Assembly (NCBI GenBank): GCA_035477115.1
Contig: DATIKW010000039.1
Coordinates: 19,405 to 83,404 of the forward strand
Length of the DNA stretch: 64,000 nucleotides
Source of the DNA: Bacillota bacterium
GTDB taxonomy: Bacteria > Bacillota > Sulfobacillia > UBA995
Direction of reading: 5' to 3'
The translations under genes and the position numbers were made by a program. Below are positions 1 to 64,000 of the stretch, piece after piece. The number at the start of each line of letters is the position of its first letter. Within the stretch, counting starts at the first letter, position 1. Under the pieces are notes generated by a model. It was not told the origin of the DNA. It did not search any database and was given only the letters and a program-made list of their open reading frames with translations.

Positions 1-2202
1 GACCCCCTGGTCGAGCAAGGCCTGATAGTGGCCGACCAGGATTTCCACCGGGTAACACATCTCGGTATCGAGGCGGCGCTTGCCTTCGAGCAGCGCCTGG
101 TCGGAGTTGATCGCCGAGACGACCACCCGCAGGCCGAGTTCTCTCAGGAAAGCCGCCCAGAACGGGTAGTGGTCGTAGAAGAGGCCAGCCCGGGCGACGC
201 CTACGGCGGGTCCGGTCTCGTTCACCTTGACCCGGGCAAGCAGGTCGTTACGGGCGGCGGCGAAGTCGGGCAGCCGATCCTGGCGGGCGGCCCGCCGGGT
301 CTCCAGTCCCGAGTAACGGCCGCAGCGGTCCCCGTAGAGGACGGTCGTGCCGTCGGCGAAGGTGAGGACGTCGAGCATGCAGTGGTGTCCGTGCTCGCAC
401 CGGGCGGAACACTTGCGCTGGCCGCGGGAGAACTGCCGCAACTGGTCAAGGCCGGGGAAGGCATTATCCCCCGCGATCCCCCGCCGGTGGAAATTCCGGG
501 CCATCAAGGCGCTGCCGAGGGCCCCGGTCAACTCGGGGGAGGGCGGCACGGTGATATCCTGCCCCACCTCGGCGGCCATCGCAGCGGCCAGGGCATGGTT
601 GCGGGCGGTGGCACCGGTGAAGATCACCCGGCCCTCCAGCGTCCGATTCTCCGCCGTCTTGCGCAGGTAGTTGCGGGCGGAGGAGTAGGCCAGGCTGGCC
701 AATTGCTCGGGCAGGGGGAGCCCCTGGGAGGCCGCCGAGGCCAGCGCCGACTGGGACAGGAGGGTGCAGATATCTCCCAGGTCCAAAGCATAGGCGGCGG
801 CGAAGGCCTGGGCGGAGAACTGGGTGGCGATGTCGATGCCCAGCAGGCCGGCCAGGTTCTCGAGGAAAGTGCCGGTACCCGCGGCGCACACCGGGTTCAT
901 GCGGTAGTCGTGAAGCACCCCGGCCTTGAGCTGCAGGAACTTGGAGTCCTCGCCGCCGATCTCGATGATCGCGAGGTCGTCGCTGCCGCCGCACAGGTAC
1001 TTGACTCCCTCGGCCTGGCAGGTGATCTCGTCCACCGCGTACTCCGCCCCGACGGTCTTCTGCGACAGGAAGCGGCCGGAACCGGTGGTGCAGGCGACGA
1101 TGGTGGAACCCGCCAGCCGCTCGCCGAACTGCTCCCGCACCCGGCGGATGAGTTCCAAGACCTGCAGGGCCGGGCGGCCCGCGGTAGGGAGGTAGATGCC
1201 GCCGATCAGCTTGCCCGTGCGGTCGAGGAGCACGCATTTGGTGGACACGGACCCGCAGTCCACCCCGAGGTACACGCAGGAGACATCTAGCTGGTCCGCC
1301 GCGCCCGTCAGGTCGGGCAAGTAGTGAACCCGGCCGGGGTCAAGGGGGGGCAGGGGACTGGTGGGGACGTAGGGGCGCGACAGGATGGCAGCGAAGTCGA
1401 TGTCTCTCAGGTCCACCTCCAAACCATCCCCCGCAGCGCCGAGGGCCACCAGATGCTCGTGATGGGGAGCGATGACCAGTCGGTCTTCCCCTATGCCCTC
1501 CCGCAGGAAGCGAAGGACGGCCGGATTGTTGGCCACTCCGCCGACGATGGCCACCCGGGCCCGGCCGAAGGCGCGGTTCTGAGCCACGCTGTGGAGCACC
1601 ATCTCCGCCAGTGTCCGGGCCAGCCCGGCGGCCACCGTGCTCTGCGTGGCCCCTTCGTTGATGGCGTGGGTCATATCCGACTTGGCGAAGATGGCGCACC
1701 GTCCGGAAATGCGGATCGGCGAGTCGGCGGTCAGCGCGAGTTCCGCCAACCCGCGGTCATCAAACCCCATGCGGGTGGCTTGTTGGTACCAGAAGGAGCC
1801 GCTGCCCGCCGCGCACTGGCCGTTGCGGTTGAAGAAGGTGGGGGTGCCCCCGGGGCCGATTTCGAGGTAGTACATGTTCTCATGACCGAGGGAGATGACG
1901 GCCTCGGCCGAGATGCCGGCAAGGGAAAGTCCTTGAGCCAGTGCCTCCATTTCCAGGACCGGACGGGCACCGAGTTCGCGGGCGAGCAAGTGGGCATTGG
2001 CGCCGGTGAGTCCGAGACGCACGCGCCCCGAAAGCTGGCCGCCGAACAGCTCGCGCAGGCACTCCCTGGCCGCTTCCACCGGCCGTCCGGCGGTGGGCAC
2101 GCTCGCCCGGCGTACTGCTTCCCCCGCGACCATCGTGCCCTTGACGGCGAACGTCCCCATGTCGAGTCCGACCGCCGGAAGATTTCCCTGCAGCGCAACC
2201 AT
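1..2202 (-). CDS. CoA-substrate-specific enzyme activase, partial. Two tandem BadF/BadG/BcrA/BcrD-type ATPase domains (2-hydroxyacyl-CoA dehydratase activator-like); the C-terminus lies beyond the 5' window edge.
   Basis: Own translation of the minus strand from ATG about 2202, preceded by GGAGGAGG: MVALQGNLPAVGLDMGTFAVKGTMVAGEAVRRASVPTAGRP.... A second acetate/sugar-kinase-like repeat follows (DCGSVSTKCVLLD...) and the frame stays open to position 1. It is absent from the ORF track because it has no in-window stop; the long plus-strand ORFs here are low-complexity antisense artefacts. Confidence 0.75.
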   Translation of the reverse strand, partial: MVALQGNLPAVGLDMGTFAVKGTMVAGEAVRRASVPTAGRPVEAARECLRELFGGQLSGRVRLGLTGANAHLLARELGARPVLEMEALAQGLSLAGISAEAVISLGHENMYYLEIGPGGTPTFFNRNGQCAAGSGSFWYQQATRMGFDDRGLAELALTADSPIRISGRCAIFAKSDMTHAINEGATQSTVAAGLARTLAEMVLHSVAQNRAFGRARVAIVGGVANNPAVLRFLREGIGEDRLVIAPHHEHLVALGAAGDGLEVDLRDIDFAAILSRPYVPTSPLPPLDPGRVHYLPDLTGAADQLDVSCVYLGVDCGSVSTKCVLLDRTGKLIGGIYLPTAGRPALQVLELIRRVREQFGERLAGSTIVACTTGSGRFLSQKTVGAEYAVDEITCQAEGVKYLCGGSDDLAIIEIGGEDSKFLQLKAGVLHDYRMNPVCAAGTGTFLENLAGLLGIDIATQFSAQAFAAAYALDLGDICTLLSQSALASAASQGLPLPEQLASLAYSSARNYLRKTAENRTLEGRVIFTGATARNHALAAAMAAEVGQDITVPPSPELTGALGSALMARNFHRRGIAGDNAFPGLDQLRQFSRGQRKCSARCEHGHHCMLDVLTFADGTTVLYGDRCGRYSGLETRRAARQDRLPDFAAARNDLLARVKVNETGPAVGVARAGLFYDHYPFWAAFLRELGLRVVVSAINSDQALLEGKRRLDTEMCYPVEILVGHYQALLDQGV

Positions 2203-2323
2203 GGCTGTTCCTCCTCCTGCCGGACTTCATTCGCCTCCGGCCTGAGCTTTCCCCTTGGCAGCAAAATGAACCGGAGGTGGCAATCGCGGATCTGGTCCAA
2301 GGGCGCAGGTAGAGGGGACCGGC

Positions 2324-3031
2324 TCACGCCCGCGAGGTTGCACCGCCCCACAGGGCGAGGATGGTCTCCGCCCCAGTGACCCGGTCACCTGGCCGGCACA
2401 GCACCGTTGCCCGCGCGTCGAAGATGACCAGGTCGACCTGGGAACCGCGATCGATGAAGGACAGCTTCTGGCCCGCCGTCACCTGATCGCCTTCCCTGAC
2501 GAAACAGGTGATGCGGTTCACGAAACGATCGCATATCTCCACCGCCGCCACCATTCGATCGCCTTGACGGAGCAAGATCGTATTGCGTTCGTTGACCAGA
2601 CGGTAGCGCGCAGCCAGGAGGTCTACCGCGCGACGCAGGTAAGTGAGTCGCAGGTAGTCAAGGAACCCCACCATCGGCAGGTTGACCCCGGTGGGCGTAT
2701 AGGCCACCCTCGTGACCTCTCCGGCGATCGGCGCATAGTTGAAATGTACATTCAGGGGGGACATGTACACGCCGACCAGCCAGCCGTCACCGCCCGCCGG
2801 CAGGGGCTGGCGAAGGATCTCCTCTACCCGGATGCGCCGGCCGGCTTTCTCGACTTCCACCTCGCCGTGATGAATGGGTCTGACGTACAACACGATCCCG
2901 TCGGCGGGGGAGATGATGGCATCGGCCTGAGCGGGCGGACGCCGCCGCGGGTCGCGGTAGAACCAGATGCGGCGCAAGAACAGGTGAAGCCCGAGCAGCC
3001 CCAGGAGCACCAGCCCAAGGTACTTGACCAT
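2324..3031 (-). CDS. psd: phosphatidylserine decarboxylase (short/archaeal-type proenzyme)
   Basis: MVKYLGLVLLGLLG... N-terminal TM segment, ...MSPLNVHFNYAPIAGEV... and the GS self-cleavage motif (FIDRGSQVDL). Trimmed from track ORF 2324..3214 to the ATG behind GAAGGGGGG. Confidence 0.85.
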   Translation of the reverse strand: MVKYLGLVLLGLLGLHLFLRRIWFYRDPRRRPPAQADAIISPADGIVLYVRPIHHGEVEVEKAGRRIRVEEILRQPLPAGGDGWLVGVYMSPLNVHFNYAPIAGEVTRVAYTPTGVNLPMVGFLDYLRLTYLRRAVDLLAARYRLVNERNTILLRQGDRMVAAVEICDRFVNRITCFVREGDQVTAGQKLSFIDRGSQVDLVIFDARATVLCRPGDRVTGAETILALWGGATSRA

Positions 3032-3044
3032 ACGCGGCCCCCCT

Positions 3045-4037
3045 TCACCACTCCTGCCAGGCTTTCCGCGCCTTGTAGGGCAGGCGAGGCAGGTAGTAGC
3101 CAAGCAGCCCGGCGACCACCCGGTCCGGTCGGACCCTGTACCGCGGCAGCCGGTCGGGCACCAGCGATCCCCCCCGGTAGGCGTTATCCAGTGCGCTGTA
3201 AGCGCCGGTGACACCGTGGCGGCGAACCAGGGTCACAATTGTCTCTGCCGGAGGCACGGCAAACAGCTCTTCATCGACGGGATGGATGTCGGCCAACTCC
3301 CGGTAGCGGGCGGCCAGTTCGCGGGTATAGCCGCAGGCAGCCGCTTGGTGCCGCAGTCGCGCGTATTCGTCGAGGTTGAGTTCCCGGTCAGGACCCCGCA
3401 TTGCCACCGCCAGGACGCACTCGATGAGGGTCTCAATGCGGCGCAGGTCCCAGGTGGGGTCGAACAGCCGGGCTTCCAGCGTCCCCAGCCGGCGCGCCAG
3501 GATGAGGTCCTGGAATCGGTAGTAGGGGTCGGCGCGCAGGCTACCCAGGGCATAGGAGTGGGCCAACCGATAAGACGTCCCCCAGCGGCTACCCTCCGAA
3601 TAGGGAGTGCTGGCGGTGAGCAGCGCGAGCAAGGGCAGGAATCGTGCCAGCCGGCGATAGGAGCGATGGGGGTCGGGTAGTCCTCCCAGATGCAGGTGCA
3701 GGCCGCAAGTCCTGGTGGCCGTCTCCCCCTGAACCAGGTGGCCGATCGCCACCAGCAGCGCTTGATCGCCACAAGCGGCGGCGAGCGCCCGGCGTCGCGC
3801 CGCGAGGTCGGCAACCAGCTCGGCGGGTGAAGAGCAGGGGTGGGTGGATACCTCCACCCCGCCCATTACTCCCCGCAGGACGTCTTCGCCCCGGGCGAAG
3901 TTGGAGTCGGTGTGCACGAAGTAGAATCGGGGGTCGGTCCAGAGCAGTCGGGCAAGGTAGTAAAGGGACTCGAGCGAGGGTTCGTCGGGCTGGGTCAGGA
4001 ATACTTCTTCCTCGAGGCCCAGCAGGATTCCCCGCAA
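3045..4037 (-). CDS. carboxylate-amine ligase, YbdK/GCS2 (glutamate-cysteine ligase family 2)-like
   Basis: Motif GLHLHLGG...RFLPLLALLTASTPYSEG matches E. coli YbdK GQHVHVGC...RFVPHFIALSAASPYMQG. 330-aa soluble protein. Confidence 0.7.
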   Translation of the reverse strand: MRGILLGLEEEVFLTQPDEPSLESLYYLARLLWTDPRFYFVHTDSNFARGEDVLRGVMGGVEVSTHPCSSPAELVADLAARRRALAAACGDQALLVAIGHLVQGETATRTCGLHLHLGGLPDPHRSYRRLARFLPLLALLTASTPYSEGSRWGTSYRLAHSYALGSLRADPYYRFQDLILARRLGTLEARLFDPTWDLRRIETLIECVLAVAMRGPDRELNLDEYARLRHQAAACGYTRELAARYRELADIHPVDEELFAVPPAETIVTLVRRHGVTGAYSALDNAYRGGSLVPDRLPRYRVRPDRVVAGLLGYYLPRLPYKARKAWQEW

Positions 4038-4137
4038 GCGTCACCCCTCCCCTCACCGGCAGACCGCTGCTTCGCCCCGAACCTGGCTGACTCCTGTTCG
4101 CCGCGGGGTGGATTGCCGGTCGCACCGCTCGCATAGC

Positions 4138-4410
4138 ATGGGGCCGGGAGGGATCGGGGTGGATCTCGAACTGGTGGCCGGAGTGTCGGCGGTGGCGCTG
4201 ATCATGTCCCTGGTGCAACTCGCCAAACAGGCGCAGTTGCTGCCCAGCCGATGGGCGGGACTCGCGGCGGTGGGGCTGGGGCTGATCCTGAGCCTGACCT
4301 GGACCGCCTACCAGGATGCGCCCTTGTTTCGGGGCACAATCACCGGTCTGGCGCTGGGCCTATCCGCGGCGGGGCTCTGGTCTACCGGCAAGAACGTCTA
4401 CCGCGGCTGA
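4138..4410 (+). CDS. small hydrophobic membrane protein (2 predicted TM segments), hypothetical
   Basis: Track ORF 4108..4410; internal ATG at 4138 (MGPGGIGVDLELVAGVSAVALIMSLV...GLAAVGLGLILSLTW...GLALGLSAAGLW). It is the only plausible plus-strand gene in a minus-strand block; composition is hydrophobic rather than antisense-like. Confidence 0.3.
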   Translation: MGPGGIGVDLELVAGVSAVALIMSLVQLAKQAQLLPSRWAGLAAVGLGLILSLTWTAYQDAPLFRGTITGLALGLSAAGLWSTGKNVYRG

Positions 4411-4532
4411 ACGGCGGCAATGATCCGCCCCGGCCCCGTCGCCGAGGATGGCACCCTGAGGCCGCCGAGTGCGGGCCGTTGCCCGAGGCCGCCGCTTTCA
4501 CGCCCCGTGCCGTCCCCCGGGCCATGCGGGTA

Positions 4533-5231
4533 TCACCGCACTTTGCCTACCGGGAGCAGCAGCAGGACCTCCTCGCCGATGCCCAGGACTTCGGCGACCT
4601 GGCGATCATGGAAGGCACCCACCACCACCGTCCCAAGCCCCAGCGTTTGCGCGGCCAGGCACAGGTTCTGGGCCAAGTGGCCGGCTTCCATGTACACATA
4701 GCGCACTCCCCGCTCGCCGTAGCGGGCGGTGGTCCGGGCGAAGACGGCCGTGACCACCATGGTCGCCGGGGCATTCCTGACCCACTCTTGGTCGAGGGCG
4801 GCCCGGGCGACTTCGGCCCGCACATCGCCGCCCCTCACCCGAATCAAGGCGTGATCTTCACGGTGGTAGCGATACACCCCAGGCTCGATCTCGCCTTCAC
4901 CCATCACTACATACAGTTCCAAGGGGTGGGTGGCTCCGGCCGATGGGGCATGCCGGGTGGCGCCGGTCACGGCGTCGGCCGGGCCGGCCGCCGACCACAA
5001 GAGCTGCCCTATCTGGGCGAGAGAAAGCCCTCCGGGGCGGTAAACCCTCACCGAGCCCCGCGCCGCCAGCGCATCGAGCAGCGCCATCCCTCCCCGGGTC
5101 TCCGGGGCCGGCAGCATCACCCGGTCAGGTCCCGGGACGGGCTGAGCCGATATTTCGGGCTCCCGGGGAGGGCACCCGGGGATCATGAGCAAGAACAGAA
5201 GTAGAGCGATGGTAATCGGAACCCGCATCAT
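4533..5231 (-). CDS. nitroreductase-family (SagB-type dehydrogenase-like) protein with lipoprotein signal peptide
   Basis: MMRVPITIALLLFLLMIPGC lipobox, then a nitroreductase fold (ATHPLELYVV...YVYMEAGHLAQNLCLAAQTLGLGTVVVGAF). Start ATGATG sits behind GGGAGG and forms a 4-bp overlap with the upstream gene's stop. Confidence 0.7.
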   Translation of the reverse strand: MMRVPITIALLLFLLMIPGCPPREPEISAQPVPGPDRVMLPAPETRGGMALLDALAARGSVRVYRPGGLSLAQIGQLLWSAAGPADAVTGATRHAPSAGATHPLELYVVMGEGEIEPGVYRYHREDHALIRVRGGDVRAEVARAALDQEWVRNAPATMVVTAVFARTTARYGERGVRYVYMEAGHLAQNLCLAAQTLGLGTVVVGAFHDRQVAEVLGIGEEVLLLLPVGKVR

Positions 5232-5755
5232 GGGCGCCTCCCGCTGCAACCATAGTCCCGCCCCTTCGGGTCTGTCCGTGCGCTGCCCGGGATAAACGCT
5301 TCCTGCCCGCAGCCGCCGCCCGGGTGACGGGCGACGCGGTAGGTGGGCGGCGGCAGGCGGCGGGCGACCTGGCGTGCTCCCCGCCAGGCGACGACCAGCC
5401 CCAGCCCCATTCCTGCCGCCGCCCCGAGGTCGGATCCGGCCAGCCAGTACCCGGCGAGCGCACCGGCCATGGCTCCAAGCAACGGCAAACCGAAAGCCAG
5501 GAGCCAGCCCCGCGTCAAATGGCGGCCATCGATGGTAACCAGCACCGCATCGCCGGGAGCGAGGCCGGGCTCCTCCGCTATCCCCTCCACTTCCCGCCAA
5601 CCGGCAGCCGGCAGCAACTGGAAATCCACTCCCCCGGGGCAGGGGCCGCCGCGCCCGCATGCCCGGTCGCGCTGAACCCGCACCCGCACCCTCGTGCCCT
5701 GCACGGCCACGACGCACCCGGCCGCCGCCACCTCACCGCCCCGCTCCTTGACCAT
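5228..5755 (-). CDS. RseC/MucC-family protein (SoxR-reducing system RseC-like; Cys-rich N-domain plus 2 TM segments)
   Basis: MVKERGGEVAAAGCVVAVQGTRVRVRVQRDRACGRGGPCPGG, then two hydrophobic helices. Architecture typical of PF04246. Confidence 0.6.
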   Translation of the reverse strand: MVKERGGEVAAAGCVVAVQGTRVRVRVQRDRACGRGGPCPGGVDFQLLPAAGWREVEGIAEEPGLAPGDAVLVTIDGRHLTRGWLLAFGLPLLGAMAGALAGYWLAGSDLGAAAGMGLGLVVAWRGARQVARRLPPPTYRVARHPGGGCGQEAFIPGSARTDPKGRDYGCSGRRP

Positions 5756-5775
5756 CGGCAATCCGTCCTCCCCGC

Positions 5776-7122
5776 TCAGTTGCCGCCAACCACCCTGAGT
5801 CTTTCGACGCGGACGGTCGGCGATCCGAGGTTCCCGAACCAGGTGAGGTCGGTGCCCACGCCGGTGATCCGCGCCAACAGGTCGCGTAGATTGCCGCAGA
5901 TGGTGAAGGGATCAAGCGACTCCGACAGTTGCCCGTGACGGATGCGACGCCCGGAGGCGGCTATCGAGAAGTCGCCCGTAATCCCGCTGACTCCGCCCGT
6001 GTCGGTGAAGGACACTACTTCTATCCCGTAGTCGACCGAGGACAGCAGCTTTCCTGGTGGGGTATCGCCGGCGGCGAGATAGGCATTCGACGGAGCTTGG
6101 CGCGGCGGACTTCGGTATCCCGGACGGCTGGCATTGCCGGTCGAGGGCACCCCTGCCCGCCTTGCGGAACGCAAGTCGTGGTAGTGTCCGCACAGCACTC
6201 CGTCGGTTATCAGTCGAGTGGTCTGGCGGGGCACGCCCTCTCCATCGACCGGCGAACTGCCGGGACGGCCGTCCAATCGCCCGTCATCGATGAGATTGAC
6301 CAGGGAAGACGCGACCTCCTGCCCCTGTTTGCCGACGAACATCGACTGCCCGAGTTGGACGGCCTCGCCGCTGAGGGCGGAGATCACCGCGTACAGGAAG
6401 CTCAGCGCCGCCCAAGGCTTGAATACGAGCGTGACCTCGTCAGTCTCCGGGGGGATGCCGTCAGCGGCGATGGCCGCCCGTCTCGCCGCCTCGCGGCCTA
6501 CTTGCCGCTTGCGAATGGGTTTCAAAGTCCTCTCTTCGACCACGCCCTCGCCCATGCTGCCCTTGGTCCTCCCGGTGGCCGTGCAGAAGACGATTATGCG
6601 ACACAGGGTGCCCGGATATGCCTGGTCAAGACCCCGGCTGTTCACGATGCGGGTGGTGGTCACGGCATCCTCGTAACGGGAGAAGATCACCGACTTGACA
6701 CGGGGATCGGCAGACAGGCAGTCCTTTTCCTCCGCCCGGGCCATGGCTAGCTTGGCGCCCACCTTCAGCCTCGCGAGTTCCGGATCCCAGATGCTGGGCG
6801 ATTCAGGGGCGGGCATGACTTCGCCAAGTCCGGCATACTCATCGGGCGTGGCCGCGCGGGCGGCGGCATCCGACCGCTCGAGCAGACCGTCCAGAGCATC
6901 GCTTTCCATGCTGGCAGCGAACGAGAAGCCGGTGGCCCCGTCCCGCAGTATGCGCAGGGCGACTCCGACCTCATGCGCGTGACCGAGTTCTTCGACCCGT
7001 CCTCCGCTCACTTCCACGCGGGTCCGCCTGGCCGTCTCGACCACCACTTCCGCCTGTTCGATCCCCCGCCGCCCGGCAGCCTCCAGGAGGTACTCCGGAG
7101 CCTCGATCGCGGACAGCCTCAC
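5776..7122 (-). CDS. pmbA: TldE/PmbA-family metallopeptidase
   Basis: 448-aa TldD/PmbA fold; partner of the adjacent tldD, with which it overlaps by 4 bp. Confidence 0.85.
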
Positions 7123-8537
7123 GATCCCGTCCCTCCCACCATCATCGCCCGAATCCGCACGGTAGGTTGGCCGAAGCTGACGCAGGCGGACTGGAGCTTT
7201 CCGCAGCGGCCGCTACCCCCCGGGTCCAGGTCGAAGTCATCGCCCACGGCATCGATGTTGAAGAGTACCTCCCGCCCATTGCCCACCAGGGTGCAACAGC
7301 GGACGGGCTCGGCCACACGCCCGTCGCGGATCAGGAAAGCCTCGGGGGCGGAGAAGACGAACTCGGCCCCCGCCACGTCTCCGCGCCCTCCCCCGATCCG
7401 CTTGACGTATAACCCGTGCGCGACCCCGCCGATGACGTCAGCCGGAGGGGTGGTCCCCCGGTCGATGTAAGTGACGGTCATGCGGGGGATGGGCACGGCC
7501 CGGAAGTCCTCGCGCCGGCCGTTGCCCGTAGGTTCCCGCCTACCCTCGCGGGCGGTGAGGAGGCTCTCCATGTAGCCAAGCAGCAAGCCCTGATCGATCA
7601 GTACATTGCGCCGGCAAGGTGTGCCCTCGTCGTCGATCTGCCCCGAGCCGGAACGGCCGGGCATGGTACCATCGTCGACCACGCTCACCAGGTGGCTGGC
7701 TACCGGCTGACCTATCTTGCCGGCATACATCGAGGCTCCCCTGTTGACCAGATCGGCTTCCAGCGCATGGCCTATGGCCTCATGGATCAGCACGCCGCCA
7801 TGGCCGGGACCGATCACCACCGGCAGTACCCCGGAGGGCGGGCGCGCGGCATCCAGCATCTGGACCGCCGCCTCGGCCGCCTCCCGGGCCAGCAGTTCAG
7901 GCGATGTCTCCTGGAAGACAGTCAGGTCCACCTGGCCTCCTCTGGCCCGCGATGCCACCTGTCGATCGCCGTCCCGTGCGGCCGTCACCGTGACGCGGAA
8001 TTCCATCATCGGACGAAAGTCGCCCGCCCACAGTCCCTCAGAGTTGGCGATCAGGACCGTCTGGGCGAAATCGCTATAGCGGATGTCCACCTGGACGATG
8101 TGCGGGCTGAAGGACCGCGCCGCCTCGTTGCTTCGGCGGACGAGGTCCAGCTTGTCGGATATCGGGGCGTCGGCCGCGGTTGGCATGACCCTAGCGGCCG
8201 CCGATTCGCCTTCCATCCGGATGGCCGGCCGCCTGCCCGGAAAGCGGCGCCGCGCCACCGTCGCGGCGGCTAGGGCCGCCCGCGCCAGACCCTCGGGCGT
8301 GAGGTCGGTGGTGTATGCATAGCCCGTACTCCCATCGGCCATCACGCGCACACCTGCTCCGCGGTCATCCCCGACTACCACCGACTCGATGCGGTCCTCC
8401 GTGAACCTGACCGAGGTGGAGCTGCGTTCCTCGAAGAAGATCTCCGCGAAATGCCCCCCTCTCGCCAGGGCCCGTTCAAGCACTCTCGCCACCGCGCCCC
8501 GGTCAAGAGGGAAGCACGCGTTCCTCAAACCCAGCAC
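7119..8537 (-). CDS. tldD: TldD metallopeptidase
   Basis: HEAIGH zinc motif and the ...[15 protein letters not shown]... region typical of TldD. Confidence 0.9.
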
Positions 8538-8737
8538 CTCCCGACTCCGGCCTTGGGACTGGTTAGAGTGGGACGGCGTTGTTCTATTATTCGCCGCCGA
8601 CGATGGCTCCGCCTTCCTCTAGCGCCATTGTTTGGGGTCAATCTGGGCACGGCTCCCTGGCAGGTAACCGATATCTCGGGTTAGAATGGGGTGACGCGAC
8701 CGAAAACGAGGTCCGGAGAGGTGGAGGATGGTCGGAC

Positions 8738-11236
8738 ATGAATGAGAGCCAGCCAACGATCCCGGCGGAGGAGCGGGAGACGATCCTTTCAATCACGGGC
8801 ATGAGTTGCGCCGCGTGCGCTCAGAGCGTGCAGGCTGCTCTGCTCAAGGTAGCCGGGGTCCGCTCGGCGACCGTGAACTTCGCCACCGGGCGCGCCTACG
8901 TCCACCACGATCCCGACCGCGCCGGTCTGGATAACCTGAAACGGGCGGTGGCCGCCGCCGGCTACCGCGTGGAGCAGGAGACGGCCACGGCGGTGTTGCC
9001 CATCGAGGGGATGACTTGCGCCGCCTGTTCGAGCGCCATCACCCTCAGCCTTGAGCGGACGCCCGGCGTCCACGAAGCTTCGGTCAACCTGGCGACGGCC
9101 CGGGCCACCGTCGTATACGACCCGGAACGCACCGACCTGCCGGCACTGCGGCGGGCGGTGGAGGCCGTCGGTTATCGGGTCAAAGAAGGGGAGGAACTGC
9201 GCCGGACTGACCGTCAGGAGGCCGAGCGCCGGGAGTTCAGCCTGGCCCGTCGCCGACTGCTGCTGGCGTGGGCGCTCACCATCCCGATCATCCTGTGGAT
9301 GATCCCCGATTTCTTCCTGCACCATGTCCCCTTCGGCCACCGGGCCATGAACCTGGGCATGATCTTCCTGGGAGCCCCGGTGCTGTTCGGCGCTGGCCTC
9401 GCCACCTACCGCTCGGCGGCCAACGCCCTCGCCCACCGGAACGCCAACATGGACGTGTTGATTGCCATGGGCACGCTGGCGGCTTTCGCCACCGGTCCCG
9501 CCTCCTTCGCCTTCCCCATCGCCAACTACGCGGGGGTTGCGGCGATGATCATGGCCGTGCACCTCACCGGTCGTTACTTTGAAGCCCGGGCAAGGGGGAA
9601 AGCCTCGGACGCAATCCGCAAGTTGCTCCAGCTCGAGGCGGACACCGCCAACCTGCTGGTGGATGGCGATGAGGTAGCCGTGCCCATCGAACAGGTGCAG
9701 GTGGGTGACGTGATGGTCGTGCGGCCCGGGGAGAAGATCCCGACCGACGGGGTGGTCCTCGAGGGGTTGAGCACGGTCGACGAGTCGATGGCGACGGGAG
9801 AGTCGCTGCCCGTGTCCCGTGGTCCCGGAGACGAGGTGATCGGCGCGACCATCAACCAACAGGGCATGTTGAAGATCCGGGCCGTCCGGGTGGGCCGCGA
9901 TACTTTCCTGGCGCAGGTCATCCGGCTGGTAGAACAAGCTCAGGGGACGCGGGTGCCCATCCAGGAGTTCGCCGACCGGGTCACGGCAGCCTTTGTGCCG
10001 GTGGTACTGGCTATCGCCGGACTGACCTTCGCCGCCTGGCTGCTGCTCCCCGATCGGCTGCACCGGGTGGTCGTTGCCGCCGCGCCGTTCATCCCCTGGG
10101 TCGATCCCGGACTTGACCCGATCACCCAGGCCATCGCCGCCACCGTGGCCGTGCTGGTCATCGCTTGCCCGTGCGCGTTGGGCCTGGCCACACCCACGGC
10201 GCTGATGGTGGGCAGCGGCCTCGGCGCCGAGAACGGAGTGCTGATTCGCCATGGAGCGGCAATCCAACTCCTGCAAGAAGCCCGGACCATCGTCTTCGAC
10301 AAGACGGGCACGTTGACTACCGGCCGTCCTGGGGTCACGGCCATCGAACCCCTGGGGGGTTTCGACTACCGGGAGTTGCTCCGGCTGGCCGCCGGGGCCG
10401 AACAGGGTTCGGAGCACCCCCTGGGTCGGGCCATGGTGGAGCGAGCCCGGCAAGAGCCTGACCTCGTCATCCCCCCGGTGGATCACTTTGAAGCGGTGGT
10501 GGGCAAGGGGGTGCGCGCCCGGGTGGAGGGACGGGAGGTGGTCCTCGGCACCCGCAGCTTGTTACGGGAAGCGGGGATCGACCCCGAACCGCTGGAAGAG
10601 GCGGCCAGGCGCCTTGAGGAAGAGGGCAACACGGCGGCACTGGTGGGCGTGGACGGAAGCCCGGCCGGAGTCATCGCTCTGGCCGACACCATCAAGGAGG
10701 ACGCTTCGCGCGCCATAGCCGAGCTTTCGCGGCTGGGTTACCGGACCAGCATGCTGACCGGAGACAATCGCCGCACCGCCGAGGCCATAGCGCGCAAGGC
10801 AGGGATCGGCAGGGTGCTGGCGGAGGTCCTCCCCGGCGACAAGGCGGCCGAGATCCGGCGGCTGCAGGCGGCCGGCGAGCGGGTGGTGATGGTGGGCGAC
10901 GGCATCAACGACGCGCCCGCTCTCACCCAGGCGGATGTAGGCGTGGCGCTGGGGACGGGCACCGACATCGCCATCGAGTCGGCGGCGGTGACGCTGGTGC
11001 GGGGCGACCTGGCGGCGGTGGTGACCGCCATCAACGTCTCGCGGCACACGTTCCGCAAGATCCGCGAGAACCTCTTCTGGGCGTCTTTCTATAACCTGGT
11101 CGCTATACCCCTGGCGGTACTGGGCCTGATGCACCCGGTGATCGCGGAGATCGCCATGGCGACCAGTTCCATCAGCGTGGTCGCCAATGCCAACCGGCTG
11201 CGGGGAGTACGGGTGCGACCGGACTTCACGCCCTGA
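8738..11236 (+). CDS. copA: copper-translocating P1B-type ATPase with two N-terminal HMA domains
   Basis: [11 protein letters not shown] and [11 protein letters not shown] metal-binding motifs, the CPC transmembrane motif ([13 protein letters not shown]), DKTGTLT phosphorylation site and GDGINDAP. Start trimmed to the ATG at 8738 behind GGAGAGGTGGAGG. Confidence 0.9.
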
Positions 11237-12284
11237 CCGGCAGTTCCCGCTCGCGGAACCAGGCCACGGCGTCGGCGATGGCGCCCCGCACCGGGTGGGG
11301 CCGAAAACCCAGTTCCCGGGCGGCTCGGGCATGGCTGATGTGGGAGTTGCTGCCCAGGGTATATACGGAGTCGCGGGTCAGCAACGGCCGCGTGCCCGCG
11401 AGCCGGCCATATAGCGTGAGGAGCCCGGCTGCCGGGTAAGCGCACCAGCGTGGAATCCGCAGCCGGGGAACGGGCGCTCCCGTCAGTTCGGCCAGGATGG
11501 CCAGGATCTGCCGGACCGCCAGCCGCTGGCCGGACAGGATGTAGCTCCGCCCCGCCCGGCCGCGCGCGGCGGCGGCGGCCATCCCCGCTGCAACATCGCG
11601 GACATCGACGAAATCGTAGGCGCCATCGACATAGGCCGGCAGCCGGCGCCGGGCGAAGTCCAGGATCAGCTGCCCCATCGGTGACGGCCGATAGTCATGC
11701 GGGCCGATCACCCCGGTAGGGCACACCACCACGGCGTCCAGACCCCGTTCCACCGCGGCGAGCACCTCGCGGGTTCCCCGCGCCTTGGACCGGCCGTAAA
11801 CGGTGTCGATGGCGGCGGGGTCGAACGCCTGCTCCTCGTCGATCTCGACGCCGGGACGCGGTTCCGCCAGAGCGTGGATGGAACTGGTGTGCACCAGCCG
11901 CTCGACTCCGCAAGCCAGGCAGGCCTCGGCCACCCGCCGGGCGCCCCGGACGTTGACTTCTTCAAGCGCCGGGGAGTCGCTCGGGTCGATGCTGACCATC
12001 GAGGCCAGATGATATACGAGGGCCGCCCCGGCGAACGCTTCGCGCAGGGCTACCGGGTCCCGCACATCGCCCCACCGCACTTCCACGGGAAGGCCGGCCA
12101 GCGGCTGGAGGTCGTCCCCGGGCAGGACCAGGCAGCGCACGCGACGGCCCGCCGCTACCAGATGCCGCACCAGGTTGTTCCCGATGTGGCCGGTGGCGCC
12201 CGTTACCACCGTCAGGCCGGTTACCGCGGGATGCGTTGGCCTGGTGACCGCATCGGGAGCGGATCCCTCAACGTCCAGGTGCAT
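11226..12284 (-). CDS. NAD-dependent epimerase/dehydratase (SDR family)
   Basis: [17 protein letters not shown] Rossmann motif and YGRSK catalytic motif. Convergent 11-bp overlap with the copA stop. The exact start is uncertain because the ORF overlaps the upstream gene's end by 17 bp. Confidence 0.75.
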
Positions 12285-13989
12285 GGCGGACCCCCAGTCT
12301 CCTCGCGGCCTCCCGGAACAGGGCGGCGAACCGATCCCACAGCCCTTTCGGTGGCTCGCCGGCCTCGCCGCCTGACGGGTCCGGGCTCACTGCCGCCGTT
12401 TCCTGGGCGGGCACTCGGAAGAGGAACTGCACTGACCGCGCGCGGCCCAGTCGCGGCGAGACGAAGGAGGGCGCCGGTGGGCGTTCCTCCCTGCCGGGGG
12501 CGTGTCCGTGAATCCCGGCCCGGACGTCGTCAACGCCTTCCTCCAGGCGCCGCTGGCCCTCCAACAAGGCTTGCGCGCCATCGGCGAGGGCCGCCGTGCC
12601 GCCGTCCAACTCCCGGGCCGCGCCGGCCAGGGCACCCGTTCCCGCGAGGACTTCCCGGGCTGCGGGAGTCACCTCGGCGAACCCTCGGGCGAGGTCGCGC
12701 GCCCCCATTGCCATCCCTTCGACTCCCTTGTGCAACTCCCGGTACTGCTGGGACACCTGCCTGACTCCTTCGCCATAGCCGGAGAGTGCGCTGTTCGCAC
12801 TGCGGATCGCCGCGTGAACCTCTTCCAGGCCCGCGAGCTTCTGTAAGACGCTTTCGGCCATCTTGCGGGTGTCGGGGTCGGCGCTGCGCCGAAGGGCGGC
12901 AGCGAGGGTCTTCAGGCCGCCGGCATCGTCCAGCATGCCGGCAAGCGCACTCTCCACCTGGATGTAAGCCTGATCCAGGGCCGGCGACTGCTCGCCAATC
13001 GCCGCCATGCTCGCCGCCATCGCCGCAGAGGCCGTCTCCAATTGCGACAGCCCTGCCGCGAGGCCAGTCAAGGCCTGTTCCGCACCCTCAACTCCCCGGA
13101 CCAGTAAGCGGCCGCCGCTTTCGAGTTCCGTCGCTCCCCCGTGCAGGCGCTTCGCGCCGGCGTTCACCGCCAGCGCGGCGTCGCTGAAAGCGGCGATGCT
13201 CGCCGTCATGGTCCCGAGCGCGCCCCCGAGGACGTCCAACTCCCGCTTCATGTCCTCGGCCGCCCCTCCCAGGACTGCCTCCGCCCGGATCGCGACGATC
13301 TGAAGCCCCGCGAACGCGAAGTCGCGCACCAGGGCCTCGGCGACCAGCGTGCCTTCTTCCCCCGGTAGCAGCGTGAAACCCAAGGACACGGTATCGCCGG
13401 CGATCAGGGTGGTCGCGCCCGGGGCGGTTATGGCGGTCGCCCGATCCAGGTCAAAGGGCAAAGTCACCTGAAGCAGGTGGCTGTCCCGGAAGCGGGCAAG
13501 TGCCGCCGGGCCCGAACTCACCTTGACGGTGATCCTGAGCTGCCCGCCGGCCCCGGGAAGCGAGCCGGCGGCGATGGGCCGGCCGTCGAGTTCGTAGCCG
13601 ATGGCGAACTCCCAGGGCAGTTGCCCGTTCACCGGGCGTCCCTGGTAACGGAAGATGCCGCCGGCGCCTCCCGCCGGAAAGGTGATTCGCTCGCCCCGCA
13701 CCACCGCCCGGCGCCCGTCGGTCAGGTTGAGGACCTCTTCGTATCGCCCGTAGTCGGTTATTTCCTGGCCGGTTGGGTAGAAAGTGTTCACCACGTAGAC
13801 CGTCTCGACGCTTCCGTCGAGCGCCAGGTTCACGAAGACGGTCTCATGTTTGGGCGTCGCCTCTTGTAGACCGCCGGGTGGACCGGCGGCGGACGAAGTG
13901 CCGGCGAGTCCCCCGAATGCCACAGCCGACGCGATCAGGAGGACGGCCCCCCACTTGAGCTGGTATCCCTTCCTCAGCACTCCCCGCAC
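12268..13989 (-). CDS. secreted protein with YhgE/Pip-like coiled-coil repeat region
   Basis: Signal peptide (LKWGAVLLIASAVAFGGLAGTSSA), then repeated A/L/G-rich heptad-like segments (ALAGAARELDGGTAALADGAQALLEGQRRLEEG...) resembling TIGR03057 repeats. No C-terminal TM bundle. Cotranscribed with the MMPL/TetR genes. Confidence 0.5.
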   Translation of the reverse strand: MRGVLRKGYQLKWGAVLLIASAVAFGGLAGTSSAAGPPGGLQEATPKHETVFVNLALDGSVETVYVVNTFYPTGQEITDYGRYEEVLNLTDGRRAVVRGERITFPAGGAGGIFRYQGRPVNGQLPWEFAIGYELDGRPIAAGSLPGAGGQLRITVKVSSGPAALARFRDSHLLQVTLPFDLDRATAITAPGATTLIAGDTVSLGFTLLPGEEGTLVAEALVRDFAFAGLQIVAIRAEAVLGGAAEDMKRELDVLGGALGTMTASIAAFSDAALAVNAGAKRLHGGATELESGGRLLVRGVEGAEQALTGLAAGLSQLETASAAMAASMAAIGEQSPALDQAYIQVESALAGMLDDAGGLKTLAAALRRSADPDTRKMAESVLQKLAGLEEVHAAIRSANSALSGYGEGVRQVSQQYRELHKGVEGMAMGARDLARGFAEVTPAAREVLAGTGALAGAARELDGGTAALADGAQALLEGQRRLEEGVDDVRAGIHGHAPGREERPPAPSFVSPRLGRARSVQFLFRVPAQETAAVSPDPSGGEAGEPPKGLWDRFAALFREAARRLGVRHAPGR

Positions 13990-14004
13990 CCCTTTCCCTG
14001 CCGC

Positions 14005-16140
14005 TCAATCGTCGGCCGCGGCCGCCCTCGGCGACGCAGATCGGAAGGTAGTGAGCCCGATCAGCCTATCCCCCAGGACGAGGATCTGCGGCAGCACTAT
14101 GAGCACCATCACGCACGACAACAGCGCCCCCCGCCCGATCAGGATCCCGAGGGTGGACACGCTCGGAATACCGGAGACCCATCCCAGCGTGAAGCCGGCC
14201 GCGGTCATTACGGCCGCCGAGGCGATGATGGATCTGCCGGCGGCATCGATGGCCCGCGCCGCCGCTTCGCGCGCGCCTACGACCTTGCGGTACGCCAGAT
14301 AGCGATCGGTGAGGAGGATGGCGTAGTCCACGGTTGCGCCCAGTTGTACGGCGCTGACGATCATGTAACCGATGAAGATGAGCGGAACCCCCAGGAAGTA
14401 TGGCACCGCCATGTTGAACCAGATGGAACTCTGGATGGTGAAGACCAGCAAGATGGGCAGTAGCAGCGACCGGAAGGTCAGGAGGATGATGCCGCCAACG
14501 GCGACCATGCTCAGCATGCTCACGATCCGGAAGTCGTACCCCACGACCTCCCTGATATCCCGGATGGCGGGCGACACACCCAGCATCCGGTGATCGCCGG
14601 GGTAGTACCGCTCGGCTACGGCCTCGATGTCGGCCAGGGCGGTGAAGGCCGCGGCGCTCTCCGCGGGAGCGGCCAGTCGCATCACAAGGCGCGAGTAGCG
14701 CTCTCCCTCAAAGTCATCCCGCAGCGCCTCCGGCAATGCGGAGCGCGGTATGCCGGGGCCGGCCAACGCGGCCAGCGAACGCACATCTTTCACGCCCGGC
14801 GAGTCCTTCAGGGCCCGGGTGAGCGCGACCTCGCCAGGGATGTTCCCTGCCGGCACGATCAGCACCAGCTGGTTTGAGGCGCCGAAGACTTCCGTCATCG
14901 CCCGCCCTCCCTCGTCGCCGCCGAGGGAATCCCCATAGAGGAAGTGGTTGGCCGACTGTCCGAGGTAAGCGATGGGCAACAAGATGATCACCACGACGGG
15001 GACCACGTACCGCTGCCGCAAGATCCGCCTTCCCAGGTCCCGCAACTCGGGGACGAGCGGTCGATGGCGGGTGCGATCGATCAGGCGCTCGCCGGCGACG
15101 ACCAGACCGGGAAGCACCGACATCACGGCAGCCAGGCTCAGCGCAACCCCTTTTACCAGTGTCAGCCCGAGTTCAACTCCGATTCCGTACCGCATGGCCA
15201 TGAGCGCGGCGAACCCCGCAGCCGTGGTCAACGCGCTCGCGCCGATGCAGGAGACCGAGTGCTTGAGTGCCCGCACCATGGCCTCGCCGGCTGCCGCGCC
15301 GGCAGCCCGCTCCTCGGCGAATCGGTGCAGCAGGAAGATGGAGTAATCCATCGTGACGGCGAACTGAAGCAGCGGCGCCGCTGCCTGGGTGATGAACGAG
15401 ACTTCCCCCAGCACCACGTTGGTGCCCATGTTGATCACGACGGATGCCCCTACCGTTGCCATGATCAAGAGCGGTTCGAACCAGGAAGTCGTGAACACGG
15501 CGAGGATGGCCAGGAAGATGGGCACCACCAGGATGGTGATCACCAGGATCTCGCGGGAGCCCCGTTCTCGAGACACGAGGGCGTCCACTGCCGGACCGCG
15601 CAGGACTACGTTCCCATCGCCCAGCCGTCTGAGGGAGGCAACGGCTCGACCCGTGACCGGGCTGTAGTCATTCTGCGCGAACAGCACATCGAATAGCGCG
15701 TGACCTTCCCGGTAGTATCGCCCGACAAGAGCGCCATCCAGGAACTCCAGGGGGACCGTCACGTCGGCGAAGTCATCCAGCCAGATGACATCGCTTACGC
15801 CGGGAGTCGCCGCGATCTCCCGTTTCATCTGGACCGCCTCGGGGATGCTCACCCCATCCACCATCAGTTGCGCCGTGCCGTGCGACCCGAATTCCTCGGC
15901 ATGGATCGCGATGGCCGCGCGCGTCCCCATCGCCTGCGGCAGGTAACGGGTATTGTCATAGTTGACGGTCACGCGAGGGATGAGGACGGCGCTGAGCAGG
16001 GTAGCCAACCCGAATAGCCCCAAGAACCATTGGCGTCTCCTGACCACGAAGCGGGCAAATCGGTCCAAATCGGCTACCTCCGCAATCGCGAACTTTTGTT
16101 CGCTTTTCAAGGACAAGAATCCGCAGCCTGAGCCACCCAA
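14005..16140 (-). CDS. MMPL-family (RND superfamily) membrane transporter
   Basis: 711 aa with two MMPL repeats, each a periplasmic loop followed by a 6-TM bundle. The TetR-MMPL(YdfJ-like)-YhgE arrangement is typical of Firmicutes. Confidence 0.85.
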   Translation of the reverse strand: MGGSGCGFLSLKSEQKFAIAEVADLDRFARFVVRRRQWFLGLFGLATLLSAVLIPRVTVNYDNTRYLPQAMGTRAAIAIHAEEFGSHGTAQLMVDGVSIPEAVQMKREIAATPGVSDVIWLDDFADVTVPLEFLDGALVGRYYREGHALFDVLFAQNDYSPVTGRAVASLRRLGDGNVVLRGPAVDALVSRERGSREILVITILVVPIFLAILAVFTTSWFEPLLIMATVGASVVINMGTNVVLGEVSFITQAAAPLLQFAVTMDYSIFLLHRFAEERAAGAAAGEAMVRALKHSVSCIGASALTTAAGFAALMAMRYGIGVELGLTLVKGVALSLAAVMSVLPGLVVAGERLIDRTRHRPLVPELRDLGRRILRQRYVVPVVVIILLPIAYLGQSANHFLYGDSLGGDEGGRAMTEVFGASNQLVLIVPAGNIPGEVALTRALKDSPGVKDVRSLAALAGPGIPRSALPEALRDDFEGERYSRLVMRLAAPAESAAAFTALADIEAVAERYYPGDHRMLGVSPAIRDIREVVGYDFRIVSMLSMVAVGGIILLTFRSLLLPILLVFTIQSSIWFNMAVPYFLGVPLIFIGYMIVSAVQLGATVDYAILLTDRYLAYRKVVGAREAAARAIDAAGRSIIASAAVMTAAGFTLGWVSGIPSVSTLGILIGRGALLSCVMVLIVLPQILVLGDRLIGLTTFRSASPRAAAADD

Positions 16141-16156
16141 GCTGCGCCGCGTTCGT

Positions 16157-16747
16157 TCAGCCCGTTACCCCGAGCCTACACTCGATGTCTTGGAAGTAGA
16201 AGATCAACATCCGGTTGATCAGTTCTTCAATGCGCTGGATATCGGAGATGCTGCGCAGGATGATGAACAGCCCCTCCACAAACCCGGATGCGATCAGGTG
16301 AATCAGCACATCGTCTCCTTCCCCCGCACCCGAATACAACTCTTCCTTGATTCGCCTCGCAACCATGGCGATGAGCGTCTCCAGAAAGTCTTCGTGGCGT
16401 GAGCCCGAACTCTTGTCGGCGACCACCAGGAGTTGCCGCCCGTGCCGCGAGTACACGCCCATGATGCCGCTCGCGATGTGCCGCGCTATCGAGCGAACAT
16501 CTCCCCGGTTCTGCTTGCTTAGCTGGTGCGACTCGAAGATCAACGCGGATATGTCGCGGTAACCCGCCTGAACGATCGCGTCGAATATCTCCTCTTTATT
16601 CTTGAAATAGCGATAGATATTGCCGGTAGCGACGCGGGCCCGCCTGGCCATCCGCCGCATCTGGGCGCCGCCGAACCCGTGTTGCTCGAATTCGGCGAGG
16701 GCGGCTTCCAAGATCCGCGCCCTGATCTCTTCCTTCTGATATTGCAT
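16157..16747 (-). CDS. TetR/AcrR-family transcriptional regulator
   Basis: N-terminal helix-turn-helix: ILEAALAEFEQHGFGGAQMRRMARRARVATGNIYRYFKNKEEIF. Confidence 0.85.
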   Translation of the reverse strand: MQYQKEEIRARILEAALAEFEQHGFGGAQMRRMARRARVATGNIYRYFKNKEEIFDAIVQAGYRDISALIFESHQLSKQNRGDVRSIARHIASGIMGVYSRHGRQLLVVADKSSGSRHEDFLETLIAMVARRIKEELYSGAGEGDDVLIHLIASGFVEGLFIILRSISDIQRIEELINRMLIFYFQDIECRLGVTG

Positions 16748-16840
16748 GCGTGAACCACCGTTCGCCTTTACTTCAGAGCTTACAGCAGATCGCCATCGCT
16801 GTCAAGGACTGCGAGTTGCCTTGCGACTGCGGGAACGGCA

Positions 16841-16908
16841 GGGGCGGGTTCCGGTCGCGATCCGGGTAACGGTCCGGGTAGGGGCGGGTTCCGAACCCGC
16901 CCCTACAG
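16841..16908. repeat. 1.5 copies of the 29-bp palindromic intergenic element GGGGCGGGTTCCGAACCCGCCCCTAC (a partial copy GGGGCGGGTTCCGG about 16841, a full copy about 16878-16908)
   Basis: Perfect inverted repeat (11-bp arms, 3-nt centre) seen directly in the sequence. The same element recurs at 20940-20968 and 39453-39478. Confidence 0.6.
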
Positions 16909-17008
16909 CCATCCCCCTTGCTCCTATCGACTATCTCGGCCTATCTCAATTCAGGGAGATGGGGCCCGCCTTTCCATGCACCCGGCACCCCGAACGCATA
17001 TGCGGGTC

Positions 17009-18682
17009 TCAGATCTCGACCCGCTGATAGCGACCGGCGGCCGTGCGCAGCAGCACCGCAAGGATGGCGGCTCCTGCCAGCAGCGATGCGGCGGACACCG
17101 TCAACAGGGCCGCGGCCAGATCCATCCCGGCGCCCAGCAGCCTCATCACCGCAACCCCTTGCCCCGCCATCAGCCCGCCCCCAAGGGCCATGGCCAACAG
17201 GACATTCAGGTTCTCCTTGATGGCGGCAACCGGGTTCTGCCAGGTCAGGTAAGGCCGCATGATATCCAGGAGCAGGCTCAGACCTATGAGGGGCAGACTG
17301 GCGGCCATGCCGGCTGCGGCTACCAGGAGGAAGTCCGTCACCGGCCATCCGGCGACTCCAAACCCGAGGATCGCCAGCACGGGAAGGGTCAGGAGCATGA
17401 TCAGATAGGCCTGAGCCAGCTTCGCCTGTACCTGGACCTTCGGGTCCACCGGGATCGTCCGCGACACCCAGAAGAGCCTGCCTTCCCTGGAGAAGGCCGA
17501 AGAAGACGCGGGGGCCATCAGGGCCATCGCCGCCACGTATCCGGCCCCTGCCAGCCGGGACACAGTGGGGCTGCCGAGCAGAAGATCCTGCAAACCGGGT
17601 TGGGCGGCATCACCAATGGCGAGGAGGGGGAGGGCCATCAGCACCGGCAGGAGGGGTATCATGGCAACGCTGTTCAGCAGCGACATCGGCTCGCGAGTGA
17701 GCAGCCGGAGATCGCGCAGCGCGATGGCCCATACCGGCCCTCGGACCCGCCGGACCCGCATCGCCAACTGGCTGTCCGTCAGGCCCCGTCCGGCGCGCAC
17801 TTCCTCGCCGCCGATCAGCCCGCCATAGAACAGCCGCTGTCCGAGGGCAAACGCGATGGCGGTCATCCCGAGCGCCCCGCCGGCCAACGCCAGCAGCCAC
17901 CCGAGACGTACCGCTACGGCAGGGGCGGTGAGGGCCCGGGTGGCCCAGACGGCCGGCGGGAAAGCCCTCCCTGCTTGGACGATGAGACCGTCTCCGGGGA
18001 GGAGGAGCCGGGCTACAAACTCCGCCTCGCGCCCGGGCGGTCCAATCCGGGCGGGCAGCATCGCGAAGACGGAGATGGCCAATGTCAGCACGATCATCCC
18101 GATCAGGCGCACGGCGTCCTTGTGCCGGGCTACGTTGGCCGCCCGCATCAGGACCATGACGGCCATGGCGGCCAGGCTCACGGGGATCACCGGGGTCACG
18201 AGGTAGACGGCAAAGGCTTGCAGCCAATAGAGGCCGCCCGCCCCCGATCGGATCCCATACACCAGTAGACCGGGCAGCACCAAGGGAGCCATGGTCAAGT
18301 ACCCGGCGACGAGCACGACGACGAACTTGCCGGACAGGACTTGCCAGGGCGCAAGGGGGAGAGCGATCAGCATGGGCAAGTCCGTGGAGAAGTAGAACAC
18401 GGACATAACGTACGCGAATCCGAGAAACAGGACCGCCGCCGCGGCCGCCACCATGGACATGGTCAGGACTACCGGGGTCTGGCCTAGCGGCAAGGTCAGG
18501 TCGTAGGCGGCGTTCAGGAGGCGCTGGTACAGGTAGACCATGGGGGCTACCCCGGCGGCCACCGCTACCGCTATCCCCACAAACGCCAGGCACCTGATGT
18601 CCCGGCGCCGGACGTAATACCAGGCCAAAGAGAGTCCGAAATGCGCTTTCAGGCTGGTGGTCCAGACGGCCCGGGTGGTCAT
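17009..18682 (-). CDS. ABC-exporter permease (12-TM, 'putative ABC exporter' family)
   Basis: 557 aa, highly hydrophobic. Its start overlaps the upstream ATPase stop by 4 bp. Paralogous to 23615..25297. Confidence 0.75.
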   Translation of the reverse strand: MTTRAVWTTSLKAHFGLSLAWYYVRRRDIRCLAFVGIAVAVAAGVAPMVYLYQRLLNAAYDLTLPLGQTPVVLTMSMVAAAAAVLFLGFAYVMSVFYFSTDLPMLIALPLAPWQVLSGKFVVVLVAGYLTMAPLVLPGLLVYGIRSGAGGLYWLQAFAVYLVTPVIPVSLAAMAVMVLMRAANVARHKDAVRLIGMIVLTLAISVFAMLPARIGPPGREAEFVARLLLPGDGLIVQAGRAFPPAVWATRALTAPAVAVRLGWLLALAGGALGMTAIAFALGQRLFYGGLIGGEEVRAGRGLTDSQLAMRVRRVRGPVWAIALRDLRLLTREPMSLLNSVAMIPLLPVLMALPLLAIGDAAQPGLQDLLLGSPTVSRLAGAGYVAAMALMAPASSSAFSREGRLFWVSRTIPVDPKVQVQAKLAQAYLIMLLTLPVLAILGFGVAGWPVTDFLLVAAAGMAASLPLIGLSLLLDIMRPYLTWQNPVAAIKENLNVLLAMALGGGLMAGQGVAVMRLLGAGMDLAAALLTVSAASLLAGAAILAVLLRTAAGRYQRVEI

Positions 18683-19404
18683 GTTTCCGTCAACTCCAGG
18701 AAGATCTGCTCCAGGGACTCCTTGTCGCGGGCTTGATCGCGCAGTTCATCCATGGTGCCGAGGGCGATGAGCTTGCCCTTGTGAATGATGCCGATCCGGT
18801 CGCACAGCTTCTCGGCCACCTCCAGGATGTGGGTGGAGAAGAAGACGGCCCGGCCGTGCGCGCATCGGTCGCGGAGGATCTCCTTGAAATGATGGGCCGA
18901 CCGCGGGTCCAGACCTACCATGGGCTCGTCCATGATGAAGATCATCGGGTCGTGCAGCAGCGCTCCCACCAGGACGATCTTGTGGCGCATGCCGTGGGAG
19001 TAGCTCTTGATGGGATCGGCCACGACCCGCGTGAGGGCGAACAGCTCAAGAAGGTGCGGGATCCGCTCCTGGCGCTCCTCGGCCTTGACTCGGTACACGT
19101 CGGCCAGGAAGTTCAGATACTCGATGCCCGTCAAACGCTGGTAGATATCAGGATTGTCCGGCACGTAACTCAGGCGCCGCTTCACTTCCAGCGGAGAACC
19201 GGCCAGATCGTACCCGGCCATCCGTATGCTCCCCCGGTCGGGCCGGAGCAGCCCCACCATCATCTTGATGGTGGTGGTCTTGCCGGCGCCGTTGGGCCCG
19301 AGAAAGCCGAAAACCTCGCCCGCCCTGACCGACAGGTCCAGGGCGTCCACGGCCTTGACTTGCCCCCGGTTGTAGGTCTTGGTCAGCCCGCTCAGCTCGA
19401 TCAA
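18679..19404 (-). CDS. ABC transporter ATP-binding protein
   Basis: Walker A (GPNGAGKTT), the YSHGMRHKIVLVGAL signature region, Walker B (IFIMDEP). Confidence 0.9.
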   Translation of the reverse strand: MIELSGLTKTYNRGQVKAVDALDLSVRAGEVFGFLGPNGAGKTTTIKMMVGLLRPDRGSIRMAGYDLAGSPLEVKRRLSYVPDNPDIYQRLTGIEYLNFLADVYRVKAEERQERIPHLLELFALTRVVADPIKSYSHGMRHKIVLVGALLHDPMIFIMDEPMVGLDPRSAHHFKEILRDRCAHGRAVFFSTHILEVAEKLCDRIGIIHKGKLIALGTMDELRDQARDKESLEQIFLELTET

Positions 19405-19658
19405 CGTCCCATGCCCTCCGTTTCCCCCCCGGTGCGACCGGCCGCCGCTCCGGCCTCCCCGCTGGCGGGGGACCGCCGTCCCTCCTCACGCTCGCGGTCC
19501 AGCTTCCTCCTCCTCTGTCGGACGCAGTCGGTCAACAAATACTCGATCTGCCCGTTGATGGAACGGAAATCATCCCGTGCCCATGCGGCCAACTCGCGCC
19601 ACAAGGCGGGCGACAGGCGCAACACCAGTTGCTTCTTGCCGTTCTCCCGGTCGGCCAC
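19401..19658 (-). CDS. Arc/MetJ-type ribbon-helix-helix DNA-binding protein (putative regulator of the downstream ABC exporter)
   Basis: KKQLVLRLSPALWRELAAWARDDFRSINGQIEYLL matches the Arc-like RHH pattern. 85 aa, 4-bp overlap with the ATPase gene. Apparent GTG start. Confidence 0.55.
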   Translation of the reverse strand: MADRENGKKQLVLRLSPALWRELAAWARDDFRSINGQIEYLLTDCVRQRRRKLDREREEGRRSPASGEAGAAAGRTGGETEGMGR

Positions 19659-19681
19659 GGCGGTACGCCCGCACCCCCGAT

Positions 19682-20710
19682 TCAGTATAGAGTCCCGCTG
19701 TTGACGATGGGCTGGACGTCACGGTTGCCGCATAGTACCACCAGGAGGTTGCTCACCATGGTCGCTTTGCGTTCCTCGTCGAGTTTGACGATATCGTTCT
19801 CGTTCAGCTTGGCCAGCGCCATCTCCACCATGCCCACCGCGCCTTCCACGATCAGTTGTCTCGCATCCACGATAGCCGAAGCCTGTTGGCGCTGGAGCAT
19901 GGCCGCCGCGATCTCGGGAGCGTAGGACAGGTGAGTGATGCGGGACTCCAGGACCTCGAGCCCCGCGGCCTCGACCTTGGCCTGGAGTTCCCCGCGGAGG
20001 CGGTCCGCCACTTCCTGGCTGCTGCCGCGCAGCGACATCTCCGCTTCATCGCGAGGAGAATCGTAAGGATAGTCGCGGACGATGTTACGCAGGGCCGCGT
20101 CGCACTGGATAGACAGGAATTCCTTGTAGTTCTCCACGTTGAACAGCGCCTTGGCCGTGTTGACCACCCTCCAGATGACCACGACGCCGATGATCACCGG
20201 GTTACCGAGCTTGTCGTTGACCTTCTGCTGGTCGTTGTTCAGCGTCTCCGCCTTGAGCGATATGGCCATCCGGCGACCGGCACCCGGGAGAGACAAGGCG
20301 CCGGAGCCGGCCCGCGCGGCAGGCGCGGCAGGACCGAATGGGTTCACCGGACTGACGAAGGGATGGACGAAGAAGAAGCCTTCGGACTTGAGCGTACCGT
20401 AGTACTTCCCGAACAAGGTCAGGACCAGCGCTTCATTGGGCCGCACCACTTTCAGCCCCAGGAAGATGATCGGCCCGATGATGGCAAGGTACAGCAGGCC
20501 GACACCGATCATGACCATGGCCGCCCTGAACCTTCCGGCGGGGACGAGCGCGCCTGCCGCTCCTTCCGCCATAACCGCTCCGTACACCACCACAACCAGG
20601 GCGGCGATCATCAAGGCCAGGTTGATCACCAGGACGGGCATCCCCGGCCAAGCAGGTGCATTCGCCTCAGCTTGAGGCGCGGTTCTGGGCCCAACAGCTC
20701 TTTCCGACAT
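19682..20710 (-). CDS. SPFH/band-7 (stomatin/prohibitin-like) membrane protein
   Basis: N-terminal TM segments followed by an SPFH domain (EALVLTLFGKYYGTLKSEGFFFV...QKVNDKLGNPVIIGVVVIWRVVNTAKALFNVENY...). Confidence 0.85.
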   Translation of the reverse strand: MSERAVGPRTAPQAEANAPAWPGMPVLVINLALMIAALVVVVYGAVMAEGAAGALVPAGRFRAAMVMIGVGLLYLAIIGPIIFLGLKVVRPNEALVLTLFGKYYGTLKSEGFFFVHPFVSPVNPFGPAAPAARAGSGALSLPGAGRRMAISLKAETLNNDQQKVNDKLGNPVIIGVVVIWRVVNTAKALFNVENYKEFLSIQCDAALRNIVRDYPYDSPRDEAEMSLRGSSQEVADRLRGELQAKVEAAGLEVLESRITHLSYAPEIAAAMLQRQQASAIVDARQLIVEGAVGMVEMALAKLNENDIVKLDEERKATMVSNLLVVLCGNRDVQPIVNSGTLY

Positions 20711-20734
20711 GTCCTCGCGTCCCCTCTGTCGTCG

Positions 20735-20775
20735 AGTGCGATATCATTATGATATCATATTGCATGATACGCCCT
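20735..20775 (-). promoter_or_regulatory. AT-rich island with near-palindrome GATATCATTATGATATCATATTGCATGATA upstream of the SPFH gene (putative promoter/operator)
   Basis: A sharp local AT excursion in a 68% GC background, just upstream of the 20710 start. Confidence 0.3.
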
Positions 20776-20939
20776 CCCATCGGCGGATGTCAAGCGCACG
20801 GCTCCGCGATCTCCTCCTCCGGAAGGGGACGGATGCGCGAGGAAGTGGTACGGATAGTTGCAAGCGCGGAGACTGCGGTTGGGAACCCGGTCGTGCAGAG
20901 GAGCTAGACTGGCGCCTCGACCCGGACTGTAGTCACGGC

Positions 20940-20968
20940 GGGGCGGGTTCGGAACCCGCCCCTACCTT
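20940..20968. repeat. copy of the 29-bp palindromic element (GGGGCGGGTTCGGAACCCGCCCCTAC)
   Basis: Exact match seen in the intergenic region between the SPFH gene and cupin A. Confidence 0.6.
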
Positions 20969-21017
20969 GGGATCGACCATGACCGTGACCATGGCGGGTA
21001 CCCACTGAGGCATGCGA

Positions 21018-21476
21018 CTACGGTTTCTTGGCGGCTATGACCTCTTTCATCTCCGCCCCGGTCTTGACCGGGCGGTTCGCGTCCCGATATAGCTGTTCAA
21101 GCCGCTGGAGCGAGTGGATCTTGAGATCGGGATGCGGCGGGGGCGAGTATACCAGGATGAAGCTCGCAGTGCGGTCACTGGTGTTCTTGATTTCCACCCG
21201 CGGCCCAGGCTGCAGCGGTATCAGCATCGCCATACGCGGCAGCAGTTCATACTTCTTGCCGTCACGGGTGATGTCCAATCGACCTTCCAGCATGTAGATC
21301 GCCCGCTCCAAGAATTCTTTGCTCTCCGGCGTCGAACCGGTGGTGATACTCACGCCCGGCAGCAGGTAGCTCACGCTCATGCTGATGTTCTCGCCGAACA
21401 CGAGGGGTTGATACCAGTCGGGCTTATGGAAGAATCCGGGCATGTCATCTAGCTTGACGACCTGGAACTCCGCCAC
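21018..21476 (-). CDS. cupin-domain protein (cupin_2), paralog A
   Basis: 152 aa (MAEFQVVKLDDMPGFFHKPDWYQPLVFGEN...). About 90% identical to the gene at 21775..22233. Apparent GTG start behind GGAGGAGG. Confidence 0.7.
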   Translation of the reverse strand: MAEFQVVKLDDMPGFFHKPDWYQPLVFGENISMSVSYLLPGVSITTGSTPESKEFLERAIYMLEGRLDITRDGKKYELLPRMAMLIPLQPGPRVEIKNTSDRTASFILVYSPPPHPDLKIHSLQRLEQLYRDANRPVKTGAEMKEVIAAKKP

Positions 21477-21774
21477 CGCACATCCTCCTCCACGTGCAAG
21501 TTACCTGCCCCCCGCCTACGGGTGGACAGGGCTCTCGTGCGTCTTACCAGCTAACCATGGCGTAGTAAGTGGCATCCCTCCCCTATCCATTCGCGCCAAC
21601 GGTGTTCTTCGCCACCCGGCGATCTCCTCCTCGCGCCGGTGCGGGGGGGGGCGGGACCGCGGTTGGGAGTCCCGGGTTGCAGTCGATAGTCGTAGAAAGA
21701 GGGAAGCGGGGGACGCCTCCGTCGGTTGCCGGCGCCAGCACTCAATGCTACGGCAGAACCCGCGAGGTATGTGA

Positions 21775-22233
21775 CTATGGTTTCTTGGCGGCTATGACGT
21801 CTTTCATCTCCGCGCCAGTCTTGACCGGCCGATTGGCGTCCCGATACAGCTGTTCAAGCCGCTGGAGCGAATGGATCTTCAGGTCCGGGTGCGGCGGAGG
21901 CGAATACACGCGCACGAAGCTCGCCGTGCGGTCACCGGTGTTCTTGAGTTCCACCCGCGGCCCAGGTTGCAGCGGTATCAGCATTGCCATACGGGGGACC
22001 AGTTCATACTTCTTGCCGTCCCGGATCACGTCCAACCGACCTTCCAGCATATAAATCGCCGTTTCCAGGAACTCCGTACTCTCCGGCGTCGAACCGGTGG
22101 TGACACCCGCGCCCGGAAGCAGATAGGCCACGCTCATCCTGAGGTTCTCGCCGAAGAGCAGAGCTTGATACCAGTCGGGCTTATGAAAGAATCCGGGCAT
22201 ATCATCGAGCTTGACGACCTGGAACTCGGCCAT
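21775..22233 (-). CDS. cupin-domain protein (cupin_2), paralog B
   Basis: 152 aa, ATG start behind GGAGGAGG. Tandem duplicate of paralog A. Confidence 0.7.
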   Translation of the reverse strand: MAEFQVVKLDDMPGFFHKPDWYQALLFGENLRMSVAYLLPGAGVTTGSTPESTEFLETAIYMLEGRLDVIRDGKKYELVPRMAMLIPLQPGPRVELKNTGDRTASFVRVYSPPPHPDLKIHSLQRLEQLYRDANRPVKTGAEMKDVIAAKKP

Positions 22234-22457
22234 GGCGCATCCTCCTCCGCGTGTAGCTACTCGCGCTCGCCTATGGGTACGCAGGGCTAGCAGGCATTGT
22301 ACCTGCTAAGCAGCATATTTGAGTGGCATCCCTCCCCTAGCCATTCCCGCCGACGATGTTCTCCACAACCCTGCGATCTCCTCCTCGGGCTGGCACGACG
22401 GAGCCGGGGCCTCGGCCTCTCCCGGGTGGCGATCAGACGCGGTGAGTGGCGGGCTGC

Positions 22458-23612
22458 TCACTCGGAAGCGCAGTCAGACCGCTCGAACTCGATGGCGCGC
22501 GCACCATGAAACCGGGCCCACTCTTCCAAGGCGGAGGCGAAGCCACCGGGCACCTCCTGCCCCTCCCACCAGGGTCCCCTCACCACCAGCGCCCCTCGGC
22601 GCCGATCGAGGCGGGGCGCGAAACGACCGGCCAGGCGGTCGCCGTGCAGGATGGCCATCGCGTACGATCCATAGGTTCGCCGTTCCCTGGGCACGTATGC
22701 CTCCCAGCGATACTGAAAGTCGAAGAGTTCGGCCGCCCGTCGCCGGCAGATGATCAGGTTGTCCAGCGGGGGCAAGAACTTGACCCCGTCTCCCCCGCAG
22801 TCGCCCGGCGACCGCAGTTCGCTCTCCAGTTCGGCGGAGAGGTAATAGGGGTCAGCGAGGCTCCCCACAGCGACGGGGATGAGTTCGCCCGCGCCGACCA
22901 GCCGGGCGATGGTCTTCCGCCTTCCTCCGGGCGGTTGGCGGCTCCAGGCCAGATGGGGGTCGGTCGAGCTGGCCAGCCCGGCGGCCCGGAAGTACGCCCG
23001 AGCCAGGAAATCCGGGTCATCAGCGGCGCCGGCGCTGATGCCGGGCAAGACCCGCCCGGTCAAGTCGAAGAAGCGCAGGTTCCCGTGGCGGTGGTGGATG
23101 ACCAGCCGGCCGAAGTGCCATAGCCACTCCAGGGCTTGGCTGATGGCCCTGGTCCCTGCCTTCCCCTCCCGATCCCACCAGCCCTGCACCTTGTCCCGGG
23201 AGTCGAAGCAGCGCGAACTCATGGGGCCGCGAGCACCGATCGCCCGCTCGATCGCCTCGAACATGGGTTCGAAGTCCTTCAGACCCGGGCGGTAGCGCTG
23301 CTCCAACTCCCGGAATCGCGGGAGGAAGTGCGGGAACAGGACCGTGGGGACGATGCAGCGTACGGTGGTGACGGCTTCGATCAAACTGCGTTCGGCATAG
23401 AGCAGTCGATCGAGATGGGCCGGCGCATATCCGGCCACGCGGGCCTGCAGCACCAGGTGATGATTGCGCTCCACCACCTGAATGGGGTCGATCTGGACGT
23501 AGCCGAGACCGTCCACCGCCGCCCGCGCATCCGCCCACCGGGACTCGGCGGTGAGGCCATGCCGTCGCACGAGGAAAGCGCGAGCAGTCGCCGGTTCAAT
23601 CCGCAGCGGCAC
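22458..23612 (-). CDS. YcaQ-family (DUF1006) winged-helix DNA-binding protein, putative interstrand-crosslink DNA glycosylase
   Basis: Track ORF 22458..24905 trimmed to the GTG at 23612 (GGGAG upstream, 2 nt after the permease stop). VPLRIEPATARAFLVRRHGL...GYVQIDPIQVVERNHHLVLQARVAGY... is typical of YcaQ/AlkZ. Confidence 0.7.
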   Translation of the reverse strand: MPLRIEPATARAFLVRRHGLTAESRWADARAAVDGLGYVQIDPIQVVERNHHLVLQARVAGYAPAHLDRLLYAERSLIEAVTTVRCIVPTVLFPHFLPRFRELEQRYRPGLKDFEPMFEAIERAIGARGPMSSRCFDSRDKVQGWWDREGKAGTRAISQALEWLWHFGRLVIHHRHGNLRFFDLTGRVLPGISAGAADDPDFLARAYFRAAGLASSTDPHLAWSRQPPGGRRKTIARLVGAGELIPVAVGSLADPYYLSAELESELRSPGDCGGDGVKFLPPLDNLIICRRRAAELFDFQYRWEAYVPRERRTYGSYAMAILHGDRLAGRFAPRLDRRRGALVVRGPWWEGQEVPGGFASALEEWARFHGARAIEFERSDCASE

Positions 23613-23614
23613 GC

Positions 23615-25293
23615 TCAACTCCCGCGCGCGGGTTCGCCGGCATCGATCAAGGCGCCGGCCAAGAGGGCAGGCAGCGCCACCCCGCCCATGCCGAAGACCG
23701 CGAGCAATACCAGGCCGAGGGCGCGTCCCCAGCCGGGGATGTCCAAGGGGGCGGTGGCCAGGATGGCTGCGCCCCCCAGCAGTCCCAGGTATACGAGGGG
23801 CAGGACGAACCCGGCCAGCAGGGACCATCCCGACATGACCTGTTGGGTTTGCTCGCTGCTGTACCGGCTGAGCCCCACTCGGCTGAACAGGGCCCCGGCC
23901 GCGAGGGTCAGCGCCACCATCCCCGGCGTCGCGAAGACCACCGCCCCGGCCAGCGCAAGATAGTCCCATCCCCGGGCCTGCATCACCAGGCCGGTGGCGG
24001 GTACCAGCAGTATCCCGGGAGCGATGGCCAGGACCGAGGCGCCGAGGACCTTGCCCCCCACGATGTCCAGGCCGGCCAGGGGCGCGCTGCGCATCAGCAC
24101 CCAGGCTTGCCCCTCGCCGAACAGCATCCTCGTACCCATCTGAGAGGCGAGGAAGGCGTGGACCAAGCACAGTATGCCCATCGTCAGATACAGGCGAAGC
24201 GGGCCCTCCCGCCATCCGCCGGCCCCGCCGCCGGCCATGGCCGCCGGCAGGATCATCCCGATCACGACGAAGATGATCAAGTGAAAAGAGCCTGCCCAGT
24301 TCTGGGGATCGCGCACAAATATCCGCATCTCCTTGAGGGCGATGGCGAGCACCGGCGAGCGCCGGGGAAGAGGCCCGGCCGGAGCCCGGACCGCCCGGCG
24401 GCGCCTCCGCCTCCATACCTCGCCGCTGCCTGCCCATCCCCCGTAAAACGCCTCGCGAACCAGCCCGAAAGCGGCGACCAGGACGAGCAGGGATGCGGCG
24501 GTGGCCAGTGACGACCAGCCCAAAGCGACGCCCGCGTGACCCCGGGCCGCGGCGTAGGTGGCTCGTGCCAGCCACCAGGCAGGGGACAACTCGGCTTCCG
24601 ACAGCCGGAGTACCCCGATGGCCTCGGCCAAGCGCCCGGGGTCCATCCGGCCCGCGAAACGGGCGCCTAGCTGGGTCGCCGCATAGGTGATCGAAGCGAA
24701 GAGCATGCCGATGAAGCCGCCGATTTCTCGTACGCGATGGGCGGGTATCAAGCGCAGGGCAAGCAGGTTCAACAGCATGCCAACGGCCACCGGCAAGAAT
24801 ATCGTCAGCGTGCTCAGGTAGAGGACGGCTGGATAGAAGGTCCAGGATGCTCCGTAGCCGGCGCCGAAGCCGATGGTCACGGGCAGCACGAGCAATAGCA
24901 CCCACAGGCTCTGCGGCACCATCACTTCCAGCAGTTTAAGACTGAACACCTGGTTGACGGTGAGGGGGGCCACGAACAGCCTTGCCAGGTCGGAGGACGA
25001 GTACATGACCAGGAAAGCGGCGCCCACGGCGCTGAAAAGGCAGGCTACCAGTCCGATCAGGTAGATGCCGGCCAGAAGGGGCAGCGTCATGCCGGCCATG
25101 CGCTCCGCGAGGTCGGAGGGGGCGCCGGGCATGCCCGCCGCCATCCAGGCGAAAAGCTCGTATGCCCCATAGGTGAGCAAGGACGCCCAGCCGAGGGCCG
25201 CCAGCCCGCCGAGGGAGCCCAGGACGGCGGCCAACCAGGGTCTCCGGGTGTAACCGCGCCAGAGGAGGCGGAGTTTCCAGACGGCCAGGCGGA

Positions 25294-25297
<4 letters not shown>
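23615..25297 (-). CDS. ABC-exporter permease (12-TM), paralog 2
   Basis: Trimmed to the GTG at 25297, which overlaps the ATPase TGA (GTGA). Hydrophobic throughout; same family as 17009..18682. Confidence 0.75.
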
Positions 25298-26064
<767 letters not shown>

Positions 26065-26218
26065 CCGGCGCCGACCCCCTGGCGTCCTGCCCTATCCGGC
26101 AGGGATATGGGTCGACATTCGACGCCGCCCGGTGGTATCCTCGCTCGCCGCCCGCCAAACACGAAGCGAGGGCGGCCAGCCCCCCTGAGCAGCCGGCCGC
26201 CCCTGCTTGCCGATCAGC

Positions 26219-29200
26219 TTACGGGTCTACCACGATCACCCCAGGACCAGCCACTACTCGTGCCCCGTGCTGAGCATCGGTCACCGTCCCGCTCAAGGGG
26301 TAGGGTCCTGGCTCGACGGTTGCCGCGACCCGAACCCGATAGGTCACCTCGATAGTCTCCCCGGGGGAGAACCGGGAAGTGCCGGTACGGTTCCAGGTCC
26401 ACCCGGCGTGGCCGTCGTAATCTCGACCGACCACCGGCGGGCTGGACTTCCAGCGCACGACCGAGAATCCCGCGGGCAGGATCTCCCGCAACGTCACCGA
26501 TGGCGCGGTGGTCGGCGCGTCGAACTTCACCGTTATCTCCACCTCGCCGCCCCGGCGGACGCGCACGGCGTCCGTTGACCGCGCGGGGAGCACCATCGAA
26601 CTCCGCCCGGCCACGACGCCCGAGTATGGGCCGGAGTCGGCGGTCATCCTCAGCGTATAGCTCCCGGGCAACACGGTTCCCGGGTCGATGACGAACGGGA
26701 ATGGCCGCTGCCCCCACTCCACGCTCCCGGCCCGAACGTCGCGCCCGTAGGGCTCGTCGCGCCCGGCGGGCTCGAAGAGCCGCAAGAGCGGCCGGTGGAG
26801 CGTGCCTTCCGCCGTCAACGGCAGCTCGAGGCTCAGCCACCGCGGCTCGAGCCGAAGCGGGCCGGCCGCCTGGCCGAACGGGATTACGGCCGTCTGCGCG
26901 ATGGACTGCAGGGTCCGGCCGCCGGCGTCGCGGACGGCCCAGTCGAGCGTGATGTTGGGCGCCGCCTGGCCCCGGATGTCGGCCAAGATGACGGACAGAC
27001 GCCCGCCCAGCTCGTACTCGAATCCGTCGCCTACATTGAAGGTCTCCACCGTCGTCAGGTAATCCCAGACGCTGTCCAGATTGTCGATGGTGGTGCGGCT
27101 GACGATCATCGTGGGCTGCTTCGCGATCACGACTCTCCCCGGCCGGAAACCGAACCCGAACGGCAACGTATCCGCGCTGGCCAGGAAGGTCCAGGCGGTA
27201 TGCCGCCGGTGGACGGGAGTGAAGTCGATTTCGGCCGCCACGTGCGTCGCGGGCACCGGCACGAAGCTCAAGGCGATGTCATCGTCGACCATCACCGCCC
27301 GGGTGAGCAGGTAGGCGCGCCCATCGGCCGCCTCGGGATGGAGCAACACCACGGTGAACTGGTCGATGGAAGTGATAGCCTCGAAGACCAGTCGCCCGGC
27401 CGCATCGGTCATCCCCCGGTCGATCACTGCGCCCCCCCTGACCAGCAGGACGTGCGCTCCGGCCAGCGGCTGCGGCGGCAATCCGGGAGTGCCCGGCCGG
27501 CCGCCCCGCCCGGGGATGGGCTCGCGAATCATGGTCTGCGCTTCCACCGTGACCCGGGGCGGACGGACCCGGAACGTCCCGTGGAGGTGTGCCACCCGCA
27601 CGCGATGGATTCCCAGGGCGACGGGCGCGGTCAGGGTGAAGCTGACCTGAGTTGCCTGGCCGCTCTCCAGGGTGACGGTCTGGCTATCCACCGCGACGTC
27701 GTTGAGCAGCAACTCCACGACGTGCGGGCCGGCGAGATTGCCGATGTTCTTCACCGAGACCGAGATGTTGACCGGCCGGCCGTGCAGCGTCTCCTCGGGA
27801 CTGATGGCCAGATCCCAGAAGGCGAAGCGCGGCCCTTCGACCGGGCGGCCCGCCCAGGTCAGGGCGTTGCGCATGATCTGCAGCGAGGCGGGGCTCATCC
27901 AGCCCGGCCGGGACCACAGCGACGAACCGTGCATGGAGAGGAGCACGTGCCGGTTGCCCGGGGTCTGGCGGACGGCGATGCCATGACCGCGGACGCCGAT
28001 CCCGGGACGCGGGTCGTACACCTCCGCCAGGATCTGCACCCCTTCGCCGGTGAACCCGGTGAACCAGGCGTGATCATGGTCCGCCGAGCCCGGATCGTGC
28101 AAGATGTCCTCGCCCACCATGTGGCCTGCCAGCACCGGGTGCTCGGCGACCACCCGGTAGAACATGTTGGGTATGGCGCTGGACCAGCCGGTCCCTCGCC
28201 CGGTCGGATTGCGGGTGTAGGTCCACAGCGCCCAGATGCCGTTGCCGGCGGTGCTCCAGGTGTCGAGGAAGATGACTCCCGTGCCCGCAGCCTGGGTCGC
28301 GGCGAGGAAGGCGTGGAAAGCGGGACTGGTCCACGCGCCCGGCCGGTTGTAGATGATCGCCCCCCACTCCGCCACGTCGCCCAGGTTGGCGAAGGTCCTC
28401 AGCGTCGCATCCCAGCCGTCCGCGCGCAACCAGTTGAGCCAGTCGAGCGCCGCGGTGTCGCCGAGCAGGGCAACCCGCCCCTTCGCCACCAGGGTGAAGT
28501 TCAAGATGACCTGCACATCCGCCTCAACGACCGCGGTCGCGATGGCTTCGGGCAAGCCCTGGCCGCTCACCCGTAATGTATACTCGCCGGGCGGCAAGGT
28601 CATGGCGTACTGGCCCTGCGCATCGGTCAGGGCGAGTATCCGCTCCGGCGCTCCCACCGTCTCGACCGTCATGCCCGGCACGGGATGGGTGACCCCGCCC
28701 GAAGTGAAGTTCACCACGCCGGCGAGCGTACCCCGGGGCCCGATCGCCAGGTCGGCATCGACCGCGGTGAACTGCCCTTCGGCGACGGCCACTCCGGGGA
28801 CGACCTCGGTCACGTATCCCCACCGGCTGAACTGAACGTCATAGGTCGCGGGCGCAAGGCGGATCTCATAACGACCGTCGAGGCCGGTCAGCACCTTCCG
28901 CCCGCCCGCCTCAACCCTGACTCCCGGCAGCGGCAACCCCGTGCCTGCCGCGGTTACCGTGCCCCGTATGCCGCTGTCCAAAGCTACCAGCTCGACGGCG
29001 GCCAGGGCATCGATCCTGCCCCAGCCGAACCGCGTGTTCGGCCGTGCGGGTCCGTGCCTGTCATCCCAGAACGAGGTCTCCCGCAGCACCCCGAGGACTT
29101 CCGTCACCGTCAGCGTGGGATCCGCCGACAGCATCAGCGCGACCGTCCCCGCGACGTGGGGGGCGGCCATGGAGGTCCCGCTGCCCGTGAAATAACCGCC

Positions 29201-30460
29201 GCCGGGATGCGCCGACAGGACGTCGACTCCGGGAGCGGAGATGTCGGGTTTCACCCAGGTATCCGGCCATTCCGGAGGTGGGTCGATCCAGGCCGTCCTG
29301 GACACTACGGCACCGCTGGACCAGGTAGCCACGTTGTCGTTGATGTCGGTGGCTCCCACGCCCACCGCCTCGAAGACATTGCCGGGGCTGCCGGTCAAGC
29401 CGTCGCCGGCATTGCCGATGGAGATGGCGGGGAAGATGCCGGCGAAGAACAGGTTGCGGACCGGCGTGATCATCACCGAATGGTGACCGGTCGCGCCCAG
29501 GGACATGTTAACGATATCCGCCGGGCGTCCGGCCGGGTTACCGAAGCGATCTACCGGCGCTATCGCCCATTGCATGCCGGCCGCAACTTGCGCGAAGGTC
29601 CCGCCGCCGCCCGGGATCACCAGCCCGTGCATGTGGCGGGCGGCGGGCGCCACGCCGATGGCCGTGCCCCCGGCCGCTCCCCCCAGCACCGTCCCGGTGA
29701 CGTGCGTGCCGTGGGTGGACGTGTCGTGGGGAAAGGAGGATACCCGGTTGCCGGCACCGTCGAACTCCATCCAGCCGCCGGGGAAGTGCGGGTCGGCCGG
29801 GTTATCCGTGGCCATCTTCCCGGCCAAGTCGGGGTGGGTGATGGCGACCCCGGTATCCAGCACCGCCACCAGCGCCCCTTCACCCCGGATGCCCATTCCC
29901 CAGGCGCCCGGAGCCCGGATCCGCTCAAGGCCCCAGGTGACGGCAGTCGGGGGGACGGCCGCGGCCGCCGGGGCCGGTTCCGGGGCCGACACGGTGAAGT
30001 TGGGGAGGATCTGGGCGACCGCCTCGAAGCCGGTCAACTCCCCAATCAGCTGCGGCGTACCTCGCATCAGGATCAGGTTGGCGATCCAGAAAGTGTTCAG
30101 CACCTCGCCGCCCTCGGCCTCAATGTAACGGAGGATAGGGCTCTGGCTGGCCGCAGCCGTCTCCTGCAGGGCGGCCACGACCGCCGAAGTATTGAACTTG
30201 ATGGCTTGAAGGTCGGGAGCCACGGATAGCCACACTAGTGCCGTCACCTGCTGATCGGCAACGGCGATGGCGACTTCCGCCCGCTCGATCTGCGCCCGCA
30301 GATCGGGGTGAATGATCTCCGGTCGCGGATCACCCGGTCTCAGGAGACCGGGATCCGCCGGTTCTTCGGCGAAAACCCCGCGCGGCAAGCCGGTTCCCGC
30401 GAGCAGCACCAGGACCGTTAGCAGACCTAACACCCGTACCCAGGAACCTCGGACCGCCAC
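26219..30460 (-). CDS. secreted S8 subtilisin-family serine peptidase, 1413 aa, with an inhibitor-I9-like propeptide, two carboxypeptidase-regulatory-like beta domains and a long C-terminal extension
   Basis: Signal peptide MAVRGSWVRVLGLLTVLVLLAGTG. Catalytic triad motifs VLDTGV (Asp), HGTHVTGT (His), GTSMAAPHVAG (Ser). Apparent GTG start behind GGGGAGGG. Confidence 0.85.
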   Translation of the reverse strand: MAVRGSWVRVLGLLTVLVLLAGTGLPRGVFAEEPADPGLLRPGDPRPEIIHPDLRAQIERAEVAIAVADQQVTALVWLSVAPDLQAIKFNTSAVVAALQETAAASQSPILRYIEAEGGEVLNTFWIANLILMRGTPQLIGELTGFEAVAQILPNFTVSAPEPAPAAAAVPPTAVTWGLERIRAPGAWGMGIRGEGALVAVLDTGVAITHPDLAGKMATDNPADPHFPGGWMEFDGAGNRVSSFPHDTSTHGTHVTGTVLGGAAGGTAIGVAPAARHMHGLVIPGGGGTFAQVAAGMQWAIAPVDRFGNPAGRPADIVNMSLGATGHHSVMITPVRNLFFAGIFPAISIGNAGDGLTGSPGNVFEAVGVGATDINDNVATWSSGAVVSRTAWIDPPPEWPDTWVKPDISAPGVDVLSAHPGGGYFTGSGTSMAAPHVAGTVALMLSADPTLTVTEVLGVLRETSFWDDRHGPARPNTRFGWGRIDALAAVELVALDSGIRGTVTAAGTGLPLPGVRVEAGGRKVLTGLDGRYEIRLAPATYDVQFSRWGYVTEVVPGVAVAEGQFTAVDADLAIGPRGTLAGVVNFTSGGVTHPVPGMTVETVGAPERILALTDAQGQYAMTLPPGEYTLRVSGQGLPEAIATAVVEADVQVILNFTLVAKGRVALLGDTAALDWLNWLRADGWDATLRTFANLGDVAEWGAIIYNRPGAWTSPAFHAFLAATQAAGTGVIFLDTWSTAGNGIWALWTYTRNPTGRGTGWSSAIPNMFYRVVAEHPVLAGHMVGEDILHDPGSADHDHAWFTGFTGEGVQILAEVYDPRPGIGVRGHGIAVRQTPGNRHVLLSMHGSSLWSRPGWMSPASLQIMRNALTWAGRPVEGPRFAFWDLAISPEETLHGRPVNISVSVKNIGNLAGPHVVELLLNDVAVDSQTVTLESGQATQVSFTLTAPVALGIHRVRVAHLHGTFRVRPPRVTVEAQTMIREPIPGRGGRPGTPGLPPQPLAGAHVLLVRGGAVIDRGMTDAAGRLVFEAITSIDQFTVVLLHPEAADGRAYLLTRAVMVDDDIALSFVPVPATHVAAEIDFTPVHRRHTAWTFLASADTLPFGFGFRPGRVVIAKQPTMIVSRTTIDNLDSVWDYLTTVETFNVGDGFEYELGGRLSVILADIRGQAAPNITLDWAVRDAGGRTLQSIAQTAVIPFGQAAGPLRLEPRWLSLELPLTAEGTLHRPLLRLFEPAGRDEPYGRDVRAGSVEWGQRPFPFVIDPGTVLPGSYTLRMTADSGPYSGVVAGRSSMVLPARSTDAVRVRRGGEVEITVKFDAPTTAPSVTLREILPAGFSVVRWKSSPPVVGRDYDGHAGWTWNRTGTSRFSPGETIEVTYRVRVAATVEPGPYPLSGTVTDAQHGARVVAGPGVIVVDP

Positions 30461-30723
30461 CTGGCATCCCTCCCCTTGGTGATTGCGATACTAATCCGAA
30501 AACGCCACGCGCTACCGGGAATGGTGATTCGTCCCATGGCCGATACTTCCTCCTCGCCCGCGATCGAAAATCGGACCCATTCCCCGGCTCGCATCGGTGC
30601 CCCGTCCACCGCCAAAATGCGGTCGCGGGGGTTACGGCCGCGGGATGGTCGTGGCCGCCCTCTCCGCCGCGGCAGGGGTTGGCTTCCCTGGGCCGAATCT
30701 TGAGCACTCAGAGGAGGCGGCGC

Positions 30724-31437
30724 ATGCCCTTCAGATCTGGCAACCCTTCCGCGATCGCCGTCCTGCTCGCCGCCCTGGGGGTGGGCCTGTCCGGGGCGCT
30801 GATGCCGGGGCCGCTCACCGTGGTGGTGCTACATCAGGCCATGCGCCTGGGAACCGCGGCCGGCTTGCTGGCCGGATCGGCTCACGCGCTGCTGGAGTTC
30901 TTCATGGTGTTGGCGCTCGGAGTCGGCCTGGGCCGGCTGCTGAACCGTCCGGCGGTGGCCGGCGGCGTGGCCCTGGCGGGAGGTCTGGCCATGTTGGCCA
31001 TATCCTGGCAGATGGTGATGGCACCACCGCCCTTGCCTCCGGCGGTCCAGCCGGGGCCGGGCCTCATCCCCTCGGGGGCGCTGCTGGGAGGCGCCGTCGC
31101 CACCCTCGGCAATCCGTACTGGTTCGTGTGGTGGGCCACCGTCGGCGCTTCCCAGATCGCCTGGGCCGGCCGGCGGCATCGCCTGATCTTCTGGCTCGGG
31201 CACATCACGGCCGACCTGGCCTGGTTGACGGTGTTGGCCGTCGCCGTCAGCCGCGGCCGCAATCTGCTGGGCGGCCCCGCGTATTCGCTCCTGTTGCAGG
31301 GACTGGGGGCGGCGGTCGCCGTCCTCGGGCTGTACTTCGTCCTCAGCGCGCGCCGGCTGGCTCGAGGAAGGGGACCCACCGGCAATCCGACCCGGAAGGA
31401 ATCGACGGGGCAGCGTGGAAGGAAACTGGGCAGGTGA
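30724..31437 (+). CDS. LysE/RhtB-family amino-acid exporter
   Basis: Six hydrophobic helices (AIAVLLAALGVGLSGALMPGPLTVVVL...). ATG at 30724 behind GAGGAGG; the track ORF begins upstream at 30679. Confidence 0.75.
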   Translation: MPFRSGNPSAIAVLLAALGVGLSGALMPGPLTVVVLHQAMRLGTAAGLLAGSAHALLEFFMVLALGVGLGRLLNRPAVAGGVALAGGLAMLAISWQMVMAPPPLPPAVQPGPGLIPSGALLGGAVATLGNPYWFVWWATVGASQIAWAGRRHRLIFWLGHITADLAWLTVLAVAVSRGRNLLGGPAYSLLLQGLGAAVAVLGLYFVLSARRLARGRGPTGNPTRKESTGQRGRKLGR

Positions 31438-31514
31438 GGCGGGAGGCTCGCCGCCGGGGTGGGGCGGGCGGCGGTCCTCGCGGTGACAACACTTCGCGAA
31501 GGAGGCGGAATGGC

Positions 31515-31982
31515 ATGAAGGGCGATCCCAAGCTCATCAAGGTCTTGAATTCGCTGCTGGCCGATGAATTGACTGCCATCAATCAGTACATGGTCCACTC
31601 GGAGATGTGCGCCAACTGGGGCTACGGCAAGCTGCATGAGCGGATCGAGAAGCGCGCGATCGTGGAGATGAAGCACGCGGAGAAACTGATTGCCCGGATA
31701 CTCTTCCTTGAGGGTACCCCTGTCGTGAGCGATTTGAAGGAGATCAACATCGGGGCCGAGATACCCAAGCAACTCGCTTTCGACCTGGCCGCGGAGAAGG
31801 GCGCGGTGGCGGCGTACAACGCTGCCATCCTGGTGGCCGGTGAGGCCAGGGACTTCGCGACGCGGGAGCTGCTCGAACACATCCTCACCGATGAAGACGA
31901 ACATGTCGATGAGATCGAGGCATTGCAGGATCAGATAGGGCACATGACCTTGCCCATCTTCCTGACCACCCAGATCGAGTAA
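31515..31982 (+). CDS. bfr: bacterioferritin
   Basis: MKGDPKLIKVLNSLLADELTAINQYMVHSEMCANWGY...EMKHAEKLIARILFLEG, 155 aa, with ferroxidase-centre Glu/His residues and the Met52 haem ligand context. Start trimmed from the 30597 track ORF. Confidence 0.85.
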   Translation: MKGDPKLIKVLNSLLADELTAINQYMVHSEMCANWGYGKLHERIEKRAIVEMKHAEKLIARILFLEGTPVVSDLKEINIGAEIPKQLAFDLAAEKGAVAAYNAAILVAGEARDFATRELLEHILTDEDEHVDEIEALQDQIGHMTLPIFLTTQIE

Positions 31983-32093
31983 CCTCTTGGTTACGTCGGC
32001 GACCGGCATGGGGGTTGCTGCTGATTGCGGCATCCCCCTCTGTCACCTCTGGCAGTAACCCGACATCTGCCTGCCTCAGTGGTCGTCGCCTCG

Positions 32094-33713
32094 TCAGGGC
32101 AACCGCAGGGCCCGCGCGAAACAGGCGGCGAAGTCGCGGTCGCTCCCCAGTTCCACGCACTCGATACGGGCTGCCAGCGCCTCGAATGCTCCGCGGCTGG
32201 CGGACGAGGCGAGCACCTCCCTGGCTCCCGCTCCCGCCGCGTTGCCGACCGCCCGAAACCGGTTGGCACTTATGTCAGGGAACATACCTACCCTCACCGC
32301 CACCCGTGCATCCAGGTGAGTGCCGAAGGCGCCCGCGATCCAGAAAGCATCGACGTCGCCGGGACTCGCTCCGGCGTGACTCAGCATCAGGTCGATCCCG
32401 GCCCGGATTGCCCCCTTGGCGAGGAGCACTTCCTGGACATCCTTCTGGGTGACGGTGATATCCCCGTCGCCGCCTCGGGCCAGCAGGTACTCCCGGCGGC
32501 CATCGGGACCGCGCCGAACGCCCGGTCCGTCGCGAAAGCCCCCGGAGGGGGTCAGGAGGCCGGCCAGGCGGAGTTCGGCGACCGCTTCCAGGATGCCCGT
32601 CCCACAGATGCCGGCAGGGGCCCGGCCTGCCACCGTACCGACTCGTGCCAGGCCCGTGGCCGGGTCGATCCGGACGCGATCCACGGCGCCCGGGGCGGCC
32701 CGCATGCCATGGCGGATGCGGGCGCCCTCGAAAGCCGGCCCCGAGGCGCAGGAGCAACTGAAGATGCGACCGGCCGGCGTCGACAGCGAGACCTCGGTGT
32801 TGGTCCCCACGTCCACCAGTACCTGGTGGCCGGGCCGCCTCCAGAGCTGCAGCGCACCCATGGCGGCGAGGTGGTCGGATCCGATGTGGCCGCCGATGAG
32901 GGGCGGAAGATAGCAGCAGGCGCCGGGAGCGGCCTCCAAGCCCAGTTCCCGGGCTGTCAGTTCGAGGGGGCCGCCGAAAGCCGGCAGGAAAGGCGCGGCG
33001 GCCAGCCGGGCCACGGGCAGGCCCAGGAACAGATGGTGCATGGCCGCATTGCCGACGAGGCTGACCGCCAGGAGGTGATCGGGACGCACCCCCGCCCCCG
33101 CGCAGGCCAGCCGGACGGCGGCGCCGATCCCCTCCCGCGCCGTCTCCCGCAAGGCTGTGCCCCCTCCCGGCGCCCGCAGAGCATGGTCGAGCCGAGACAT
33201 CACGTCATGGCCGAAACTCGCCTGGGGGTTAGCGACGGCGGCGGCGGCCAGAGAACGGCCATCCCGGAGATCCACAAGGTAAACGGCAATCTTGGTGGTG
33301 CCGAGGTCGATGGCCAGCCCGACCGGGGCGGCCGGCGGCCCGTCCGGGTCAACCGGCGCCGCCCGCGCACCGGAGAAGTCGGGAGGCACGATCGGGGCCG
33401 GCAAGTCATCGCCGGCATCCAGCTGGAGTTCAAGCTCCGCGCTCGCGACGGGGATGAAGACGGTGAGGTCGCGTTCCCCCGCCCGCAGGCGGCAGGCCAA
33501 CCGGTAGCCCAGCGCCAGTTCCGCCGGGCCGATTGACTGCTCGTCTTCCGGGGCGACCGGACCGGCCGGCGAGGCGAGCACGCGACAATTCCCACAACTG
33601 CCCCTGCCGCCGCACGCCGAGGCCAGCAGGATGCCGGCCGACCTGGCGACTTCCAGCACGGTGTCCCCAGGTCGGGCCATCACCCGCCGGCCCCCGGGCT
33701 CGAAGGTGATCAT
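32094..33713 (-). CDS. 2Fe-2S ferredoxin domain + ASKHA (DUF4445) protein, RACo-like reductive activator of corrinoid proteins
   Basis: N-terminal plant-type ferredoxin motif (CGGRGSCGNCRV), then an ASKHA fold (GLAIDLGTTKIAVYLVDL...DVGTNTEVSL...). Confidence 0.75.
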   Translation of the reverse strand: MITFEPGGRRVMARPGDTVLEVARSAGILLASACGGRGSCGNCRVLASPAGPVAPEDEQSIGPAELALGYRLACRLRAGERDLTVFIPVASAELELQLDAGDDLPAPIVPPDFSGARAAPVDPDGPPAAPVGLAIDLGTTKIAVYLVDLRDGRSLAAAAVANPQASFGHDVMSRLDHALRAPGGGTALRETAREGIGAAVRLACAGAGVRPDHLLAVSLVGNAAMHHLFLGLPVARLAAAPFLPAFGGPLELTARELGLEAAPGACCYLPPLIGGHIGSDHLAAMGALQLWRRPGHQVLVDVGTNTEVSLSTPAGRIFSCSCASGPAFEGARIRHGMRAAPGAVDRVRIDPATGLARVGTVAGRAPAGICGTGILEAVAELRLAGLLTPSGGFRDGPGVRRGPDGRREYLLARGGDGDITVTQKDVQEVLLAKGAIRAGIDLMLSHAGASPGDVDAFWIAGAFGTHLDARVAVRVGMFPDISANRFRAVGNAAGAGAREVLASSASRGAFEALAARIECVELGSDRDFAACFARALRLP

Positions 33714-33738
33714 CGCGGACCCACGGCCTCGCCGCCGC

Positions 33739-34527
33739 CTAGTCCATATCGATGGCGTCGATCACCCAGACGCCGCCGGGGCCTGCCCGAACCGGCTGCC
33801 GCAGGCGGATGAAGTGAACCCGGCCCTGGTGGGTGGCCTCTACCAGGGCCACTCCCGCCTCCACGCCAAACAGCCGGAACTCGTCCGCCAGTCGAAATCC
33901 GGCCATGCGGCCGTCGCGGCGGGCGACCTCCACCGGGTCAAGCCGCCATACCTCTTGCCCGCGGTCTACCTGGTCCTGCAACCAGGCCACCCGATCGAGG
34001 TCGACGAACACCGGCGCGGACCGGATCCCCCCCCGGGGCAGGTTCTCCAGGAGGTCCATGTGGCCGGCCAGCGTGTCCAGGGGAGTCCCGTCCACGAGGA
34101 TGGTAACTGCTTCCACCCCTTCGAGGTCGGTCAGGGTGTACACGATCGCGTTGATGGTCATGAACTCGCCGGTACTGCCGCCGGGATGGTTGTCGACCAG
34201 TTCCCGCGAGAAGTCAACCCGCGCCACGCCGCCTTCGACCGTCGCGCCCAGCACCCGGGTGCCAGTCGGCAAAGTGGCATGAAGGCCGGGCGTCCTGGGT
34301 CCGGCGACGAGTTCCTCCAGCACGCGAACTACCAGGGGCCGGCCGCGCAGTTCGATCACCCGGTCCTCCGGCACGGTGAACTGGGCCATGGCGTCCCCGA
34401 AGTACACGGCCACCTGGACCCGCTCCTCGGCGGGAGCCTCGGGCGCCGGCCGGCAACCGGCCAGCACCAGGCCCAGGAACAACATCCCCGGGAGCAGCAT
34501 CCCCATGAGCCGTCTCGTCCCCGTCAC
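33739..34527 (-). CDS. GerMN-domain lipoprotein (sporulation/germination protein GerM-like)
   Basis: Lipobox LVLAGC, then GerMN-type repeats (VQVAVYFGDAMAQF..., VTILVDGTPLDTLAGHMDL...). Start chosen at a GTG 8 nt after AAGGAGG; other in-frame starts within about 20 codons are possible. Confidence 0.65.
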   Translation of the reverse strand: MTGTRRLMGMLLPGMLFLGLVLAGCRPAPEAPAEERVQVAVYFGDAMAQFTVPEDRVIELRGRPLVVRVLEELVAGPRTPGLHATLPTGTRVLGATVEGGVARVDFSRELVDNHPGGSTGEFMTINAIVYTLTDLEGVEAVTILVDGTPLDTLAGHMDLLENLPRGGIRSAPVFVDLDRVAWLQDQVDRGQEVWRLDPVEVARRDGRMAGFRLADEFRLFGVEAGVALVEATHQGRVHFIRLRQPVRAGPGGVWVIDAIDMD

Positions 34528-34588
34528 TCTCCCTGCCTCCTTATGGTGCCCTGCGGGGCATGAGGGGCCCACTCCCTGATCGCGCTCT

Positions 34589-35467
34589 CTAGGAGCAGCT
34601 CGCAGCCAGGCGCTCCTGGACCAGGCCCGTCACTTCCCAGGGCAGCCGGGCCACGGCCACCCCCGCGCCGGCCAGCGCCTGCACCTTGCCGTCGAAACTC
34701 CCCCACCCTCGCTCGATGATCGCGCCCGCGTGGCCCATCCGCTTGCCCGGGGGCGCGCTGCGGCCGGCAAGGTAAGCCACTACCGGTTTGGTCATGCCCT
34801 TGATGAACTCCGCCGCCTCTTCCTCGGCGCTGCCCCCGATTTCCCCTATCAGCACCACGGCGTGAGTCGCCGGGTCGGCCTCCAGCCGGCGCAGCACGTC
34901 CACGAAGCTGAGGCCGACCACTCGGTCGCCGCCCAGGCCGACTACCGTGGATTGGCCGATGCCGGCGGCGGTCAGGGCCGCGGCTATCTCGTAGCTCAGG
35001 GTGCCGCTGCGGGCGACCATCCCGACCGTCCCCGGCAGGTAGGCTGGGGCCGGCATGATCCCCAGTTTGCAGCGTCCCGGGGAGATGAGGCCGAAGGTAT
35101 TCGGGCCCACCACCGTCGCCCCCTGCATCCGGGCGAAAGCCATGACTTCCATGGCATCGTGGACGGGTATGCCCTCGGTGATGACCGCGATCACGCCGAT
35201 GCCCGCTTCCAGGGCTTCCAGACAGGCGTCGCGGGCCAGCGGCGCGGGCACGAAGAGGATGGAAGCGTTGGCGCCGTGGCGCTGGACCGCCTCTTCCACC
35301 GTATCGTACACGGGGATCCCCTCGATGGCCGTCCCCCCCTTGCCCGGGGAAACGCCGGCCACGACGCGGGTACCGTATTCCATCATCCGCAAGGTCTGGA
35401 ACCGGCCCTGGTTGCCGGTGGCTCCTTGCACGACCACCCGCGTCTTCTCGTCGATCAGGATAGACAA
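34589..35467 (-). CDS. sucD: succinyl-CoA synthetase alpha subunit
   Basis: VVVQGATGNQGRF CoA-binding motif and the phosphohistidine loop region (GHAGAII). Confidence 0.9.
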   Translation of the reverse strand: MSILIDEKTRVVVQGATGNQGRFQTLRMMEYGTRVVAGVSPGKGGTAIEGIPVYDTVEEAVQRHGANASILFVPAPLARDACLEALEAGIGVIAVITEGIPVHDAMEVMAFARMQGATVVGPNTFGLISPGRCKLGIMPAPAYLPGTVGMVARSGTLSYEIAAALTAAGIGQSTVVGLGGDRVVGLSFVDVLRRLEADPATHAVVLIGEIGGSAEEEAAEFIKGMTKPVVAYLAGRSAPPGKRMGHAGAIIERGWGSFDGKVQALAGAGVAVARLPWEVTGLVQERLAASCS

Positions 35468-36588
35468 GCGCTACCCCCCTCCCCGCCTCGGGCCAGGGCC
35501 ACGGCTCGCGCGGCCGCTTCCTGCATGGTGGTGAAACCGTCCAGTCCATGAAGGCGAAGGATGGCGAGTCCCTCGGCCTGGTTGGTCCCGGCCAGGCGCA
35601 CCACCAGCGGCACCGTCGCGCCGCAGGCCGCCCGCGCGGCGACGACCGCGTTGGCCACATCATCGCACCGGGTGATGCCGCCGAAGATGTTGATCAGCAC
35701 CACCCTTGGCTGCTGTTCCAGCAGCATCTCCATCGCTCGGGTCATCGGTTCCACCCCGGCGCCGCCGCCCGCGTCGAGGAAATTGGCCGGCCGGCCGCCG
35801 AGTTCGCGCAGGACATCGAGCATGGCCATGGTGATACCGGCGCCGTTCGCCATCACCGCGATATCGCCGTCGAGTTCGACGTAAGCCAGCCCCAGGGCCC
35901 GCGCCCGCCGCTCGCGCGCCGAACCCTCCTCCACCCGGGCCACCCCGGGATGGCGGAACAGGGCGTAATCATCCAGGCTCATCCGGCCGTCGGCCGCCAC
36001 CGGGCCGTCGGGCGTCAGGGCCAGGGGGTTGATCTCGGCCAGTTCAGCATCGTACTCTCGGAAGACTCCCCACAGCCGGTGGAGGATATCCGCGACCTGC
36101 ATGCCGGACGACCCCGTCAGGCCCATCCGCCGGACGACCTCCCGCGCCCGATGGGGGCGGAACCCCCAGATGGGGTCCACCGTACGGCGGACGATCGACC
36201 GCTCGGCGACTTCCTCGATGTCCATCCCCCCGCGGTCGGAGGCGATGACCACCGGCCGGCGGGCCGAGCCCTCGATGGCCATCCCGAGATACAGCTCGGC
36301 CTGAATGACCAACTGCTTTTCGACCAGGATTTCCGTCACCGGATAGCCCCGGATCTCCCGGCCGAGGAGTCCCAATGCGCGAGAAGCGGCTTCCGCCGGG
36401 CTTGAGGCGAAGACGATGCCGCCCGCCTTGCCCCTGCCCCCCGCAAGTACCTGCGCCTTCAGCACGACCGGGCCGATCTCCTGACAGACGGCGGCCGCCT
36501 CGGCTGCCCCCGTGACTACCCTGCCCGGCGGAACCGGGATGCCCGCCTCGGCGAAGGCGCTCTTTGCCCGGTACTCGGGGAGCCTCAT
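35455..36588 (-). CDS. sucC: succinyl-CoA synthetase beta subunit
   Basis: MRLPEYRAKSAFAEAGIPVP...VVLKAQVLAGGRGKAGG ATP-grasp fold. Start at the ATG 36588 overlaps the malic-enzyme stop (ATGA). Confidence 0.9.
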   Translation of the reverse strand: MRLPEYRAKSAFAEAGIPVPPGRVVTGAAEAAAVCQEIGPVVLKAQVLAGGRGKAGGIVFASSPAEAASRALGLLGREIRGYPVTEILVEKQLVIQAELYLGMAIEGSARRPVVIASDRGGMDIEEVAERSIVRRTVDPIWGFRPHRAREVVRRMGLTGSSGMQVADILHRLWGVFREYDAELAEINPLALTPDGPVAADGRMSLDDYALFRHPGVARVEEGSARERRARALGLAYVELDGDIAVMANGAGITMAMLDVLRELGGRPANFLDAGGGAGVEPMTRAMEMLLEQQPRVVLINIFGGITRCDDVANAVVAARAACGATVPLVVRLAGTNQAEGLAILRLHGLDGFTTMQEAAARAVALARGGEGGSACLS

Positions 36589-37838
36589 CCCGCCTTGCCC
36601 TGCCCGCTGAGCCTCTCGACCTGCCGCGCGCACTCCTCGGCCACCTGGGAGGGATTCACCTTGATCCGCGCCACGCCGCTGTCCATGGCCGCCCGGGCCA
36701 CCGCTGCCGCCACCGCCGGGGCCACCCGCCGGTCCAGGGCCCGCGGGATTATGTAACCCTCATTCAGCTCCGAATCGCTTATCACGGCGGCAATGGCGCG
36801 AGCCGCGGCCTGCTTCATCGGCTCGTTGATATCGCGAGCCCGGCAATCCAGGGCGCCGCGCAGGACGCCGGGGAAAGCCAACACGTTGTTGACCTGGTTG
36901 GGGAAGTCGGACCGTCCGGTTCCGATCACTCTGGCCCCCGCGGCGCGCGCGTCGTCGGGGAAGATCTCGGGGATGGGATTGGCCATGGCCAGGACGATGG
37001 CGTCCCGGGTCATGCTGGACACCATTTCCCGGGTGACGACCCCGGGGCCGGAAAGGCCGATGAACACGTTGGTGCCGCGGAAAGCATCCTCGAGCGTCTT
37101 GACCCGCCGGCTGTTGGTGCGCCGGGCCATCTCCTCCTTGGCCCAGTTCATCCCCTCGGTTCGGCCCTGCCAGATGGGACCAACGCGGTCGGTCAGGATG
37201 ATCTCCCCCGCCCCCATGTCGAGCAGCAGCTTGGCGGTGGCGATCGACGAAGCGCCCGCCCCGGTGATCACCATGCTCACCTCGCTGAACCCCTTGCCGA
37301 TGACCTTCAAGGCGGAGATCAGGGCGCCGGCCACGACGATGGCCGTGCCGTGCTGATCGTCATGGAAGATGGCCATCTCCGTCTCCCGCTTGAGCTGATC
37401 CTCGATCTCGAAGCAGCGCGGCGCGGAAATGTCCTCGAGGTTGACCCCGGCGAAGGTCGGCTCCAGCAGCTTGACGAGGTTGACGATCTCTTTCGGCTCC
37501 TTGGTGGCGACGCAGATGGGAAAGGCATCGACCCCGGCGAAGTACTTGAACAGGATGCACTTGCCCTCCATCACCGGCATGGCGGCCTCGGGGCCGATGT
37601 CGCCGAGACCCAGCACGGCCGTGCCGTCGGACACCACGGCCACCATATTCCCGCGGGAAGTGTAGGTATTGACCAGATCGCGCTCGCGGTGGATTTCCCG
37701 GCAGGGCTCGGCCACTCCCGGGGTGTAGGCGAGGGACAGGTCCTTCTGGTCGACCAGGGGCACGCGGGATAGGACCTCAATCTTCCCCCGGCTGTCGCGG
37801 TGCAGCTTCAGGGCTTGTTCCTTCAGGCTCAGGCTCAA
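36585..37838 (-). CDS. NAD(P)-dependent malic enzyme (short, MaeB-N-type)
   Basis: LSLAYTPGVAEPC, ...VITGAGASSIATAKLL Rossmann segment; 417 aa. Confidence 0.85.
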   Translation of the reverse strand: MSLSLKEQALKLHRDSRGKIEVLSRVPLVDQKDLSLAYTPGVAEPCREIHRERDLVNTYTSRGNMVAVVSDGTAVLGLGDIGPEAAMPVMEGKCILFKYFAGVDAFPICVATKEPKEIVNLVKLLEPTFAGVNLEDISAPRCFEIEDQLKRETEMAIFHDDQHGTAIVVAGALISALKVIGKGFSEVSMVITGAGASSIATAKLLLDMGAGEIILTDRVGPIWQGRTEGMNWAKEEMARRTNSRRVKTLEDAFRGTNVFIGLSGPGVVTREMVSSMTRDAIVLAMANPIPEIFPDDARAAGARVIGTGRSDFPNQVNNVLAFPGVLRGALDCRARDINEPMKQAAARAIAAVISDSELNEGYIIPRALDRRVAPAVAAAVARAAMDSGVARIKVNPSQVAEECARQVERLSGQGKAG

Positions 37839-37854
37839 GCATCACACCTCCGCT

Positions 37855-38421
37855 TCACTTCTGCGGCCGCGCATAGCGGCGCTTTCCTTCCGCATACATG
37901 TCGTTGCCCAGCGTGTCGATGGCCACGATCGCGGGGAAGTCCCGCACTTCCAGCCGGTGGATGGCCTCGGGGCCCAGGTCGGGATAGGCGATGACGTCCG
38001 CCCGCATGATCTGCCGGGCTAGCAGGGCGCCCGCCCCGCCGGTAGCCGCGAGGTAGACGGAACCGTGCCGCTTCATGGCCTCCACCACCGCCGGGCTACG
38101 CAAGCCCTTGCCCAGCATGGCCCGGAGACCCAGTTCGATCAAGGTCGGGGCATACGTGTCCATGCGGCCGGAGGTGGTGGGGCCGGCGGAGCCGATGGCC
38201 TGGCCCGGGCGGGCCGGGCAGGGACCTACATAGTAGATGATCTGTCCGGCGAGGTCCACGGGGAGCGGCTCGCCCCGCTGGCTCGCTTCCACCAGGCGCT
38301 TGTGGGCGGCATCGCGGGCGGTGTAGATCACGCCGGTAATCGACACGCGCTCGCCGGCCCGCATCGCCCGGACTTCTTCCTCGCTCAGAGGAGGCGTCAC
38401 CCGAATCGTCCGGTCCTTCAT
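37855..38421 (-). CDS. class I (Fe-S) fumarate hydratase, beta subunit
   Basis: MKDRTIRVTPPLSEEEVRAMRAGERVSITGVIYTARDAAHKRL...; beta region of the FumA/TtdB family. Start trimmed within track ORF 37855..38487; an alternative ATG lies 12 nt upstream. Confidence 0.8.
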   Translation of the reverse strand: MKDRTIRVTPPLSEEEVRAMRAGERVSITGVIYTARDAAHKRLVEASQRGEPLPVDLAGQIIYYVGPCPARPGQAIGSAGPTTSGRMDTYAPTLIELGLRAMLGKGLRSPAVVEAMKRHGSVYLAATGGAGALLARQIMRADVIAYPDLGPEAIHRLEVRDFPAIVAIDTLGNDMYAEGKRRYARPQK

Positions 38422-38450
38422 GCTGCCATCCATCCTTTCGCCCGGAGAGG

Positions 38451-39296
38451 TCACAGCATGCGTTCGGCGTGCCGGGCCGCATGGCATTGCAGGTTCACGG
38501 CCACCGGCAGGGCGCCGATGTGGGTCGGCGCGGTCTCGATGTGGACCGCCAGGGCGGTTATCCGCCCGCCCAGTCCCGCCGGTCCGATGCCCAGGTCGTT
38601 GACCGCCTGGAGGATCTCCCGCTCCAGGGCGGCAGTGCTCGGATCGGGGTGAGCGGTGCCGACCTCGCGCAACAGGGCCTTCTTCGACAGCAGGGCCGCC
38701 CGGTCCATCATGCCGCCGACGCCCACGCCGACGACTACCGGCGGACAGGGGTTGGAGCCGGCCCGATCGACGACTTCGACGACGAAGTCGCGGATTCCGC
38801 GGGCGCCCTGGGCGGGGGTGAGCAGCTTGAGCCCGCTCATGTTCTCGCTCCCGGTGCCCTTGGGCACCACGGCGAGGGACAGGCGGTCGCCGGGCACAAT
38901 GTCGATGTACACGATGGCGGGGGTGTTGTCCTGGGTGTTAGCCCGGCGGAAGATCGGGTCGTCCACTACGGACTTCCGCAGGTAACCGGCTTCATATCCC
39001 TGGCGCACCCCTTCGTCGATGGCCGCTTTCAGGTGGCCTCCGGTCAGGTGCACATCCTGTCCGAGTTCCACGAAGACGTGGACCACGCCCGTGTCCTGGC
39101 ACATCGGCATGCGATCCTGGCGGGCGATGGCGGCGTTCTCCAGCAATTCCTCGAGGATCTGCTTGCCGAGCGGCGACTCCTCCGCCTCGCGAGCCCGCGC
39201 CAGAGCTGCTGCTACATCCGGGGGCAAATCACAGTTCGCGGTCAGGCACAGATCCCGCACGGCCTCCGTAACCGATCGGACATGGATCTCCCGCAA
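38451..39296 (-). CDS. class I (Fe-S) fumarate hydratase, alpha subunit
   Basis: Cys ligands in ...RMPMCQDTG... and the CPPVVVGVGVGG region; 281 aa. Confidence 0.85.
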   Translation of the reverse strand: MREIHVRSVTEAVRDLCLTANCDLPPDVAAALARAREAEESPLGKQILEELLENAAIARQDRMPMCQDTGVVHVFVELGQDVHLTGGHLKAAIDEGVRQGYEAGYLRKSVVDDPIFRRANTQDNTPAIVYIDIVPGDRLSLAVVPKGTGSENMSGLKLLTPAQGARGIRDFVVEVVDRAGSNPCPPVVVGVGVGGMMDRAALLSKKALLREVGTAHPDPSTAALEREILQAVNDLGIGPAGLGGRITALAVHIETAPTHIGALPVAVNLQCHAARHAERML

Positions 39297-39452
39297 GCCT
39301 TACCTCCCCCTTCGCCGGCAATGACCGGCGGCGGCTGCCGCCGATCCTGAGCGATCGCCGGCCTTCCCCGGTCTCGATAGTTCGCCGAAGGGGGCGCGGA
39401 ACCTGCCGGTCGTCGCGATGGGGCCATTGTGTTAGATACATCCGGATGATAG

Positions 39453-39478
39453 TGGGCGGGTTCGGAACCCGCCCCTAC
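39453..39478. repeat. copy of the 29-bp palindromic element (GGGCGGGTTCGGAACCCGCCCCTAC)
   Basis: Exact copy in the intergenic region between the fumarase alpha start and hicA. Confidence 0.6.
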
Positions 39479-39664
39479 CACCCTGCTGGGTCTCGGCCTG
39501 TTCTGCTACGAAAATGGACTCCCGACCAGGCGATCGGGTAGGGGTCGAGGCCACGGTGATGCCCGTCCTCGCGGTCACGGCCCCGGCACGAAAATGGGGG
39601 CTACCGCCTCCCCGCCGTTTTCGTGCCCCGGGGTGTCCCCGCGTGCCCCGGGGGGCATGGGTGT

Positions 39665-39913
39665 CTACTCGTTAGCCTGCCGCCACTCGCGTTGCCGCTG
39701 CAGTAGCTCCTCAACGGCGAGCCCTACATCCCGAGCAATCTTGCGAAGCAAGGTCGGTGAGATATCGCGACCCGAGTGGAAAGGGACTGTCGTGCCTCGC
39801 CCATCCGGGTGCCGGTACTGATGATGCGACCCGCGCCGGCGGACCTCCCGAAAGCCGAGGCGGACCAATAGTACTGCCACCTCGCCAGGCTTCAAGACCG
39901 GCAAAGAACCCAT
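39665..39913 (-). CDS. hicA: HicA-family mRNA-interferase toxin
   Basis: KPGEVAVLLVRLGFREVRRRGSHHQYRHPDGRGTTVPFHSGRDISPTLLRKIARDVGL, a YcfA/HicA signature. 82 aa. Confidence 0.8.
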   Translation of the reverse strand: MGSLPVLKPGEVAVLLVRLGFREVRRRGSHHQYRHPDGRGTTVPFHSGRDISPTLLRKIARDVGLAVEELLQRQREWRQANE

Positions 39914-39916
39914 CGG

Positions 39917-40126
39917 TCACGCGACCTGGATGGTCTGAAGGCCGACGAATTCCGACTCGAGCCTTGGGTCGCCGTCTTCGAGAAGCATCGTAATAACCTC
40001 TCGCAGGTTCTTCTCGAGTTCATCGAATGTGGCTCCCTGACTGTGCGCGCCGGGCCAGCCCGGAACTGAACCGACCAAAGACCCCGTGTCGGGATCTCGC
40101 TCGATGATCACGTTAAACGTGCGCAT
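39917..40126 (-). CDS. hicB: HicB-family antitoxin (UPF0150)
   Basis: MRTFNVIIERDPDTGSLVGSVPGWPGAHSQGATFDELEKNLREVI. Lies 3 bp upstream of hicA on the same strand. Confidence 0.7.
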   Translation of the reverse strand: MRTFNVIIERDPDTGSLVGSVPGWPGAHSQGATFDELEKNLREVITMLLEDGDPRLESEFVGLQTIQVA

Positions 40127-40401
40127 GTCCTTGCCTCCCAGGTCTTTCCTCAAGCGTCCTCAGTCTACGGCGGACGCTGTCCGGCCAACACCCTCCTCCC
40201 ACAAGGAAGCGCCTCTTGCTTCCCTCTCGCAAGCTAGACTACCCGTGTCCGGAGGCGGCTACTAAACACAATAATCTCGGACCACTGCCCGGGGGGGTCA
40301 GTCTGGGCCTGGACTTCCATCTCGCGCTTGTGAACTCCTTCCAACTGAACAGCGGCCTTGCCCTGCCGGTCGCCGGTCGGGAAGGACCGGCAGAGCAGCG
40401 A

Positions 40402-41046
40402 TCAAACCGGCGGGCCGGAGAGGAGACGGCTAACTTCCTTCTCCACCTCCGCCAGGCGCCCCTCGCGGATCAGGGCTATGACCTCCTGGCTCACCAGTCG
40501 ATCCCAGAAGGCCTGGCGGTTACCGGGGTCGGCCACCCGGGCGGTCACCGCCCCGCCGAGTTGCGTCACCAATTCCAGGACTACCCCGTACTCCGGGCCG
40601 TAGCTGGCGTCCAGGTCCTGCCGGATGCGGCGGGCGAGCGCCGGGCTTTGCCCTCCCGTATCCACGGCCAGGGACAGCGCCCCTCGGCGGACGACTTCGG
40701 GAAACAAGAAGTCACCCTGCAGCGGATCGGCGGCCAGGTGTACCAGGGCCCGCAGGCGCCTCGCATCCGCCGCCACCCGCTGGTCGAGGCCCGGATCGCC
40801 GGAGGCGATCCCCACCACCATCGCTCGCGCCAGATCAGACGGCCCGGCGTATTCCTGGGCCGCCCATTGAACCCGCCCGCCCCGTACCAGTGACTCCATG
40901 AGACCGTCAATCTTCGGGGCAATGACCAGGACTTCTCCTCCCCCGCCGGCCAGGCCGGCGGCCACGGCTGCTGCCGCGTCGGCCCCTCCCACGACCACGC
41001 AGGGCCGGCCAAGCAGTCGCAGACTCACCGGGCAGTGACCGGACAC
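40402..41046 (-). CDS. sirC: precorrin-2 dehydrogenase / sirohydrochlorin ferrochelatase (CysG N-terminal-type)
   Basis: VSLRLLGRPCVVVGGADAAAAVAAGLAGGGGEVLVIAP Rossmann motif. GTG start behind GGAGGTGGGG. Confidence 0.75.
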   Translation of the reverse strand: MSGHCPVSLRLLGRPCVVVGGADAAAAVAAGLAGGGGEVLVIAPKIDGLMESLVRGGRVQWAAQEYAGPSDLARAMVVGIASGDPGLDQRVAADARRLRALVHLAADPLQGDFLFPEVVRRGALSLAVDTGGQSPALARRIRQDLDASYGPEYGVVLELVTQLGGAVTARVADPGNRQAFWDRLVSQEVIALIREGRLAEVEKEVSRLLSGPPV

Positions 41047-41133
41047 CGTCCCCCACCTCCCCCTCCCCATCCCTCTGTCCTTATGCCAGGGTGGTCGGGG
41101 GAGATTCCGGCCGGCGCCACCGCCGGGCGCCGG

Positions 41134-42318
41134 TCAGCCGCAGATCATGCTGTCGAGATCCCGCGGGTAGTAAGTGAGGAGTTCGATGCCCTCGCCGGTG
41201 ACCACCAGCGTGTCGGAGTGGCGGAACCCGCCCAGCCCCGGCACGTAGAGCCCGGGCTCCACGCTGAAGACCATCCCCGGCTCGATGATCGTGGCGTCGC
41301 CTATGTCGAAGAAAGGCGCCTCATGGCCCAGCATCCCCAGGGCGTGCCCCACATGATGCCGCCAGTTAGGCCACAAGTCATGGCGGTCGAAGAAGGACCG
41401 CACCGCCCGGTCCACCTCCGAGCAAGGAAGACCCGGCCGGATGCTGGCAAACGCCAGGTCCTGCATTTCGACCATGAGGTCGAAGAACCGCTGCTGCTGC
41501 GGATCGGGTTTGCCCACGAACATGGTGCGCTCGAGTTCGCTGTGGTAGCCCCAGACGGCGGCGCTGGCGCCGGTCACCAGGACGTCTCCCGGCCGCAAGC
41601 GGAGGTTGCGGGTGATGGCGTGAGGCAAGGCGGAGTTGGGACCGATCTGGCCCCGAAACCCGGCGAAGGCTCCTTCGCCGCCTCGGGGCTCAAAGCTCGA
41701 TCCGAGCGTGCGGATCATCGCCTGGGTGGCCTCCAGCGATGCGCGCATGGCGATCTCGTTCTCGCTGAGCCCGGGACGGGAGTATTCCTGAAGGAGGGCA
41801 TGGGCGAGGTTGCCCCAGCGGGCGCTCTCGCGGATCAGCCGGACTTCCTGGGGCGACTTGATCATCCGCAAGCGCTCGATCAGTTTCGGGAAGAGGCGCA
41901 ACTTCACCGAAGGCAGCACTTCCTCCAGACGCGGGCCCTCGTATCCCATGCCCGAACCATAGCCGGGAGCATCCGCCGCCAGGCTGTCGGACGCCAGTCC
42001 CAGCTCGCGCAGGAAGTCGGCCAGACCCCGCATGGGGTGATGCTCGCCCGGATACTCGGGATAGGTACGCACGTGATCCACTATGGCCGTCTCCTCCGCG
42101 TGCTCCTGGTCGAGCCTCGGGAGGTAGAGGCTGGCCCGACCTCGTTCCAGTACGAGGGCGGCGGGGCGTTCGGTGGGGATGAAGGCGAAAGCCGTGAGGT
42201 AGGCGATGGAGGTGCTGTTGAACAGCAGCATAGCCGCGACGCCTTCGCGCTCGAGGGCCGCGGTGACGCGGGCGCGCCGGTCAAGGTACTCCTCCCGGGA
42301 TATGGACAGGTCGGCCAT
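41134..42318 (-). CDS. M24-family Xaa-Pro aminopeptidase/dipeptidase
   Basis: Creatinase-like N-domain plus the pita-bread fold, with metal ligands (HHVGHALGMLGHEAP, FSVEPGLY). ATG behind AGGAGG. Confidence 0.85.
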   Translation of the reverse strand: MADLSISREEYLDRRARVTAALEREGVAAMLLFNSTSIAYLTAFAFIPTERPAALVLERGRASLYLPRLDQEHAEETAIVDHVRTYPEYPGEHHPMRGLADFLRELGLASDSLAADAPGYGSGMGYEGPRLEEVLPSVKLRLFPKLIERLRMIKSPQEVRLIRESARWGNLAHALLQEYSRPGLSENEIAMRASLEATQAMIRTLGSSFEPRGGEGAFAGFRGQIGPNSALPHAITRNLRLRPGDVLVTGASAAVWGYHSELERTMFVGKPDPQQQRFFDLMVEMQDLAFASIRPGLPCSEVDRAVRSFFDRHDLWPNWRHHVGHALGMLGHEAPFFDIGDATIIEPGMVFSVEPGLYVPGLGGFRHSDTLVVTGEGIELLTYYPRDLDSMICG

Positions 42319-42391
42319 GGCCGTCAGACCTCCTGGAAACCGCATGTTGGTGGTTCATTCTTCTCCGGGATGGGGCGCACCTGCCGCCGGA

Positions 42392-43069
42392 TTACCGGGC
42401 GCCGGATCGGGCATCCGGCACGTGGACATAGGCGACCCCGGGGGCGATCACGCAATACAGCAGCGGTTCTTCGGCCGATGACCCGAGCACCGGCCGGCGT
42501 TCCGCGGCTGCCAAGCGCAACAGGTCTTCGAGGTCGTCCACGTACACGCGAGGCTGGCGGTGCAGGGCGGTGGCGAGACCCCGGGCCCGCAGCAGGCGGC
42601 GGTGGAGGCGGGGATCAGGGCGGGGCGCTCGCGCCGATGGGGGGCGGCGATGGCGGCGCCTCTGGCGGAACCCCCATACGCCGAGGAGGCCGGCCGCGGC
42701 CGCGCCGGCCGCGCGAAGGGCGGTCGCGAGCCATGGTTGCCGCCATGCCTCGGGAAGCCGCTCGGCAAGGAGCCCGGCGTGCCCGATGAAAGGCGCCAGC
42801 CACGCCCATGCGCCGGCAACCGCGGCCAAGCCGACGAGCAGCGCGATGACCGCCGGTCGGACGTTCCCCTTCGCCGGTCGGCGCCGACCATCGGGACGGG
42901 CCGACGTGTTGCGTAACAGCGGGTTGGTCCGTGCCTGCCAGTCGCGTCTTGCCCTGCGCCGCTTGGTGCGGCAGGCGTCGGGAACGGGTATCGCTTTCGG
43001 CTCCGGCAGCATGCGCCGCCCCCTCGGCTCCGCCCAGTCGGATAGTAGCCGGGGAGTTCCCTGCGGCAA
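42392..43069 (-). CDS. hypothetical protein (two hydrophobic segments)
   Basis: Track ORF only. Arg-rich N-terminus, two TM-like stretches, and a non-repetitive C-terminal segment. The real start may be internal. Confidence 0.3.
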   Translation of the reverse strand: MPQGTPRLLSDWAEPRGRRMLPEPKAIPVPDACRTKRRRARRDWQARTNPLLRNTSARPDGRRRPAKGNVRPAVIALLVGLAAVAGAWAWLAPFIGHAGLLAERLPEAWRQPWLATALRAAGAAAAGLLGVWGFRQRRRHRRPPSARAPRPDPRLHRRLLRARGLATALHRQPRVYVDDLEDLLRLAAAERRPVLGSSAEEPLLYCVIAPGVAYVHVPDARSGAR

Positions 43070-43159
43070 GACGCTTGCCCTGCGAGACCGGCTGTCGAAC
43101 GTACGACAGGTAACGACGGTCTCCGACTGTCCAGGCAGGCCGCCATGACCGGGGCCGAA

Positions 43160-44134
43160 TCAGCGGTGCAGTTCTACCACGTCGCCGTCGTGGAGCACGT
43201 GATCCCGTTGCACCATCTGTCCGTCGAAGGTCCCCTTGCCCCATACTCGGGCGAACTTGAGGCTCGAGGCGAAGTCTTTGTGGACGGCGGCGGCCGCCTC
43301 GACCAGCGTCGTCCCGTTGGGGAGGACGAAGGGTGCGTTGAGGTCGGGTCGCTTGCCGGGGGCGCGGGTGTAGATGCGAATGACCCCCAGTGCGTCGAAC
43401 AATTGCCGCTGGAGGACGGGGAGGTTGTCCCCCCGGGTCGTCGAAATGGCCACGGCCGGGAGGTCGGGCCCCAGGATCTCGGGGAGCAACGGCAGATTAT
43501 CAGCCACGCCGGGTATGTCGGCGCGCGTACCGGCGATGACGGCGCGGGCCAGGCTTACCTTGCCCTCGGCCAGCAGAGTCTTCAGGTCCTCGGCCTGCTC
43601 CACGAGGGCCGGGTCACTTAGATCGAAGACGAGCAGGATCGCATCCGCCCCCCGGATCAGGCTGAAGATCCACGGGGGAGTCAAGCCCGGGGCCAGCGGC
43701 GGCATATCCACGAGTTGGATCTGGAGGTTCTCGTAGGGCATCATCCCCGGCAGCGGCTCGCGGGTCGAGAAGGGGTAGTCCGCCACCACCGGCCGGGCAT
43801 TGGTCACGGCGGCGACCAGGGAGGACTTGCCGCTGTTGGGGGGACCCACCAGGACCACCTGGCCCGCCCCCTCGCGCGGCACGTGATGCCCTGCCCGTTG
43901 CCGGGCGGTGGCCGGCCGCCGGGCAGCTTCCGCCTTGAGCTTGGCGATGCGGCGCTTGATGTCGGCCTGCATCTTCTCCGTGCCTTTGTGCTTGGGGATG
44001 GACCGCAGCATCGCCTCCAGGGCGGCGAGCTTCTCCTCGCCGGTCTGGGCCGACCGGAAACGCTCTTCTGCCTCACGAAACTCCGGCGTAAGGTTGGCCG
44101 GCACCCGTTGTTCCCCCCGGTCTCGCTGCGTCAC
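43160..44134 (-). CDS. OBG/HflX-like (DRG-type) GTPase with C-terminal TGS domain
   Basis: G1 motif GPPNSGKSS, G3 motif DMPPL, and a C-terminal TGS domain (...IRIYTRAPGKRPD...GDVVEL). Confidence 0.75.
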   Translation of the reverse strand: MTQRDRGEQRVPANLTPEFREAEERFRSAQTGEEKLAALEAMLRSIPKHKGTEKMQADIKRRIAKLKAEAARRPATARQRAGHHVPREGAGQVVLVGPPNSGKSSLVAAVTNARPVVADYPFSTREPLPGMMPYENLQIQLVDMPPLAPGLTPPWIFSLIRGADAILLVFDLSDPALVEQAEDLKTLLAEGKVSLARAVIAGTRADIPGVADNLPLLPEILGPDLPAVAISTTRGDNLPVLQRQLFDALGVIRIYTRAPGKRPDLNAPFVLPNGTTLVEAAAAVHKDFASSLKFARVWGKGTFDGQMVQRDHVLHDGDVVELHR

Positions 44135-44352
44135 CGCCGCGCCCTGCCCGCGAGATGCTGCTGATGCCTACCTGTCCCCGCCGGCCTGCGCCAGTCGGCG
44201 ATTCGGCGGCACGCCGGCGAGTTCCTTCCCCAGCCGCCGACACGGCTGCCGTCCCCGGCGTCGGATGGTCCCGAGTTCCTGGAAGCAGGGAACAGGGGAC
44301 GGCTGCCGAAACAAGCCATTCCAGATCATTTCTGACCGGAGGAACCGCCTAC

Positions 44353-45486
44353 TTGCGAGACGTCCGGATCCTGCATACGGCCGATGTTCACCTGGACTAC
44401 CTGTTCTCCGACCTTCCCTACGACCAGCGAGGGATCCGGAGACGCGAGGTGTTCGCCGGTCTTCGCCGCGTTGTCGAGTTAGCCCGCGAGTACCGGGTGG
44501 ATGCTCTGCTGATCGCCGGCGACCTATTTGACCCCGAACAGCTTTCCCGGGAGACACTCGCCCAGACCGCTGCCTTGTTCCGGTCCCTGACCGCCGACGG
44601 CATCGCTACCTTGATCGTGCCCGGCAATCACGATACGGTTGATGGTCCGGGCAGCCCGTACGCGGAAGGCGTCTTCCCGCCGCGCGTCCACATCTTCCGG
44701 GGGCAGGACTTCACCGCGTGCCGGGTGGTTGAGGGACTCACCGTCTGGGGCATGCCCTTCACGGCAGCCGCCCGGCGTCAAAGATCGCTGCGCGGTTTCG
44801 CCGAACGCTTTCCCTTGGACCCGGGGGAAGGTTTCCGGGTGGTGGCCCATCACGGAGCCTTCACCGGCTTCTCCTTGCCCGAGGGCGACTACGCGCCCGT
44901 GGCCCCGCAGGACCTCCTTGATACCGGCGCGCACTACGTGGCGCTGGGCCACCATCACAACCCGCGGGACTGCTCCGGGCCCGCCGGTGTACCCGCCTGG
45001 TATCCGGGAACGCCCACCCGGCTGGATTGGACCAACTTGCCCGACCGCCAGGTGCTCCTGGTGCGGTTCCGGCCCGGCGCCCGGGCAGCGGAAGTGCAGC
45101 CGCTGCCGATCGACGATCGCCCGTTGTCCCTGGTGGAGTTCAGCCCCGGCGAAAAACCGCTCGAGGAGTTGTTCTCCTACCTGGAAGCCCTGGCCGATCC
45201 CCGCGCGCTGGTGCGCGTCGTGCTGGAAGGTGCGGTCGACGGCGCCAGCCTGGTCAACGCGCGCCGCCTGGAAGAGGCTCTGCGCGGCCGGTTCTTCCAC
45301 TTGCGCGTACTGGACCGTACCCGCGTCGCCGATTCCCGGCAGCCCGGGTCCACCATCGCCTCGCTCTTCCTGGCACGGTTGCAGCAGCACCTGGAGGATC
45401 CGGCCGGGGAGGTAAAGGATGGCGAACTCGTGGACCTGGCCAGGAAGTACGGCCTGGCAGCCCTGCAAGGTGAGGACCTGCGCTGA
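44353..45486 (+). CDS. sbcD: SbcD/Mre11-like DNA-repair exonuclease (YhaO-like metallophosphoesterase)
   Basis: ILHTADVHLD, AGDLFD, GNHD, HHGAF and LGHHH phosphoesterase motifs. Start trimmed to the TTG at 44353, 9 nt after GGAGG. Confidence 0.8.
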   Translation: MRDVRILHTADVHLDYLFSDLPYDQRGIRRREVFAGLRRVVELAREYRVDALLIAGDLFDPEQLSRETLAQTAALFRSLTADGIATLIVPGNHDTVDGPGSPYAEGVFPPRVHIFRGQDFTACRVVEGLTVWGMPFTAAARRQRSLRGFAERFPLDPGEGFRVVAHHGAFTGFSLPEGDYAPVAPQDLLDTGAHYVALGHHHNPRDCSGPAGVPAWYPGTPTRLDWTNLPDRQVLLVRFRPGARAAEVQPLPIDDRPLSLVEFSPGEKPLEELFSYLEALADPRALVRVVLEGAVDGASLVNARRLEEALRGRFFHLRVLDRTRVADSRQPGSTIASLFLARLQQHLEDPAGEVKDGELVDLARKYGLAALQGEDLR

Positions 45487-45487
45487 A

Positions 45488-47995
45488 GTGAGAATCGTGC
45501 GGCTGGAATCGCATGGTTTCGGCAGACTGGTGAACCTGGCGATCGCTTTCGAACCGGGTCTGAATGTAGTCCTGGGGCTAAACGAGGCGGGCAAGTCCAC
45601 CCTGGTGGACGCCATCCTGGCGGGCCTCTATGGGCTGAAGGGCCGATCCGGGTCCGTGCGCGAACTGCGGGACCTCAAGGCCCCCTGGTCCGCCGGCGCC
45701 CCTTACGCGATCGCCTTGACCATGACCGACCGGCGAGGTCAGGAACTCCTGGTCCACCGCAATTTCCGGGATGGCGAGGTCCAGGTCTGGCGGCGTACGG
45801 CCGCGGGCATCCTGCCGGCGGAGGAAGCCGCCATCGGCTCGGTCCTCGGGTCGATGGGAGCCGCCTCGTTCTCGCTGTTCACCTCCACTTTCCTGGTACG
45901 CCAGACGGAGGTAGCGGCGCTCGACCGCAAGTCGCTGGGCCAAGCGCTGGTCGAGAAGCTCACCGATGGCGAATCGGAGGTGAGCGCGCGCGAGGCGATC
46001 CGCGGCTTGGATCGGCGTCGCGAGGAGTTGGTGCGCGGCGGCGACCGGCAGCCGGGGTTGCTCGCCCAAGCGGGGGAGCGCCTTCGGCGCTACCAGGAGA
46101 TCCGGGAGAGGACCCGGCACAAGGCCGACCAGTATCATGAGGCCCGGGCGGAAACTCGCTCCCTGCAGGACCGGAGAGAGGCGGCGCTGGCCGAGTACGA
46201 AGGACTGCGGCCGATGGTTGACGGCTACCTGCAATTGGATGCGGCCGACGAAGAACTCAAGCGAAAAGGGGAGGAGCTGCGGAGGGCCGTCTCCCGCCGG
46301 GAGGAAGGCGAAGGACTGAGCCGGCGCCTTGGGGAAGTCGAGGCCGAGCTGGCGGAGATGATCGCGGCCACCCGGTATGATTCCTGGCGGGAGCGCACCG
46401 GGGATACCCTGGAAGGGCTGGAGCAGGCGGTGGACGGGCTGACCCGCCAGTGTCAGGCGACCCGCCAGGCGGAACTGCGGAAACAAGAGGAACTCAGGGA
46501 ACTCGTCGCCCAACTGGAAACGGCGGCCGATGAGGTAAGGCGACTCGACCCGTCCGGGCTGGGCCGAGCGGGATGGGAACGGCTCGAGGAACTGGCCCGG
46601 GAGCGGGAGGAGCACCTCGAGAAGGCGGGCGAGCGACAGGCGCAGTCGGACGGCCTCGCCCCGCGTGCCCGACTGTCCCAGTGGTGTTTCGGAGGAATGC
46701 TGATCGCCCTCGCCGTCACTGCCGGCTTGCTCACCGCATGGTTGCGGCAGTGGACCCCGGGGCTCTGGGCGGCCGCGGGTACGGCCGTGCTGTGCGGCCT
46801 GTTACTCGGGGCATACCTCCGGACCATGGGCGAGATTCGCCATCGCGACCTGCTGGCTTCCGAGGCCGCCCAGTTGCGGCGTAAGGCCGAGGAACTAGAG
46901 CGCCGGCTGGTCGTCGTCACCGGCGATGGGACCGCGGAGCAAGTTCGAGAACGAGTCCGCCAACTGGCCTCGGTCGAGGGACGATTGGCCCAACTCGAGC
47001 GTTCGCGCGAGGCAATCGGGCTCGCGATGGAGATGTCGGGGAGAGAAGCGCTGGAAGCGGCGGCAGGCGATCGGCAGCGCCAACTCGGCGAACTCCTGGC
47101 CGAGTTGGGCGTCGAAGGCCCGGAAGGAGCCCGGTCGCTGCTCGAACGGTATCGCAGGCTCCTGGACTCGCGGAAGCTCTTGCGCGCGGAGTTGACCGGC
47201 CACCTCGGCTCGGAGCGGCTGGAGGATCTCCGAAGCCGGACCGACCGCCTGGCGGCGGAAATGGCTGCGCTCCAGGCTCGTCGCGATCTGATCGCCAGGG
47301 ACCTCCGCATCACCCTGAAGCCTCATGAGTTTCTTCAGTATAGAGACCGGTTGGACCACCTGGAGAGCGAACTGGCGCAAGGCGAGACAGCTCTGACCCG
47401 GCTCGATGAACGGACGAAGGGCCTGGAGGCCGACCTGGCGGAGGGCGATCCCTGGCAGTTGGCGGCGCACATCGACGCGGAGACGCAGTTGATCGCGAGG
47501 CTGGAGAGGGAGGCCCTGGCACTGGGACTGGCCAAGAAGTGTCTGGAAGGGGCGACGGAAGAAGCGCAGCGCATGGTGGCGCCGGCCCTTCAGGAACGGG
47601 CGGGGGAGTTGTTGGCGGGCTTCACCGGGGGCCGCTATCACACGGTCGCCATCGAAGTCGAGGACGGCGAGCTTCAGGTGCAGGTCCGTTCACCGGATAC
47701 CGGCGGACTGGTCCCCGACCGGGCTTTGAGCGCCGGCGCCCGGGACCAACTCTATCTGGCCTTGCGAGTCGCACTGGCCGAGCACCTGGCAGGCACATCG
47801 AGCTTCCCCCTGATCCTCGATGATCCCACGGCGCACTACGATCGGGAGCGCCTGGCGGCGACCGCCTCGGCCATCGTCGAACTCGCCCGCCGGCACCAGG
47901 TCATCTGGGTAACGCGGGACTTGTCACTCCCCGAGCGCTTGCCCTCGGCGAACCTGATGTACCTCAAGGAAGGGGCGATCCAGGCTTGGTCGTGA
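45488..47995 (+). CDS. SbcC/YhaN-like AAA ATPase with long coiled coil and a central pair of TM helices
   Basis: N-terminal Walker A (GLNEAGKST), extensive coiled coil, two hydrophobic helices (GMLIALAVTAGLLTAWL, AAAGTAVLCGLLLGAYL), and a C-terminal signature/D-loop region (SAGARDQLYLALRVAL...LILDDP). GTG start 2 nt after the sbcD stop. Confidence 0.75.
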   Translation: MRIVRLESHGFGRLVNLAIAFEPGLNVVLGLNEAGKSTLVDAILAGLYGLKGRSGSVRELRDLKAPWSAGAPYAIALTMTDRRGQELLVHRNFRDGEVQVWRRTAAGILPAEEAAIGSVLGSMGAASFSLFTSTFLVRQTEVAALDRKSLGQALVEKLTDGESEVSAREAIRGLDRRREELVRGGDRQPGLLAQAGERLRRYQEIRERTRHKADQYHEARAETRSLQDRREAALAEYEGLRPMVDGYLQLDAADEELKRKGEELRRAVSRREEGEGLSRRLGEVEAELAEMIAATRYDSWRERTGDTLEGLEQAVDGLTRQCQATRQAELRKQEELRELVAQLETAADEVRRLDPSGLGRAGWERLEELAREREEHLEKAGERQAQSDGLAPRARLSQWCFGGMLIALAVTAGLLTAWLRQWTPGLWAAAGTAVLCGLLLGAYLRTMGEIRHRDLLASEAAQLRRKAEELERRLVVVTGDGTAEQVRERVRQLASVEGRLAQLERSREAIGLAMEMSGREALEAAAGDRQRQLGELLAELGVEGPEGARSLLERYRRLLDSRKLLRAELTGHLGSERLEDLRSRTDRLAAEMAALQARRDLIARDLRITLKPHEFLQYRDRLDHLESELAQGETALTRLDERTKGLEADLAEGDPWQLAAHIDAETQLIARLEREALALGLAKKCLEGATEEAQRMVAPALQERAGELLAGFTGGRYHTVAIEVEDGELQVQVRSPDTGGLVPDRALSAGARDQLYLALRVALAEHLAGTSSFPLILDDPTAHYDRERLAATASAIVELARRHQVIWVTRDLSLPERLPSANLMYLKEGAIQAWS

Positions 47996-48660
47996 AGCTC
48001 AAGTGGTTCGGGCACGCCATGTTCGGCGTGGAGTCACCCCGAGGTATCCGGGTGGTGACCGATCCCTACCCCCGCGGCATGGGGTACGGGCGGGCGGGGG
48101 CGGAAGCGGAAGTGGTAACCATCAGCCACGAGCACTTTGACCACAACGCGGCGGACGAGGTCGGGGGGGAACCCGTGGTCCTGCGTGGCCTGGGCGGGAG
48201 CGGCCAGTGGGTCCGGCACGACCGCACCCTGTCCGACGTGCAGATCACGGCCATCGGCGGGACCTACCACGATGACCGGCAAGGGACGATCCGGGGACTC
48301 AATTGCCTGTGGCGGATCGAGACGGACGGCATCCGCATCCTGCATCTGGGCGACCTCGGGCATGTCCCCGCGCCCGCAGTCGCGGCGGCCGCCGGTCGGG
48401 TGGACGTGCTGCTGGTCCCGGTGGGCGGCGTGTACACCATCGATGCCGGGACGGCCGACCGGGTGGCGGATGCCTTCAAGCCCCGGGTCGTCATCCCCAT
48501 GCACTACCGGACGGACGCGGTGAAGGACTGGCCGATTGCCCCGGTGGACGATTTCCTCAGAGGTAAGTCCGGTCTGAGGCAACTCCCCGAGCGCGAAGTG
48601 GCCGTTGACCCCGAGCGACTGCCCGCTGGGCGCGAGCTATGGCTTTTCCCTTACGGCTGA
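47986..48660 (+). CDS. MBL-fold metallo-hydrolase (UPF0173-like)
   Basis: LKWFGHAMF...ISHEHFDHN...HLGDLGH motifs. Alternative start codon; overlaps the preceding gene's end by 10 bp. Confidence 0.75.
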   Translation: MVVKLKWFGHAMFGVESPRGIRVVTDPYPRGMGYGRAGAEAEVVTISHEHFDHNAADEVGGEPVVLRGLGGSGQWVRHDRTLSDVQITAIGGTYHDDRQGTIRGLNCLWRIETDGIRILHLGDLGHVPAPAVAAAAGRVDVLLVPVGGVYTIDAGTADRVADAFKPRVVIPMHYRTDAVKDWPIAPVDDFLRGKSGLRQLPEREVAVDPERLPAGRELWLFPYG

Positions 48661-48664
48661 TGGT

Positions 48665-49837
48665 TCAGAACAGGGTCGCTTCTTCGATCAGTTGCCCGGC
48701 GGCGAAGCGCTCGAAGCCATAAGGACTTGCGTCCAGCTCCCGGTAGCCGCCGTGGTGGATCAGGTCGGCCAGCGCCCGCCCGGCAGCCGGGGCCTGCATC
48801 ATGCCGTGACCGGAGAAAGCACCGATCAAGTAGAACCCGTCAAGGTCGGGATGGGCACCGATGATGGCGTTGTGGTCGTGATGGTTGACCTCATACAGCC
48901 CCGCCCACAGGCGATCGAGGGACAGCCGGTCAAGCAGCGGCATCCGCTCGGCCAGCACCGGCCACACCTCATCGAGGAAGTAGTTGCGGTCGGTCTGGAA
49001 GTCGAAGCCGGGCGCGGCCGACTTGTCGGACTTGCCCACCAGGATACGCTTTCCCGCCTCGCTGCGGAAGTATAGCCCGCTCGGGTCGACGATCATGGGG
49101 AGCGGGTAGTCGAGTTCCCCGGGGACAATACAGGTGAAAAGCTGGCGGCGCAGCGGCTGTACCGGCACCTCCACCCCCGCCATGCCCCCGATCTCGCCCG
49201 CCCACGGGCCCGCGGCATTGACGATCACCGGCGCGTGGACCTCGCGGGAGGCGGCAGTCCGCACCCCGGTCGCCTTGCTGCCCGACCGCAGTATCTGCAC
49301 CACCTCCTCGTGCAGGTACTGAACTCCCAGCGACTTGGCCTTCGCCTCGTAGGCGGCCATCACCGCGTAGGGATCGAGGTAGCCGTCCCGGGAGCAGTAA
49401 CTCGCGCCGGCGATCCCCTGCAGATCGAGGTGAGGCACGCGCTCGAGGATGGCTTCGGGTGGCAGGAACGAGACCTCCACCCCGAGCGACTGCTGGAGGC
49501 ACATGCGCTCGCGCAGGGCCGGCAGTGCTTCCTCGGTGACGAGTACGAGGTAACCGCGCTGCCGGAACTCGATGTCCGGCTGGTGTCCGCGGACTTCCAT
49601 GGCCGCGCCGAACTGCTCGTACCGGCGGATGCTGTACGAACTGAAGCGGATATTCGCCGGATGGCCGAACTGGTGGCGAACCCCTCCGGCGCTCAGCCCG
49701 GTCGAGCCATACTGATGCACGGGGTCGCGCTCGAACACCACGATCTGGCCGGTGAATCCCGAAGCGGCCAGACTGTATGCGGTAGCCGAACCCATCACGC
49801 CGCCGCCGATGATCACGACATCGCGAACCAAAGCCAT
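48665..49837 (-). CDS. FAD-dependent oxidoreductase (DAO family: glycine/sarcosine/D-amino-acid oxidase-like)
   Basis: VVIIGGGVMGSATAYSLA dinucleotide-binding motif and a C-terminal AFSGHGMMQAPAAG segment. Confidence 0.8.
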   Translation of the reverse strand: MALVRDVVIIGGGVMGSATAYSLAASGFTGQIVVFERDPVHQYGSTGLSAGGVRHQFGHPANIRFSSYSIRRYEQFGAAMEVRGHQPDIEFRQRGYLVLVTEEALPALRERMCLQQSLGVEVSFLPPEAILERVPHLDLQGIAGASYCSRDGYLDPYAVMAAYEAKAKSLGVQYLHEEVVQILRSGSKATGVRTAASREVHAPVIVNAAGPWAGEIGGMAGVEVPVQPLRRQLFTCIVPGELDYPLPMIVDPSGLYFRSEAGKRILVGKSDKSAAPGFDFQTDRNYFLDEVWPVLAERMPLLDRLSLDRLWAGLYEVNHHDHNAIIGAHPDLDGFYLIGAFSGHGMMQAPAAGRALADLIHHGGYRELDASPYGFERFAAGQLIEEATLF

Positions 49838-49872
49838 TTTCGCCTACCCCCACCGGTGGAACATGCTGACGG

Positions 49873-50799
49873 TCAAGAAGGGCGGGGTAACAGCCCCGCC
49901 TCCTCGACGATGCGCGGGACCATCTCCTCCCACATGATGGCCATGATGTGCACGCCGGCGACGCCGGGGATCCGCCGCAGTTCCTGGATGGCTTCCACGG
50001 CGATCTTCACCCCTTCCTCCGGCTGTTTCTTCCGCTCGACCCCTTTCATTCGGGCCAGCAGGGGTTCCGGCACGACCATGCCCGGGACGGTGCTCATGTG
50101 GCGGAGGGCGCCGAAGGACTTGGCGGGGCAGATGCCTCCCAGGATGTAAGTCTTCCGGTCGAGGCCCGCCTCGCGGACCATCTCCATCCACCGGGCGAAC
50201 CGCGGCAGGTCGAAGATGGCCTGGGTCTGGATGAAGCGGGCTCCCGCCGCCACCTTCTTGGCCAGCCGGCGAACGCGGAAAGCGAACGGCTCGGCGAACG
50301 GGTTCTCCGCCGCCCCCACGAAGAAACGAGGCCGGTGCTCGGCGGCGATGGCCTCCCCGTTCTGAAAGACCCCGGGATCCCCGAGGTCCCGAGCCATCTT
50401 CACGAGCTGCACCGAATCCAGGTCAAAGACGTTACGGGCCGCCGCGTGATTGCCGAAGGACTGATGGTCGCCGGTGAGGCACAGGAGATTGCGGGCGCCC
50501 AGGCTGTATGCTCCGAGGAGGTCGCTCTGCATGGCGATCCGGTTGCGGTCGCGGCAAGTCATCTGGATGATCGGCTCGCCCCCGGCCGCCAGGACATGGA
50601 CGGCGGCGGCGATGCTGGACAGGCGGACGATGGCCGTCTGGTTGTCGGTGAGGTTCTGCCCGTCGGTCACGCCCTTGAGCAATGCGGTGTGATGGCGGAT
50701 GCCCTCGGCCTCCGCTCCCTGGGGCGGCCCCACTTCCCCGGTGACGGCGAAGTGTCCCTGCTCCAGCAGACGCTCCAGCCTGCTCCGCTCGGCGCTCAT
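49873..50799 (-). CDS. metF: 5,10-methylenetetrahydrofolate reductase, acetogen-type catalytic subunit
   Basis: MSAERSRLERLLEQGHFAVTGEVGPP...TCRDRNRIAMQSDLLGA..., an MTHFR TIM-barrel. Start trimmed to the ATG at 50799 behind GGGAGGA; overlaps the metV stop. Confidence 0.85.
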   Translation of the reverse strand: MSAERSRLERLLEQGHFAVTGEVGPPQGAEAEGIRHHTALLKGVTDGQNLTDNQTAIVRLSSIAAAVHVLAAGGEPIIQMTCRDRNRIAMQSDLLGAYSLGARNLLCLTGDHQSFGNHAAARNVFDLDSVQLVKMARDLGDPGVFQNGEAIAAEHRPRFFVGAAENPFAEPFAFRVRRLAKKVAAGARFIQTQAIFDLPRFARWMEMVREAGLDRKTYILGGICPAKSFGALRHMSTVPGMVVPEPLLARMKGVERKKQPEEGVKIAVEAIQELRRIPGVAGVHIMAIMWEEMVPRIVEEAGLLPRPS

Positions 50800-51452
50800 A
50801 GGGCGACGTCCTCCCTGACCAGCTTGCGCGGGCCGCCGTCCCTGGCCCGGGACCAGTCCTTGGCCGGCAGCACCACGTCGAGGAGATCGAGGCGGCCGAG
50901 TCCCTCCAGTCGATCGTGTATCTTCTGCCAGGCGCACTCGATCGCCTCGTCAATCTCGCATTTGCCTTGCTGGGAGCCGCCGCAAGGCCCATTGAGCAGG
51001 CTCTTGGAACAACGGATGATCGGGCAGATCCCCCCGGTCAAGTGGAGCACGCAGTCGCCGCAGAAACCGCACCGCTCCTCCCACACGCCGGGCTGGCGGG
51101 CGCCGCCGCCGAAGCGGGTGTCCACCGCCGGGAACACCCAGGTGTGCGGGTAGCGTTCGGCCAGGAACTGCGCCCCCACGCCGCAGGCCATCGATATCAG
51201 ACAGTCGGCTTCCCCGGCCAGGGCGTCCAGGGCTTCCAGGAACTCCCCGTCGCACTGCCGGGTCAGCACGATGGTGCCCAGCTCGAGGTCGGGGCGTGCC
51301 AGGAGGAGGAGATCCCGCAGCAAAGCGACTTCCTTCTCACCGCCGGCATGGCAGACGGTGACGCATTCCGAGCAGCCGGCGATCACCGCCCGGCGGCGCC
51401 CCGCCAGGTTCTCCAGGATGGCGGGCAGGGGTTTGCGCTCGCAGACGATCAA
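50796..51452 (-). CDS. metV: MetV (zinc-ribbon/Cys-rich MTHFR-associated subunit)
   Basis: Cys-rich 218-aa protein (CSECVTVCHAGG...CGFCGDCVLHLTGGICPIIRCSKSLLNGPCGG...). Sits immediately upstream of metF, as in the Moorella hdr-mvhD-metVF cluster. Confidence 0.75.
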   Translation of the reverse strand: MIVCERKPLPAILENLAGRRRAVIAGCSECVTVCHAGGEKEVALLRDLLLLARPDLELGTIVLTRQCDGEFLEALDALAGEADCLISMACGVGAQFLAERYPHTWVFPAVDTRFGGGARQPGVWEERCGFCGDCVLHLTGGICPIIRCSKSLLNGPCGGSQQGKCEIDEAIECAWQKIHDRLEGLGRLDLLDVVLPAKDWSRARDGGPRKLVREDVAL

Positions 51453-51474
51453 CGCTTTCCCTCCTCCGAGCCTG

Positions 51475-52311
51475 TCAGTATTCGGCCGGCATCTGCCGGA
51501 GTTGCTCGTAGCTGAAGACCGGGCCGTCCTGGCAGACGTAGCGGGAGCCGATGTTGCACCGCCCGCACTTGCCGATGCCGCACTTCATGCGCATCTCCAG
51601 GGTGGTAATGACCTGGTCCGGGGTGAAGCCCAGTTTTTCGAGATCCTGGAGCACGAACTTGATCATGACCGGCGGCCCGCAGGTGACGGTGACGGCGTTT
51701 TCCGGCCGGGGCGCCAGCTCCCGGAGCACCTGGGGCACGAAGCCGACGCGGCCCTGCCAGGAAGCATCGCCCCGGTCCACCGTTACCTCGAGGGCGAGGT
51801 CGTCCCGCTGCCGCCACCGCTCGAGTTCCCACTTGAAGACCAGATCGCCGGGGCTGCGCGCCCCGTAGATGATGCTGACCGCGCCATACCGGTCCCGGTT
51901 GGCCGGGTCCAGCACGAAGGTGATCAGCGAGCGGAGGGGGGCCAGGCCGATGCCGCCGGCGATGAACACCACATCCTTGCCTTCCATCTCCCGGTAGGGG
52001 AAGTGGTTGCCGTAGGGGCCCCGGATCCCGAGATAATCTCCCGGCCGGGCGTGATGCATGGCCGTGGTCATCACCCCGGCCCGCTTCACGGCGAATTCCA
52101 GGTAACCTTCCTGGGTCGGCGACGAGGTGATGGATATGGGAGCCTCGCCGACCCCAATCACCGATACCTCGGCGAACTGGCCCGGCTCGTACCGGAATCC
52201 ATCCCGCACCTCCGGTTCGGCGAAGGCGACGCGGAAGGTCTTGACGTCCTGGGAAGCGGTCTCGGGGATGACCTCCTGGATGACGGCCAGGTGAGGCAGG
52301 TACGGATTCAA
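51475..52311 (-). CDS. FlxA/HydG-like NAD(P)H:FAD oxidoreductase subunit with C-terminal 2Fe-2S (sulfhydrogenase gamma / NfnA-like)
   Basis: FNR-like FAD/NAD-binding fold (FIAGGIGLAPLRSL) and a C-terminal CGIGKCGRCNIG cluster motif. Start trimmed to the TTG at 52311, immediately after the upstream stop and 7 nt after AAGGGGG. Confidence 0.75.
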   Translation of the reverse strand: MNPYLPHLAVIQEVIPETASQDVKTFRVAFAEPEVRDGFRYEPGQFAEVSVIGVGEAPISITSSPTQEGYLEFAVKRAGVMTTAMHHARPGDYLGIRGPYGNHFPYREMEGKDVVFIAGGIGLAPLRSLITFVLDPANRDRYGAVSIIYGARSPGDLVFKWELERWRQRDDLALEVTVDRGDASWQGRVGFVPQVLRELAPRPENAVTVTCGPPVMIKFVLQDLEKLGFTPDQVITTLEMRMKCGIGKCGRCNIGSRYVCQDGPVFSYEQLRQMPAEY

Positions 52312-53333
52312 GCTCGCACCCCCTTGAGCTGGTCGAGGACCGAGCGGAGGTCCACGTTGGCCGGACAAATCTCCACGCAGCGGCCGCAGCCGACGCAGGC
52401 CGGGCGGCCCCGGCGCTCCGGGTAATAGCAGAACTTGTGCATCAGCCGCTGGCGCATGCGCTCCTTCCCGGTGGTGCGCGGGTTATGGCCGGAAGCGTGG
52501 AGGGTGAAGGCCGGGAACATGCACGAGTCCCAGCGCCGCCAGCGCCGGCCGTCCTCGTCGCCCACGTCGAAACAGTGGCAGGTAGGACACAGATAAGTGC
52601 ACGCGGCACAGCCCAGGCAGCGTTCGTGCAGCCGATCCCATAGCGCGTGCTCGAAACCCCGGGCCAGCGTCGCCTGAAGGTCGACGGGGGGCGAGCCCGC
52701 CAGTCGTTCCCGGGCGCGGGCCGCGACGGCCTCCGCCGCCGCCTGCTGCTCCGGCCGGGCGGGCGGGAGCCCCAGCGGCTCCGTCCAGGCCCGACCCCGC
52801 TCGGTCAGGGGGCGCACCAGGTAGCCGCCGTCCACGGGCACCAGCAACACGTCCAGGCCTTCCTCGCCCAGGGGGTCGCCGCCCGCCGCCGGGCAGAAGC
52901 AGGCCGGGCCGGGCCGGTCGCACCCCAGCCCCACCAGGGTGGCCGCTTGCCGCCGGCCCGCCCAAAGGCCATCGACATGCGGGGGTTCCTCGAACACCGG
53001 ATCGAGCAAGGCCAGCGCCCGGGCGTCGCACGGCCTCACCCCGAAGACCACCATGGGCTGGCCGGAGGGTTCGGCCGGTTGCAGCCGGGGGACGCCGTCC
53101 ACCGTCGCGTAACCGAACAACACCTCGGCGCGGGGGAAGAACACTTCCTTGAGCGTGCGGCGGGTGGGACCGGCTTCCCGGTCGAGACACAGTCCGGGGC
53201 GGTAAGGGATGAAGCCCGAATCCTCGCCCCGTCCCGCCGCCACCCAGGTCGGGCCGCGCTCGGCGGAAGCCGCCAGGACCGCAGGCAGCTGGTCGCGAGT
53301 CAGGAAGACCGCCATGGCAGGCCTCTCCTTCAT
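52308..53333 (-). CDS. FlxB/HydB-like 4Fe-4S iron-sulfur subunit (sulfhydrogenase beta / AsrA-like)
   Basis: CFCPAAGG, CLGCAACTYLCPTCHC and CVGCGRCVEICPANVDL cluster motifs. Start trimmed to the ATG at 53333, which overlaps the upstream stop (ATGA) behind GGGAGGAG. Confidence 0.7.
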   Translation of the reverse strand: MKERPAMAVFLTRDQLPAVLAASAERGPTWVAAGRGEDSGFIPYRPGLCLDREAGPTRRTLKEVFFPRAEVLFGYATVDGVPRLQPAEPSGQPMVVFGVRPCDARALALLDPVFEEPPHVDGLWAGRRQAATLVGLGCDRPGPACFCPAAGGDPLGEEGLDVLLVPVDGGYLVRPLTERGRAWTEPLGLPPARPEQQAAAEAVAARARERLAGSPPVDLQATLARGFEHALWDRLHERCLGCAACTYLCPTCHCFDVGDEDGRRWRRWDSCMFPAFTLHASGHNPRTTGKERMRQRLMHKFCYYPERRGRPACVGCGRCVEICPANVDLRSVLDQLKGVRA

Positions 53334-54268
53334 AGGATGAACTCCTCCCGGTCGTCCGGTCGGAAACTGCCGACCAGGGGGCGCGCCTCCGGGTCGACTC
53401 CCGGGCGGTGGTCGAAGCGTTCGGCGGCCTCCCGCTCCAGCGCCAGGTGGAGGTGACGCAGATCGACGCCCACCGGGCACGCACGGGCGCAGGCGCCGCA
53501 GTCGACGCACCGGCCGGCCAGGTGCATGGCCCGGACGAGATGGAATAGCATCGCCTCCGACGGGTCGGCGGTCGGCCCCAGCAGGGCCGGGGCGGTACGG
53601 TCGGCGAAGCACTCCGCGCAGACGCACATGGGGCATGCCTGGCGGCAAGCATAGCAGGCGATGCACCGTTCGGCCGCCTGCCGGAACTCCTCCCGGCGCT
53701 GCTCGGGCGAAAGGGCGGTCCGCGCGTCGAGCCGTGCGAAGCGGTCGCCTTCGGGAGGGGCGGGCGCCTCGGGCGCCACCCAGTATATCCCGGGATCAGG
53801 CAGCCGGCACCCCTGGCACGCCGGGTCCCGCACTTCCACCCAGGGAAACTCCTCCTGCCAACCGTCCCCCACCACGACCAGGCGGTCGCCGGCCAGGCGA
53901 CCCTCGCGGATCACGCGGTCGGCCAGGCGGGAGGCGAGGGCGCGCCGGGAGATCATGCCCGAACACGGCAGGCCGATGGCCAGCACCCGGTCGCGGGCAA
54001 TCCGATTTTCCCGCACCTGTTCCACCAGCGTCCGGGCTTCGCAGGGCCGGGCGGCCAGCGCCACCCGCTCTTCCTTGAGGCGCCCGAGATATCCGGACAG
54101 GTTATGGTCGCAAGTGGGATCATACACCAGCCGCTCGGCATCCCCCGGCTCCCTGGCGAACAGGGGCGTGGTCCGCAAGGGCAAGGTCCCCCGCTCCCAG
54201 CCCAGCACGAGTTGAACCGTGCCCTCCGCCAGCAGTCGGGCCGCCGTTTCCCGCAGGTTCGCCGTCAA
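53330..54268 (-). CDS. FlxC-like 4Fe-4S iron-sulfur subunit
   Basis: Track ORF 53330..55030 trimmed to the TTG at 54268, which overlaps the mvhD stop (TTGA). C-terminal CIACYACRQACPMCVCAEC and CVDCGACARACPVGVDL ferredoxin motifs. Confidence 0.6.
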   Translation of the reverse strand: MTANLRETAARLLAEGTVQLVLGWERGTLPLRTTPLFAREPGDAERLVYDPTCDHNLSGYLGRLKEERVALAARPCEARTLVEQVRENRIARDRVLAIGLPCSGMISRRALASRLADRVIREGRLAGDRLVVVGDGWQEEFPWVEVRDPACQGCRLPDPGIYWVAPEAPAPPEGDRFARLDARTALSPEQRREEFRQAAERCIACYACRQACPMCVCAECFADRTAPALLGPTADPSEAMLFHLVRAMHLAGRCVDCGACARACPVGVDLRHLHLALEREAAERFDHRPGVDPEARPLVGSFRPDDREEFIL

Positions 54269-54711
54269 GGACAGGATGCTCGCCCCGCTTTCGACAGGAA
54301 TCCCGCCGGCCCCAGCGCCTTCACGTCGCCGACGACCTTGCGGATGACATCGGCGAACTTCTGGCCCTCGGCCGCCGAGACCCAGGAGAATTGCACCCGC
54401 TGTTCCTCCATCCCCACCTGTTCCAGGAGCCGCTTGAGCAAGGCGAACTTGCGCCGCGCCACCAGGTTGCCCGCCAGGTAGTGGCAATCTCCGGGATGAC
54501 ACCCCGAGACCAGCACGCCATCCGCCCCTCGCTGCAAGGCTTTCAGGATGTAGATGGGGTTGACCGCTCCGGAACACGGTACGCGCACCACCCGGACATT
54601 GGGCGGGTACTGCAGGCGGGATATGCCCGCCAGGTCGGCCCCGGCGTAGCTGCACCAGTGGCACAGGAAGGCGACGATCTTCGGTTCCCAGGTCGCACTC
54701 GCCGCATTCAT
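54265..54711 (-). CDS. mvhD: MvhD/FlxD-like hydrogenase iron-sulfur (2Fe-2S) subunit
   Basis: KIVAFLCHWCSYAGADLAG...VVRVPCSGAVNPIYILKALQRGADGVLVSGCHPGDCHYLAGN, the canonical MvhD motif set. ATG at 54711 overlaps the hdrL stop (ATGA). Confidence 0.8.
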   Translation of the reverse strand: MNAASATWEPKIVAFLCHWCSYAGADLAGISRLQYPPNVRVVRVPCSGAVNPIYILKALQRGADGVLVSGCHPGDCHYLAGNLVARRKFALLKRLLEQVGMEEQRVQFSWVSAAEGQKFADVIRKVVGDVKALGPAGFLSKAGRASCP

Positions 54712-57700
54712 AGGAGCGCCGCCACCTCCGCCAGGATCTGTTCCTCGGTGAAGCCGCGGAGCACGATCGCGCCACACCAGCAGGTGGCGGCGCAGGCCCC
54801 GCAGCCCTTGCACAGCGCCTTCTCCACCGCCGCCTTGCCCCGGGCCGGGTCGAGTTTGATGGCCGAGTACTGGCACACGCTCTCACAGGTGCGACAGCCG
54901 CCGCAGCGGGCCTCGCGAACCTCGGCCACGGCCCCTCCGGCCTCGATCGAGTCGCGGGCGATGACCGTAGCCGCCCGGCCCACCGCCGCCAGCGCCTGGG
55001 CCATGCTCTCGGACAAGGTCTTGGGAGCATGGGCCAGCCCCGCGACGAAGACCCCGTCGGTGGCGAAGTCGACCGGTCGCAGTTTGGCGTGGGCCTCGAG
55101 GAAGAAGCCGTCGGCGTTCAGCGGCACTTTGAGCGCCTGAGCTAGTTCGCGGGCGTCGGGCCGCGGGGCGATCCCCGAGGCCAGCACCACCAGGCCCGCC
55201 GGGATGCGCACCGGCATGCCCAGCAAGTCGTCGGTGACCGTCACTTCCCGCCGCCCGTCTTCGCCGGCGGCCACCCGGGGGGGATCATCCTCCGTGTAGC
55301 GATAGAAGATGACGCCCGCCTCCCGCGCCTCGCGGTACTGCTCTTCTTTCAGCCCATAGGTGCGGATGTCGCGGTGGATGACGTGGACCTCGCGCCGGGG
55401 ATCGAGCGCCTTCAACGCCAGGGCATTCTTCACCATGTGCGAGCAACACACCCGGCTGCAGTACGGCCGTTCGGGAGTACGCGACCCCGCGCAGCCGATC
55501 ATGACGATATCGCCCTCCGGCACCCGTCCCCCGGCCAGCGCTTCTTCCAGTTCGAGTTGCGTGATCACCCGGGGGTCAGTGCCGTAGCCGGTATCGGAGG
55601 GCACGGCCGGGAGGGCGCCGGTCGCGACCACCACCACCCCGTGGCGCACGGCGACCTCACCCTCCGGCGTGGCCAGGAGGGTCTCGAAGTTGCCCACAAA
55701 GCCTTCGATGTTGCGGACACGGGATCCGGTGTGCACGGTCACCAGCGGGTGGGTCTTGACCGCCTCGATGGTCCGGGCCACCAGGGCGGGCACATCCTCG
55801 CCCTCCAGCGTCCGGGTCAGCCGGCGGGCCTGCCCTCCCAGCTCGACCTCGCGCTCCACGAGGCCTACCGGGTAACCCTGCCGGGCGAAGGCGAGGGTCG
55901 CGGTCAAGCCGGCCATGCCGCCCCCGATCACCAGCGCGGCCCGCGTCACCGGGACAGGCACCCGGTACAGCGGTTCCAGGTGGCGGGCCTTGGCCACCGC
56001 CATCGCCAACAGGTCGCGGGATTTGGCCGTGGCGGCGTCGGGATCGTGCATGTGCACCCAGGAACACTGGTCGCGGATGTTGGCCATCTCGAACAGGTAA
56101 GGGTTCAGGCCGCCCTCGCGGATGCTCTGCTGAAATAACGGCTCGTGGGTCCGCGGCGAGCAGGAAGCCACGACCACCCGATTGAGGTCGTGCTCCTCGA
56201 TGAGCTGCTTGATGCGGTCTTGCGTGTCTTGCGAGCAGGTGTACAGGTTGTCCTCGACATGCACCACGTACGGCAGACCGCGCGCAAAGTCGGCCACTTC
56301 CTTGACCCGGACGACGCCGCCGATATTGATGCCGCAGTGGCACACGAACACGCCGATCCGGGGCGGGCGGTTGGCCACGGCCCGCTCGAGGGGGTACTCC
56401 TTGTGCCGGACGAGTTCGCCGCGGCTGGAGGCGAGCACCGTCCCCGCTTCCGCGGCGGCGGCGCTGGCCTCCACCACCGTCTCGGGTATGTCCTTGGGGG
56501 CGGCGAAGGGGCCGGCCACGAGGATGCCGGGACGGGAAGTGCAAGTCGGCTTCCCGGAGGGGGTGCGGGGGAAACCGTGCCGGTCGGTGCTGATCCCCAG
56601 CCGCTCGACCAGTTCGACCATGGCCGGTTCCGGCCGCATGCCCACCGACAGCACCACGAGATCGAAGTCCTCCCGGGCCGGCCGGCCGTCTTCCCCGGCA
56701 TAATGCACGGTGAGGTCCCCCGGGGCGCCGCCGGCTTCTACCGCCTCCACCCGGCTGCGTACCAGGCGCACCCCGTACTCCCGCTGGGCGCGGTTCAGGT
56801 AGTGCTCGAAATCCTTGCCGTAGGCGCGCATATCCATGTAGAAGATGCTGATCGCCAGTTCCTCGGCCGAGTGCTCTTTGGCGATGACCGCCTCTTTCAG
56901 GGCGTACATGCAGCACACGGAGGAGCAGTATCCCTCGCCGTGCCGGAGGTCCCGCGAGCCGATGCATTGCAGGAAGGCGATGCGCCGCGGGACCTTGCGG
57001 TCCGACGGCCGCACCACATGCCCGTCGTAGGGCCCGGAGGCCGACAGGATCCGCTCGAACTCCATGCTGGTGACGACATTGGGGTGGCGCCCGTAGCCGA
57101 GCGGTACGAGGTCCTCCGGGGCGGTGGTGGCGAAGCCCGGACACAGGATGACCGCCCCTACCTTCAACTCGACCTCTTCGGGCGCCATGTCGTGGACGAT
57201 GGCGCGAGCCTGGCATACCCGCTCGCACTCCCGGCACTCGGCGCAGACGCCGCAGTCCAGGCAGCGCCCAGCCTCGGCCATCGCCGCCTCCTGGCTCAGC
57301 CCGAGTTCCACTTCCCGAAAGTCGCCTCGGCGGGCTACGGGATCGAGTTCCGGCATGGCCGCGCGCGGCGCCCGTGCCTCACCCCACGGCACCGGCCCCA
57401 CGGCCGGGGCCGGGACGGGCCGAGCGGCGATCGGGATCTCTCCGTCCAGGTGGCGGCGGATGGAGGCGGCGGCCCTGCGGCCGGCGGCGATGGCTTCGAC
57501 GGCCGTGGCCGGACCGGTCACCGCGTCGCCGCCGGCGAACACACCCGGGCGGGCGGTGGCGAGCGTCTCCGGGTCGGCCGCCAGGTTGCCCCACCGGTCG
57601 GTCATCCCCGGCGGGGCGAAGGCGGTGTCCGGCGTCTGACCGATGGCGACGATCACCTGGTCCGCCTCGAGGGTGAAGTCGGAGCCGGGCACGGGCACCG

Positions 57701-59111
57701 GCCGGCGCCGGCCCGAGGCATCGGCCTCGCCTAGCTGCATGCGGAGGCAGCGCAGGCCCTGCGCCTGACCTTCGCCCAGCACGGCGGCAGGCGCGGTGAG
57801 GAACCGGAACTCGATCCCTTCCTCCTCGGCGGCCGCCACCTCGTGGGCTGCGGCCGGCATCTCCCCCCGGGACCGGCGGTACACCACGGTGACGCTGCGG
57901 GCGCCCAGGCGAAGGCTGCTGCGGGCGGCGTCGATGGCGACGTTGCCGCCGCCGATCACCAGCACCTGCCGGCCCACGGTCACCGGCTCGCCCAGGTTGA
58001 CCTGCCGCAGGAACTCCACCCCGGATACCACGCCCGGGACATCCTCGCCGGGCACGCCCAGCTTCTGATCCCGGTGGGCCCCGACCGCCAGGAATACCGC
58101 CTGGTAGCCGCCGGCGGCCAGATCGTCCAGGGTGAAGTCGCGGCCCAGAGCTGTCCCGGTGCGGATCTCCACCCCCAGGCGGGCGATCTGATCGATCTCC
58201 GCCCGCAGGATGTCCCGCGGCAAGCGGTATTCGGGGATGCCCACGGTCAACATCCCGCCGGCTACCGGCAAGGCCTCGAACACGGTCACGGGGAAGCCGT
58301 CGAGGGCCAGGTAATGGGCACAGGTCAGTCCCGCGGGGCCGGAGCCCACCACCGCCACCCGTTCCCGGCGCGGCGCGGAACATTCGGGCAAGGCGATTTC
58401 GCCGGCATGCTCGAGTTCATAGTCGGCAATCATCCGCTTCAGCGGGCGGATGGCCACCGGTTCGTCGAGTAGCCCGCGGCGGCATGCCGCTTCGCAGGGG
58501 TGGTGGCAGACCCGGCCGCATACGGCGGGGAAGGGGTTATCGCGCTTGACCAGAGTCACGGCTTCCTGGAACTTGCCGGCGGCGATCAGGGCGACATACC
58601 CCTGGGCATGCACCCCCGCCGGGCAAGACACCTGGCACAGGGGCCGGTCGGCCTTGTCGATGGCGAAGGCATTGGGGTAAGCCTGGGGGAAGGGCCGGAA
58701 AATGGCCTTGCGCAGGTTGAGCCCGCCCTCATACTCGTTGGGCAGCCGGACCGGGCACTCTTTCTCGCAGTCGCCGCAGCCGGTGCAACGCGCGAGATCG
58801 ATGTACCGGGGCCGGCGCCGCACCCGAACGGTGAAGTTGCCCGGCTCGCCGGCGATGTCCAGCACTTCCGAACCGGTGAGCGTCTCGATGTTCAGGTGGC
58901 GGCCGCACTCCACCAGCTTCGGCGACAGGATGCACATGGCGCAGTCATTGGTCGGGAAGGTCTTGTCCAGCCGGGCCATGGTCCCGCCGATCGAGGGCGA
59001 CTTCTCTACCAGGTAAACGTAGAAACCGGACTCGGCCAGGTCCAGGGCGGCCTGCATCCCGGCGATGCCGCCTCCTACCACCAGGGCCGCGCCGGTCACG
59101 CCGCCGCTCAT
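54708..59111 (-). CDS. giant HdrA-family fusion (HdrL-like): HdrA module + GltD/NfnB-like NAD(P)H oxidoreductase module + ferredoxin + second HdrA module, 1467 aa
   Basis: Module 1: GGGIAGMQAALDL (FAD), CTGCGDCEKECP, CQVSCPAGVHA, CGRVCHHPCEAAC. Module 2: VAVVGSGPAGLTCAHYL ... VIGGGNVAIDAA (GltD-like). Ferredoxin CLDCGVCAECRECERVC. Module 3: VFVCHCGINIGGVV, ALVIGGGMAGLTA, CAGSRTPERPYCSRVCC, C-terminal CGGCRTCESVC...CKGCGACAATC. Confidence 0.85.
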   Translation of the reverse strand: MSGGVTGAALVVGGGIAGMQAALDLAESGFYVYLVEKSPSIGGTMARLDKTFPTNDCAMCILSPKLVECGRHLNIETLTGSEVLDIAGEPGNFTVRVRRRPRYIDLARCTGCGDCEKECPVRLPNEYEGGLNLRKAIFRPFPQAYPNAFAIDKADRPLCQVSCPAGVHAQGYVALIAAGKFQEAVTLVKRDNPFPAVCGRVCHHPCEAACRRGLLDEPVAIRPLKRMIADYELEHAGEIALPECSAPRRERVAVVGSGPAGLTCAHYLALDGFPVTVFEALPVAGGMLTVGIPEYRLPRDILRAEIDQIARLGVEIRTGTALGRDFTLDDLAAGGYQAVFLAVGAHRDQKLGVPGEDVPGVVSGVEFLRQVNLGEPVTVGRQVLVIGGGNVAIDAARSSLRLGARSVTVVYRRSRGEMPAAAHEVAAAEEEGIEFRFLTAPAAVLGEGQAQGLRCLRMQLGEADASGRRRPVPVPGSDFTLEADQVIVAIGQTPDTAFAPPGMTDRWGNLAADPETLATARPGVFAGGDAVTGPATAVEAIAAGRRAAASIRRHLDGEIPIAARPVPAPAVGPVPWGEARAPRAAMPELDPVARRGDFREVELGLSQEAAMAEAGRCLDCGVCAECRECERVCQARAIVHDMAPEEVELKVGAVILCPGFATTAPEDLVPLGYGRHPNVVTSMEFERILSASGPYDGHVVRPSDRKVPRRIAFLQCIGSRDLRHGEGYCSSVCCMYALKEAVIAKEHSAEELAISIFYMDMRAYGKDFEHYLNRAQREYGVRLVRSRVEAVEAGGAPGDLTVHYAGEDGRPAREDFDLVVLSVGMRPEPAMVELVERLGISTDRHGFPRTPSGKPTCTSRPGILVAGPFAAPKDIPETVVEASAAAAEAGTVLASSRGELVRHKEYPLERAVANRPPRIGVFVCHCGINIGGVVRVKEVADFARGLPYVVHVEDNLYTCSQDTQDRIKQLIEEHDLNRVVVASCSPRTHEPLFQQSIREGGLNPYLFEMANIRDQCSWVHMHDPDAATAKSRDLLAMAVAKARHLEPLYRVPVPVTRAALVIGGGMAGLTATLAFARQGYPVGLVEREVELGGQARRLTRTLEGEDVPALVARTIEAVKTHPLVTVHTGSRVRNIEGFVGNFETLLATPEGEVAVRHGVVVVATGALPAVPSDTGYGTDPRVITQLELEEALAGGRVPEGDIVMIGCAGSRTPERPYCSRVCCSHMVKNALALKALDPRREVHVIHRDIRTYGLKEEQYREAREAGVIFYRYTEDDPPRVAAGEDGRREVTVTDDLLGMPVRIPAGLVVLASGIAPRPDARELAQALKVPLNADGFFLEAHAKLRPVDFATDGVFVAGLAHAPKTLSESMAQALAAVGRAATVIARDSIEAGGAVAEVREARCGGCRTCESVCQYSAIKLDPARGKAAVEKALCKGCGACAATCWCGAIVLRGFTEEQILAEVAALL

Positions 59112-59599
59112 GTCGTCTCCCCCACCTCGGCGAACAGTCGCTTGAGGTTGCCCGGATCGGGAGGGCCGGCGGCCGCTTTATCCCGCGCCAGGGCGCGCGC
59201 CGCTCCCAGCCTCAGTTGCTGAGCCAGATCGTCCATGGCTTTCAGCCGGGCGGGGAAAGACGGGTGCACGTAGCCGCGTTCGACGGCCAGTTCCCGGAGC
59301 ACGCCCATGACATCGGTGAACTTCACATCCTGAGGGCAGCGGGCATAGCAGGTAAAGCACAGCGTACACAACCAGATCAGGTCGGAGGTCAGCACGTCCT
59401 CCTCCAGTCCCAGGAGCACCATGCGGATGATGCGCCGGGGATTGTAGGCGCCGTCCACTTCCGCCACCGGACAGCCGGCCGTGCACACCCCGCAGCCGAA
59501 ACAAGCCTTGATGGCCTGGCCCCCGGGGCGCGCGGCCACCTCGTACTTGAACCTGGGGCTGACCAGCCGGGCGGGACTCGCGCTTGCCGCCGCCTTCAT
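59108..59599 (-). CDS. hdrC: HdrC-like 2x[4Fe-4S] subunit
   Basis: CFGCGVCTAGCP and CTLCFTCYARCP motifs. Trimmed from track ORF 59108..59965 to the ATG at 59599 behind GGGGGAGGGG; overlaps the upstream stop. Confidence 0.8.
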   Translation of the reverse strand: MKAAASASPARLVSPRFKYEVAARPGGQAIKACFGCGVCTAGCPVAEVDGAYNPRRIIRMVLLGLEEDVLTSDLIWLCTLCFTCYARCPQDVKFTDVMGVLRELAVERGYVHPSFPARLKAMDDLAQQLRLGAARALARDKAAAGPPDPGNLKRLFAEVGETT

Positions 59600-59985
59600 G
59601 ACCCCTCCCCCTTCCCGATGGCGTCCACCTGCCGCCGCATCTCCCGCGCCGCCCGAGCCAGGCGGGCCGCGCCCGCGGGTGAGGCGAACTCCAGCCGCAC
59701 CCTGGCGGGGTCCACCCCGGCTTCCTTCAGCAATCCGCGCAGGTATTCGATCCGGCGGCCGGCCACCAGGTTCCCCTGCAGGAACTCGCACGCCTCTTCG
59801 AAACACCCTACTACCATCACGCCGGCATAGCCCCGGGTGAGGGCGCCCGTCACATGCAGGACGTCGACCCTGCCCGAGCAGGGCACGGGGGAGAGCGTCC
59901 AGCCCGGCGGCCAGAAGCCGCCGGCCTCGGCCTCCTCGACGGCCCGCAAGGCGGAACGTTCGCATACGAAAGCCAGGAGCTTCAT
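59596..59985 (-). CDS. MvhD-like iron-sulfur subunit, divergent second copy
   Basis: AFVCERS...PVPCSGRVDVLHV...VVGCFEEACEFLQGN, a variant MvhD motif (GCxxxxCxF instead of GCHPGDCHY). 129 aa. Confidence 0.7.
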   Translation of the reverse strand: MKLLAFVCERSALRAVEEAEAGGFWPPGWTLSPVPCSGRVDVLHVTGALTRGYAGVMVVGCFEEACEFLQGNLVAGRRIEYLRGLLKEAGVDPARVRLEFASPAGAARLARAAREMRRQVDAIGKGEGS

Positions 59986-61157
59986 GCCGTCACCCCCAGC
60001 CGGCCGTATATCGCTTCATCGGTGGAGGACTGGATGGTGATGGCCAGCGCCGGACAGGCGGCGGCACACACCCCGCAGCCGCGGCAGGCGGCCGGGTCGG
60101 GGACGGCCACCACCAGGATCCCGGCCGGATCGGGTTGGATGGCGATCGCCCGGTGCGGGCACAGCCGTACGCAGGTGAGACATCGGGCACAACGCTGTCC
60201 GTCCACCCGCGCTCGGGCTTCCTCCGCCGGCTGCCGGAGGAAGGCGGCGACCGCGGCGGCGGCCGCCCGACCGTCGCCCAGGCACCCCTCCAGGTCGAGG
60301 TCGGCCCGGAGACTGCCGGCGAGGAAGATGCCGGGCCGAGGACTGCGGCTCCCAAGGCGCACATTGGCCCGGGCGGGCCCGAGGTCGATGCCTTCCCCCC
60401 GCGGCGCCTCCCGCTCGTCGATGGCCGCCAGGTCGAGGGTGACGCCCACCGGCAGTCCGTCAACCCCTGCCTCGAGGAAGAATGAGTCGCCGTCGTCTTG
60501 GAGCTTCAGGGGGTGCGCCCCTTGCTTGAAGAAGGTAACGCCCAGGTCGCGCGCCACCCGGTACCGGGCATCCAGACCGTCGCCGGCCACCCGCAGGTCC
60601 CGGCCGAACCAGGTGACCTCCGCCGCGAAATCGCGTCGCGCGGCAATGGCCAGGTTGAGGGCGGCCGCATGCTGGCGGCGGCTATCGGCGGCCGAGCCGT
60701 CGAGGAAGAGGCCGATGCGGCGGCCGCGCAGGCGGGCGATGGCGGTTTCCGGCCGGCCCAGCAGCTCGGCCAGCATCGACAAGCCGAGCACGCGAGGGCC
60801 CGGCTTCAAGCCGTGCGCCTCCGGCACGGGTATCCGCTCCACCCCCATGGCCAGGACCACGGCACGGGCCTCGCCCGGCCTGCCGTCCAAGTCTAGCTGG
60901 AACCGGCCCGGTCCGCCCCGGACGGCGCGCAGCCGGGTGCCGGGCAGCACCTCGACAGGGCTGAGATCTCCCTCCAGTTCGGCCAGCAGGCGGCGGTCAT
61001 CCGCCGGCGACCCGAGGTACCCGGGGAGGCTGCGCAGGGTGCCGCCGAGGGTGGATTTCGCCTCCGCCAGGGCGACCTGATGGCCCAGGCGGGCCAACGC
61101 GCCGGCGCAGGCCAGGCCGCTGGCGCCGCCGCCCGTGACGAGGATATCGGCCTTCAT
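59982..61157 (-). CDS. HdrA-like FAD oxidoreductase with C-terminal 2x[4Fe-4S] ferredoxin (half-HdrA, C-type)
   Basis: ADILVTGGGASGLACAGALA FAD motif; C-terminal CARCLTCVRLCPHRAI and CRGCGVCAAACPALAI. Start trimmed to the ATG at 61157 behind GGGAGGTG. Confidence 0.7.
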   Translation of the reverse strand: MKADILVTGGGASGLACAGALARLGHQVALAEAKSTLGGTLRSLPGYLGSPADDRRLLAELEGDLSPVEVLPGTRLRAVRGGPGRFQLDLDGRPGEARAVVLAMGVERIPVPEAHGLKPGPRVLGLSMLAELLGRPETAIARLRGRRIGLFLDGSAADSRRQHAAALNLAIAARRDFAAEVTWFGRDLRVAGDGLDARYRVARDLGVTFFKQGAHPLKLQDDGDSFFLEAGVDGLPVGVTLDLAAIDEREAPRGEGIDLGPARANVRLGSRSPRPGIFLAGSLRADLDLEGCLGDGRAAAAAVAAFLRQPAEEARARVDGQRCARCLTCVRLCPHRAIAIQPDPAGILVVAVPDPAACRGCGVCAAACPALAITIQSSTDEAIYGRLGVTA

Positions 61158-62170
61158 CCGACCTTCACCTCCCAGCGAGCGGCCGCGCCGGCCGCAGCCG
61201 CGGTCGCGGCAGCCCGACCGTGAGCAATGCTGTCGGCCAGGGTGCGCGGTTTCTGGCAGCAACCGGCCAGGAACACCCCCGGCCGGGACGATAGCCAGTT
61301 GGCGCCGGGTTGGCCGGCGAAGAAACCGGCGGCATCCAGGTTGATCCCCAGCGCCCGGGCCAGGGCCGGGGCGTCGGGGCGCGGCCAGATGCCTACGGAC
61401 AGGACCACGCCGTCGAATGCCTCGCGGCTCACGGCCGCCTGGCGGACATCGTCGTACACCAGCGTGAGCCGGCCGTCCGCTTGGCCGACCCGGGCGGGTA
61501 TCCCCTGGACCAGCCGGATCTTCTCCCGCGCCTGCTCATACAGGTTGTGGGTGATGCGCCCGGCGGTCTGCAGGTCATTATAGAAAATGCTGATTTTGAG
61601 GTCAGGGCGATCGACCAGCAGGCCGAGCGCCAAGCGCAACGCGTAAGGACAACACACCTCCGAGCAGTAGTCCCGGCCTCGCGCCGGGCAGCGCGAGCCC
61701 ACACACTGCACGAAAGCGAGTTGCCCCCCGGTCGGCGGCTCGCCCCTCCGGACCGCCTGCTCCAGGTCGGTGCCGGTCAGGACGCCGGGCAGCCGCCCAT
61801 AGCCCAGGTCGGGCCATTCGGCGGCGGGGGCCGGCGTCATCCCCGAAGCCACGATGATCGCCTCGGCCTCCAGGACGCCGTCGCTCAACTCGACGCGAAA
61901 TGCGCCCGGCCGACCCTCCAAGGCCTGGAGGGTCGTGCCCGTCCGCACGGTGGCGGCGGATGCGGCGAGTTCCTCCCGGAGATCGGACACGAGGCACACG
62001 CCGCAGTGCAGGCAGCGGTCGGTGGCCTTGCAGGCGTAAGCAATCGCCTGGCCGCCGAGCCGTGGTTCGCGCTCGACCAGGATGACCTCACAGCCCAGTT
62101 GGCCGGCGGCGACGGCGGCAGCCATCCCCGCCACGCCTCCTCCTATCACCAGTATCCTCTCAGCAACCAA
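61154..62170 (-). CDS. HdrA-like FAD oxidoreductase (half-HdrA, N-type)
   Basis: ILVIGGGVAGMAAAVAAGQLG, CLHCGVC and CVGSRCPARGRDYCSEVCC (the HdrA CSxVCC-type motif). Confidence 0.7.
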   Translation of the reverse strand: MVAERILVIGGGVAGMAAAVAAGQLGCEVILVEREPRLGGQAIAYACKATDRCLHCGVCLVSDLREELAASAATVRTGTTLQALEGRPGAFRVELSDGVLEAEAIIVASGMTPAPAAEWPDLGYGRLPGVLTGTDLEQAVRRGEPPTGGQLAFVQCVGSRCPARGRDYCSEVCCPYALRLALGLLVDRPDLKISIFYNDLQTAGRITHNLYEQAREKIRLVQGIPARVGQADGRLTLVYDDVRQAAVSREAFDGVVLSVGIWPRPDAPALARALGINLDAAGFFAGQPGANWLSSRPGVFLAGCCQKPRTLADSIAHGRAAATAAAAGAAARWEVKVG

Positions 62171-62200
62171 GGCGCGGCCCCCTTCCGCGGCAATTCCCGT

Positions 62201-62968
62201 TCAATCCGAGGTACGGCCGTCCGTCAAGCCCGCCCGAGCGGCGACGGCCCGGACCGCCTGCAGGGCGGCCGAATCCGCCGGCAGCCGGGCCAGCGGTTCC
62301 CCATGGAGGTCGAGGTCGGCCACGTCCCGGTCGTCGGGGATGAAACCGCCAACTTCTAGACCGGTCGCCGCGATGGCATCCTCCAGCGGACGCCGGTCGA
62401 TCACCCGGTTGACCACCAGCCACACCCGACCCGGCTTCAACCCGATCTCGTCGACCAGTTCCCGGATGCGGCCGGCCGTGCGCAAGCCCCGGACGGTGGC
62501 GTCGCTCAGCACGAAGGTCATGTCCATGTCCTGCGCCACGCGGCGCGACAGATGCTCCATGCCCGCCTCGTTGTCTACGACCAGGAAGTCGTAGTCGCGA
62601 GCCAGCGCCCCCAGGTGGTTGCGGATGAGGTCATTGGGGAAGCAGTAGCAGCCGGGCCCTTCGGGCGTGCCCATGCTCAGGAGGTCCAGCCGCGGCGTCT
62701 CCACCAGCACCGAGCGGAGCCGGTATTCGATGAGCTGGCTCTTGGGCATGCCGGCCGGGGGAGGTCCGGGAGCCTTCACCTCCTCCAGCACGTCGGCCAC
62801 CGTCCGGGGGACGGCGATCCCCAGCGCCTCGTGCAAGTTGGAGTTGGGGTCGGCGTCCACGGCCAGGATGGTGCCCCCGGTCCCTTCCTGCAGGGTCCGG
62901 ATGAGCATGGCGGCGAAGCTCGTCTTGCCGGTGCCGCCCTTGCCCGCGATCGCTACCCGTACGGGCAT
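62201..62968 (-). CDS. cooC: CooC-type Ni-insertion ATPase (CO dehydrogenase maturation factor), copy 1
   Basis: MPVRVAIAGKGGTGKTS deviant Walker A, and the CYCFPN Cys motif typical of CooC/AcsF. Start trimmed to the ATG at 62968 behind GGGGAGGGA. Confidence 0.85.
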   Translation of the reverse strand: MPVRVAIAGKGGTGKTSFAAMLIRTLQEGTGGTILAVDADPNSNLHEALGIAVPRTVADVLEEVKAPGPPPAGMPKSQLIEYRLRSVLVETPRLDLLSMGTPEGPGCYCFPNDLIRNHLGALARDYDFLVVDNEAGMEHLSRRVAQDMDMTFVLSDATVRGLRTAGRIRELVDEIGLKPGRVWLVVNRVIDRRPLEDAIAATGLEVGGFIPDDRDVADLDLHGEPLARLPADSAALQAVRAVAARAGLTDGRTSD

Positions 62969-62970
62969 CG

Positions 62971-63756
62971 TTACTCCCTCCCCGGGGTCTCTCCCATCAT
63001 CTCCAGCACCCGCCGGCCCACTTCCTGCACGTCGGCCCACAGTTCGGGAGCGGCGACCGGCGGCGGCCCTCCCGGCCCGGCGATGGACCGTTCCAGCACC
63101 GCTTCATCGTGGCGGAGATGACCGAGGACCTCGATGCCGTCCAGGCGTGACTCCAGGAAAGCCCGTTCGGCGGCGTTGCGGAGCTTGTTGCCTACGACCG
63201 CTACCCGCGGGATGCCCAGGTCGGCCGCAAGGCGGGCGATGGTCCCGGCGGACTTCACGCCGGCCGGGCTGGGCTCACTGACGATGATCAGGAGGTCAAC
63301 GCCGCGGGCGGTACCCCGGGTGAAGCCCTCAATCCCCGCCCCCATGTCCATCACCACCTGGTCCTGTCTCCCCAGGAACAACGCGGTGACCACGGCTCGC
63401 AAGAAACTGGCCTCGCTGCAATAACATTCGCTGCCCCCCGGCTTCACCGCCCCCATGCGCAGCAGCCGGATGTTGCCGTGCCGCACCGAATAGCGGTCGA
63501 GCAGGTCGTCGACCCGGGGATTCAACACGAAGAACAGGCCGCTGCCCGCCCGGTCCTTGACGACCTCCTGCATCTCGATCAGCGGGACCAGACCATCGAG
63601 CGACGCGGGTGGGAAACCGAGGGCGAGACCCAGGCTGGCATCGGGGTCGGCGTCGACCGCATACACCTGATAGCCCTGACCGGCGAGGAACAAACACAAT
63701 CCCGCAGCCAGGGTGGTCTTCCCCGAACCGCCTTTTCCGCCGATGGCCAGTTTCAT
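62971..63756 (-). CDS. cooC: CooC-type Ni-insertion ATPase, copy 2
   Basis: MKLAIGGKGGSGKTT, and the ECYCSEASF Cys motif. Confidence 0.85.
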   Translation of the reverse strand: MKLAIGGKGGSGKTTLAAGLCLFLAGQGYQVYAVDADPDASLGLALGFPPASLDGLVPLIEMQEVVKDRAGSGLFFVLNPRVDDLLDRYSVRHGNIRLLRMGAVKPGGSECYCSEASFLRAVVTALFLGRQDQVVMDMGAGIEGFTRGTARGVDLLIIVSEPSPAGVKSAGTIARLAADLGIPRVAVVGNKLRNAAERAFLESRLDGIEVLGHLRHDEAVLERSIAGPGGPPPVAAPELWADVQEVGRRVLEMMGETPGRE

Positions 63757-63837
63757 CGCATGGCGATGCCCCTTATCCGGTCATCGTTCACTATCAGGGT
63801 ACCATGAAGTGAGGCTTCCAGGCCGGAAGGCCGAACA

Positions 63838-64000
63838 TTAAGTCTTCGGCAAGGCGCGGATGAGAGCGGACAGGGCATCGCCCGCCACCCCCGCCAGGTC
63901 CTCCGTGGCCAGGTGGGCGGGCGCGGTCGCGTCGAACAATACGTTGCCGGCGGGTCCCGTCACCGCGTCGCCGCCCCACAGGACGAAGGCCACCGGCAGC
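63838..64000 (-). CDS. 3' end of an unidentified gene continuing beyond the window (C-terminus ...LPVAFVLWGGDAVTGPAGNVLFDATAPAHLATEDLAGVAGDALSALIRALPKT*)
   Basis: Own translation of the minus strand with a TAA stop about 63838-63840. Absent from the track because it lacks an in-window start. Sits directly upstream of the cooC pair, so a Wood-Ljungdahl/CODH-associated function is plausible but not demonstrable from 54 residues. Confidence 0.4.
   Translation of the reverse strand, partial: LPVAFVLWGGDAVTGPAGNVLFDATAPAHLATEDLAGVAGDALSALIRALPKT

Follow-up and report, generated by a model that had tools for sequence, protein, structure and literature searches.

HdrL of Desulfobacterium autotrophicum HRM2 and Syntrophobacter fumaroxidans (Sfum_0824) is a large soluble HdrA-type protein that carries a GltD-like NAD(P)H module and is followed by mvhD (PMC2702500, PMC5947623). 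Comparable archaeal forms of HdrA have already been catalogued (PMC9012536, PMC12054007), and the ANME-1 HdrA proteins carry an NfnB-like insert in the same place as the HdrL described here (PMC9012536). In canonical HdrA, the inserted ferredoxin domain serves as the output arm, and MvhD with the C-terminal arm as the input (PMC9012536). The MetFV-HdrABC-MvhD complex of Moorella thermoacetica works with NADH and presumably bifurcates (PMC5736913, PMC9012536), and its fused double HdrA displays the same complementarity of Cys197 and N-terminal domain as HdrL (PMC9012536). In NfnABC, the FAD of the NfnL-like domain takes hydride from NADPH and sends single electrons along an Fe-S chain towards a bifurcation site that is distinct from it (PMC11829005). 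In Thermotoga maritima NfnB, Arg187 contacts N5 of the bifurcating FAD (PMC6405883).

The window analyzed here is a stretch of 64,000 nucleotides, and its hdrL ORF (54708..59111 on the minus strand, ATG to TGA) comprises 1467 codons plus stop. A Shine-Dalgarno-like GGGGGAG lies upstream of the start ATG, which forms an ATGA overlap with the stop codon of the preceding, HdrC-like gene. GC3 was 0.80-0.94 in one frame in each 300-nt block of 54700-59199, with frame switches only at both ends, and GC1/2/3 of the whole ORF was 0.73/0.51/0.88; codon-position GC along the whole ORF gave no hint of a frameshift or of reading frames spliced together. Full-length homologues number in the hundreds; the best 120 were all 1465-1667 aa long and came from many independent assemblies, query coverage being 98-100% and identity 54-91% (118 homologues with a BLASTP value), and one full-length homologue is located on the complete 4.26-Mb chromosome of Desulfoscipio sp. 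XC116. The original prediction had considered that the long ORF might be an artefact, in which mis-assembly or sequencing error had joined separate hdrA, gltD and hdrA genes. This was ruled out by the uniform frame and by more than 100 full-length homologues of matching length from independent projects, complete genomes among them, and the probability left to it is negligible. The 1467-residue HdrL is a genuine redox protein of an already named type, which has never been purified; its description as biochemically uncharacterised was correct.

Domain searches supported the predicted module assignments, as Pfam, NCBIfam and PDB matches placed HdrA-type and GltD/NfnB-type modules on one polypeptide. 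The label HdrL was also appropriate, since an HdrA-type part and a GltD-like NAD(P)H module are combined and mvhD is the next gene. Pfam located Fer4_20 at residues 156-235 and Pyr_redox_2 at 251-544, and the PDB sequence matches comprised HdrA chains (E about 1e-190) and NfnA/StnC/NfnB/GltD chains (E 1e-138 to 1e-68). The NCBIfam HdrA/HdrA2 models matched HdrL in four stretches (666-955 bits). PRK12771 ('NAD(P)-binding protein', NCBIfam) scored 568 bits and exceeded its cut-off of 516; NF040770 (955 bits, cut-off 1100) remained below its equivalog threshold, as did NF041778 (666 bits, cut-off 1400) and NF041891 (634 bits, cut-off 1300) below theirs, suggesting by NCBIfam score that HdrL is not an equivalog of methanogen HdrA or HdrA2. 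The domains of the chain are as follows.

58653..59111, minus strand: HdrA unit 1, first part, residues 1-153 (aligned to 5ODC HdrA)
57252..58652, minus strand: NfnL/GltD-like insert, residues 154-620 (Pfam, NCBIfam and PDB matches, model)
56397..57251, minus strand: HdrA unit 1, second part, residues 621-905 (aligned to 5ODC HdrA 291-512)
55947..56375, minus strand: HdrA N-terminal domain, residues 913-1055 (aligned to 5ODC HdrA 3-155)
54942..55946, minus strand: HdrA unit 2 flavin domain, residues 1056-1390 (alignment, conservation)
54711..54941, minus strand: C-terminal 2x[4Fe-4S] ferredoxin domain, residues 1391-1467 (Pfam Fer4_9/Fer4_7; alignment reaching 5ODC HdrA residue 646)

The chain had been read as HdrA-GltD-HdrA, of which the modules stood and the linear order did not. 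Residue-level alignment paired HdrL residues 4-153 with 5ODC HdrA 141-290 and residues 621-842 with 291-512, which puts the insert after residue 290 and before residue 291 of HdrA (5ODC numbering); the first HdrA flavin domain (1-153 plus 621-905) is interrupted, within its inserted ferredoxin domain, by 467 residues. The first part of unit 1 contains the invariant FAD motif GxGxxG (residues 13-18) and Cys57/Cys60, the counterparts of HdrA Cys194/Cys197. It also has the first of the two CxxCxxCxxxCP-type motifs that make up the inserted ferredoxin domain (residues 109-119), and all of these cysteines are 100% conserved. The second part holds the second ferredoxin motif (C623/626/629/633), the invariant proximal-cluster motif C716-x12-C729-x3-C733-C734, and E686/K739, which correspond to HdrA E356/K409 and are both 100% conserved. 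The N-terminal domain contains VFVCHCGINIGG at residues 921-932 and the cysteines C924, C926, C959, C984, and C1016. Unit 2 displays GGGMAG at residues 1064-1069, the cluster motif C1207-x10-C1218-x3-C1222-C1223 with CSRVCC at 1218-1223, and the equivalents of K409/E356 (K1228, 89% conserved; E1189, 94%); the C-terminal domain has two CxxCxxCxxxC motifs at residues 1403-1444. The motifs quoted in the original prediction, namely the N-terminal-domain sequence, CSRVCC, and the C-terminal pair, are all present.

Alignment of unit 2 to HdrA revealed neither a Cys197-type Cys nor an inserted ferredoxin domain, the equivalent stretch being devoid of Cys. The units are complementary: the Cys197-type ligand and the inserted ferredoxin domain occur only in the first, and the N-terminal and C-terminal domains only in the second. 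The claim that the second HdrA module is complete was therefore incorrect, and the first is not complete either. Every cluster motif was invariant among the 118 homologues, and all ligands are Cys. The motifs predict three FAD sites per chain, not the two proposed originally, and about nine [4Fe-4S] clusters. Judged by its sequence, HdrL appears to be an asymmetric HdrA dimer in one chain, a pseudo-heterodimer rather than a canonical protomer.

An insert-deleted HdrL construct was predicted to form one confident body (pLDDT 87, pTM 0.89). Full-length 5odc_A fitted this model with a TMt of 0.77, and the HdrA core 8rwn_A with a TMt of 0.95 and an rmsd of 1.8 A. The model of residues 1-915 had a pLDDT of 88 and a pTM of 0.81, and the HdrA core 8rwn_A superposed across the insert at TM 0.93 in the predicted structure. 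Since the GltD-like part interrupts an HdrA domain whose halves fold together in the model, end-to-end joining of genes is excluded.

The hdrL gene belongs to a same-strand run with metV, metF, and two cooC-type genes, in agreement with the original prediction. The operon is one for the Wood-Ljungdahl step catalysed by methylene-tetrahydrofolate reductase.

62971-63756 and 62201-62968, minus strand: two tandem CooC/CbiA-type ATPases
61154..62170, minus strand: small HdrA-like flavin-domain-only protein, 338 aa, CC cluster motif
59982..61157, minus strand: small HdrA-like flavoprotein with C-terminal 2x[4Fe-4S], 391 aa
59596..59985, minus strand: MvhD/FlpD-type protein 1, 129 aa (PF02662 6.9e-28)
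59108..59599, minus strand: HdrC-like 2x[4Fe-4S] protein without CCG/HdrB domain, 163 aa (TIGR03290 HdrC 1.6e-28, below cut-off)
54265..54711, minus strand: MvhD/FlpD-type protein 2, 148 aa (PF02662 6.3e-55)
53330..54268, minus strand: FlxC-like Fe-S protein, about 312 aa
52308..53333, minus strand: sulfhydrogenase-beta/AsrA/FlxB-like Fe-S protein, 341 aa (PF17179; 9nez_B 1.7e-40)
51475..52311, minus strand: sulfhydrogenase-gamma/FlxA-like FAD, NAD(P)H and [2Fe-2S] protein, 278 aa (9nez_C 6.8e-68)
50796..51452, minus strand: metV, 218 aa (PF12225 2e-35)
49873..50799, minus strand: metF, 308 aa from the ATG at 50799 (PF02219 5.4e-36)

The gene order is hdrA-like pair, mvhD, CCG-less hdrC-like, hdrL, mvhD, flxCBA-like, metV, metF, and most genes from the hdrA-like pair through metF are chained by four-base ATGA overlaps. 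The cluster is also present in relatives from several phyla. The start of the second mvhD overlaps the hdrL stop (ATGA), and the metF start overlaps the metV stop. Both flxC and flxA have TTG starts (flxA at 52311, with an alternative at 52368), and metV lies about 20 nt beyond flxA. None of the 14 genes in the run was found to encode an HdrB/CCG protein (PF02754), nor was a dsr gene, a free ferredoxin gene, or an obvious ferredoxin-docking domain identified in the operon. The second HdrA-like pair has its own MvhD and could supply a ferredoxin site. FlxA resembles sulfhydrogenase gamma and FlxB resembles sulfhydrogenase beta.

The insert contains seven invariant Cys as Fe-S ligands (C159, C163, C202, C206, C210, C617, C620), the FAD motif GSGPAG (residues 256-261), and the NADPH motif GGGNVA (387-392) with YRRSxxEMPA (411-420). 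Residues 3-477 of the insert query sequence are collinear with residues 101-575 of NfnA (9bov_A), with 48% identity and an rmsd of 2.0 A (Foldseek, predicted structure). The insert was closest to NfnA/StnC (E 5e-139, against 2.5e-104 for NfnB 4ylf_B), and it is circularly permuted relative to NfnB, residues 6-43 of which align at its C-terminal end. The 'NfnAB-like bifurcating core' of the original prediction was not specifically supported, as the nearest relative is the NfnL-like domain of the Bfu-family proteins NfnA/StnC, a plain NADPH entry, and the only PyrK-like neighbour is of the sulfhydrogenase-gamma/FlxA type and not NfnA/NfnS. A related scheme has two bifurcating flavins in series, the insert acting like NfnB and its FAD splitting NADPH electrons between the PyrK-like [2Fe-2S]/FAD neighbour and the Fe-S chain into HdrA. 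The invariant Arg296 of the insert corresponds to the N5-contacting Arg187 of T. maritima NfnB (PMC6405883), and since it is conserved, a bifurcating role for the insert flavin is conceivable; the PyrK-fold FAD/[2Fe-2S] protein is encoded three genes downstream, and Chadwick et al. suggested the same possibility for ANME-1 fusions (PMC9012536). We nevertheless consider this scheme quite improbable, because the permuted insert follows NfnA/StnC, where the flavin is not the bifurcation site (PMC11829005), and because the PyrK-like neighbour matches sulfhydrogenase gamma (6.8e-68) far better than NfnA 4ylf_A (1.5e-13) and co-occurs with MvhD and a sulfhydrogenase-beta-like partner, as in Flx systems.

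Homologues of the HdrL family were found in Bacillota, Chloroflexota, Calditrichota, Desulfobacterota, Nitrospirota, Bathyarchaeia, and Methanocellales MAGs. The protein had been linked with sulfate reducers, where it is indeed known (PMC2702500, PMC5947623), but with homologues in all these lineages it is not confined to them. Among the 42 loci examined, mvhD was directly downstream of hdrL in about 30 and flxCBA-like genes were present in about 12; metVF occurred within 5 kb of hdrL at 10 loci from several phyla. The HdrC-like neighbour was CCG-less in every metVF-linked locus, and HdrCB-type proteins with CCG motifs were encoded near deltaproteobacterial hdrL. The hdrL of Desulfoscipio lies within the acs operon. 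A full-length homologue from a Syntrophobacteraceae MAG (49% identity in the best segment) also has mvhD downstream. The metVF and flx genes are missing from many hdrL loci, suggesting that the partner reactions vary across the family.

HdrL could also be functionally independent of MetFV and work as an Hdr-type oxidoreductase of general use, linked to NAD(P)H. It might serve DsrC or some other disulfide, for instance, or balance NADH, NADPH, and ferredoxin; the Wood-Ljungdahl neighbourhood would then reflect co-regulation only. HdrL was first proposed as a link from NADH to sulfite reduction (PMC2702500), in S. fumaroxidans sulfate-reducing conditions were the only ones under which it was detected alongside HdrABC (PMC5947623), and metVF was missing within 10 kb in most of the HdrL loci examined. 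However, neither an HdrB/CCG protein nor a dsr gene was found in the operon, and overlapping start and stop codons join most genes from hdrL to metF. In addition, metVF is linked to hdrL again in distant phyla, with the genes arranged in two different ways; this recurrence speaks for a functional coupling in the metVF-linked subtype. Thus, it is very unlikely that HdrL acts independently of MetFV here.

The best reading, to which we assign a probability of roughly 0.6, is that a bifurcating methylene-THF reductase, linked to NAD(P)H, has HdrL at its core as a single-chain asymmetric HdrA dimer. The domain anatomy, the complementarity of the units, the cofactor motifs, and the conserved operon are observed, whereas the composition of the complex is inferred from the gene order, and its assembly, the nucleotide at each site, the course of the electrons, and their bifurcation are proposed. 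Unit 1 brings a predicted FAD, the Cys197-type ligand, a proximal [4Fe-4S] cluster, and the chain's single inserted ferredoxin domain. Unit 2 brings the single N-terminal cluster domain and the single C-terminal ferredoxin domain, together with the second predicted FAD and the second proximal [4Fe-4S] cluster. Because the units are complementary, the chain could build one complete HdrA-type wiring diagram, with single input and low-potential arms and as many as two proximal clusters. The ferredoxin arm of methanogen HdrA (N-terminal cluster, then inserted ferredoxin domain) would be capped in HdrL by the NfnL-like FAD/NADPH module and exchange electrons with NADP(H), in place of or alongside ferredoxin; a structural prediction for type III HdrA arrived at the same idea of a blocked ferredoxin site with NAD(P)H instead (PMC12054007). 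Judging from the operon, MvhD and the FlxCBA-like proteins may constitute an NAD(P)H dehydrogenase feeding the C-terminal ferredoxin arm, the CCG-less HdrC-like protein may link a proximal cluster to MetV/MetF, and the high-potential partner would be methylene-/methyl-tetrahydrofolate rather than a heterodisulfide. The likeliest overall reaction, which would be reversible, is 2 NADH + NADP+ + CH2-THF <-> 2 NAD+ + NADPH + CH3-THF. Exergonic folate reduction would drive electrons uphill to the more reduced NADPH pool, and in the oxidative Wood-Ljungdahl direction NADPH would help to draw the oxidation of methyl-THF towards NADH. NADP+ does not rank among the classical low-potential acceptors, and the proposed coupling would be workable only because of the physiological NADH/NADPH disequilibrium.

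The possibility exists that NADPH is instead the donor and ferredoxin still the low-potential acceptor. The insert would then feed the HdrA flavin, which would bifurcate to methylene-THF, reached via the HdrC-like protein and MetVF, and to ferredoxin, reduced at a different surface, for example that of MvhD, of the second HdrA-like pair, or of the C-terminal ferredoxin domains. NADH would have an alternative entry or exit in the Flx-like module. This is consistent with the NfnL-like domain being an NADPH input in the closest solved relatives (PMC11829005), with ferredoxin reduction as the coupling proposed for Moorella-type MetFV-Hdr complexes (PMC5736913, PMC10553843), and with the extra 2x[4Fe-4S] domains and the second MvhD in the operon. 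It would, however, require the arms to be reassigned relative to canonical HdrA (PMC9012536), neither a free ferredoxin gene nor an obvious docking domain was identified in the operon, and the two NAD(P)H modules make a third soluble partner unnecessary; we regard it as possible but rather unlikely.

Compared by description, the window protein shares with the named HdrL (Strittmatter et al. 2009) the HdrA-type part, the GltD-like module, and mvhD as the next gene. The named loci have dsr, fdh, or hdrABC partners, whereas the window has metVF, flxCBA-like, and CCG-less hdrC-like genes, and some named HdrL contain selenocysteine where the ligands here are all Cys. The methanogen HdrA of HdrABC-MvhAGD (5ODC, 8RVU, 7BKB) has all four domains, the cluster motifs, and the flavin Lys/Glu pair that are also present in HdrL; it is a homodimer, whereas HdrL is one chain in which the N-terminal, the inserted, and the C-terminal Fe-S domain each occur once and the ferredoxin arm carries an NADPH module, with no HdrB nearby. 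NfnA of NfnABC and StnC of StnABC (Bfu family; 9BOV, 9N5U, 8OH5) show the same permuted order as the insert, with Cx3CP at the start and RCLxCG at the end, 42-48% identity, and an rmsd of 2.0-4.3 A over aligned columns. In HdrL, the domain is grafted into HdrA, and domain search found no formate-dehydrogenase-like (Fdh/NuoG-like) domain in HdrL and no NuoF/NuoE-type BfuB/BfuC in the neighbours. The insert matches NfnB/NfnL of NfnAB/NfnSL in the FAD and NADPH Rossmann domains, two [4Fe-4S] clusters, and the Arg at flavin N5, but neither the native order nor the dedicated NfnA/NfnS partner is matched.

As in the Desulfovibrio FlxABCD-HdrABC system, MvhD-type, two Fe-S, and PyrK-fold FAD/NAD(P)H proteins are encoded beside an HdrA-type protein, with the likeness to FlxA and FlxB measured against sulfhydrogenase chains; in the window the order is reversed (D-C-B-A after hdrL), HdrB is missing, and the HdrA partner is HdrL. 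The Moorella MetFV-HdrABC-MvhD cluster likewise combines metV, metF, mvhD, hdrC-like, and fused double hdrA genes. Unlike it, the window cluster has no HdrB/CCG and contains an extra Flx-like dehydrogenase, an NADPH module in HdrA, and a small HdrA-like pair with its own MvhD. The archaeal HdrA proteins (ANME-1 HdrA9-11 and HdrA3/4; 'type II', 'type III', and class 'A9-TRX-C' HdrA) share with HdrL a roughly 500-residue NfnB/GltD-like insertion and/or a fused complementary double HdrA (PMC9012536, PMC12054007), although the motif reported for type III HdrA is GxGxxG and that of the HdrL insert is GxGxxA. In ANME HdrA3/4 and the Moorella fusions the unit with the N-terminal domain comes first, whereas in HdrL the Cys197-bearing unit comes first, and the N-terminal domain lies between the two flavin domains. 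Compared with the archaeal fused or insert-bearing HdrA proteins, HdrL unites the insert and the double-HdrA fusion in one chain.

The hdrL gene is an ATG-to-TGA open reading frame of 1467 codons on the minus strand (54708..59111), exactly as the original prediction had it. Since the window DNA is about 69% G+C, long spurious ORFs are common, and several ORFs of 300–560 codons overlap the hdrL region in other frames. The GC content at the three codon positions of hdrL was 0.73/0.51/0.88, and the GC-richest position kept a constant phase (0.80–0.94) in each 300-nt block of 54700–59199, shifting only outside the ORF. The start has a GGGGGAG site upstream and an ATGA overlap with the stop of the preceding gene. 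When 5.8 billion proteins were searched, the best 120 matches to HdrL were all 1465–1667 aa long, and the 118 homologues with a BLASTP value showed a coverage of 98–100% and an identity of 54–91%. The homologues originate from JGI, ENA, NCBI and Logan assemblies, and one lies on a complete 4.26-Mb chromosome (Desulfoscipio sp. XC116). Thus, since full-length homologues occur across independent assemblies and on a complete chromosome, the predicted fusion in one ORF is genuine, and the artefact against which it had been set (misassembly or frameshift) was ruled out by the frame plot and these homologues.

Pfam and NCBIfam searches of HdrL found both the HdrA-type and the GltD/NfnB-type modules that had been assigned to it, and solved HdrA chains matched it at an E value of about 1e-190 in four separate stretches. 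The alignment to the methanogen HdrA of M. thermolithotrophicus (5ODC) was our key residue-level reference and gave the following correspondences.

HdrL 4-153: 5ODC HdrA 141-290
HdrL 621-842: 5ODC HdrA 291-512
HdrL 916-1068: 5ODC HdrA 3-155
HdrL 1285-1463: 5ODC HdrA 466-646

In this alignment, residues 154–620 are inserted between HdrA positions 290 and 291, between the two cysteine motifs (C109/112/115/119 and C623/626/629/633) of the HdrA inserted ferredoxin domain. The linear order HdrA-GltD-HdrA was therefore dropped on the evidence of the 5ODC alignment and of the model superposition across the insert; the GltD-like part instead interrupts the first HdrA unit. This unit 1 has neither an N-terminal domain nor a C-terminal ferredoxin domain. 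Unit 2 consists of an N-terminal domain (913–1055), a flavin domain (1056–1390) and a C-terminal 2x[4Fe-4S] domain; it is not the 'second complete HdrA-type module' it had been taken for, as the inserted ferredoxin domain is missing.

The flavin domains of the two units were 31–39% identical by direct BLASTP (unit 1 LDKTFPTNDCAMCIL opposite unit 2 LTRTLEGEDVP-ALV). Across 118 aligned full-length homologues, Cys57 and Cys60 of unit 1 (corresponding to HdrA Cys194 and Cys197) were invariant, and the equivalent stretch of unit 2 contained no cysteine. Both units have kept GxGxxG and the proximal-cluster motif C-x(10-12)-C-x3-CC in these homologues; K739 and E686 of unit 1 were 100% conserved, and K1228 and E1189 of unit 2 were conserved at 89% and 94%, respectively. 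They correspond to the Lys/Glu pair K409/E356, which contacts the flavin N5 in HdrA (PMC12054007, PMC6405883). In the solved HdrA complex, Cys197 of one protomer completes the N-terminal cluster of its partner, and ANME archaea and Moorella have tandem or fused HdrA proteins with the same complementary loss (PMC9012536). HdrL shares this complementarity but differs in order, as its Cys197-bearing unit comes first and its N-terminal domain lies between the flavin domains. On the basis of the motifs, about nine [4Fe-4S] clusters and one NAD(P)H site are predicted for HdrL, together with three FAD sites, one of them in the insert and two of the HdrA type. The motifs agree with the original prediction on the NAD(P)H site, but not on its count of two flavin sites.

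The structure models support the domain parsing and a rigid assembly. The insert-deleted construct (1–153 + 621–1467, 1000 aa, 61-sequence alignment) was modeled with a mean pLDDT of 87.1 and a pTM of 0.89; the sole notably uncertain loop was 51–57, beside Cys57/Cys60, as would be expected for a cluster-dependent loop. In Foldseek comparisons of single chain against single chain, full-length 5odc_A gave a TM of 0.77 (target) with an rmsd of 3.9 Å on this model, and the HdrA core 8rwn_A a TM of 0.95 with an rmsd of 1.8 Å and 45% identity. In the model of residues 1–915 (pLDDT 88.4, pTM 0.81), the insert superposed on the NfnA chain 9bov_A at 2.0 Å, and the 8rwn_A core matched with a TM of 0.93 over 896 columns, with the insert bridged as a gap.

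The insert alone matched C. saccharolyticus NfnA of NfnABC (9bov_A) at an E value of 5e-139, T. sibiricus NfnA (9n5u_A) at 6e-136 and S. ovata StnC (8oh5_C) at 2e-122; the matches to T. maritima NfnB (4ylf_B, 2.5e-104), P. furiosus NfnI-L (2e-100) and GltD (about 1e-70) were weaker. Over ~475 residues it aligns collinearly with NfnA/StnC. Its C-terminal end (584–621, ending RCLDCG) matches the first 40 residues of NfnB/NfnL, which end RCLQC, so that the insert is a circular permutation of NfnB, in the NfnA/StnC form. It has seven invariant cysteines for two clusters (C159, C163, C202, C206, C210, C617, and C620); the permuted order explains the invariance of C617 and C620. A cysteine is improbable as the eighth ligand: C198 is conserved at 54% only, and 9bov_A lacks a cysteine where it aligns. 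The stand-alone family PRK12771 (NCBIfam) matched HdrL 154–666 above its cut-off, suggesting that an existing stand-alone architecture corresponds to the NfnL-like module together with the second ferredoxin motif, which follows it.

The second dinucleotide motif of the insert is GGGNVA (GxGxxA; A392 invariant), followed by YRRSxxEMPA, 99% conserved, the two arginines of which presumably contact the 2'-phosphate. Since the combined motif is also found in NADPH-using NfnB, NfnA, and StnC sequences, we infer that the nucleotide of this site is NADP(H). Arg296 of the insert is invariant and corresponds to Arg187 of NfnB, which lies at N5 of the NfnB flavin (PMC6405883). A second bifurcating flavin could accordingly be sought in the insert itself; in the closest solved relatives, the NfnL-like domain delivers single electrons via two clusters to a bifurcation site elsewhere (PMC11829005), and we consider such a flavin improbable. 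An NADP(H) arm attached to an HdrA-type core is the reading we prefer.

Every gene from 63756 to 49873 lies on the minus strand, and the metVF and cooC-type genes are in the same run as hdrL, as had been noted.

62971-63756 and 62201-62968, minus strand: two CooC-type (CooC/CbiA nickel-insertion) ATPases, in tandem at the head of the run
61154-62170, minus strand: small HdrA-like protein, flavin domain only, 338 aa
59982-61157, minus strand: HdrA-like flavoprotein with C-terminal 2x[4Fe-4S], 391 aa
59596-59985, minus strand: first MvhD
59108-59599, minus strand: HdrC-like 2x[4Fe-4S] protein without CCG domain, 163 aa
54708-59111, minus strand: HdrL
54265-54711, minus strand: second MvhD
53330-54268, minus strand: Fe-S protein (FlxC-like)
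52308-53333, minus strand: sulfhydrogenase-beta/AsrA-like protein (9nez_B, 1.7e-40)
51475-52311, minus strand: sulfhydrogenase-gamma-like FAD/NAD(P)H/[2Fe-2S] protein (9nez_C, 6.8e-68; NfnA of NfnAB, 4ylf_A, 1.5e-13 only)
50796-51452, minus strand: MetV
49873-50799, minus strand: MetF

In the stretch that runs from the small hdrA-like gene to metF (49873–62170), 4-nt ATGA start/stop overlaps join most neighbouring genes; flxC and flxA have apparent TTG starts overlapping the preceding stops, and metV starts ~20 nt past flxA. These chained overlaps indicate a single translationally coupled operon of roughly 12 kb. A consensus scan of 47500–64000 found no promoters or terminators above shuffle expectation. 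FlxABCD is an NADH dehydrogenase module joined to Hdr via an MvhD-like subunit. We take the trio after MvhD to fit the Desulfovibrio FlxABCD pattern, the similarity measured here being to sulfhydrogenase beta and gamma only. The PyrK-like neighbour was disfavoured as an NfnA/NfnS partner of the insert, as it is sulfhydrogenase-gamma-like and travels with its beta-like partner and MvhD. A hidden HdrB/CCG domain was searched for in the HdrC-like gene and the rest of the run, and none was found.

The upstream part of the operon (59596–62170, minus strand) holds a second, split HdrA-like system with its own MvhD. The 338-aa protein has a CxxCxxC near the Cys197 region and a CC proximal-cluster motif, and the 391-aa FAD protein, with only the C-terminal 2x[4Fe-4S], is complementary to it, as in a two-gene heterodimer; of the 42 loci compared, about 24 have a homologue of the former close to hdrL. 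The window ends 244 nt upstream of the cooC pair, inside a co-oriented ORF (63838–64000) that weakly matches the gene before cooC in L009, a related hdrL locus. Directly downstream of metF lies a DAO-family FAD-dependent oxidoreductase of 390 aa (48665–49837, minus strand). The window's other very long ORF (26219–30460, minus strand), unrelated to HdrL, encodes an S8 subtilase of 1413 aa with CarboxypepD_reg and CARDB domains. A central-metabolism cluster (33739–39296, minus strand) comprises fumarate hydratase, malic enzyme, and both succinyl-CoA ligase subunits (beta and alpha). A protein with a Germane (sporulation/germination) domain is encoded there as well, in keeping with a spore-forming Firmicute source.

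A scan of one genome per GTDB species gave 565 stretches related to hdrL, with about 40 full length among the best 80. They came from Bacillota, Anaerolineae, Calditrichales, Syntrophales and other Desulfobacterota, Nitrospiraceae, WOR-3, Bacteroidales, Bathyarchaeia, and Methanocellales MAGs; the closest of them (77%) was L001, a deep-mine MAG labelled Symbiobacterium thermophilum, with the gene order of the window. In about 30 of 42 loci mvhD directly followed hdrL, and flxCBA-like genes came next in about 12. An HdrC-like gene adjoined hdrL in most of the 42, and was short and CCG-less in each metVF-linked locus where it was found; such neighbours occurred in the window, L001–L003, L006, L007, L014, L019, and L038. 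Several deltaproteobacterial and Chloroflexota (Anaerolineae/Chloroflexia) loci have HdrCB-type proteins with CCG motifs close to hdrL, as does Desulfoscipio (L081). There, hdrL is inside the acs operon (cooC-acsA-acsB-acsC-cooC-acsD-acsE-hdrL-mvhD-flxCBA-hdrCB-...-metV-metF, then a second hdrL); this paralogue of Desulfoscipio sp. XC116 (L081, 22602–24422), immediately after metF, is 1478 aa long. The metVF genes lay within 5 kb of hdrL in 10 of the 42 loci, downstream in five (L001, L002, L008, L009, and L027) and upstream in the others (L006, L007, L014, L019, and L038). A functional independence of HdrL from MetFV has to be weighed against this recurrence of metVF in distant phyla and in two gene orders; we regard it as improbable, and favour a MetFV-linked complex.

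In the HdrA complex, electrons have two ways out: one leads from the proximal cluster to HdrC/HdrB, the other to ferredoxin by way of the N-terminal cluster and the inserted ferredoxin domain (PMC9012536). HdrL would provide one complete set of such arms. The input arm would lead from MvhD to the C-terminal domain of unit 2, and the high-potential arm from a proximal cluster to the HdrC-like protein. The low-potential arm would combine the N-terminal cluster, formed jointly by unit 2 and Cys60 of unit 1, with the inserted ferredoxin domain of unit 1, on which the NfnL-like module sits as a cap. We give a probability of roughly 0.6 to the reading that this asymmetric HdrA pseudo-dimer with an NADP(H) arm is the core of a MetFV-linked bifurcating complex. 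For archaeal 'type III' HdrA, a predicted structure led to a comparable view, with the insert blocking the ferredoxin site and substituting a nicotinamide nucleotide (PMC12054007). The NfnL-like domain of the closest solved relatives transfers hydride from NADPH to its FAD (PMC11829005), and NADPH might likewise be the donor here, with ferredoxin reduced elsewhere; this we find doubtful.

With NADP+ as an acceptor at the pseudo-dimer, NAD(P)H would, in the simplest scheme that agrees with the neighbouring genes, be oxidised at the Flx-like module, the high-potential electron would pass from the HdrC-like protein via MetV to MetF and methylene-THF, and the other electron would reach NADP+ at the insert, overall 2 NADH + NADP+ + CH2-THF <-> 2 NAD+ + NADPH + CH3-THF. 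The textbook potentials are -200 mV for the folate couple and, for both nucleotides, -320 mV (standard) or roughly -280 mV and -380 mV in vivo, so the overall reaction would be near equilibrium and reversible, which would suit Wood-Ljungdahl organisms running either direction. The specific ferredoxin-free stoichiometry of this inferred scheme is tentative. It is with the same caution that we propose the HdrL/MvhD/Flx-like/HdrC-like/MetFV set as a ferredoxin-independent bifurcating enzyme with three hydride sites, a methylene-THF reductase and energy-conserving NADH-to-NADPH transhydrogenase in which NADP+ might replace ferredoxin on the HdrA low-potential arm.

Wood-Ljungdahl bioenergetics has long lacked an account of how energy conservation is coupled to the reduction of methylene-THF or the oxidation of methyl-THF, and for the Moorella-type MetFV-Hdr complex a second acceptor is still being sought. 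The hdrL operon type is a concrete candidate: it lacks HdrB, two arms of its HdrA-type bifurcating core carry recognisable nucleotide sites, and an HdrC-like protein links this core directly towards MetFV. If the proposal holds, a ferredoxin-free enzyme in reverse would explain how acetate-oxidising Wood-Ljungdahl organisms overcome the unfavourable oxidation of methyl-THF.

The name HdrL goes back to D. autotrophicum, where it was given to 'heterodisulfide reductase/glutamate synthase fusion proteins' that mvhD follows (PMC2702500). An HdrL was seen together with HdrABC by proteomics in S. fumaroxidans (PMC5947623), an HdrL/MvhD/Fdh cluster lies beside Wood-Ljungdahl genes in Desulfurivibrio dismutans (PMC12142623), and the D. 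gibsoniae genome paper includes 'hyd', 'Fe-S', and metF genes in its drawing of an acs operon but does not interpret them (PMC4148979). The literature on HdrL or an HdrL-MetFV complex yielded genomic, proteomic, and in-silico mentions only, without a purified, assayed, or experimentally solved HdrL among them, in agreement with the view that it is essentially uncharacterised biochemically. An NfnB-like insert and complementary fused HdrA have already been described in ANME archaea and Moorella (PMC9012536), and such proteins are classified as HdrA types II and III (PMC12054007). HdrL of the window thus belongs to a known, uncharacterised family with hundreds of close members, both of its key modifications being published. 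What is new here is modest: the exact insertion point of the NfnL-like module, the finding that the insert is of the permuted NfnA/StnC type, the reversed order in which the HdrA units are fused, and the conserved operon subtype combining metVF, flx-like, and CCG-less hdrC-like genes.

Follow-up and report, generated by a model that had tools for sequence, protein, structure and literature searches.

A probably HdrB-independent HdrC in a predicted Hdr-type methylene-tetrahydrofolate reductase operon that includes Flx-type NAD(P)H dehydrogenase genes

To which partner might an HdrC-type iron-sulfur protein pass electrons when HdrB, with its disulfide-reducing clusters, is not encoded beside it? 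The question is raised by a 64,000-nucleotide stretch of DNA (the window), in which a preliminary description had noted, at 59108-62170, an HdrC-like 2x[4Fe-4S] protein, a split HdrA pair and a divergent second MvhD, with no CCG-domain subunit in evidence, and had proposed that MetF, not a heterodisulfide, is directly the terminal acceptor and that HdrC has been re-purposed. The window has a high GC content, resembles metagenome sequence and contains numerous overlapping ORFs that are spurious; its host has been described as a Symbiobacterium-like anaerobe and the operon as a carbon-fixation operon. We consider it fairly probable that the four genes of this interval encode subunits of an HdrB-less Hdr-type methylene-tetrahydrofolate (methylene-THF) reductase that shares its operon with a Flx-type NAD(P)H dehydrogenase and employs the electron route outlined below.

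The HdrC itself is real. This protein of 163 aa (59108..59599; minus strand, as are all features below) matches the solved HdrC 5ODC_C at E = 1.6e-24 and has exactly eight Cys, arranged in two CxxCxxCxxxCP motifs that specify two [4Fe-4S] clusters. The HdrC equivalog model TIGR03290 scores it at 99.5 bits (cut-off 160) and covers profile positions 1-85 of 144 only, a match confined to the cluster-binding core, while the NCBIfam qmoC model yields 69.6 bits (cut-off 300). The absence of a CCG or HdrB subunit from operon and window was borne out by every search applied: a relaxed expression, C-x25-45-CC-x28-42-CxxC, had no match in any of the six frames of the window, whose six-frame translation contains only two CCG tripeptides, both in Arg/Pro-rich off-frames; Pfam scans found PF02754 neither in 10 cluster proteins nor in 30 further window ORFs; and a custom HdrB HMM, derived from 27 HdrB ORFs in related loci and run (--max) against all six-frame ORFs of at least 50 aa, retrieved nothing from the window at E <= 10, and recovers HdrD-type CCG proteins elsewhere at ~1e-14. 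The same six-frame expression and HMM searches revealed no mis-trimmed CCG ORF. Nor does an hdrB lie just past the window edge: a Logan contig with an identical cooC extends about 10 kb beyond coordinate 64000, and that flank, which holds pilin genes, DUF3786 and a protein of 960 aa, showed no CCG domain.

Profiling of the 80 species-level loci nearest to this HdrC, which contain 83 HdrC genes, placed this absence in a broader setting. HdrC without adjacent HdrB ("orphan" HdrC) accounts for 57 of the 83 genes and spans more than 10 phyla; the 57:26 ratio is no population frequency, since the loci were the nearest relatives of this particular HdrC. Wherever HdrC is partnered, hdrB follows hdrC directly (26/26), and in 54 of the 57 orphan loci no HdrB was found within ~10 kb on either side. 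Orphan and HdrB-partnered proteins separate cleanly in a simple neighbour-joining tree, constructed without support values, with the present HdrC in the orphan clade; the C-terminal segment conserved in HdrB-partnered HdrCs is replaced in the orphans, and all eight Cys are kept. Among 33 homologues 26 positions in total are invariant, the eight cluster Cys included. By precomputed Pfam labels, the same gene order without HdrB recurs in GCA_020725145.1, DRR027585 and ERZ529318, a rearranged HdrB-less form (sHdrA / HdrA-Fd / MvhD / MetV / MetF / HdrC) occurs in GCA_964524145.1, and the arrangement of the window is found identically in the independent assemblies Logan SRR9289417, UBA8125, JGI 3300029892, DRR027585 and ERZ529318. 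Judged from these sequence comparisons, the absence of HdrB is a conserved state, maintained in independent assemblies and distant phyla, and "re-purposed" is a fair description of HdrC, because the HdrB-less proteins group apart from the others and their C-terminal segment has changed.

The genes at 59108-62170, all four real and lying where first reported, are the first of an 11-gene operon in the order sHdrA, HdrA-Fd, MvhD2, HdrC, giant HdrA/NfnB, MvhD1, FlxC, FlxB, FlxA, MetV and MetF. Start/stop overlaps of 4 nt occur nine times in succession from sHdrA to FlxA and once more between MetV and MetF, where the MetF ATG overlaps the MetV stop, and for this reason we regard the set as one translationally coupled operon. 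Ahead of it, the transcription unit probably begins with cooC1 (62971..63756; N-terminal start MKLAIGGKGGSGKT), encoding a CooC-type (CbiA/ParA-family) nickel-insertion ATPase with PF01656 CbiA precomputed for the identical protein; 2 nt separate its stop from the ATG of a second CooC-type ATPase of 255 aa (62201..62968), for which the identical Logan contig carries a 255-aa gene with PF01656. Further downstream, MvhD1 (54265..54711), of subtype 1 and equivalent to FlxD, starts within an overlap with the giant HdrA stop, bears CHWC and GCHPGDCHY and matches NCBIfam VhuD (E = 1.6e-39). The FlxC-like iron-sulfur protein (53330..54268), with a TTG start overlapping the MvhD1 stop, has a C-terminal Fer4_8/Fer4_17-type dicluster and a faint FrhB_FdhB_C match. 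The FlxB-like protein (52308..53333; sulfhydrogenase beta or AsrA-like) matches PF17179 Fer4_22 (E = 9e-31) and NCBIfam ShyB/HydB (E ~1e-40), and the FlxA-like NAD(P)H-binding flavoprotein (51475..52311; sulfhydrogenase gamma or AsrB-like), with FAD_binding_6, NAD_binding_1 and a [2Fe-2S] domain (DHODB_Fe-S_bind), matches PRK08345 at E = 2e-78. The Cys-rich MetV, small subunit of methylene-THF reductase (50796..51452; PF12225, E = 2e-35), and the catalytic subunit MetF (49873..50799; PF02219, E = 5e-36) complete the operon.

Between HdrC, whose stop its start overlaps by 4 nt, and MvhD1 lies the giant HdrA of 1467 aa (54708..59111; HdrL or Moorella-type), recognized by matches to HdrA 8RVU_a and to NfnB/GltD-type chains. 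Its first unit comprises a thioredoxin-reductase domain and an inserted ferredoxin domain, the latter broken up by an NAD(P)H-FAD domain of NfnB/GltD type (residues 156-632), and its second an N-terminal domain, a thioredoxin-reductase domain and a C-terminal ferredoxin domain; four stretches align with 8RVU_a (5-153 with 150-298, 618-841 with 296-518, 914-1068 with 9-163, and 1288-1466 with 476-652). The CSxVCC....K motif occurs twice, which with the single site in sHdrA makes three CSxVCC sites in the operon.

The two smaller HdrA genes had been described as complementary halves. Their reported features are present, CSxVCC in the product of 61154..62170 and a ferredoxin tail in that of 59982..61157, but they are two complete paralogous flavoprotein modules, each with its own N-terminal GxGxxG FAD-binding motif and homology to the HdrA thioredoxin-reductase domain, and are "split" only relative to fusions found elsewhere. 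The first, a minimal, sHdrA-type protein of 338 aa, combines an FAD-binding thioredoxin-reductase-like module (GxGxxG at residue 10) with a [4Fe-4S] motif, CSEVCCPYALR, at residue 169; it lacks the N-terminal, inserted ferredoxin and C-terminal ferredoxin domains and aligns over residues 5-326 with residues 3-337 of the solved sHdrA 6TJR_A (E = 5e-44). HdrA-Fd (391 aa), which shares a 4-nt start/stop overlap with sHdrA, has no CSxVCC motif and ends in a 2x[4Fe-4S] ferredoxin domain (two CxxCxxCxxxC motifs; Pfam Fer4 families at 351-409); its alignment to solved HdrA, residues 168-387 with 410-646 of 9SFI_A, is the weaker of the two. The third member, MvhD2 (59596..59985; 129 aa), is a putative [2Fe-2S] carrier of MvhD subtype 2 (PF02662, E = 6.9e-28; 7BKB_F, E = 8e-15) with four Cys (8, 36, 61, 66), in which GCFEEACEF does replace GCHPGDCHY. 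The divergence is no isolated oddity: a relaxed GCxxxxCx with a CExSA-type N-terminus was found in every MvhD that follows an HdrA-Fd module beside MetV, HdrB-containing loci included, a distribution that marks the motif as the normal MetVF-associated MvhD subtype. Fusion of sHdrA, HdrA-Fd and MvhD into single proteins in other genomes (L035, L041, L043, L047 and L048; 945-989 aa in the first four) implies that the three belong to a single physical entity, a pseudo-heterodimeric HdrA.

Explanations that would restore a conventional partner must be weighed against this picture. Loss of hdrB through assembly or gene calling, or decay of HdrC to a remnant, might be suspected where spurious ORFs abound in high-GC, metagenome-like sequence; the 4-nt overlap between HdrC and giant HdrA, however, leaves no room for a gene between them, five independent assemblies agree, and the invariant cluster Cys and other positions argue against a remnant, so that we treat this explanation as effectively refuted, with next to no probability. 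A canonical HdrB or HdrD-type CCG protein encoded elsewhere could instead join in trans, giving an ordinary HdrABC-MvhD-MetVF with scattered genes: the inspected sequence of the source genome amounts to the window plus ~10 kb, about 74 kb, the genes for Hdr subunits frequently lie apart (PMC6085437), and Acetothermia HdrBC is encoded apart from metVF-hdrA-mvhD (PMC9586279). The separate orphan clade with its replaced C-terminal segment, the partial, sub-threshold TIGR03290 match, the lack of nearby HdrB in nearly all orphan loci across phyla and the unbroken hdrC-hdrB order of the HdrB-using clade together make it improbable.

A different account retains the absence of HdrB and questions the role of MetF. 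HdrC might belong to the NAD(P)H-oxidising giant-HdrA/Flx module as a general two-cluster connector of large bacterial HdrAs, its distal cluster feeding whichever partner is present (here sHdrA / HdrA-Fd / MvhD2, elsewhere a hydrogenase module), with MetVF one of several end stations and not in direct contact with it. A large HdrA immediately downstream is indeed the most constant neighbour of orphan HdrC, one of at least 900 aa following directly in 28 of the 39 loci with enough downstream sequence, and here the two genes overlap; ten orphan loci having at least 3 kb of upstream sequence lack MetF, and orphan HdrC is on that account more closely associated with large HdrA than with MetF. HdrC / large HdrA / MvhD units without MetF occur in L021, L026, L029, L037, L052, L056, L058, L063, L067 and L081, that of L029 consisting of HdrC, a double HdrA and an MvhDGA hydrogenase, and L087 has a nine-gene Hdr/Flx unit without MetVF. 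Each of the three CSxVCC sites, moreover, could dock one HdrC. Against this, the commonest order is MetV-MetF-HdrC, MetF lying immediately upstream of orphan HdrC in 36 of 57 cases, and the metV-metF-hdrC order is retained in HdrB-containing Bacillota loci; we regard this account as possible but doubtful.

For the HdrB-less methylene-THF reductase that we favour, with MetF as a plausible direct acceptor, NAD(P)H would be oxidised at FlxA, at the NfnB-like domain within the giant HdrA, or at both; in Moorella, the orthologue of the giant HdrA has NADH:benzyl viologen activity. The electrons would pass from there to a bifurcating FAD of the giant HdrA, a protein that keeps the Glu/Lys signature in both thioredoxin-reductase domains, the low-potential branch leading to ferredoxin and the high-potential branch passing through a CSxVCC [4Fe-4S] cluster to the two HdrC clusters, as in HdrABC. 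In place of the disulfide-reducing clusters of HdrB, another iron-sulfur protein would receive them from HdrC, most likely MetV, and through it the MetF flavin and methylene-THF; we infer the HdrC-to-MetV step from gene order only, and transfer may be direct or proceed through the sHdrA / HdrA-Fd / MvhD2 unit. A syntrophic acetate oxidiser would operate the entire chain in reverse. Pull-downs in Sporomusa ovata placed MetVF in contact with HdrA and MvhD (PMC9430772). Recurrence of the HdrB-less layout across many phyla suggests that enzymes of this family can function with no disulfide chemistry at all.

The operon is a variant, apparently undescribed, of the Hdr-type methylene-THF reductase known from Moorella and Sporomusa, and at the same time of Flx-Hdr. 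With HdrCBA-MvhD-MetVF of Moorella thermoacetica, termed an "Hdr-type" methylene-THF reductase in the work of Mock et al. 2014 as relayed by PMC9430772 and PMC5736913, it shares MetF, MetV, MvhD, HdrC and the hdrC-then-hdrA order, which here equals the Moorella hdrC-hdrB-hdrA minus hdrB. Its giant HdrA has the architecture of the NADH-oxidising 1487-aa Moorella HdrA, in which two HdrA units are fused and the first of them contains a GltD/NfnB NAD(P)H domain (PMC9430772), and its Wood-Ljungdahl context is likewise similar (cooC here, acs genes in L002 and L086); it differs in lacking HdrB, in its additional sHdrA / HdrA-Fd / MvhD2 unit and FlxABC-like genes, and in an HdrC of another clade with an altered C-terminal segment. 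S. ovata HdrCBA-MvhD-MetVF employs a 101-kDa HdrA with two thioredoxin-reductase-like flavin modules and no inserted ferredoxin domain (PMC9430772), corresponding to sHdrA plus HdrA-Fd and to the fusions of L035, L041, L043 and L047; in the present operon three separate genes encode the two modules and MvhD, HdrB is absent, and Flx genes and a giant HdrA of the Moorella type are added.

With FlxABCD-HdrABC of Desulfovibrio vulgaris, in so far as the work of Ramos et al. 2015 is recounted in PMC10553843, the locus shares FlxA-like, FlxB, FlxC, FlxD/MvhD, an HdrA-type flavoprotein and HdrC in one operon; unlike that system it has no HdrB, and hence would offer no site for DsrC or another disulfide, its HdrA is doubled and contains an NfnB insertion, and it ends in MetVF. 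The minimal sHdrA resembles that of Hyphomicrobium denitrificans (PDB 6TJR), with FAD, one [4Fe-4S] cluster, no ferredoxin domains and end-to-end alignment, whereas the two HdrB and two HdrC of that sulfur-oxidising sHdr system have no counterpart context here. ANME HdrA3-6 and 9-13 include tandem or fused heterodimeric HdrAs and HdrA with an NfnB insertion (PMC9012536); in both, paired HdrA paralogues have lost complementary domains and an NfnB insertion of ~500 aa sits within the ferredoxin domain, and the sHdrA + HdrA-Fd + MvhD fusions match these heterodimers as they do the Sporomusa double HdrA, but the ANME clusters are archaeal, usually keep HdrBC or HdrD and are unlinked to MetVF in ANME-1 (PMC9012536). 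That an HdrC-type iron-sulfur module can function without HdrB has its established precedent in QmoABC of sulfate reducers: its two HdrA-like flavoproteins, the second with an MvhD-like domain, serve direct-contact electron delivery to the flavoenzyme AprAB (PMC3333476). Part of QmoC is a membrane cytochrome b domain resembling HdrE, whereas the 163-aa HdrC described here has no added domain and stands in an operon with MetVF and no apr genes.

In the window, where G+C content runs from 62 to 73%, true genes were told from many spurious ORFs by third-position GC and by domain searches, which together define a set of thirteen genes on the minus strand from 63756 to 49873. Two CooC-type ATPase genes (62201-63756) start the set and are followed by genes for sHdrA, a minimal HdrA of 338 aa (62170-61154); HdrA-Fd, a second HdrA-like flavoprotein of 391 aa with a C-terminal 2x[4Fe-4S] ferredoxin domain (61157-59982); MvhD2, a variant MvhD of 129 aa (59985-59596); an HdrC homologue of 163 aa (59599-59108); a giant HdrA fusion of 1467 aa (59111-54708); a second MvhD, MvhD1 (54711-54265); FlxC-, FlxB- and FlxA-like proteins (54268-51475); MetV (51452-50796; PF12225, E = 2e-35); and MetF (50799-49873; PF02219, E = 5e-36). 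Because start and stop codons overlap by four nucleotides (ATGA or TTGA) at every junction from sHdrA through FlxA, and likewise between MetV and MetF, the genes from sHdrA to MetF constitute one translationally coupled operon. A search of solved structures found no relative of MetV.

Several features border this operon. A gene for a 390-aa FAD-dependent oxidoreductase of the DAO family (PF01266, E = 6e-70; 48665-49837, minus strand) begins 36 nt past the MetF stop codon and is a possible extension of the operon; it is not found at that position in a Symbiobacterium MAG (L002) or in a further related locus (L086). On the other side, the hdr genes are preceded by the tandem CooC-type ATPases (62201-63756, minus strand) and, beyond coordinate 64000, by a DUF3786 gene located at 9290-9919 of L001, a Logan contig with an identical cooC gene. 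The window has no acs/CODH genes, whereas L002 and L086 both carry a full acsB/C/D/E-RACo-cooC set directly upstream of the same hdr operon, which indicates that the Wood-Ljungdahl cluster has been broken up in the lineage of the window. About 29 kb from the cooC/hdr cluster lies the gene of a RACo-type activator, which serves to activate corrinoid proteins reductively (Fer2, Raco_middle and RACo_C_ter domains; 32094-33761, minus strand), next to a gene with a "Germane" sporulation domain and to genes for succinyl-CoA ligase, malic enzyme and fumarase (33739-39299).

Elsewhere in the window, all on the minus strand, two paralogous pairs of an ABC_tran_2 protein and an ABC ATPase (17009-19485 and 23615-26091) lie on either side of a stretch of lower G+C (about 62% at 20-22 kb) holding an SPFH/Band-7 gene and ORFs lacking a Pfam match. 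Also present are a secreted-type subtilase of 1423 aa (Peptidase_S8) with CarboxypepD_reg and CARDB domains (26219-30490), tandem PmbA/TldD metallopeptidase genes (5776-8618) and, truncated at the 5' edge of the window, an ATPase of BcrAD/BadFG type that includes a DUF2229 CoA-enzyme-activase domain (1-2226). Two ORFs with coding-like third-position GC, of 578 aa (12268-14004) and 386 aa (30882-32042), match no Pfam family at E <= 1e-4.

All elements of the preliminary description were found at the coordinates it gave. One of them is an HdrC-like 2x[4Fe-4S] protein, and the product of the gene at 59599-59108 is a true relative of HdrC. In a search of solved structures its five best matches are all HdrC chains, led by 5ODC_C (E = 1.6e-24), with the next family at about 2e-4, a result that excludes a generic ferredoxin. 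Its only cysteines, at positions 33, 36, 39, 43, 78, 81, 84 and 88, form two CxxCxxCxxxCP motifs, and all eight are invariant among 33 homologues. The HdrC equivalog model TIGR03290 matches below threshold (99.5 bits against a cut-off of 160), over profile positions 1-85 of 144.

The same description held that no ORF of the operon or of the window bears the CCG domain (PF02754) that marks HdrB, and this was borne out by each of five independent approaches. A relaxed regular expression for the HdrB signature had no match in the six frames of the window; Pfam scans did not find PF02754 in the ten cluster proteins or in thirty further ORFs over the remainder of the window; and a profile of 27 HdrB ORFs from related loci, run without filters against all six-frame ORFs of at least 50 aa, retrieved nothing in the window at E <= 10, while detecting distant HdrD-type CCG proteins outside it at about 1e-14. 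A mis-trimmed CCG ORF is thereby ruled out, the Pfam scans alone having spanned 40 ORFs. An hdrB gene just past the window edge is likewise ruled out by L001, which over some 10 kb beyond coordinate 64000 encodes the DUF3786 protein, a 960-aa protein and pilins and no CCG protein; the absence of HdrB thus applies to the approximately 74 kb of the source genome covered here.

The two small HdrA-like genes had been viewed as complementary halves of a split HdrA. Their losses are indeed complementary, but the products are paralogous modules and not pieces of one protein. Residues 5-326 of sHdrA align with residues 3-337 of 6TJR_A, the solved minimal sHdrA of Hyphomicrobium (E = 5e-44). It comprises a complete FAD-binding module of thioredoxin-reductase type with the cluster motif CSEVCC; the N-terminal domain and the ferredoxin domains seen in methanogen HdrA are absent. 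HdrA-Fd, which lacks the CSxVCC motif, carries a separate GxGxxG at the N-terminus and a good ferredoxin domain at the C-terminus; its similarity to the HdrA thioredoxin-reductase domain is weak and concerns the second half of that domain. The separate N-terminal FAD motifs and the full-length alignment of sHdrA rule out two halves of a single HdrA. What survives of the split is that sHdrA-like, HdrA-Fd-like and MvhD modules make up a single protein elsewhere: one of 945-989 aa is encoded in four HdrB-containing loci of Bacillota and in one HdrB-less locus of Planctomycetota, L048 being among these five, while L020 and L053 encode a fusion of HdrA-Fd with MvhD. These fusions in other genomes suggest that the products of sHdrA, HdrA-Fd and MvhD2 would form one physical unit. 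The theme is already on record for Sporomusa ovata, whose HdrA of 101 kDa is a two-flavin protein (PMC9430772), and for ANME archaea, whose heterodimeric HdrAs are tandem or fused (PMC9012536).

MvhD2 scores 97.6 bits against PF02662 (cut-off 22.3), and its four cysteines align with those of solved MvhD chains. As previously noted, it carries GCFEEACEF where MvhD1 has GCHPGDCHY. Related loci contain two subtypes of MvhD. The subtype encoded after the large HdrA has an N-terminal CNWC and a near-invariant GCHPGDCHY. The other, encoded after HdrA-Fd or fused to it, beside MetV, has an N-terminus of CExSA type without the second cysteine of the CxxC pair, which MvhD2 also lacks, and a variable GC-x4-C-x motif (GCFEEACEF, GCQEGACRH, GCFDEGCHF and others). 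This MetVF-side subtype is present in HdrB-containing loci too, and the "divergent second MvhD" of the preliminary description is a regular member of it, not a degenerate copy.

The giant HdrA, an HdrA/NfnB fusion, aligns with methanogen HdrA in four blocks (residues 5-153 with 150-298, 618-841 with 296-518, 914-1068 with 9-163 and 1288-1466 with 476-652), and its residues 156-632 match NAD(P)H flavoproteins of NfnB/GltD type. The same architecture is reported for the NADH-oxidising HdrA of Moorella thermoacetica, of 1487 aa (PMC9430772), and corresponds to what was called "HdrL" in Desulfobacterium autotrophicum (PMC2702500). Both thioredoxin-reductase domains retain the CSxVCC....K motif and an upstream Glu, residues that the literature regards as the signature of a bifurcating flavin; sHdrA has Arg in place of the signature Lys.

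To place the HdrC in a broader context, one genome per species was scanned with an alignment of HdrC homologues, yielding 80 loci, the closest being those of the Clostridiales MAG UBA8125 (94%) and of the Symbiobacterium MAG (70%). The window accordingly belongs to a lineage of Bacillota resembling Symbiobacterium, a placement with which its "Germane" sporulation-domain gene agrees. For six-frame annotation, all loci were searched with the window proteins, the CCG regular expression and the HdrB profile, using stop-to-stop ORFs and single-sequence searches; this suffices for presence or absence and not for exact gene boundaries. Among 83 HdrC genes, 26 are followed immediately by hdrB and 57 are orphans, having no adjacent hdrB; as the loci are the nearest relatives of the window HdrC, these counts are not frequencies. 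Of the 57 orphans, 54 have no HdrB match in the whole locus, which extends up to 10 kb to either side, and 49 have at least 1.5 kb of downstream sequence. PF02754 was also absent from four contigs with precomputed Pfam labels, three of which share the gene order of the window. About 6 kb downstream of an orphan HdrC in a planctomycetotal locus (L027, 13956-15608) lies a 551-aa ORF with two CCG-type motifs and an MvhD domain, an unusual CCG-MvhD fusion to which the HdrB profile assigns E = 2.6e-5.

Orphan loci are found in Bacillota, Dehalococcoidia, Anaerolineae, Desulfobacterales, Syntrophaceae, Spirochaetes, Planctomycetota, Actinomycetes, Atribacter, WOR-3 and Stahlbacteria. A neighbour-joining tree, constructed without support values, separates the orphans from the HdrB-partnered HdrCs as two clades, both of which retain the eight cysteines. 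The conserved C-terminal segment of the HdrB-partnered clade, Q..Ev.efdNkKR...GLP, gives way in the orphans to another conserved pattern, D.f.Q.lR, and the end of the TIGR03290 match at position 85 of 144 is consistent with this altered segment. Given this breadth of phyla, the separate clade and the changed C-terminus, independence from HdrB looks like an old and stable property of a distinct HdrC subfamily.

The genes accompanying orphan HdrCs point to their likely partners. MetF is encoded immediately upstream in 36 of the 57 and somewhere in the locus in 42, and the order metV-metF-hdrC recurs in HdrB-containing loci of Bacillota, there continuing into hdrB. This adjacency and conserved order lend support to the earlier proposal that HdrC feeds MetVF. 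Of the 39 loci whose downstream sequence is long enough, 28 have a large HdrA gene directly after the orphan, and in the window the two genes overlap. MetF is missing from ten orphan loci whose upstream sequence extends for 3 kb or more; these include a WOR-3/Stahlbacteria type consisting of FlxCBA, HdrC and giant HdrA, a nine-gene Hdr/Flx unit without MetVF (L087), and a locus of Thermodesulfobacteriota (L029, 9944-16940) encoding orphan HdrC, a 953-aa double HdrA, MvhD, MvhG-like and MvhA-like [NiFe] hydrogenase subunits and HycI. From the adjacency to large HdrA and the MetF-less loci, gene content identifies the orphan HdrC as primarily a predicted partner of the large HdrA, as in a Moorella hdrC-hdrB-hdrA arrangement minus hdrB, with MetVF its commonest, and not its sole, downstream context. 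L029 has neither HdrB nor MetF within 10 kb, and its Mvh-Hdr-like set is accompanied by no visible high-potential acceptor in that interval. Another locus (L004, 5523-19991; GCA_964524145.1) presents a compact sHdrA/HdrA-Fd/MvhD/MetV/MetF/HdrC block followed by NuoE-like, NuoF-like and 1086-aa HdrA-type proteins, MvhD, small and large [NiFe] hydrogenase subunits and HycI; there NuoEF and hydrogenase replace the Flx/NfnB entry module, as they do in Dehalococcoidia loci L024, L032, L033 and L036.

With the parts list and its conservation directly observed, we infer the following electron path. NAD(P)H would enter at FlxA, at the NfnB-like domain of the giant HdrA, or at both, and FlxB, FlxC and MvhD1 would carry electrons to the bifurcating flavin of the giant HdrA. 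One branch from this flavin would reduce ferredoxin. The other would exit through HdrC, by analogy with the solved HdrABC-MvhAGD complex, in which the CSxVCC cluster of an HdrA thioredoxin-reductase domain hands the high-potential electron to the two clusters of HdrC (reviewed in PMC9012536). Since there is no HdrB, the distal HdrC cluster would face another iron-sulfur protein. MetV, in which the literature predicts two [4Fe-4S] clusters and which would feed the MetF flavin, is on those grounds the most economical candidate recipient. The sHdrA/HdrA-Fd/MvhD2 unit may act instead as recipient, or as an intermediate; its Sporomusa homologue contacts MetVF in pull-downs (PMC9430772). A wider and more tentative reading, possible rather than probable in our estimation, is that HdrB-independent HdrCs mark a widespread class of flavin-based, electron-bifurcating "HdrAC" complexes, as yet uncharacterised, whose high-potential acceptor would be the flavoenzyme MetVF, connected directly by HdrC, and not a disulfide. 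In that case Hdr-type methylene-THF reductases could dispense with disulfide chemistry, and for the enzymes of Moorella and Sporomusa the long-sought "second substrate" need not be a thiol/disulfide couple.

In acetogens and syntrophic acetate oxidisers, the coupling between methylene-THF reduction and energy conservation is an open bioenergetic problem. In the Hdr-type enzyme, glutathione and lipoate proved negative as thiol/disulfide co-substrates, and the mechanism and the role of HdrB are unclear (PMC9430772). A natural and conserved form that is without HdrB over many phyla, and that keeps HdrC, multi-flavin HdrAs, MvhD and MetVF, suggests from gene content that the core coupling may need no disulfide site. 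It is also a simpler system to work with experimentally, since a single translationally coupled operon that includes an NAD(P)H entry module is suited to heterologous expression and cryo-EM. One published survey takes HdrABC as present wherever MetFV-MvhD is found (PMC6085437), and others report clusters with HdrB or fused HdrBC (PMC5736913, PMC7325909); searches for bifurcating MetF complexes that demand HdrABC (e.g. PMC6085437) will overlook HdrB-less clusters, and "heterodisulfide reductase subunit C" is a misleading annotation for the HdrB-less clade. Full-text literature searches returned no description of an HdrB-less HdrC next to MetVF, a prior mention being possible, for example in the review of HdrA(BC) modules by Appel et al. 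(2021). The consistent absence of HdrB, the dedicated HdrC clade, and the union of Sporomusa-type and Moorella-type HdrAs with Flx and MetVF in one operon appear to be undescribed.

The components themselves are all of known kinds, represented in the Hdr-type methylene-THF reductases of Moorella and Sporomusa, Flx-Hdr, HdrL, heterodimeric HdrA and sHdrA. With the HdrCBA-MvhD-MetVF enzymes the window shares MetF, MetV, MvhD and a multi-flavin HdrA in one transcription unit, the giant HdrA having the Moorella architecture, but it lacks their HdrB subunit. As in FlxABCD-HdrABC, FlxA (FAD/NAD(P)H, [2Fe-2S]), FlxB, FlxC and an MvhD-like FlxD are encoded beside hdr genes, whereas the HdrABC set is incomplete, the CCG subunit being missing. 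The 338-aa protein conforms over its full length to the sHdrA-type HdrA (6TJR), with the FAD Rossmann motif, a CSxVCC cluster and no ferredoxin domains. The resemblance to QmoABC, in two HdrA-like flavoproteins, an MvhD-like domain (carried by the second flavoprotein in QmoABC, the separate MvhD2 here) and the lack of HdrB, is architectural only. QmoC joins an HdrC-like part to an HdrE-like membrane cytochrome b, whereas the 163-aa HdrC adds only a short tail to its dicluster core; the qmoC NCBIfam model gives it 69.6 bits (cut-off 300) over positions 10-103 of 360, and no Qmo-specific model appears for sHdrA or HdrA-Fd among the best 25 of 49 and best 25 of 50 matches, respectively. These scores and the missing membrane domain rule out a true Qmo complex. 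QmoABC nevertheless provides a recognised precedent, in which a module of HdrC type reduces another flavoenzyme by direct contact, its partners being a pair of HdrA-like flavoproteins plus an MvhD-like domain, with no HdrB (PMC3333476).
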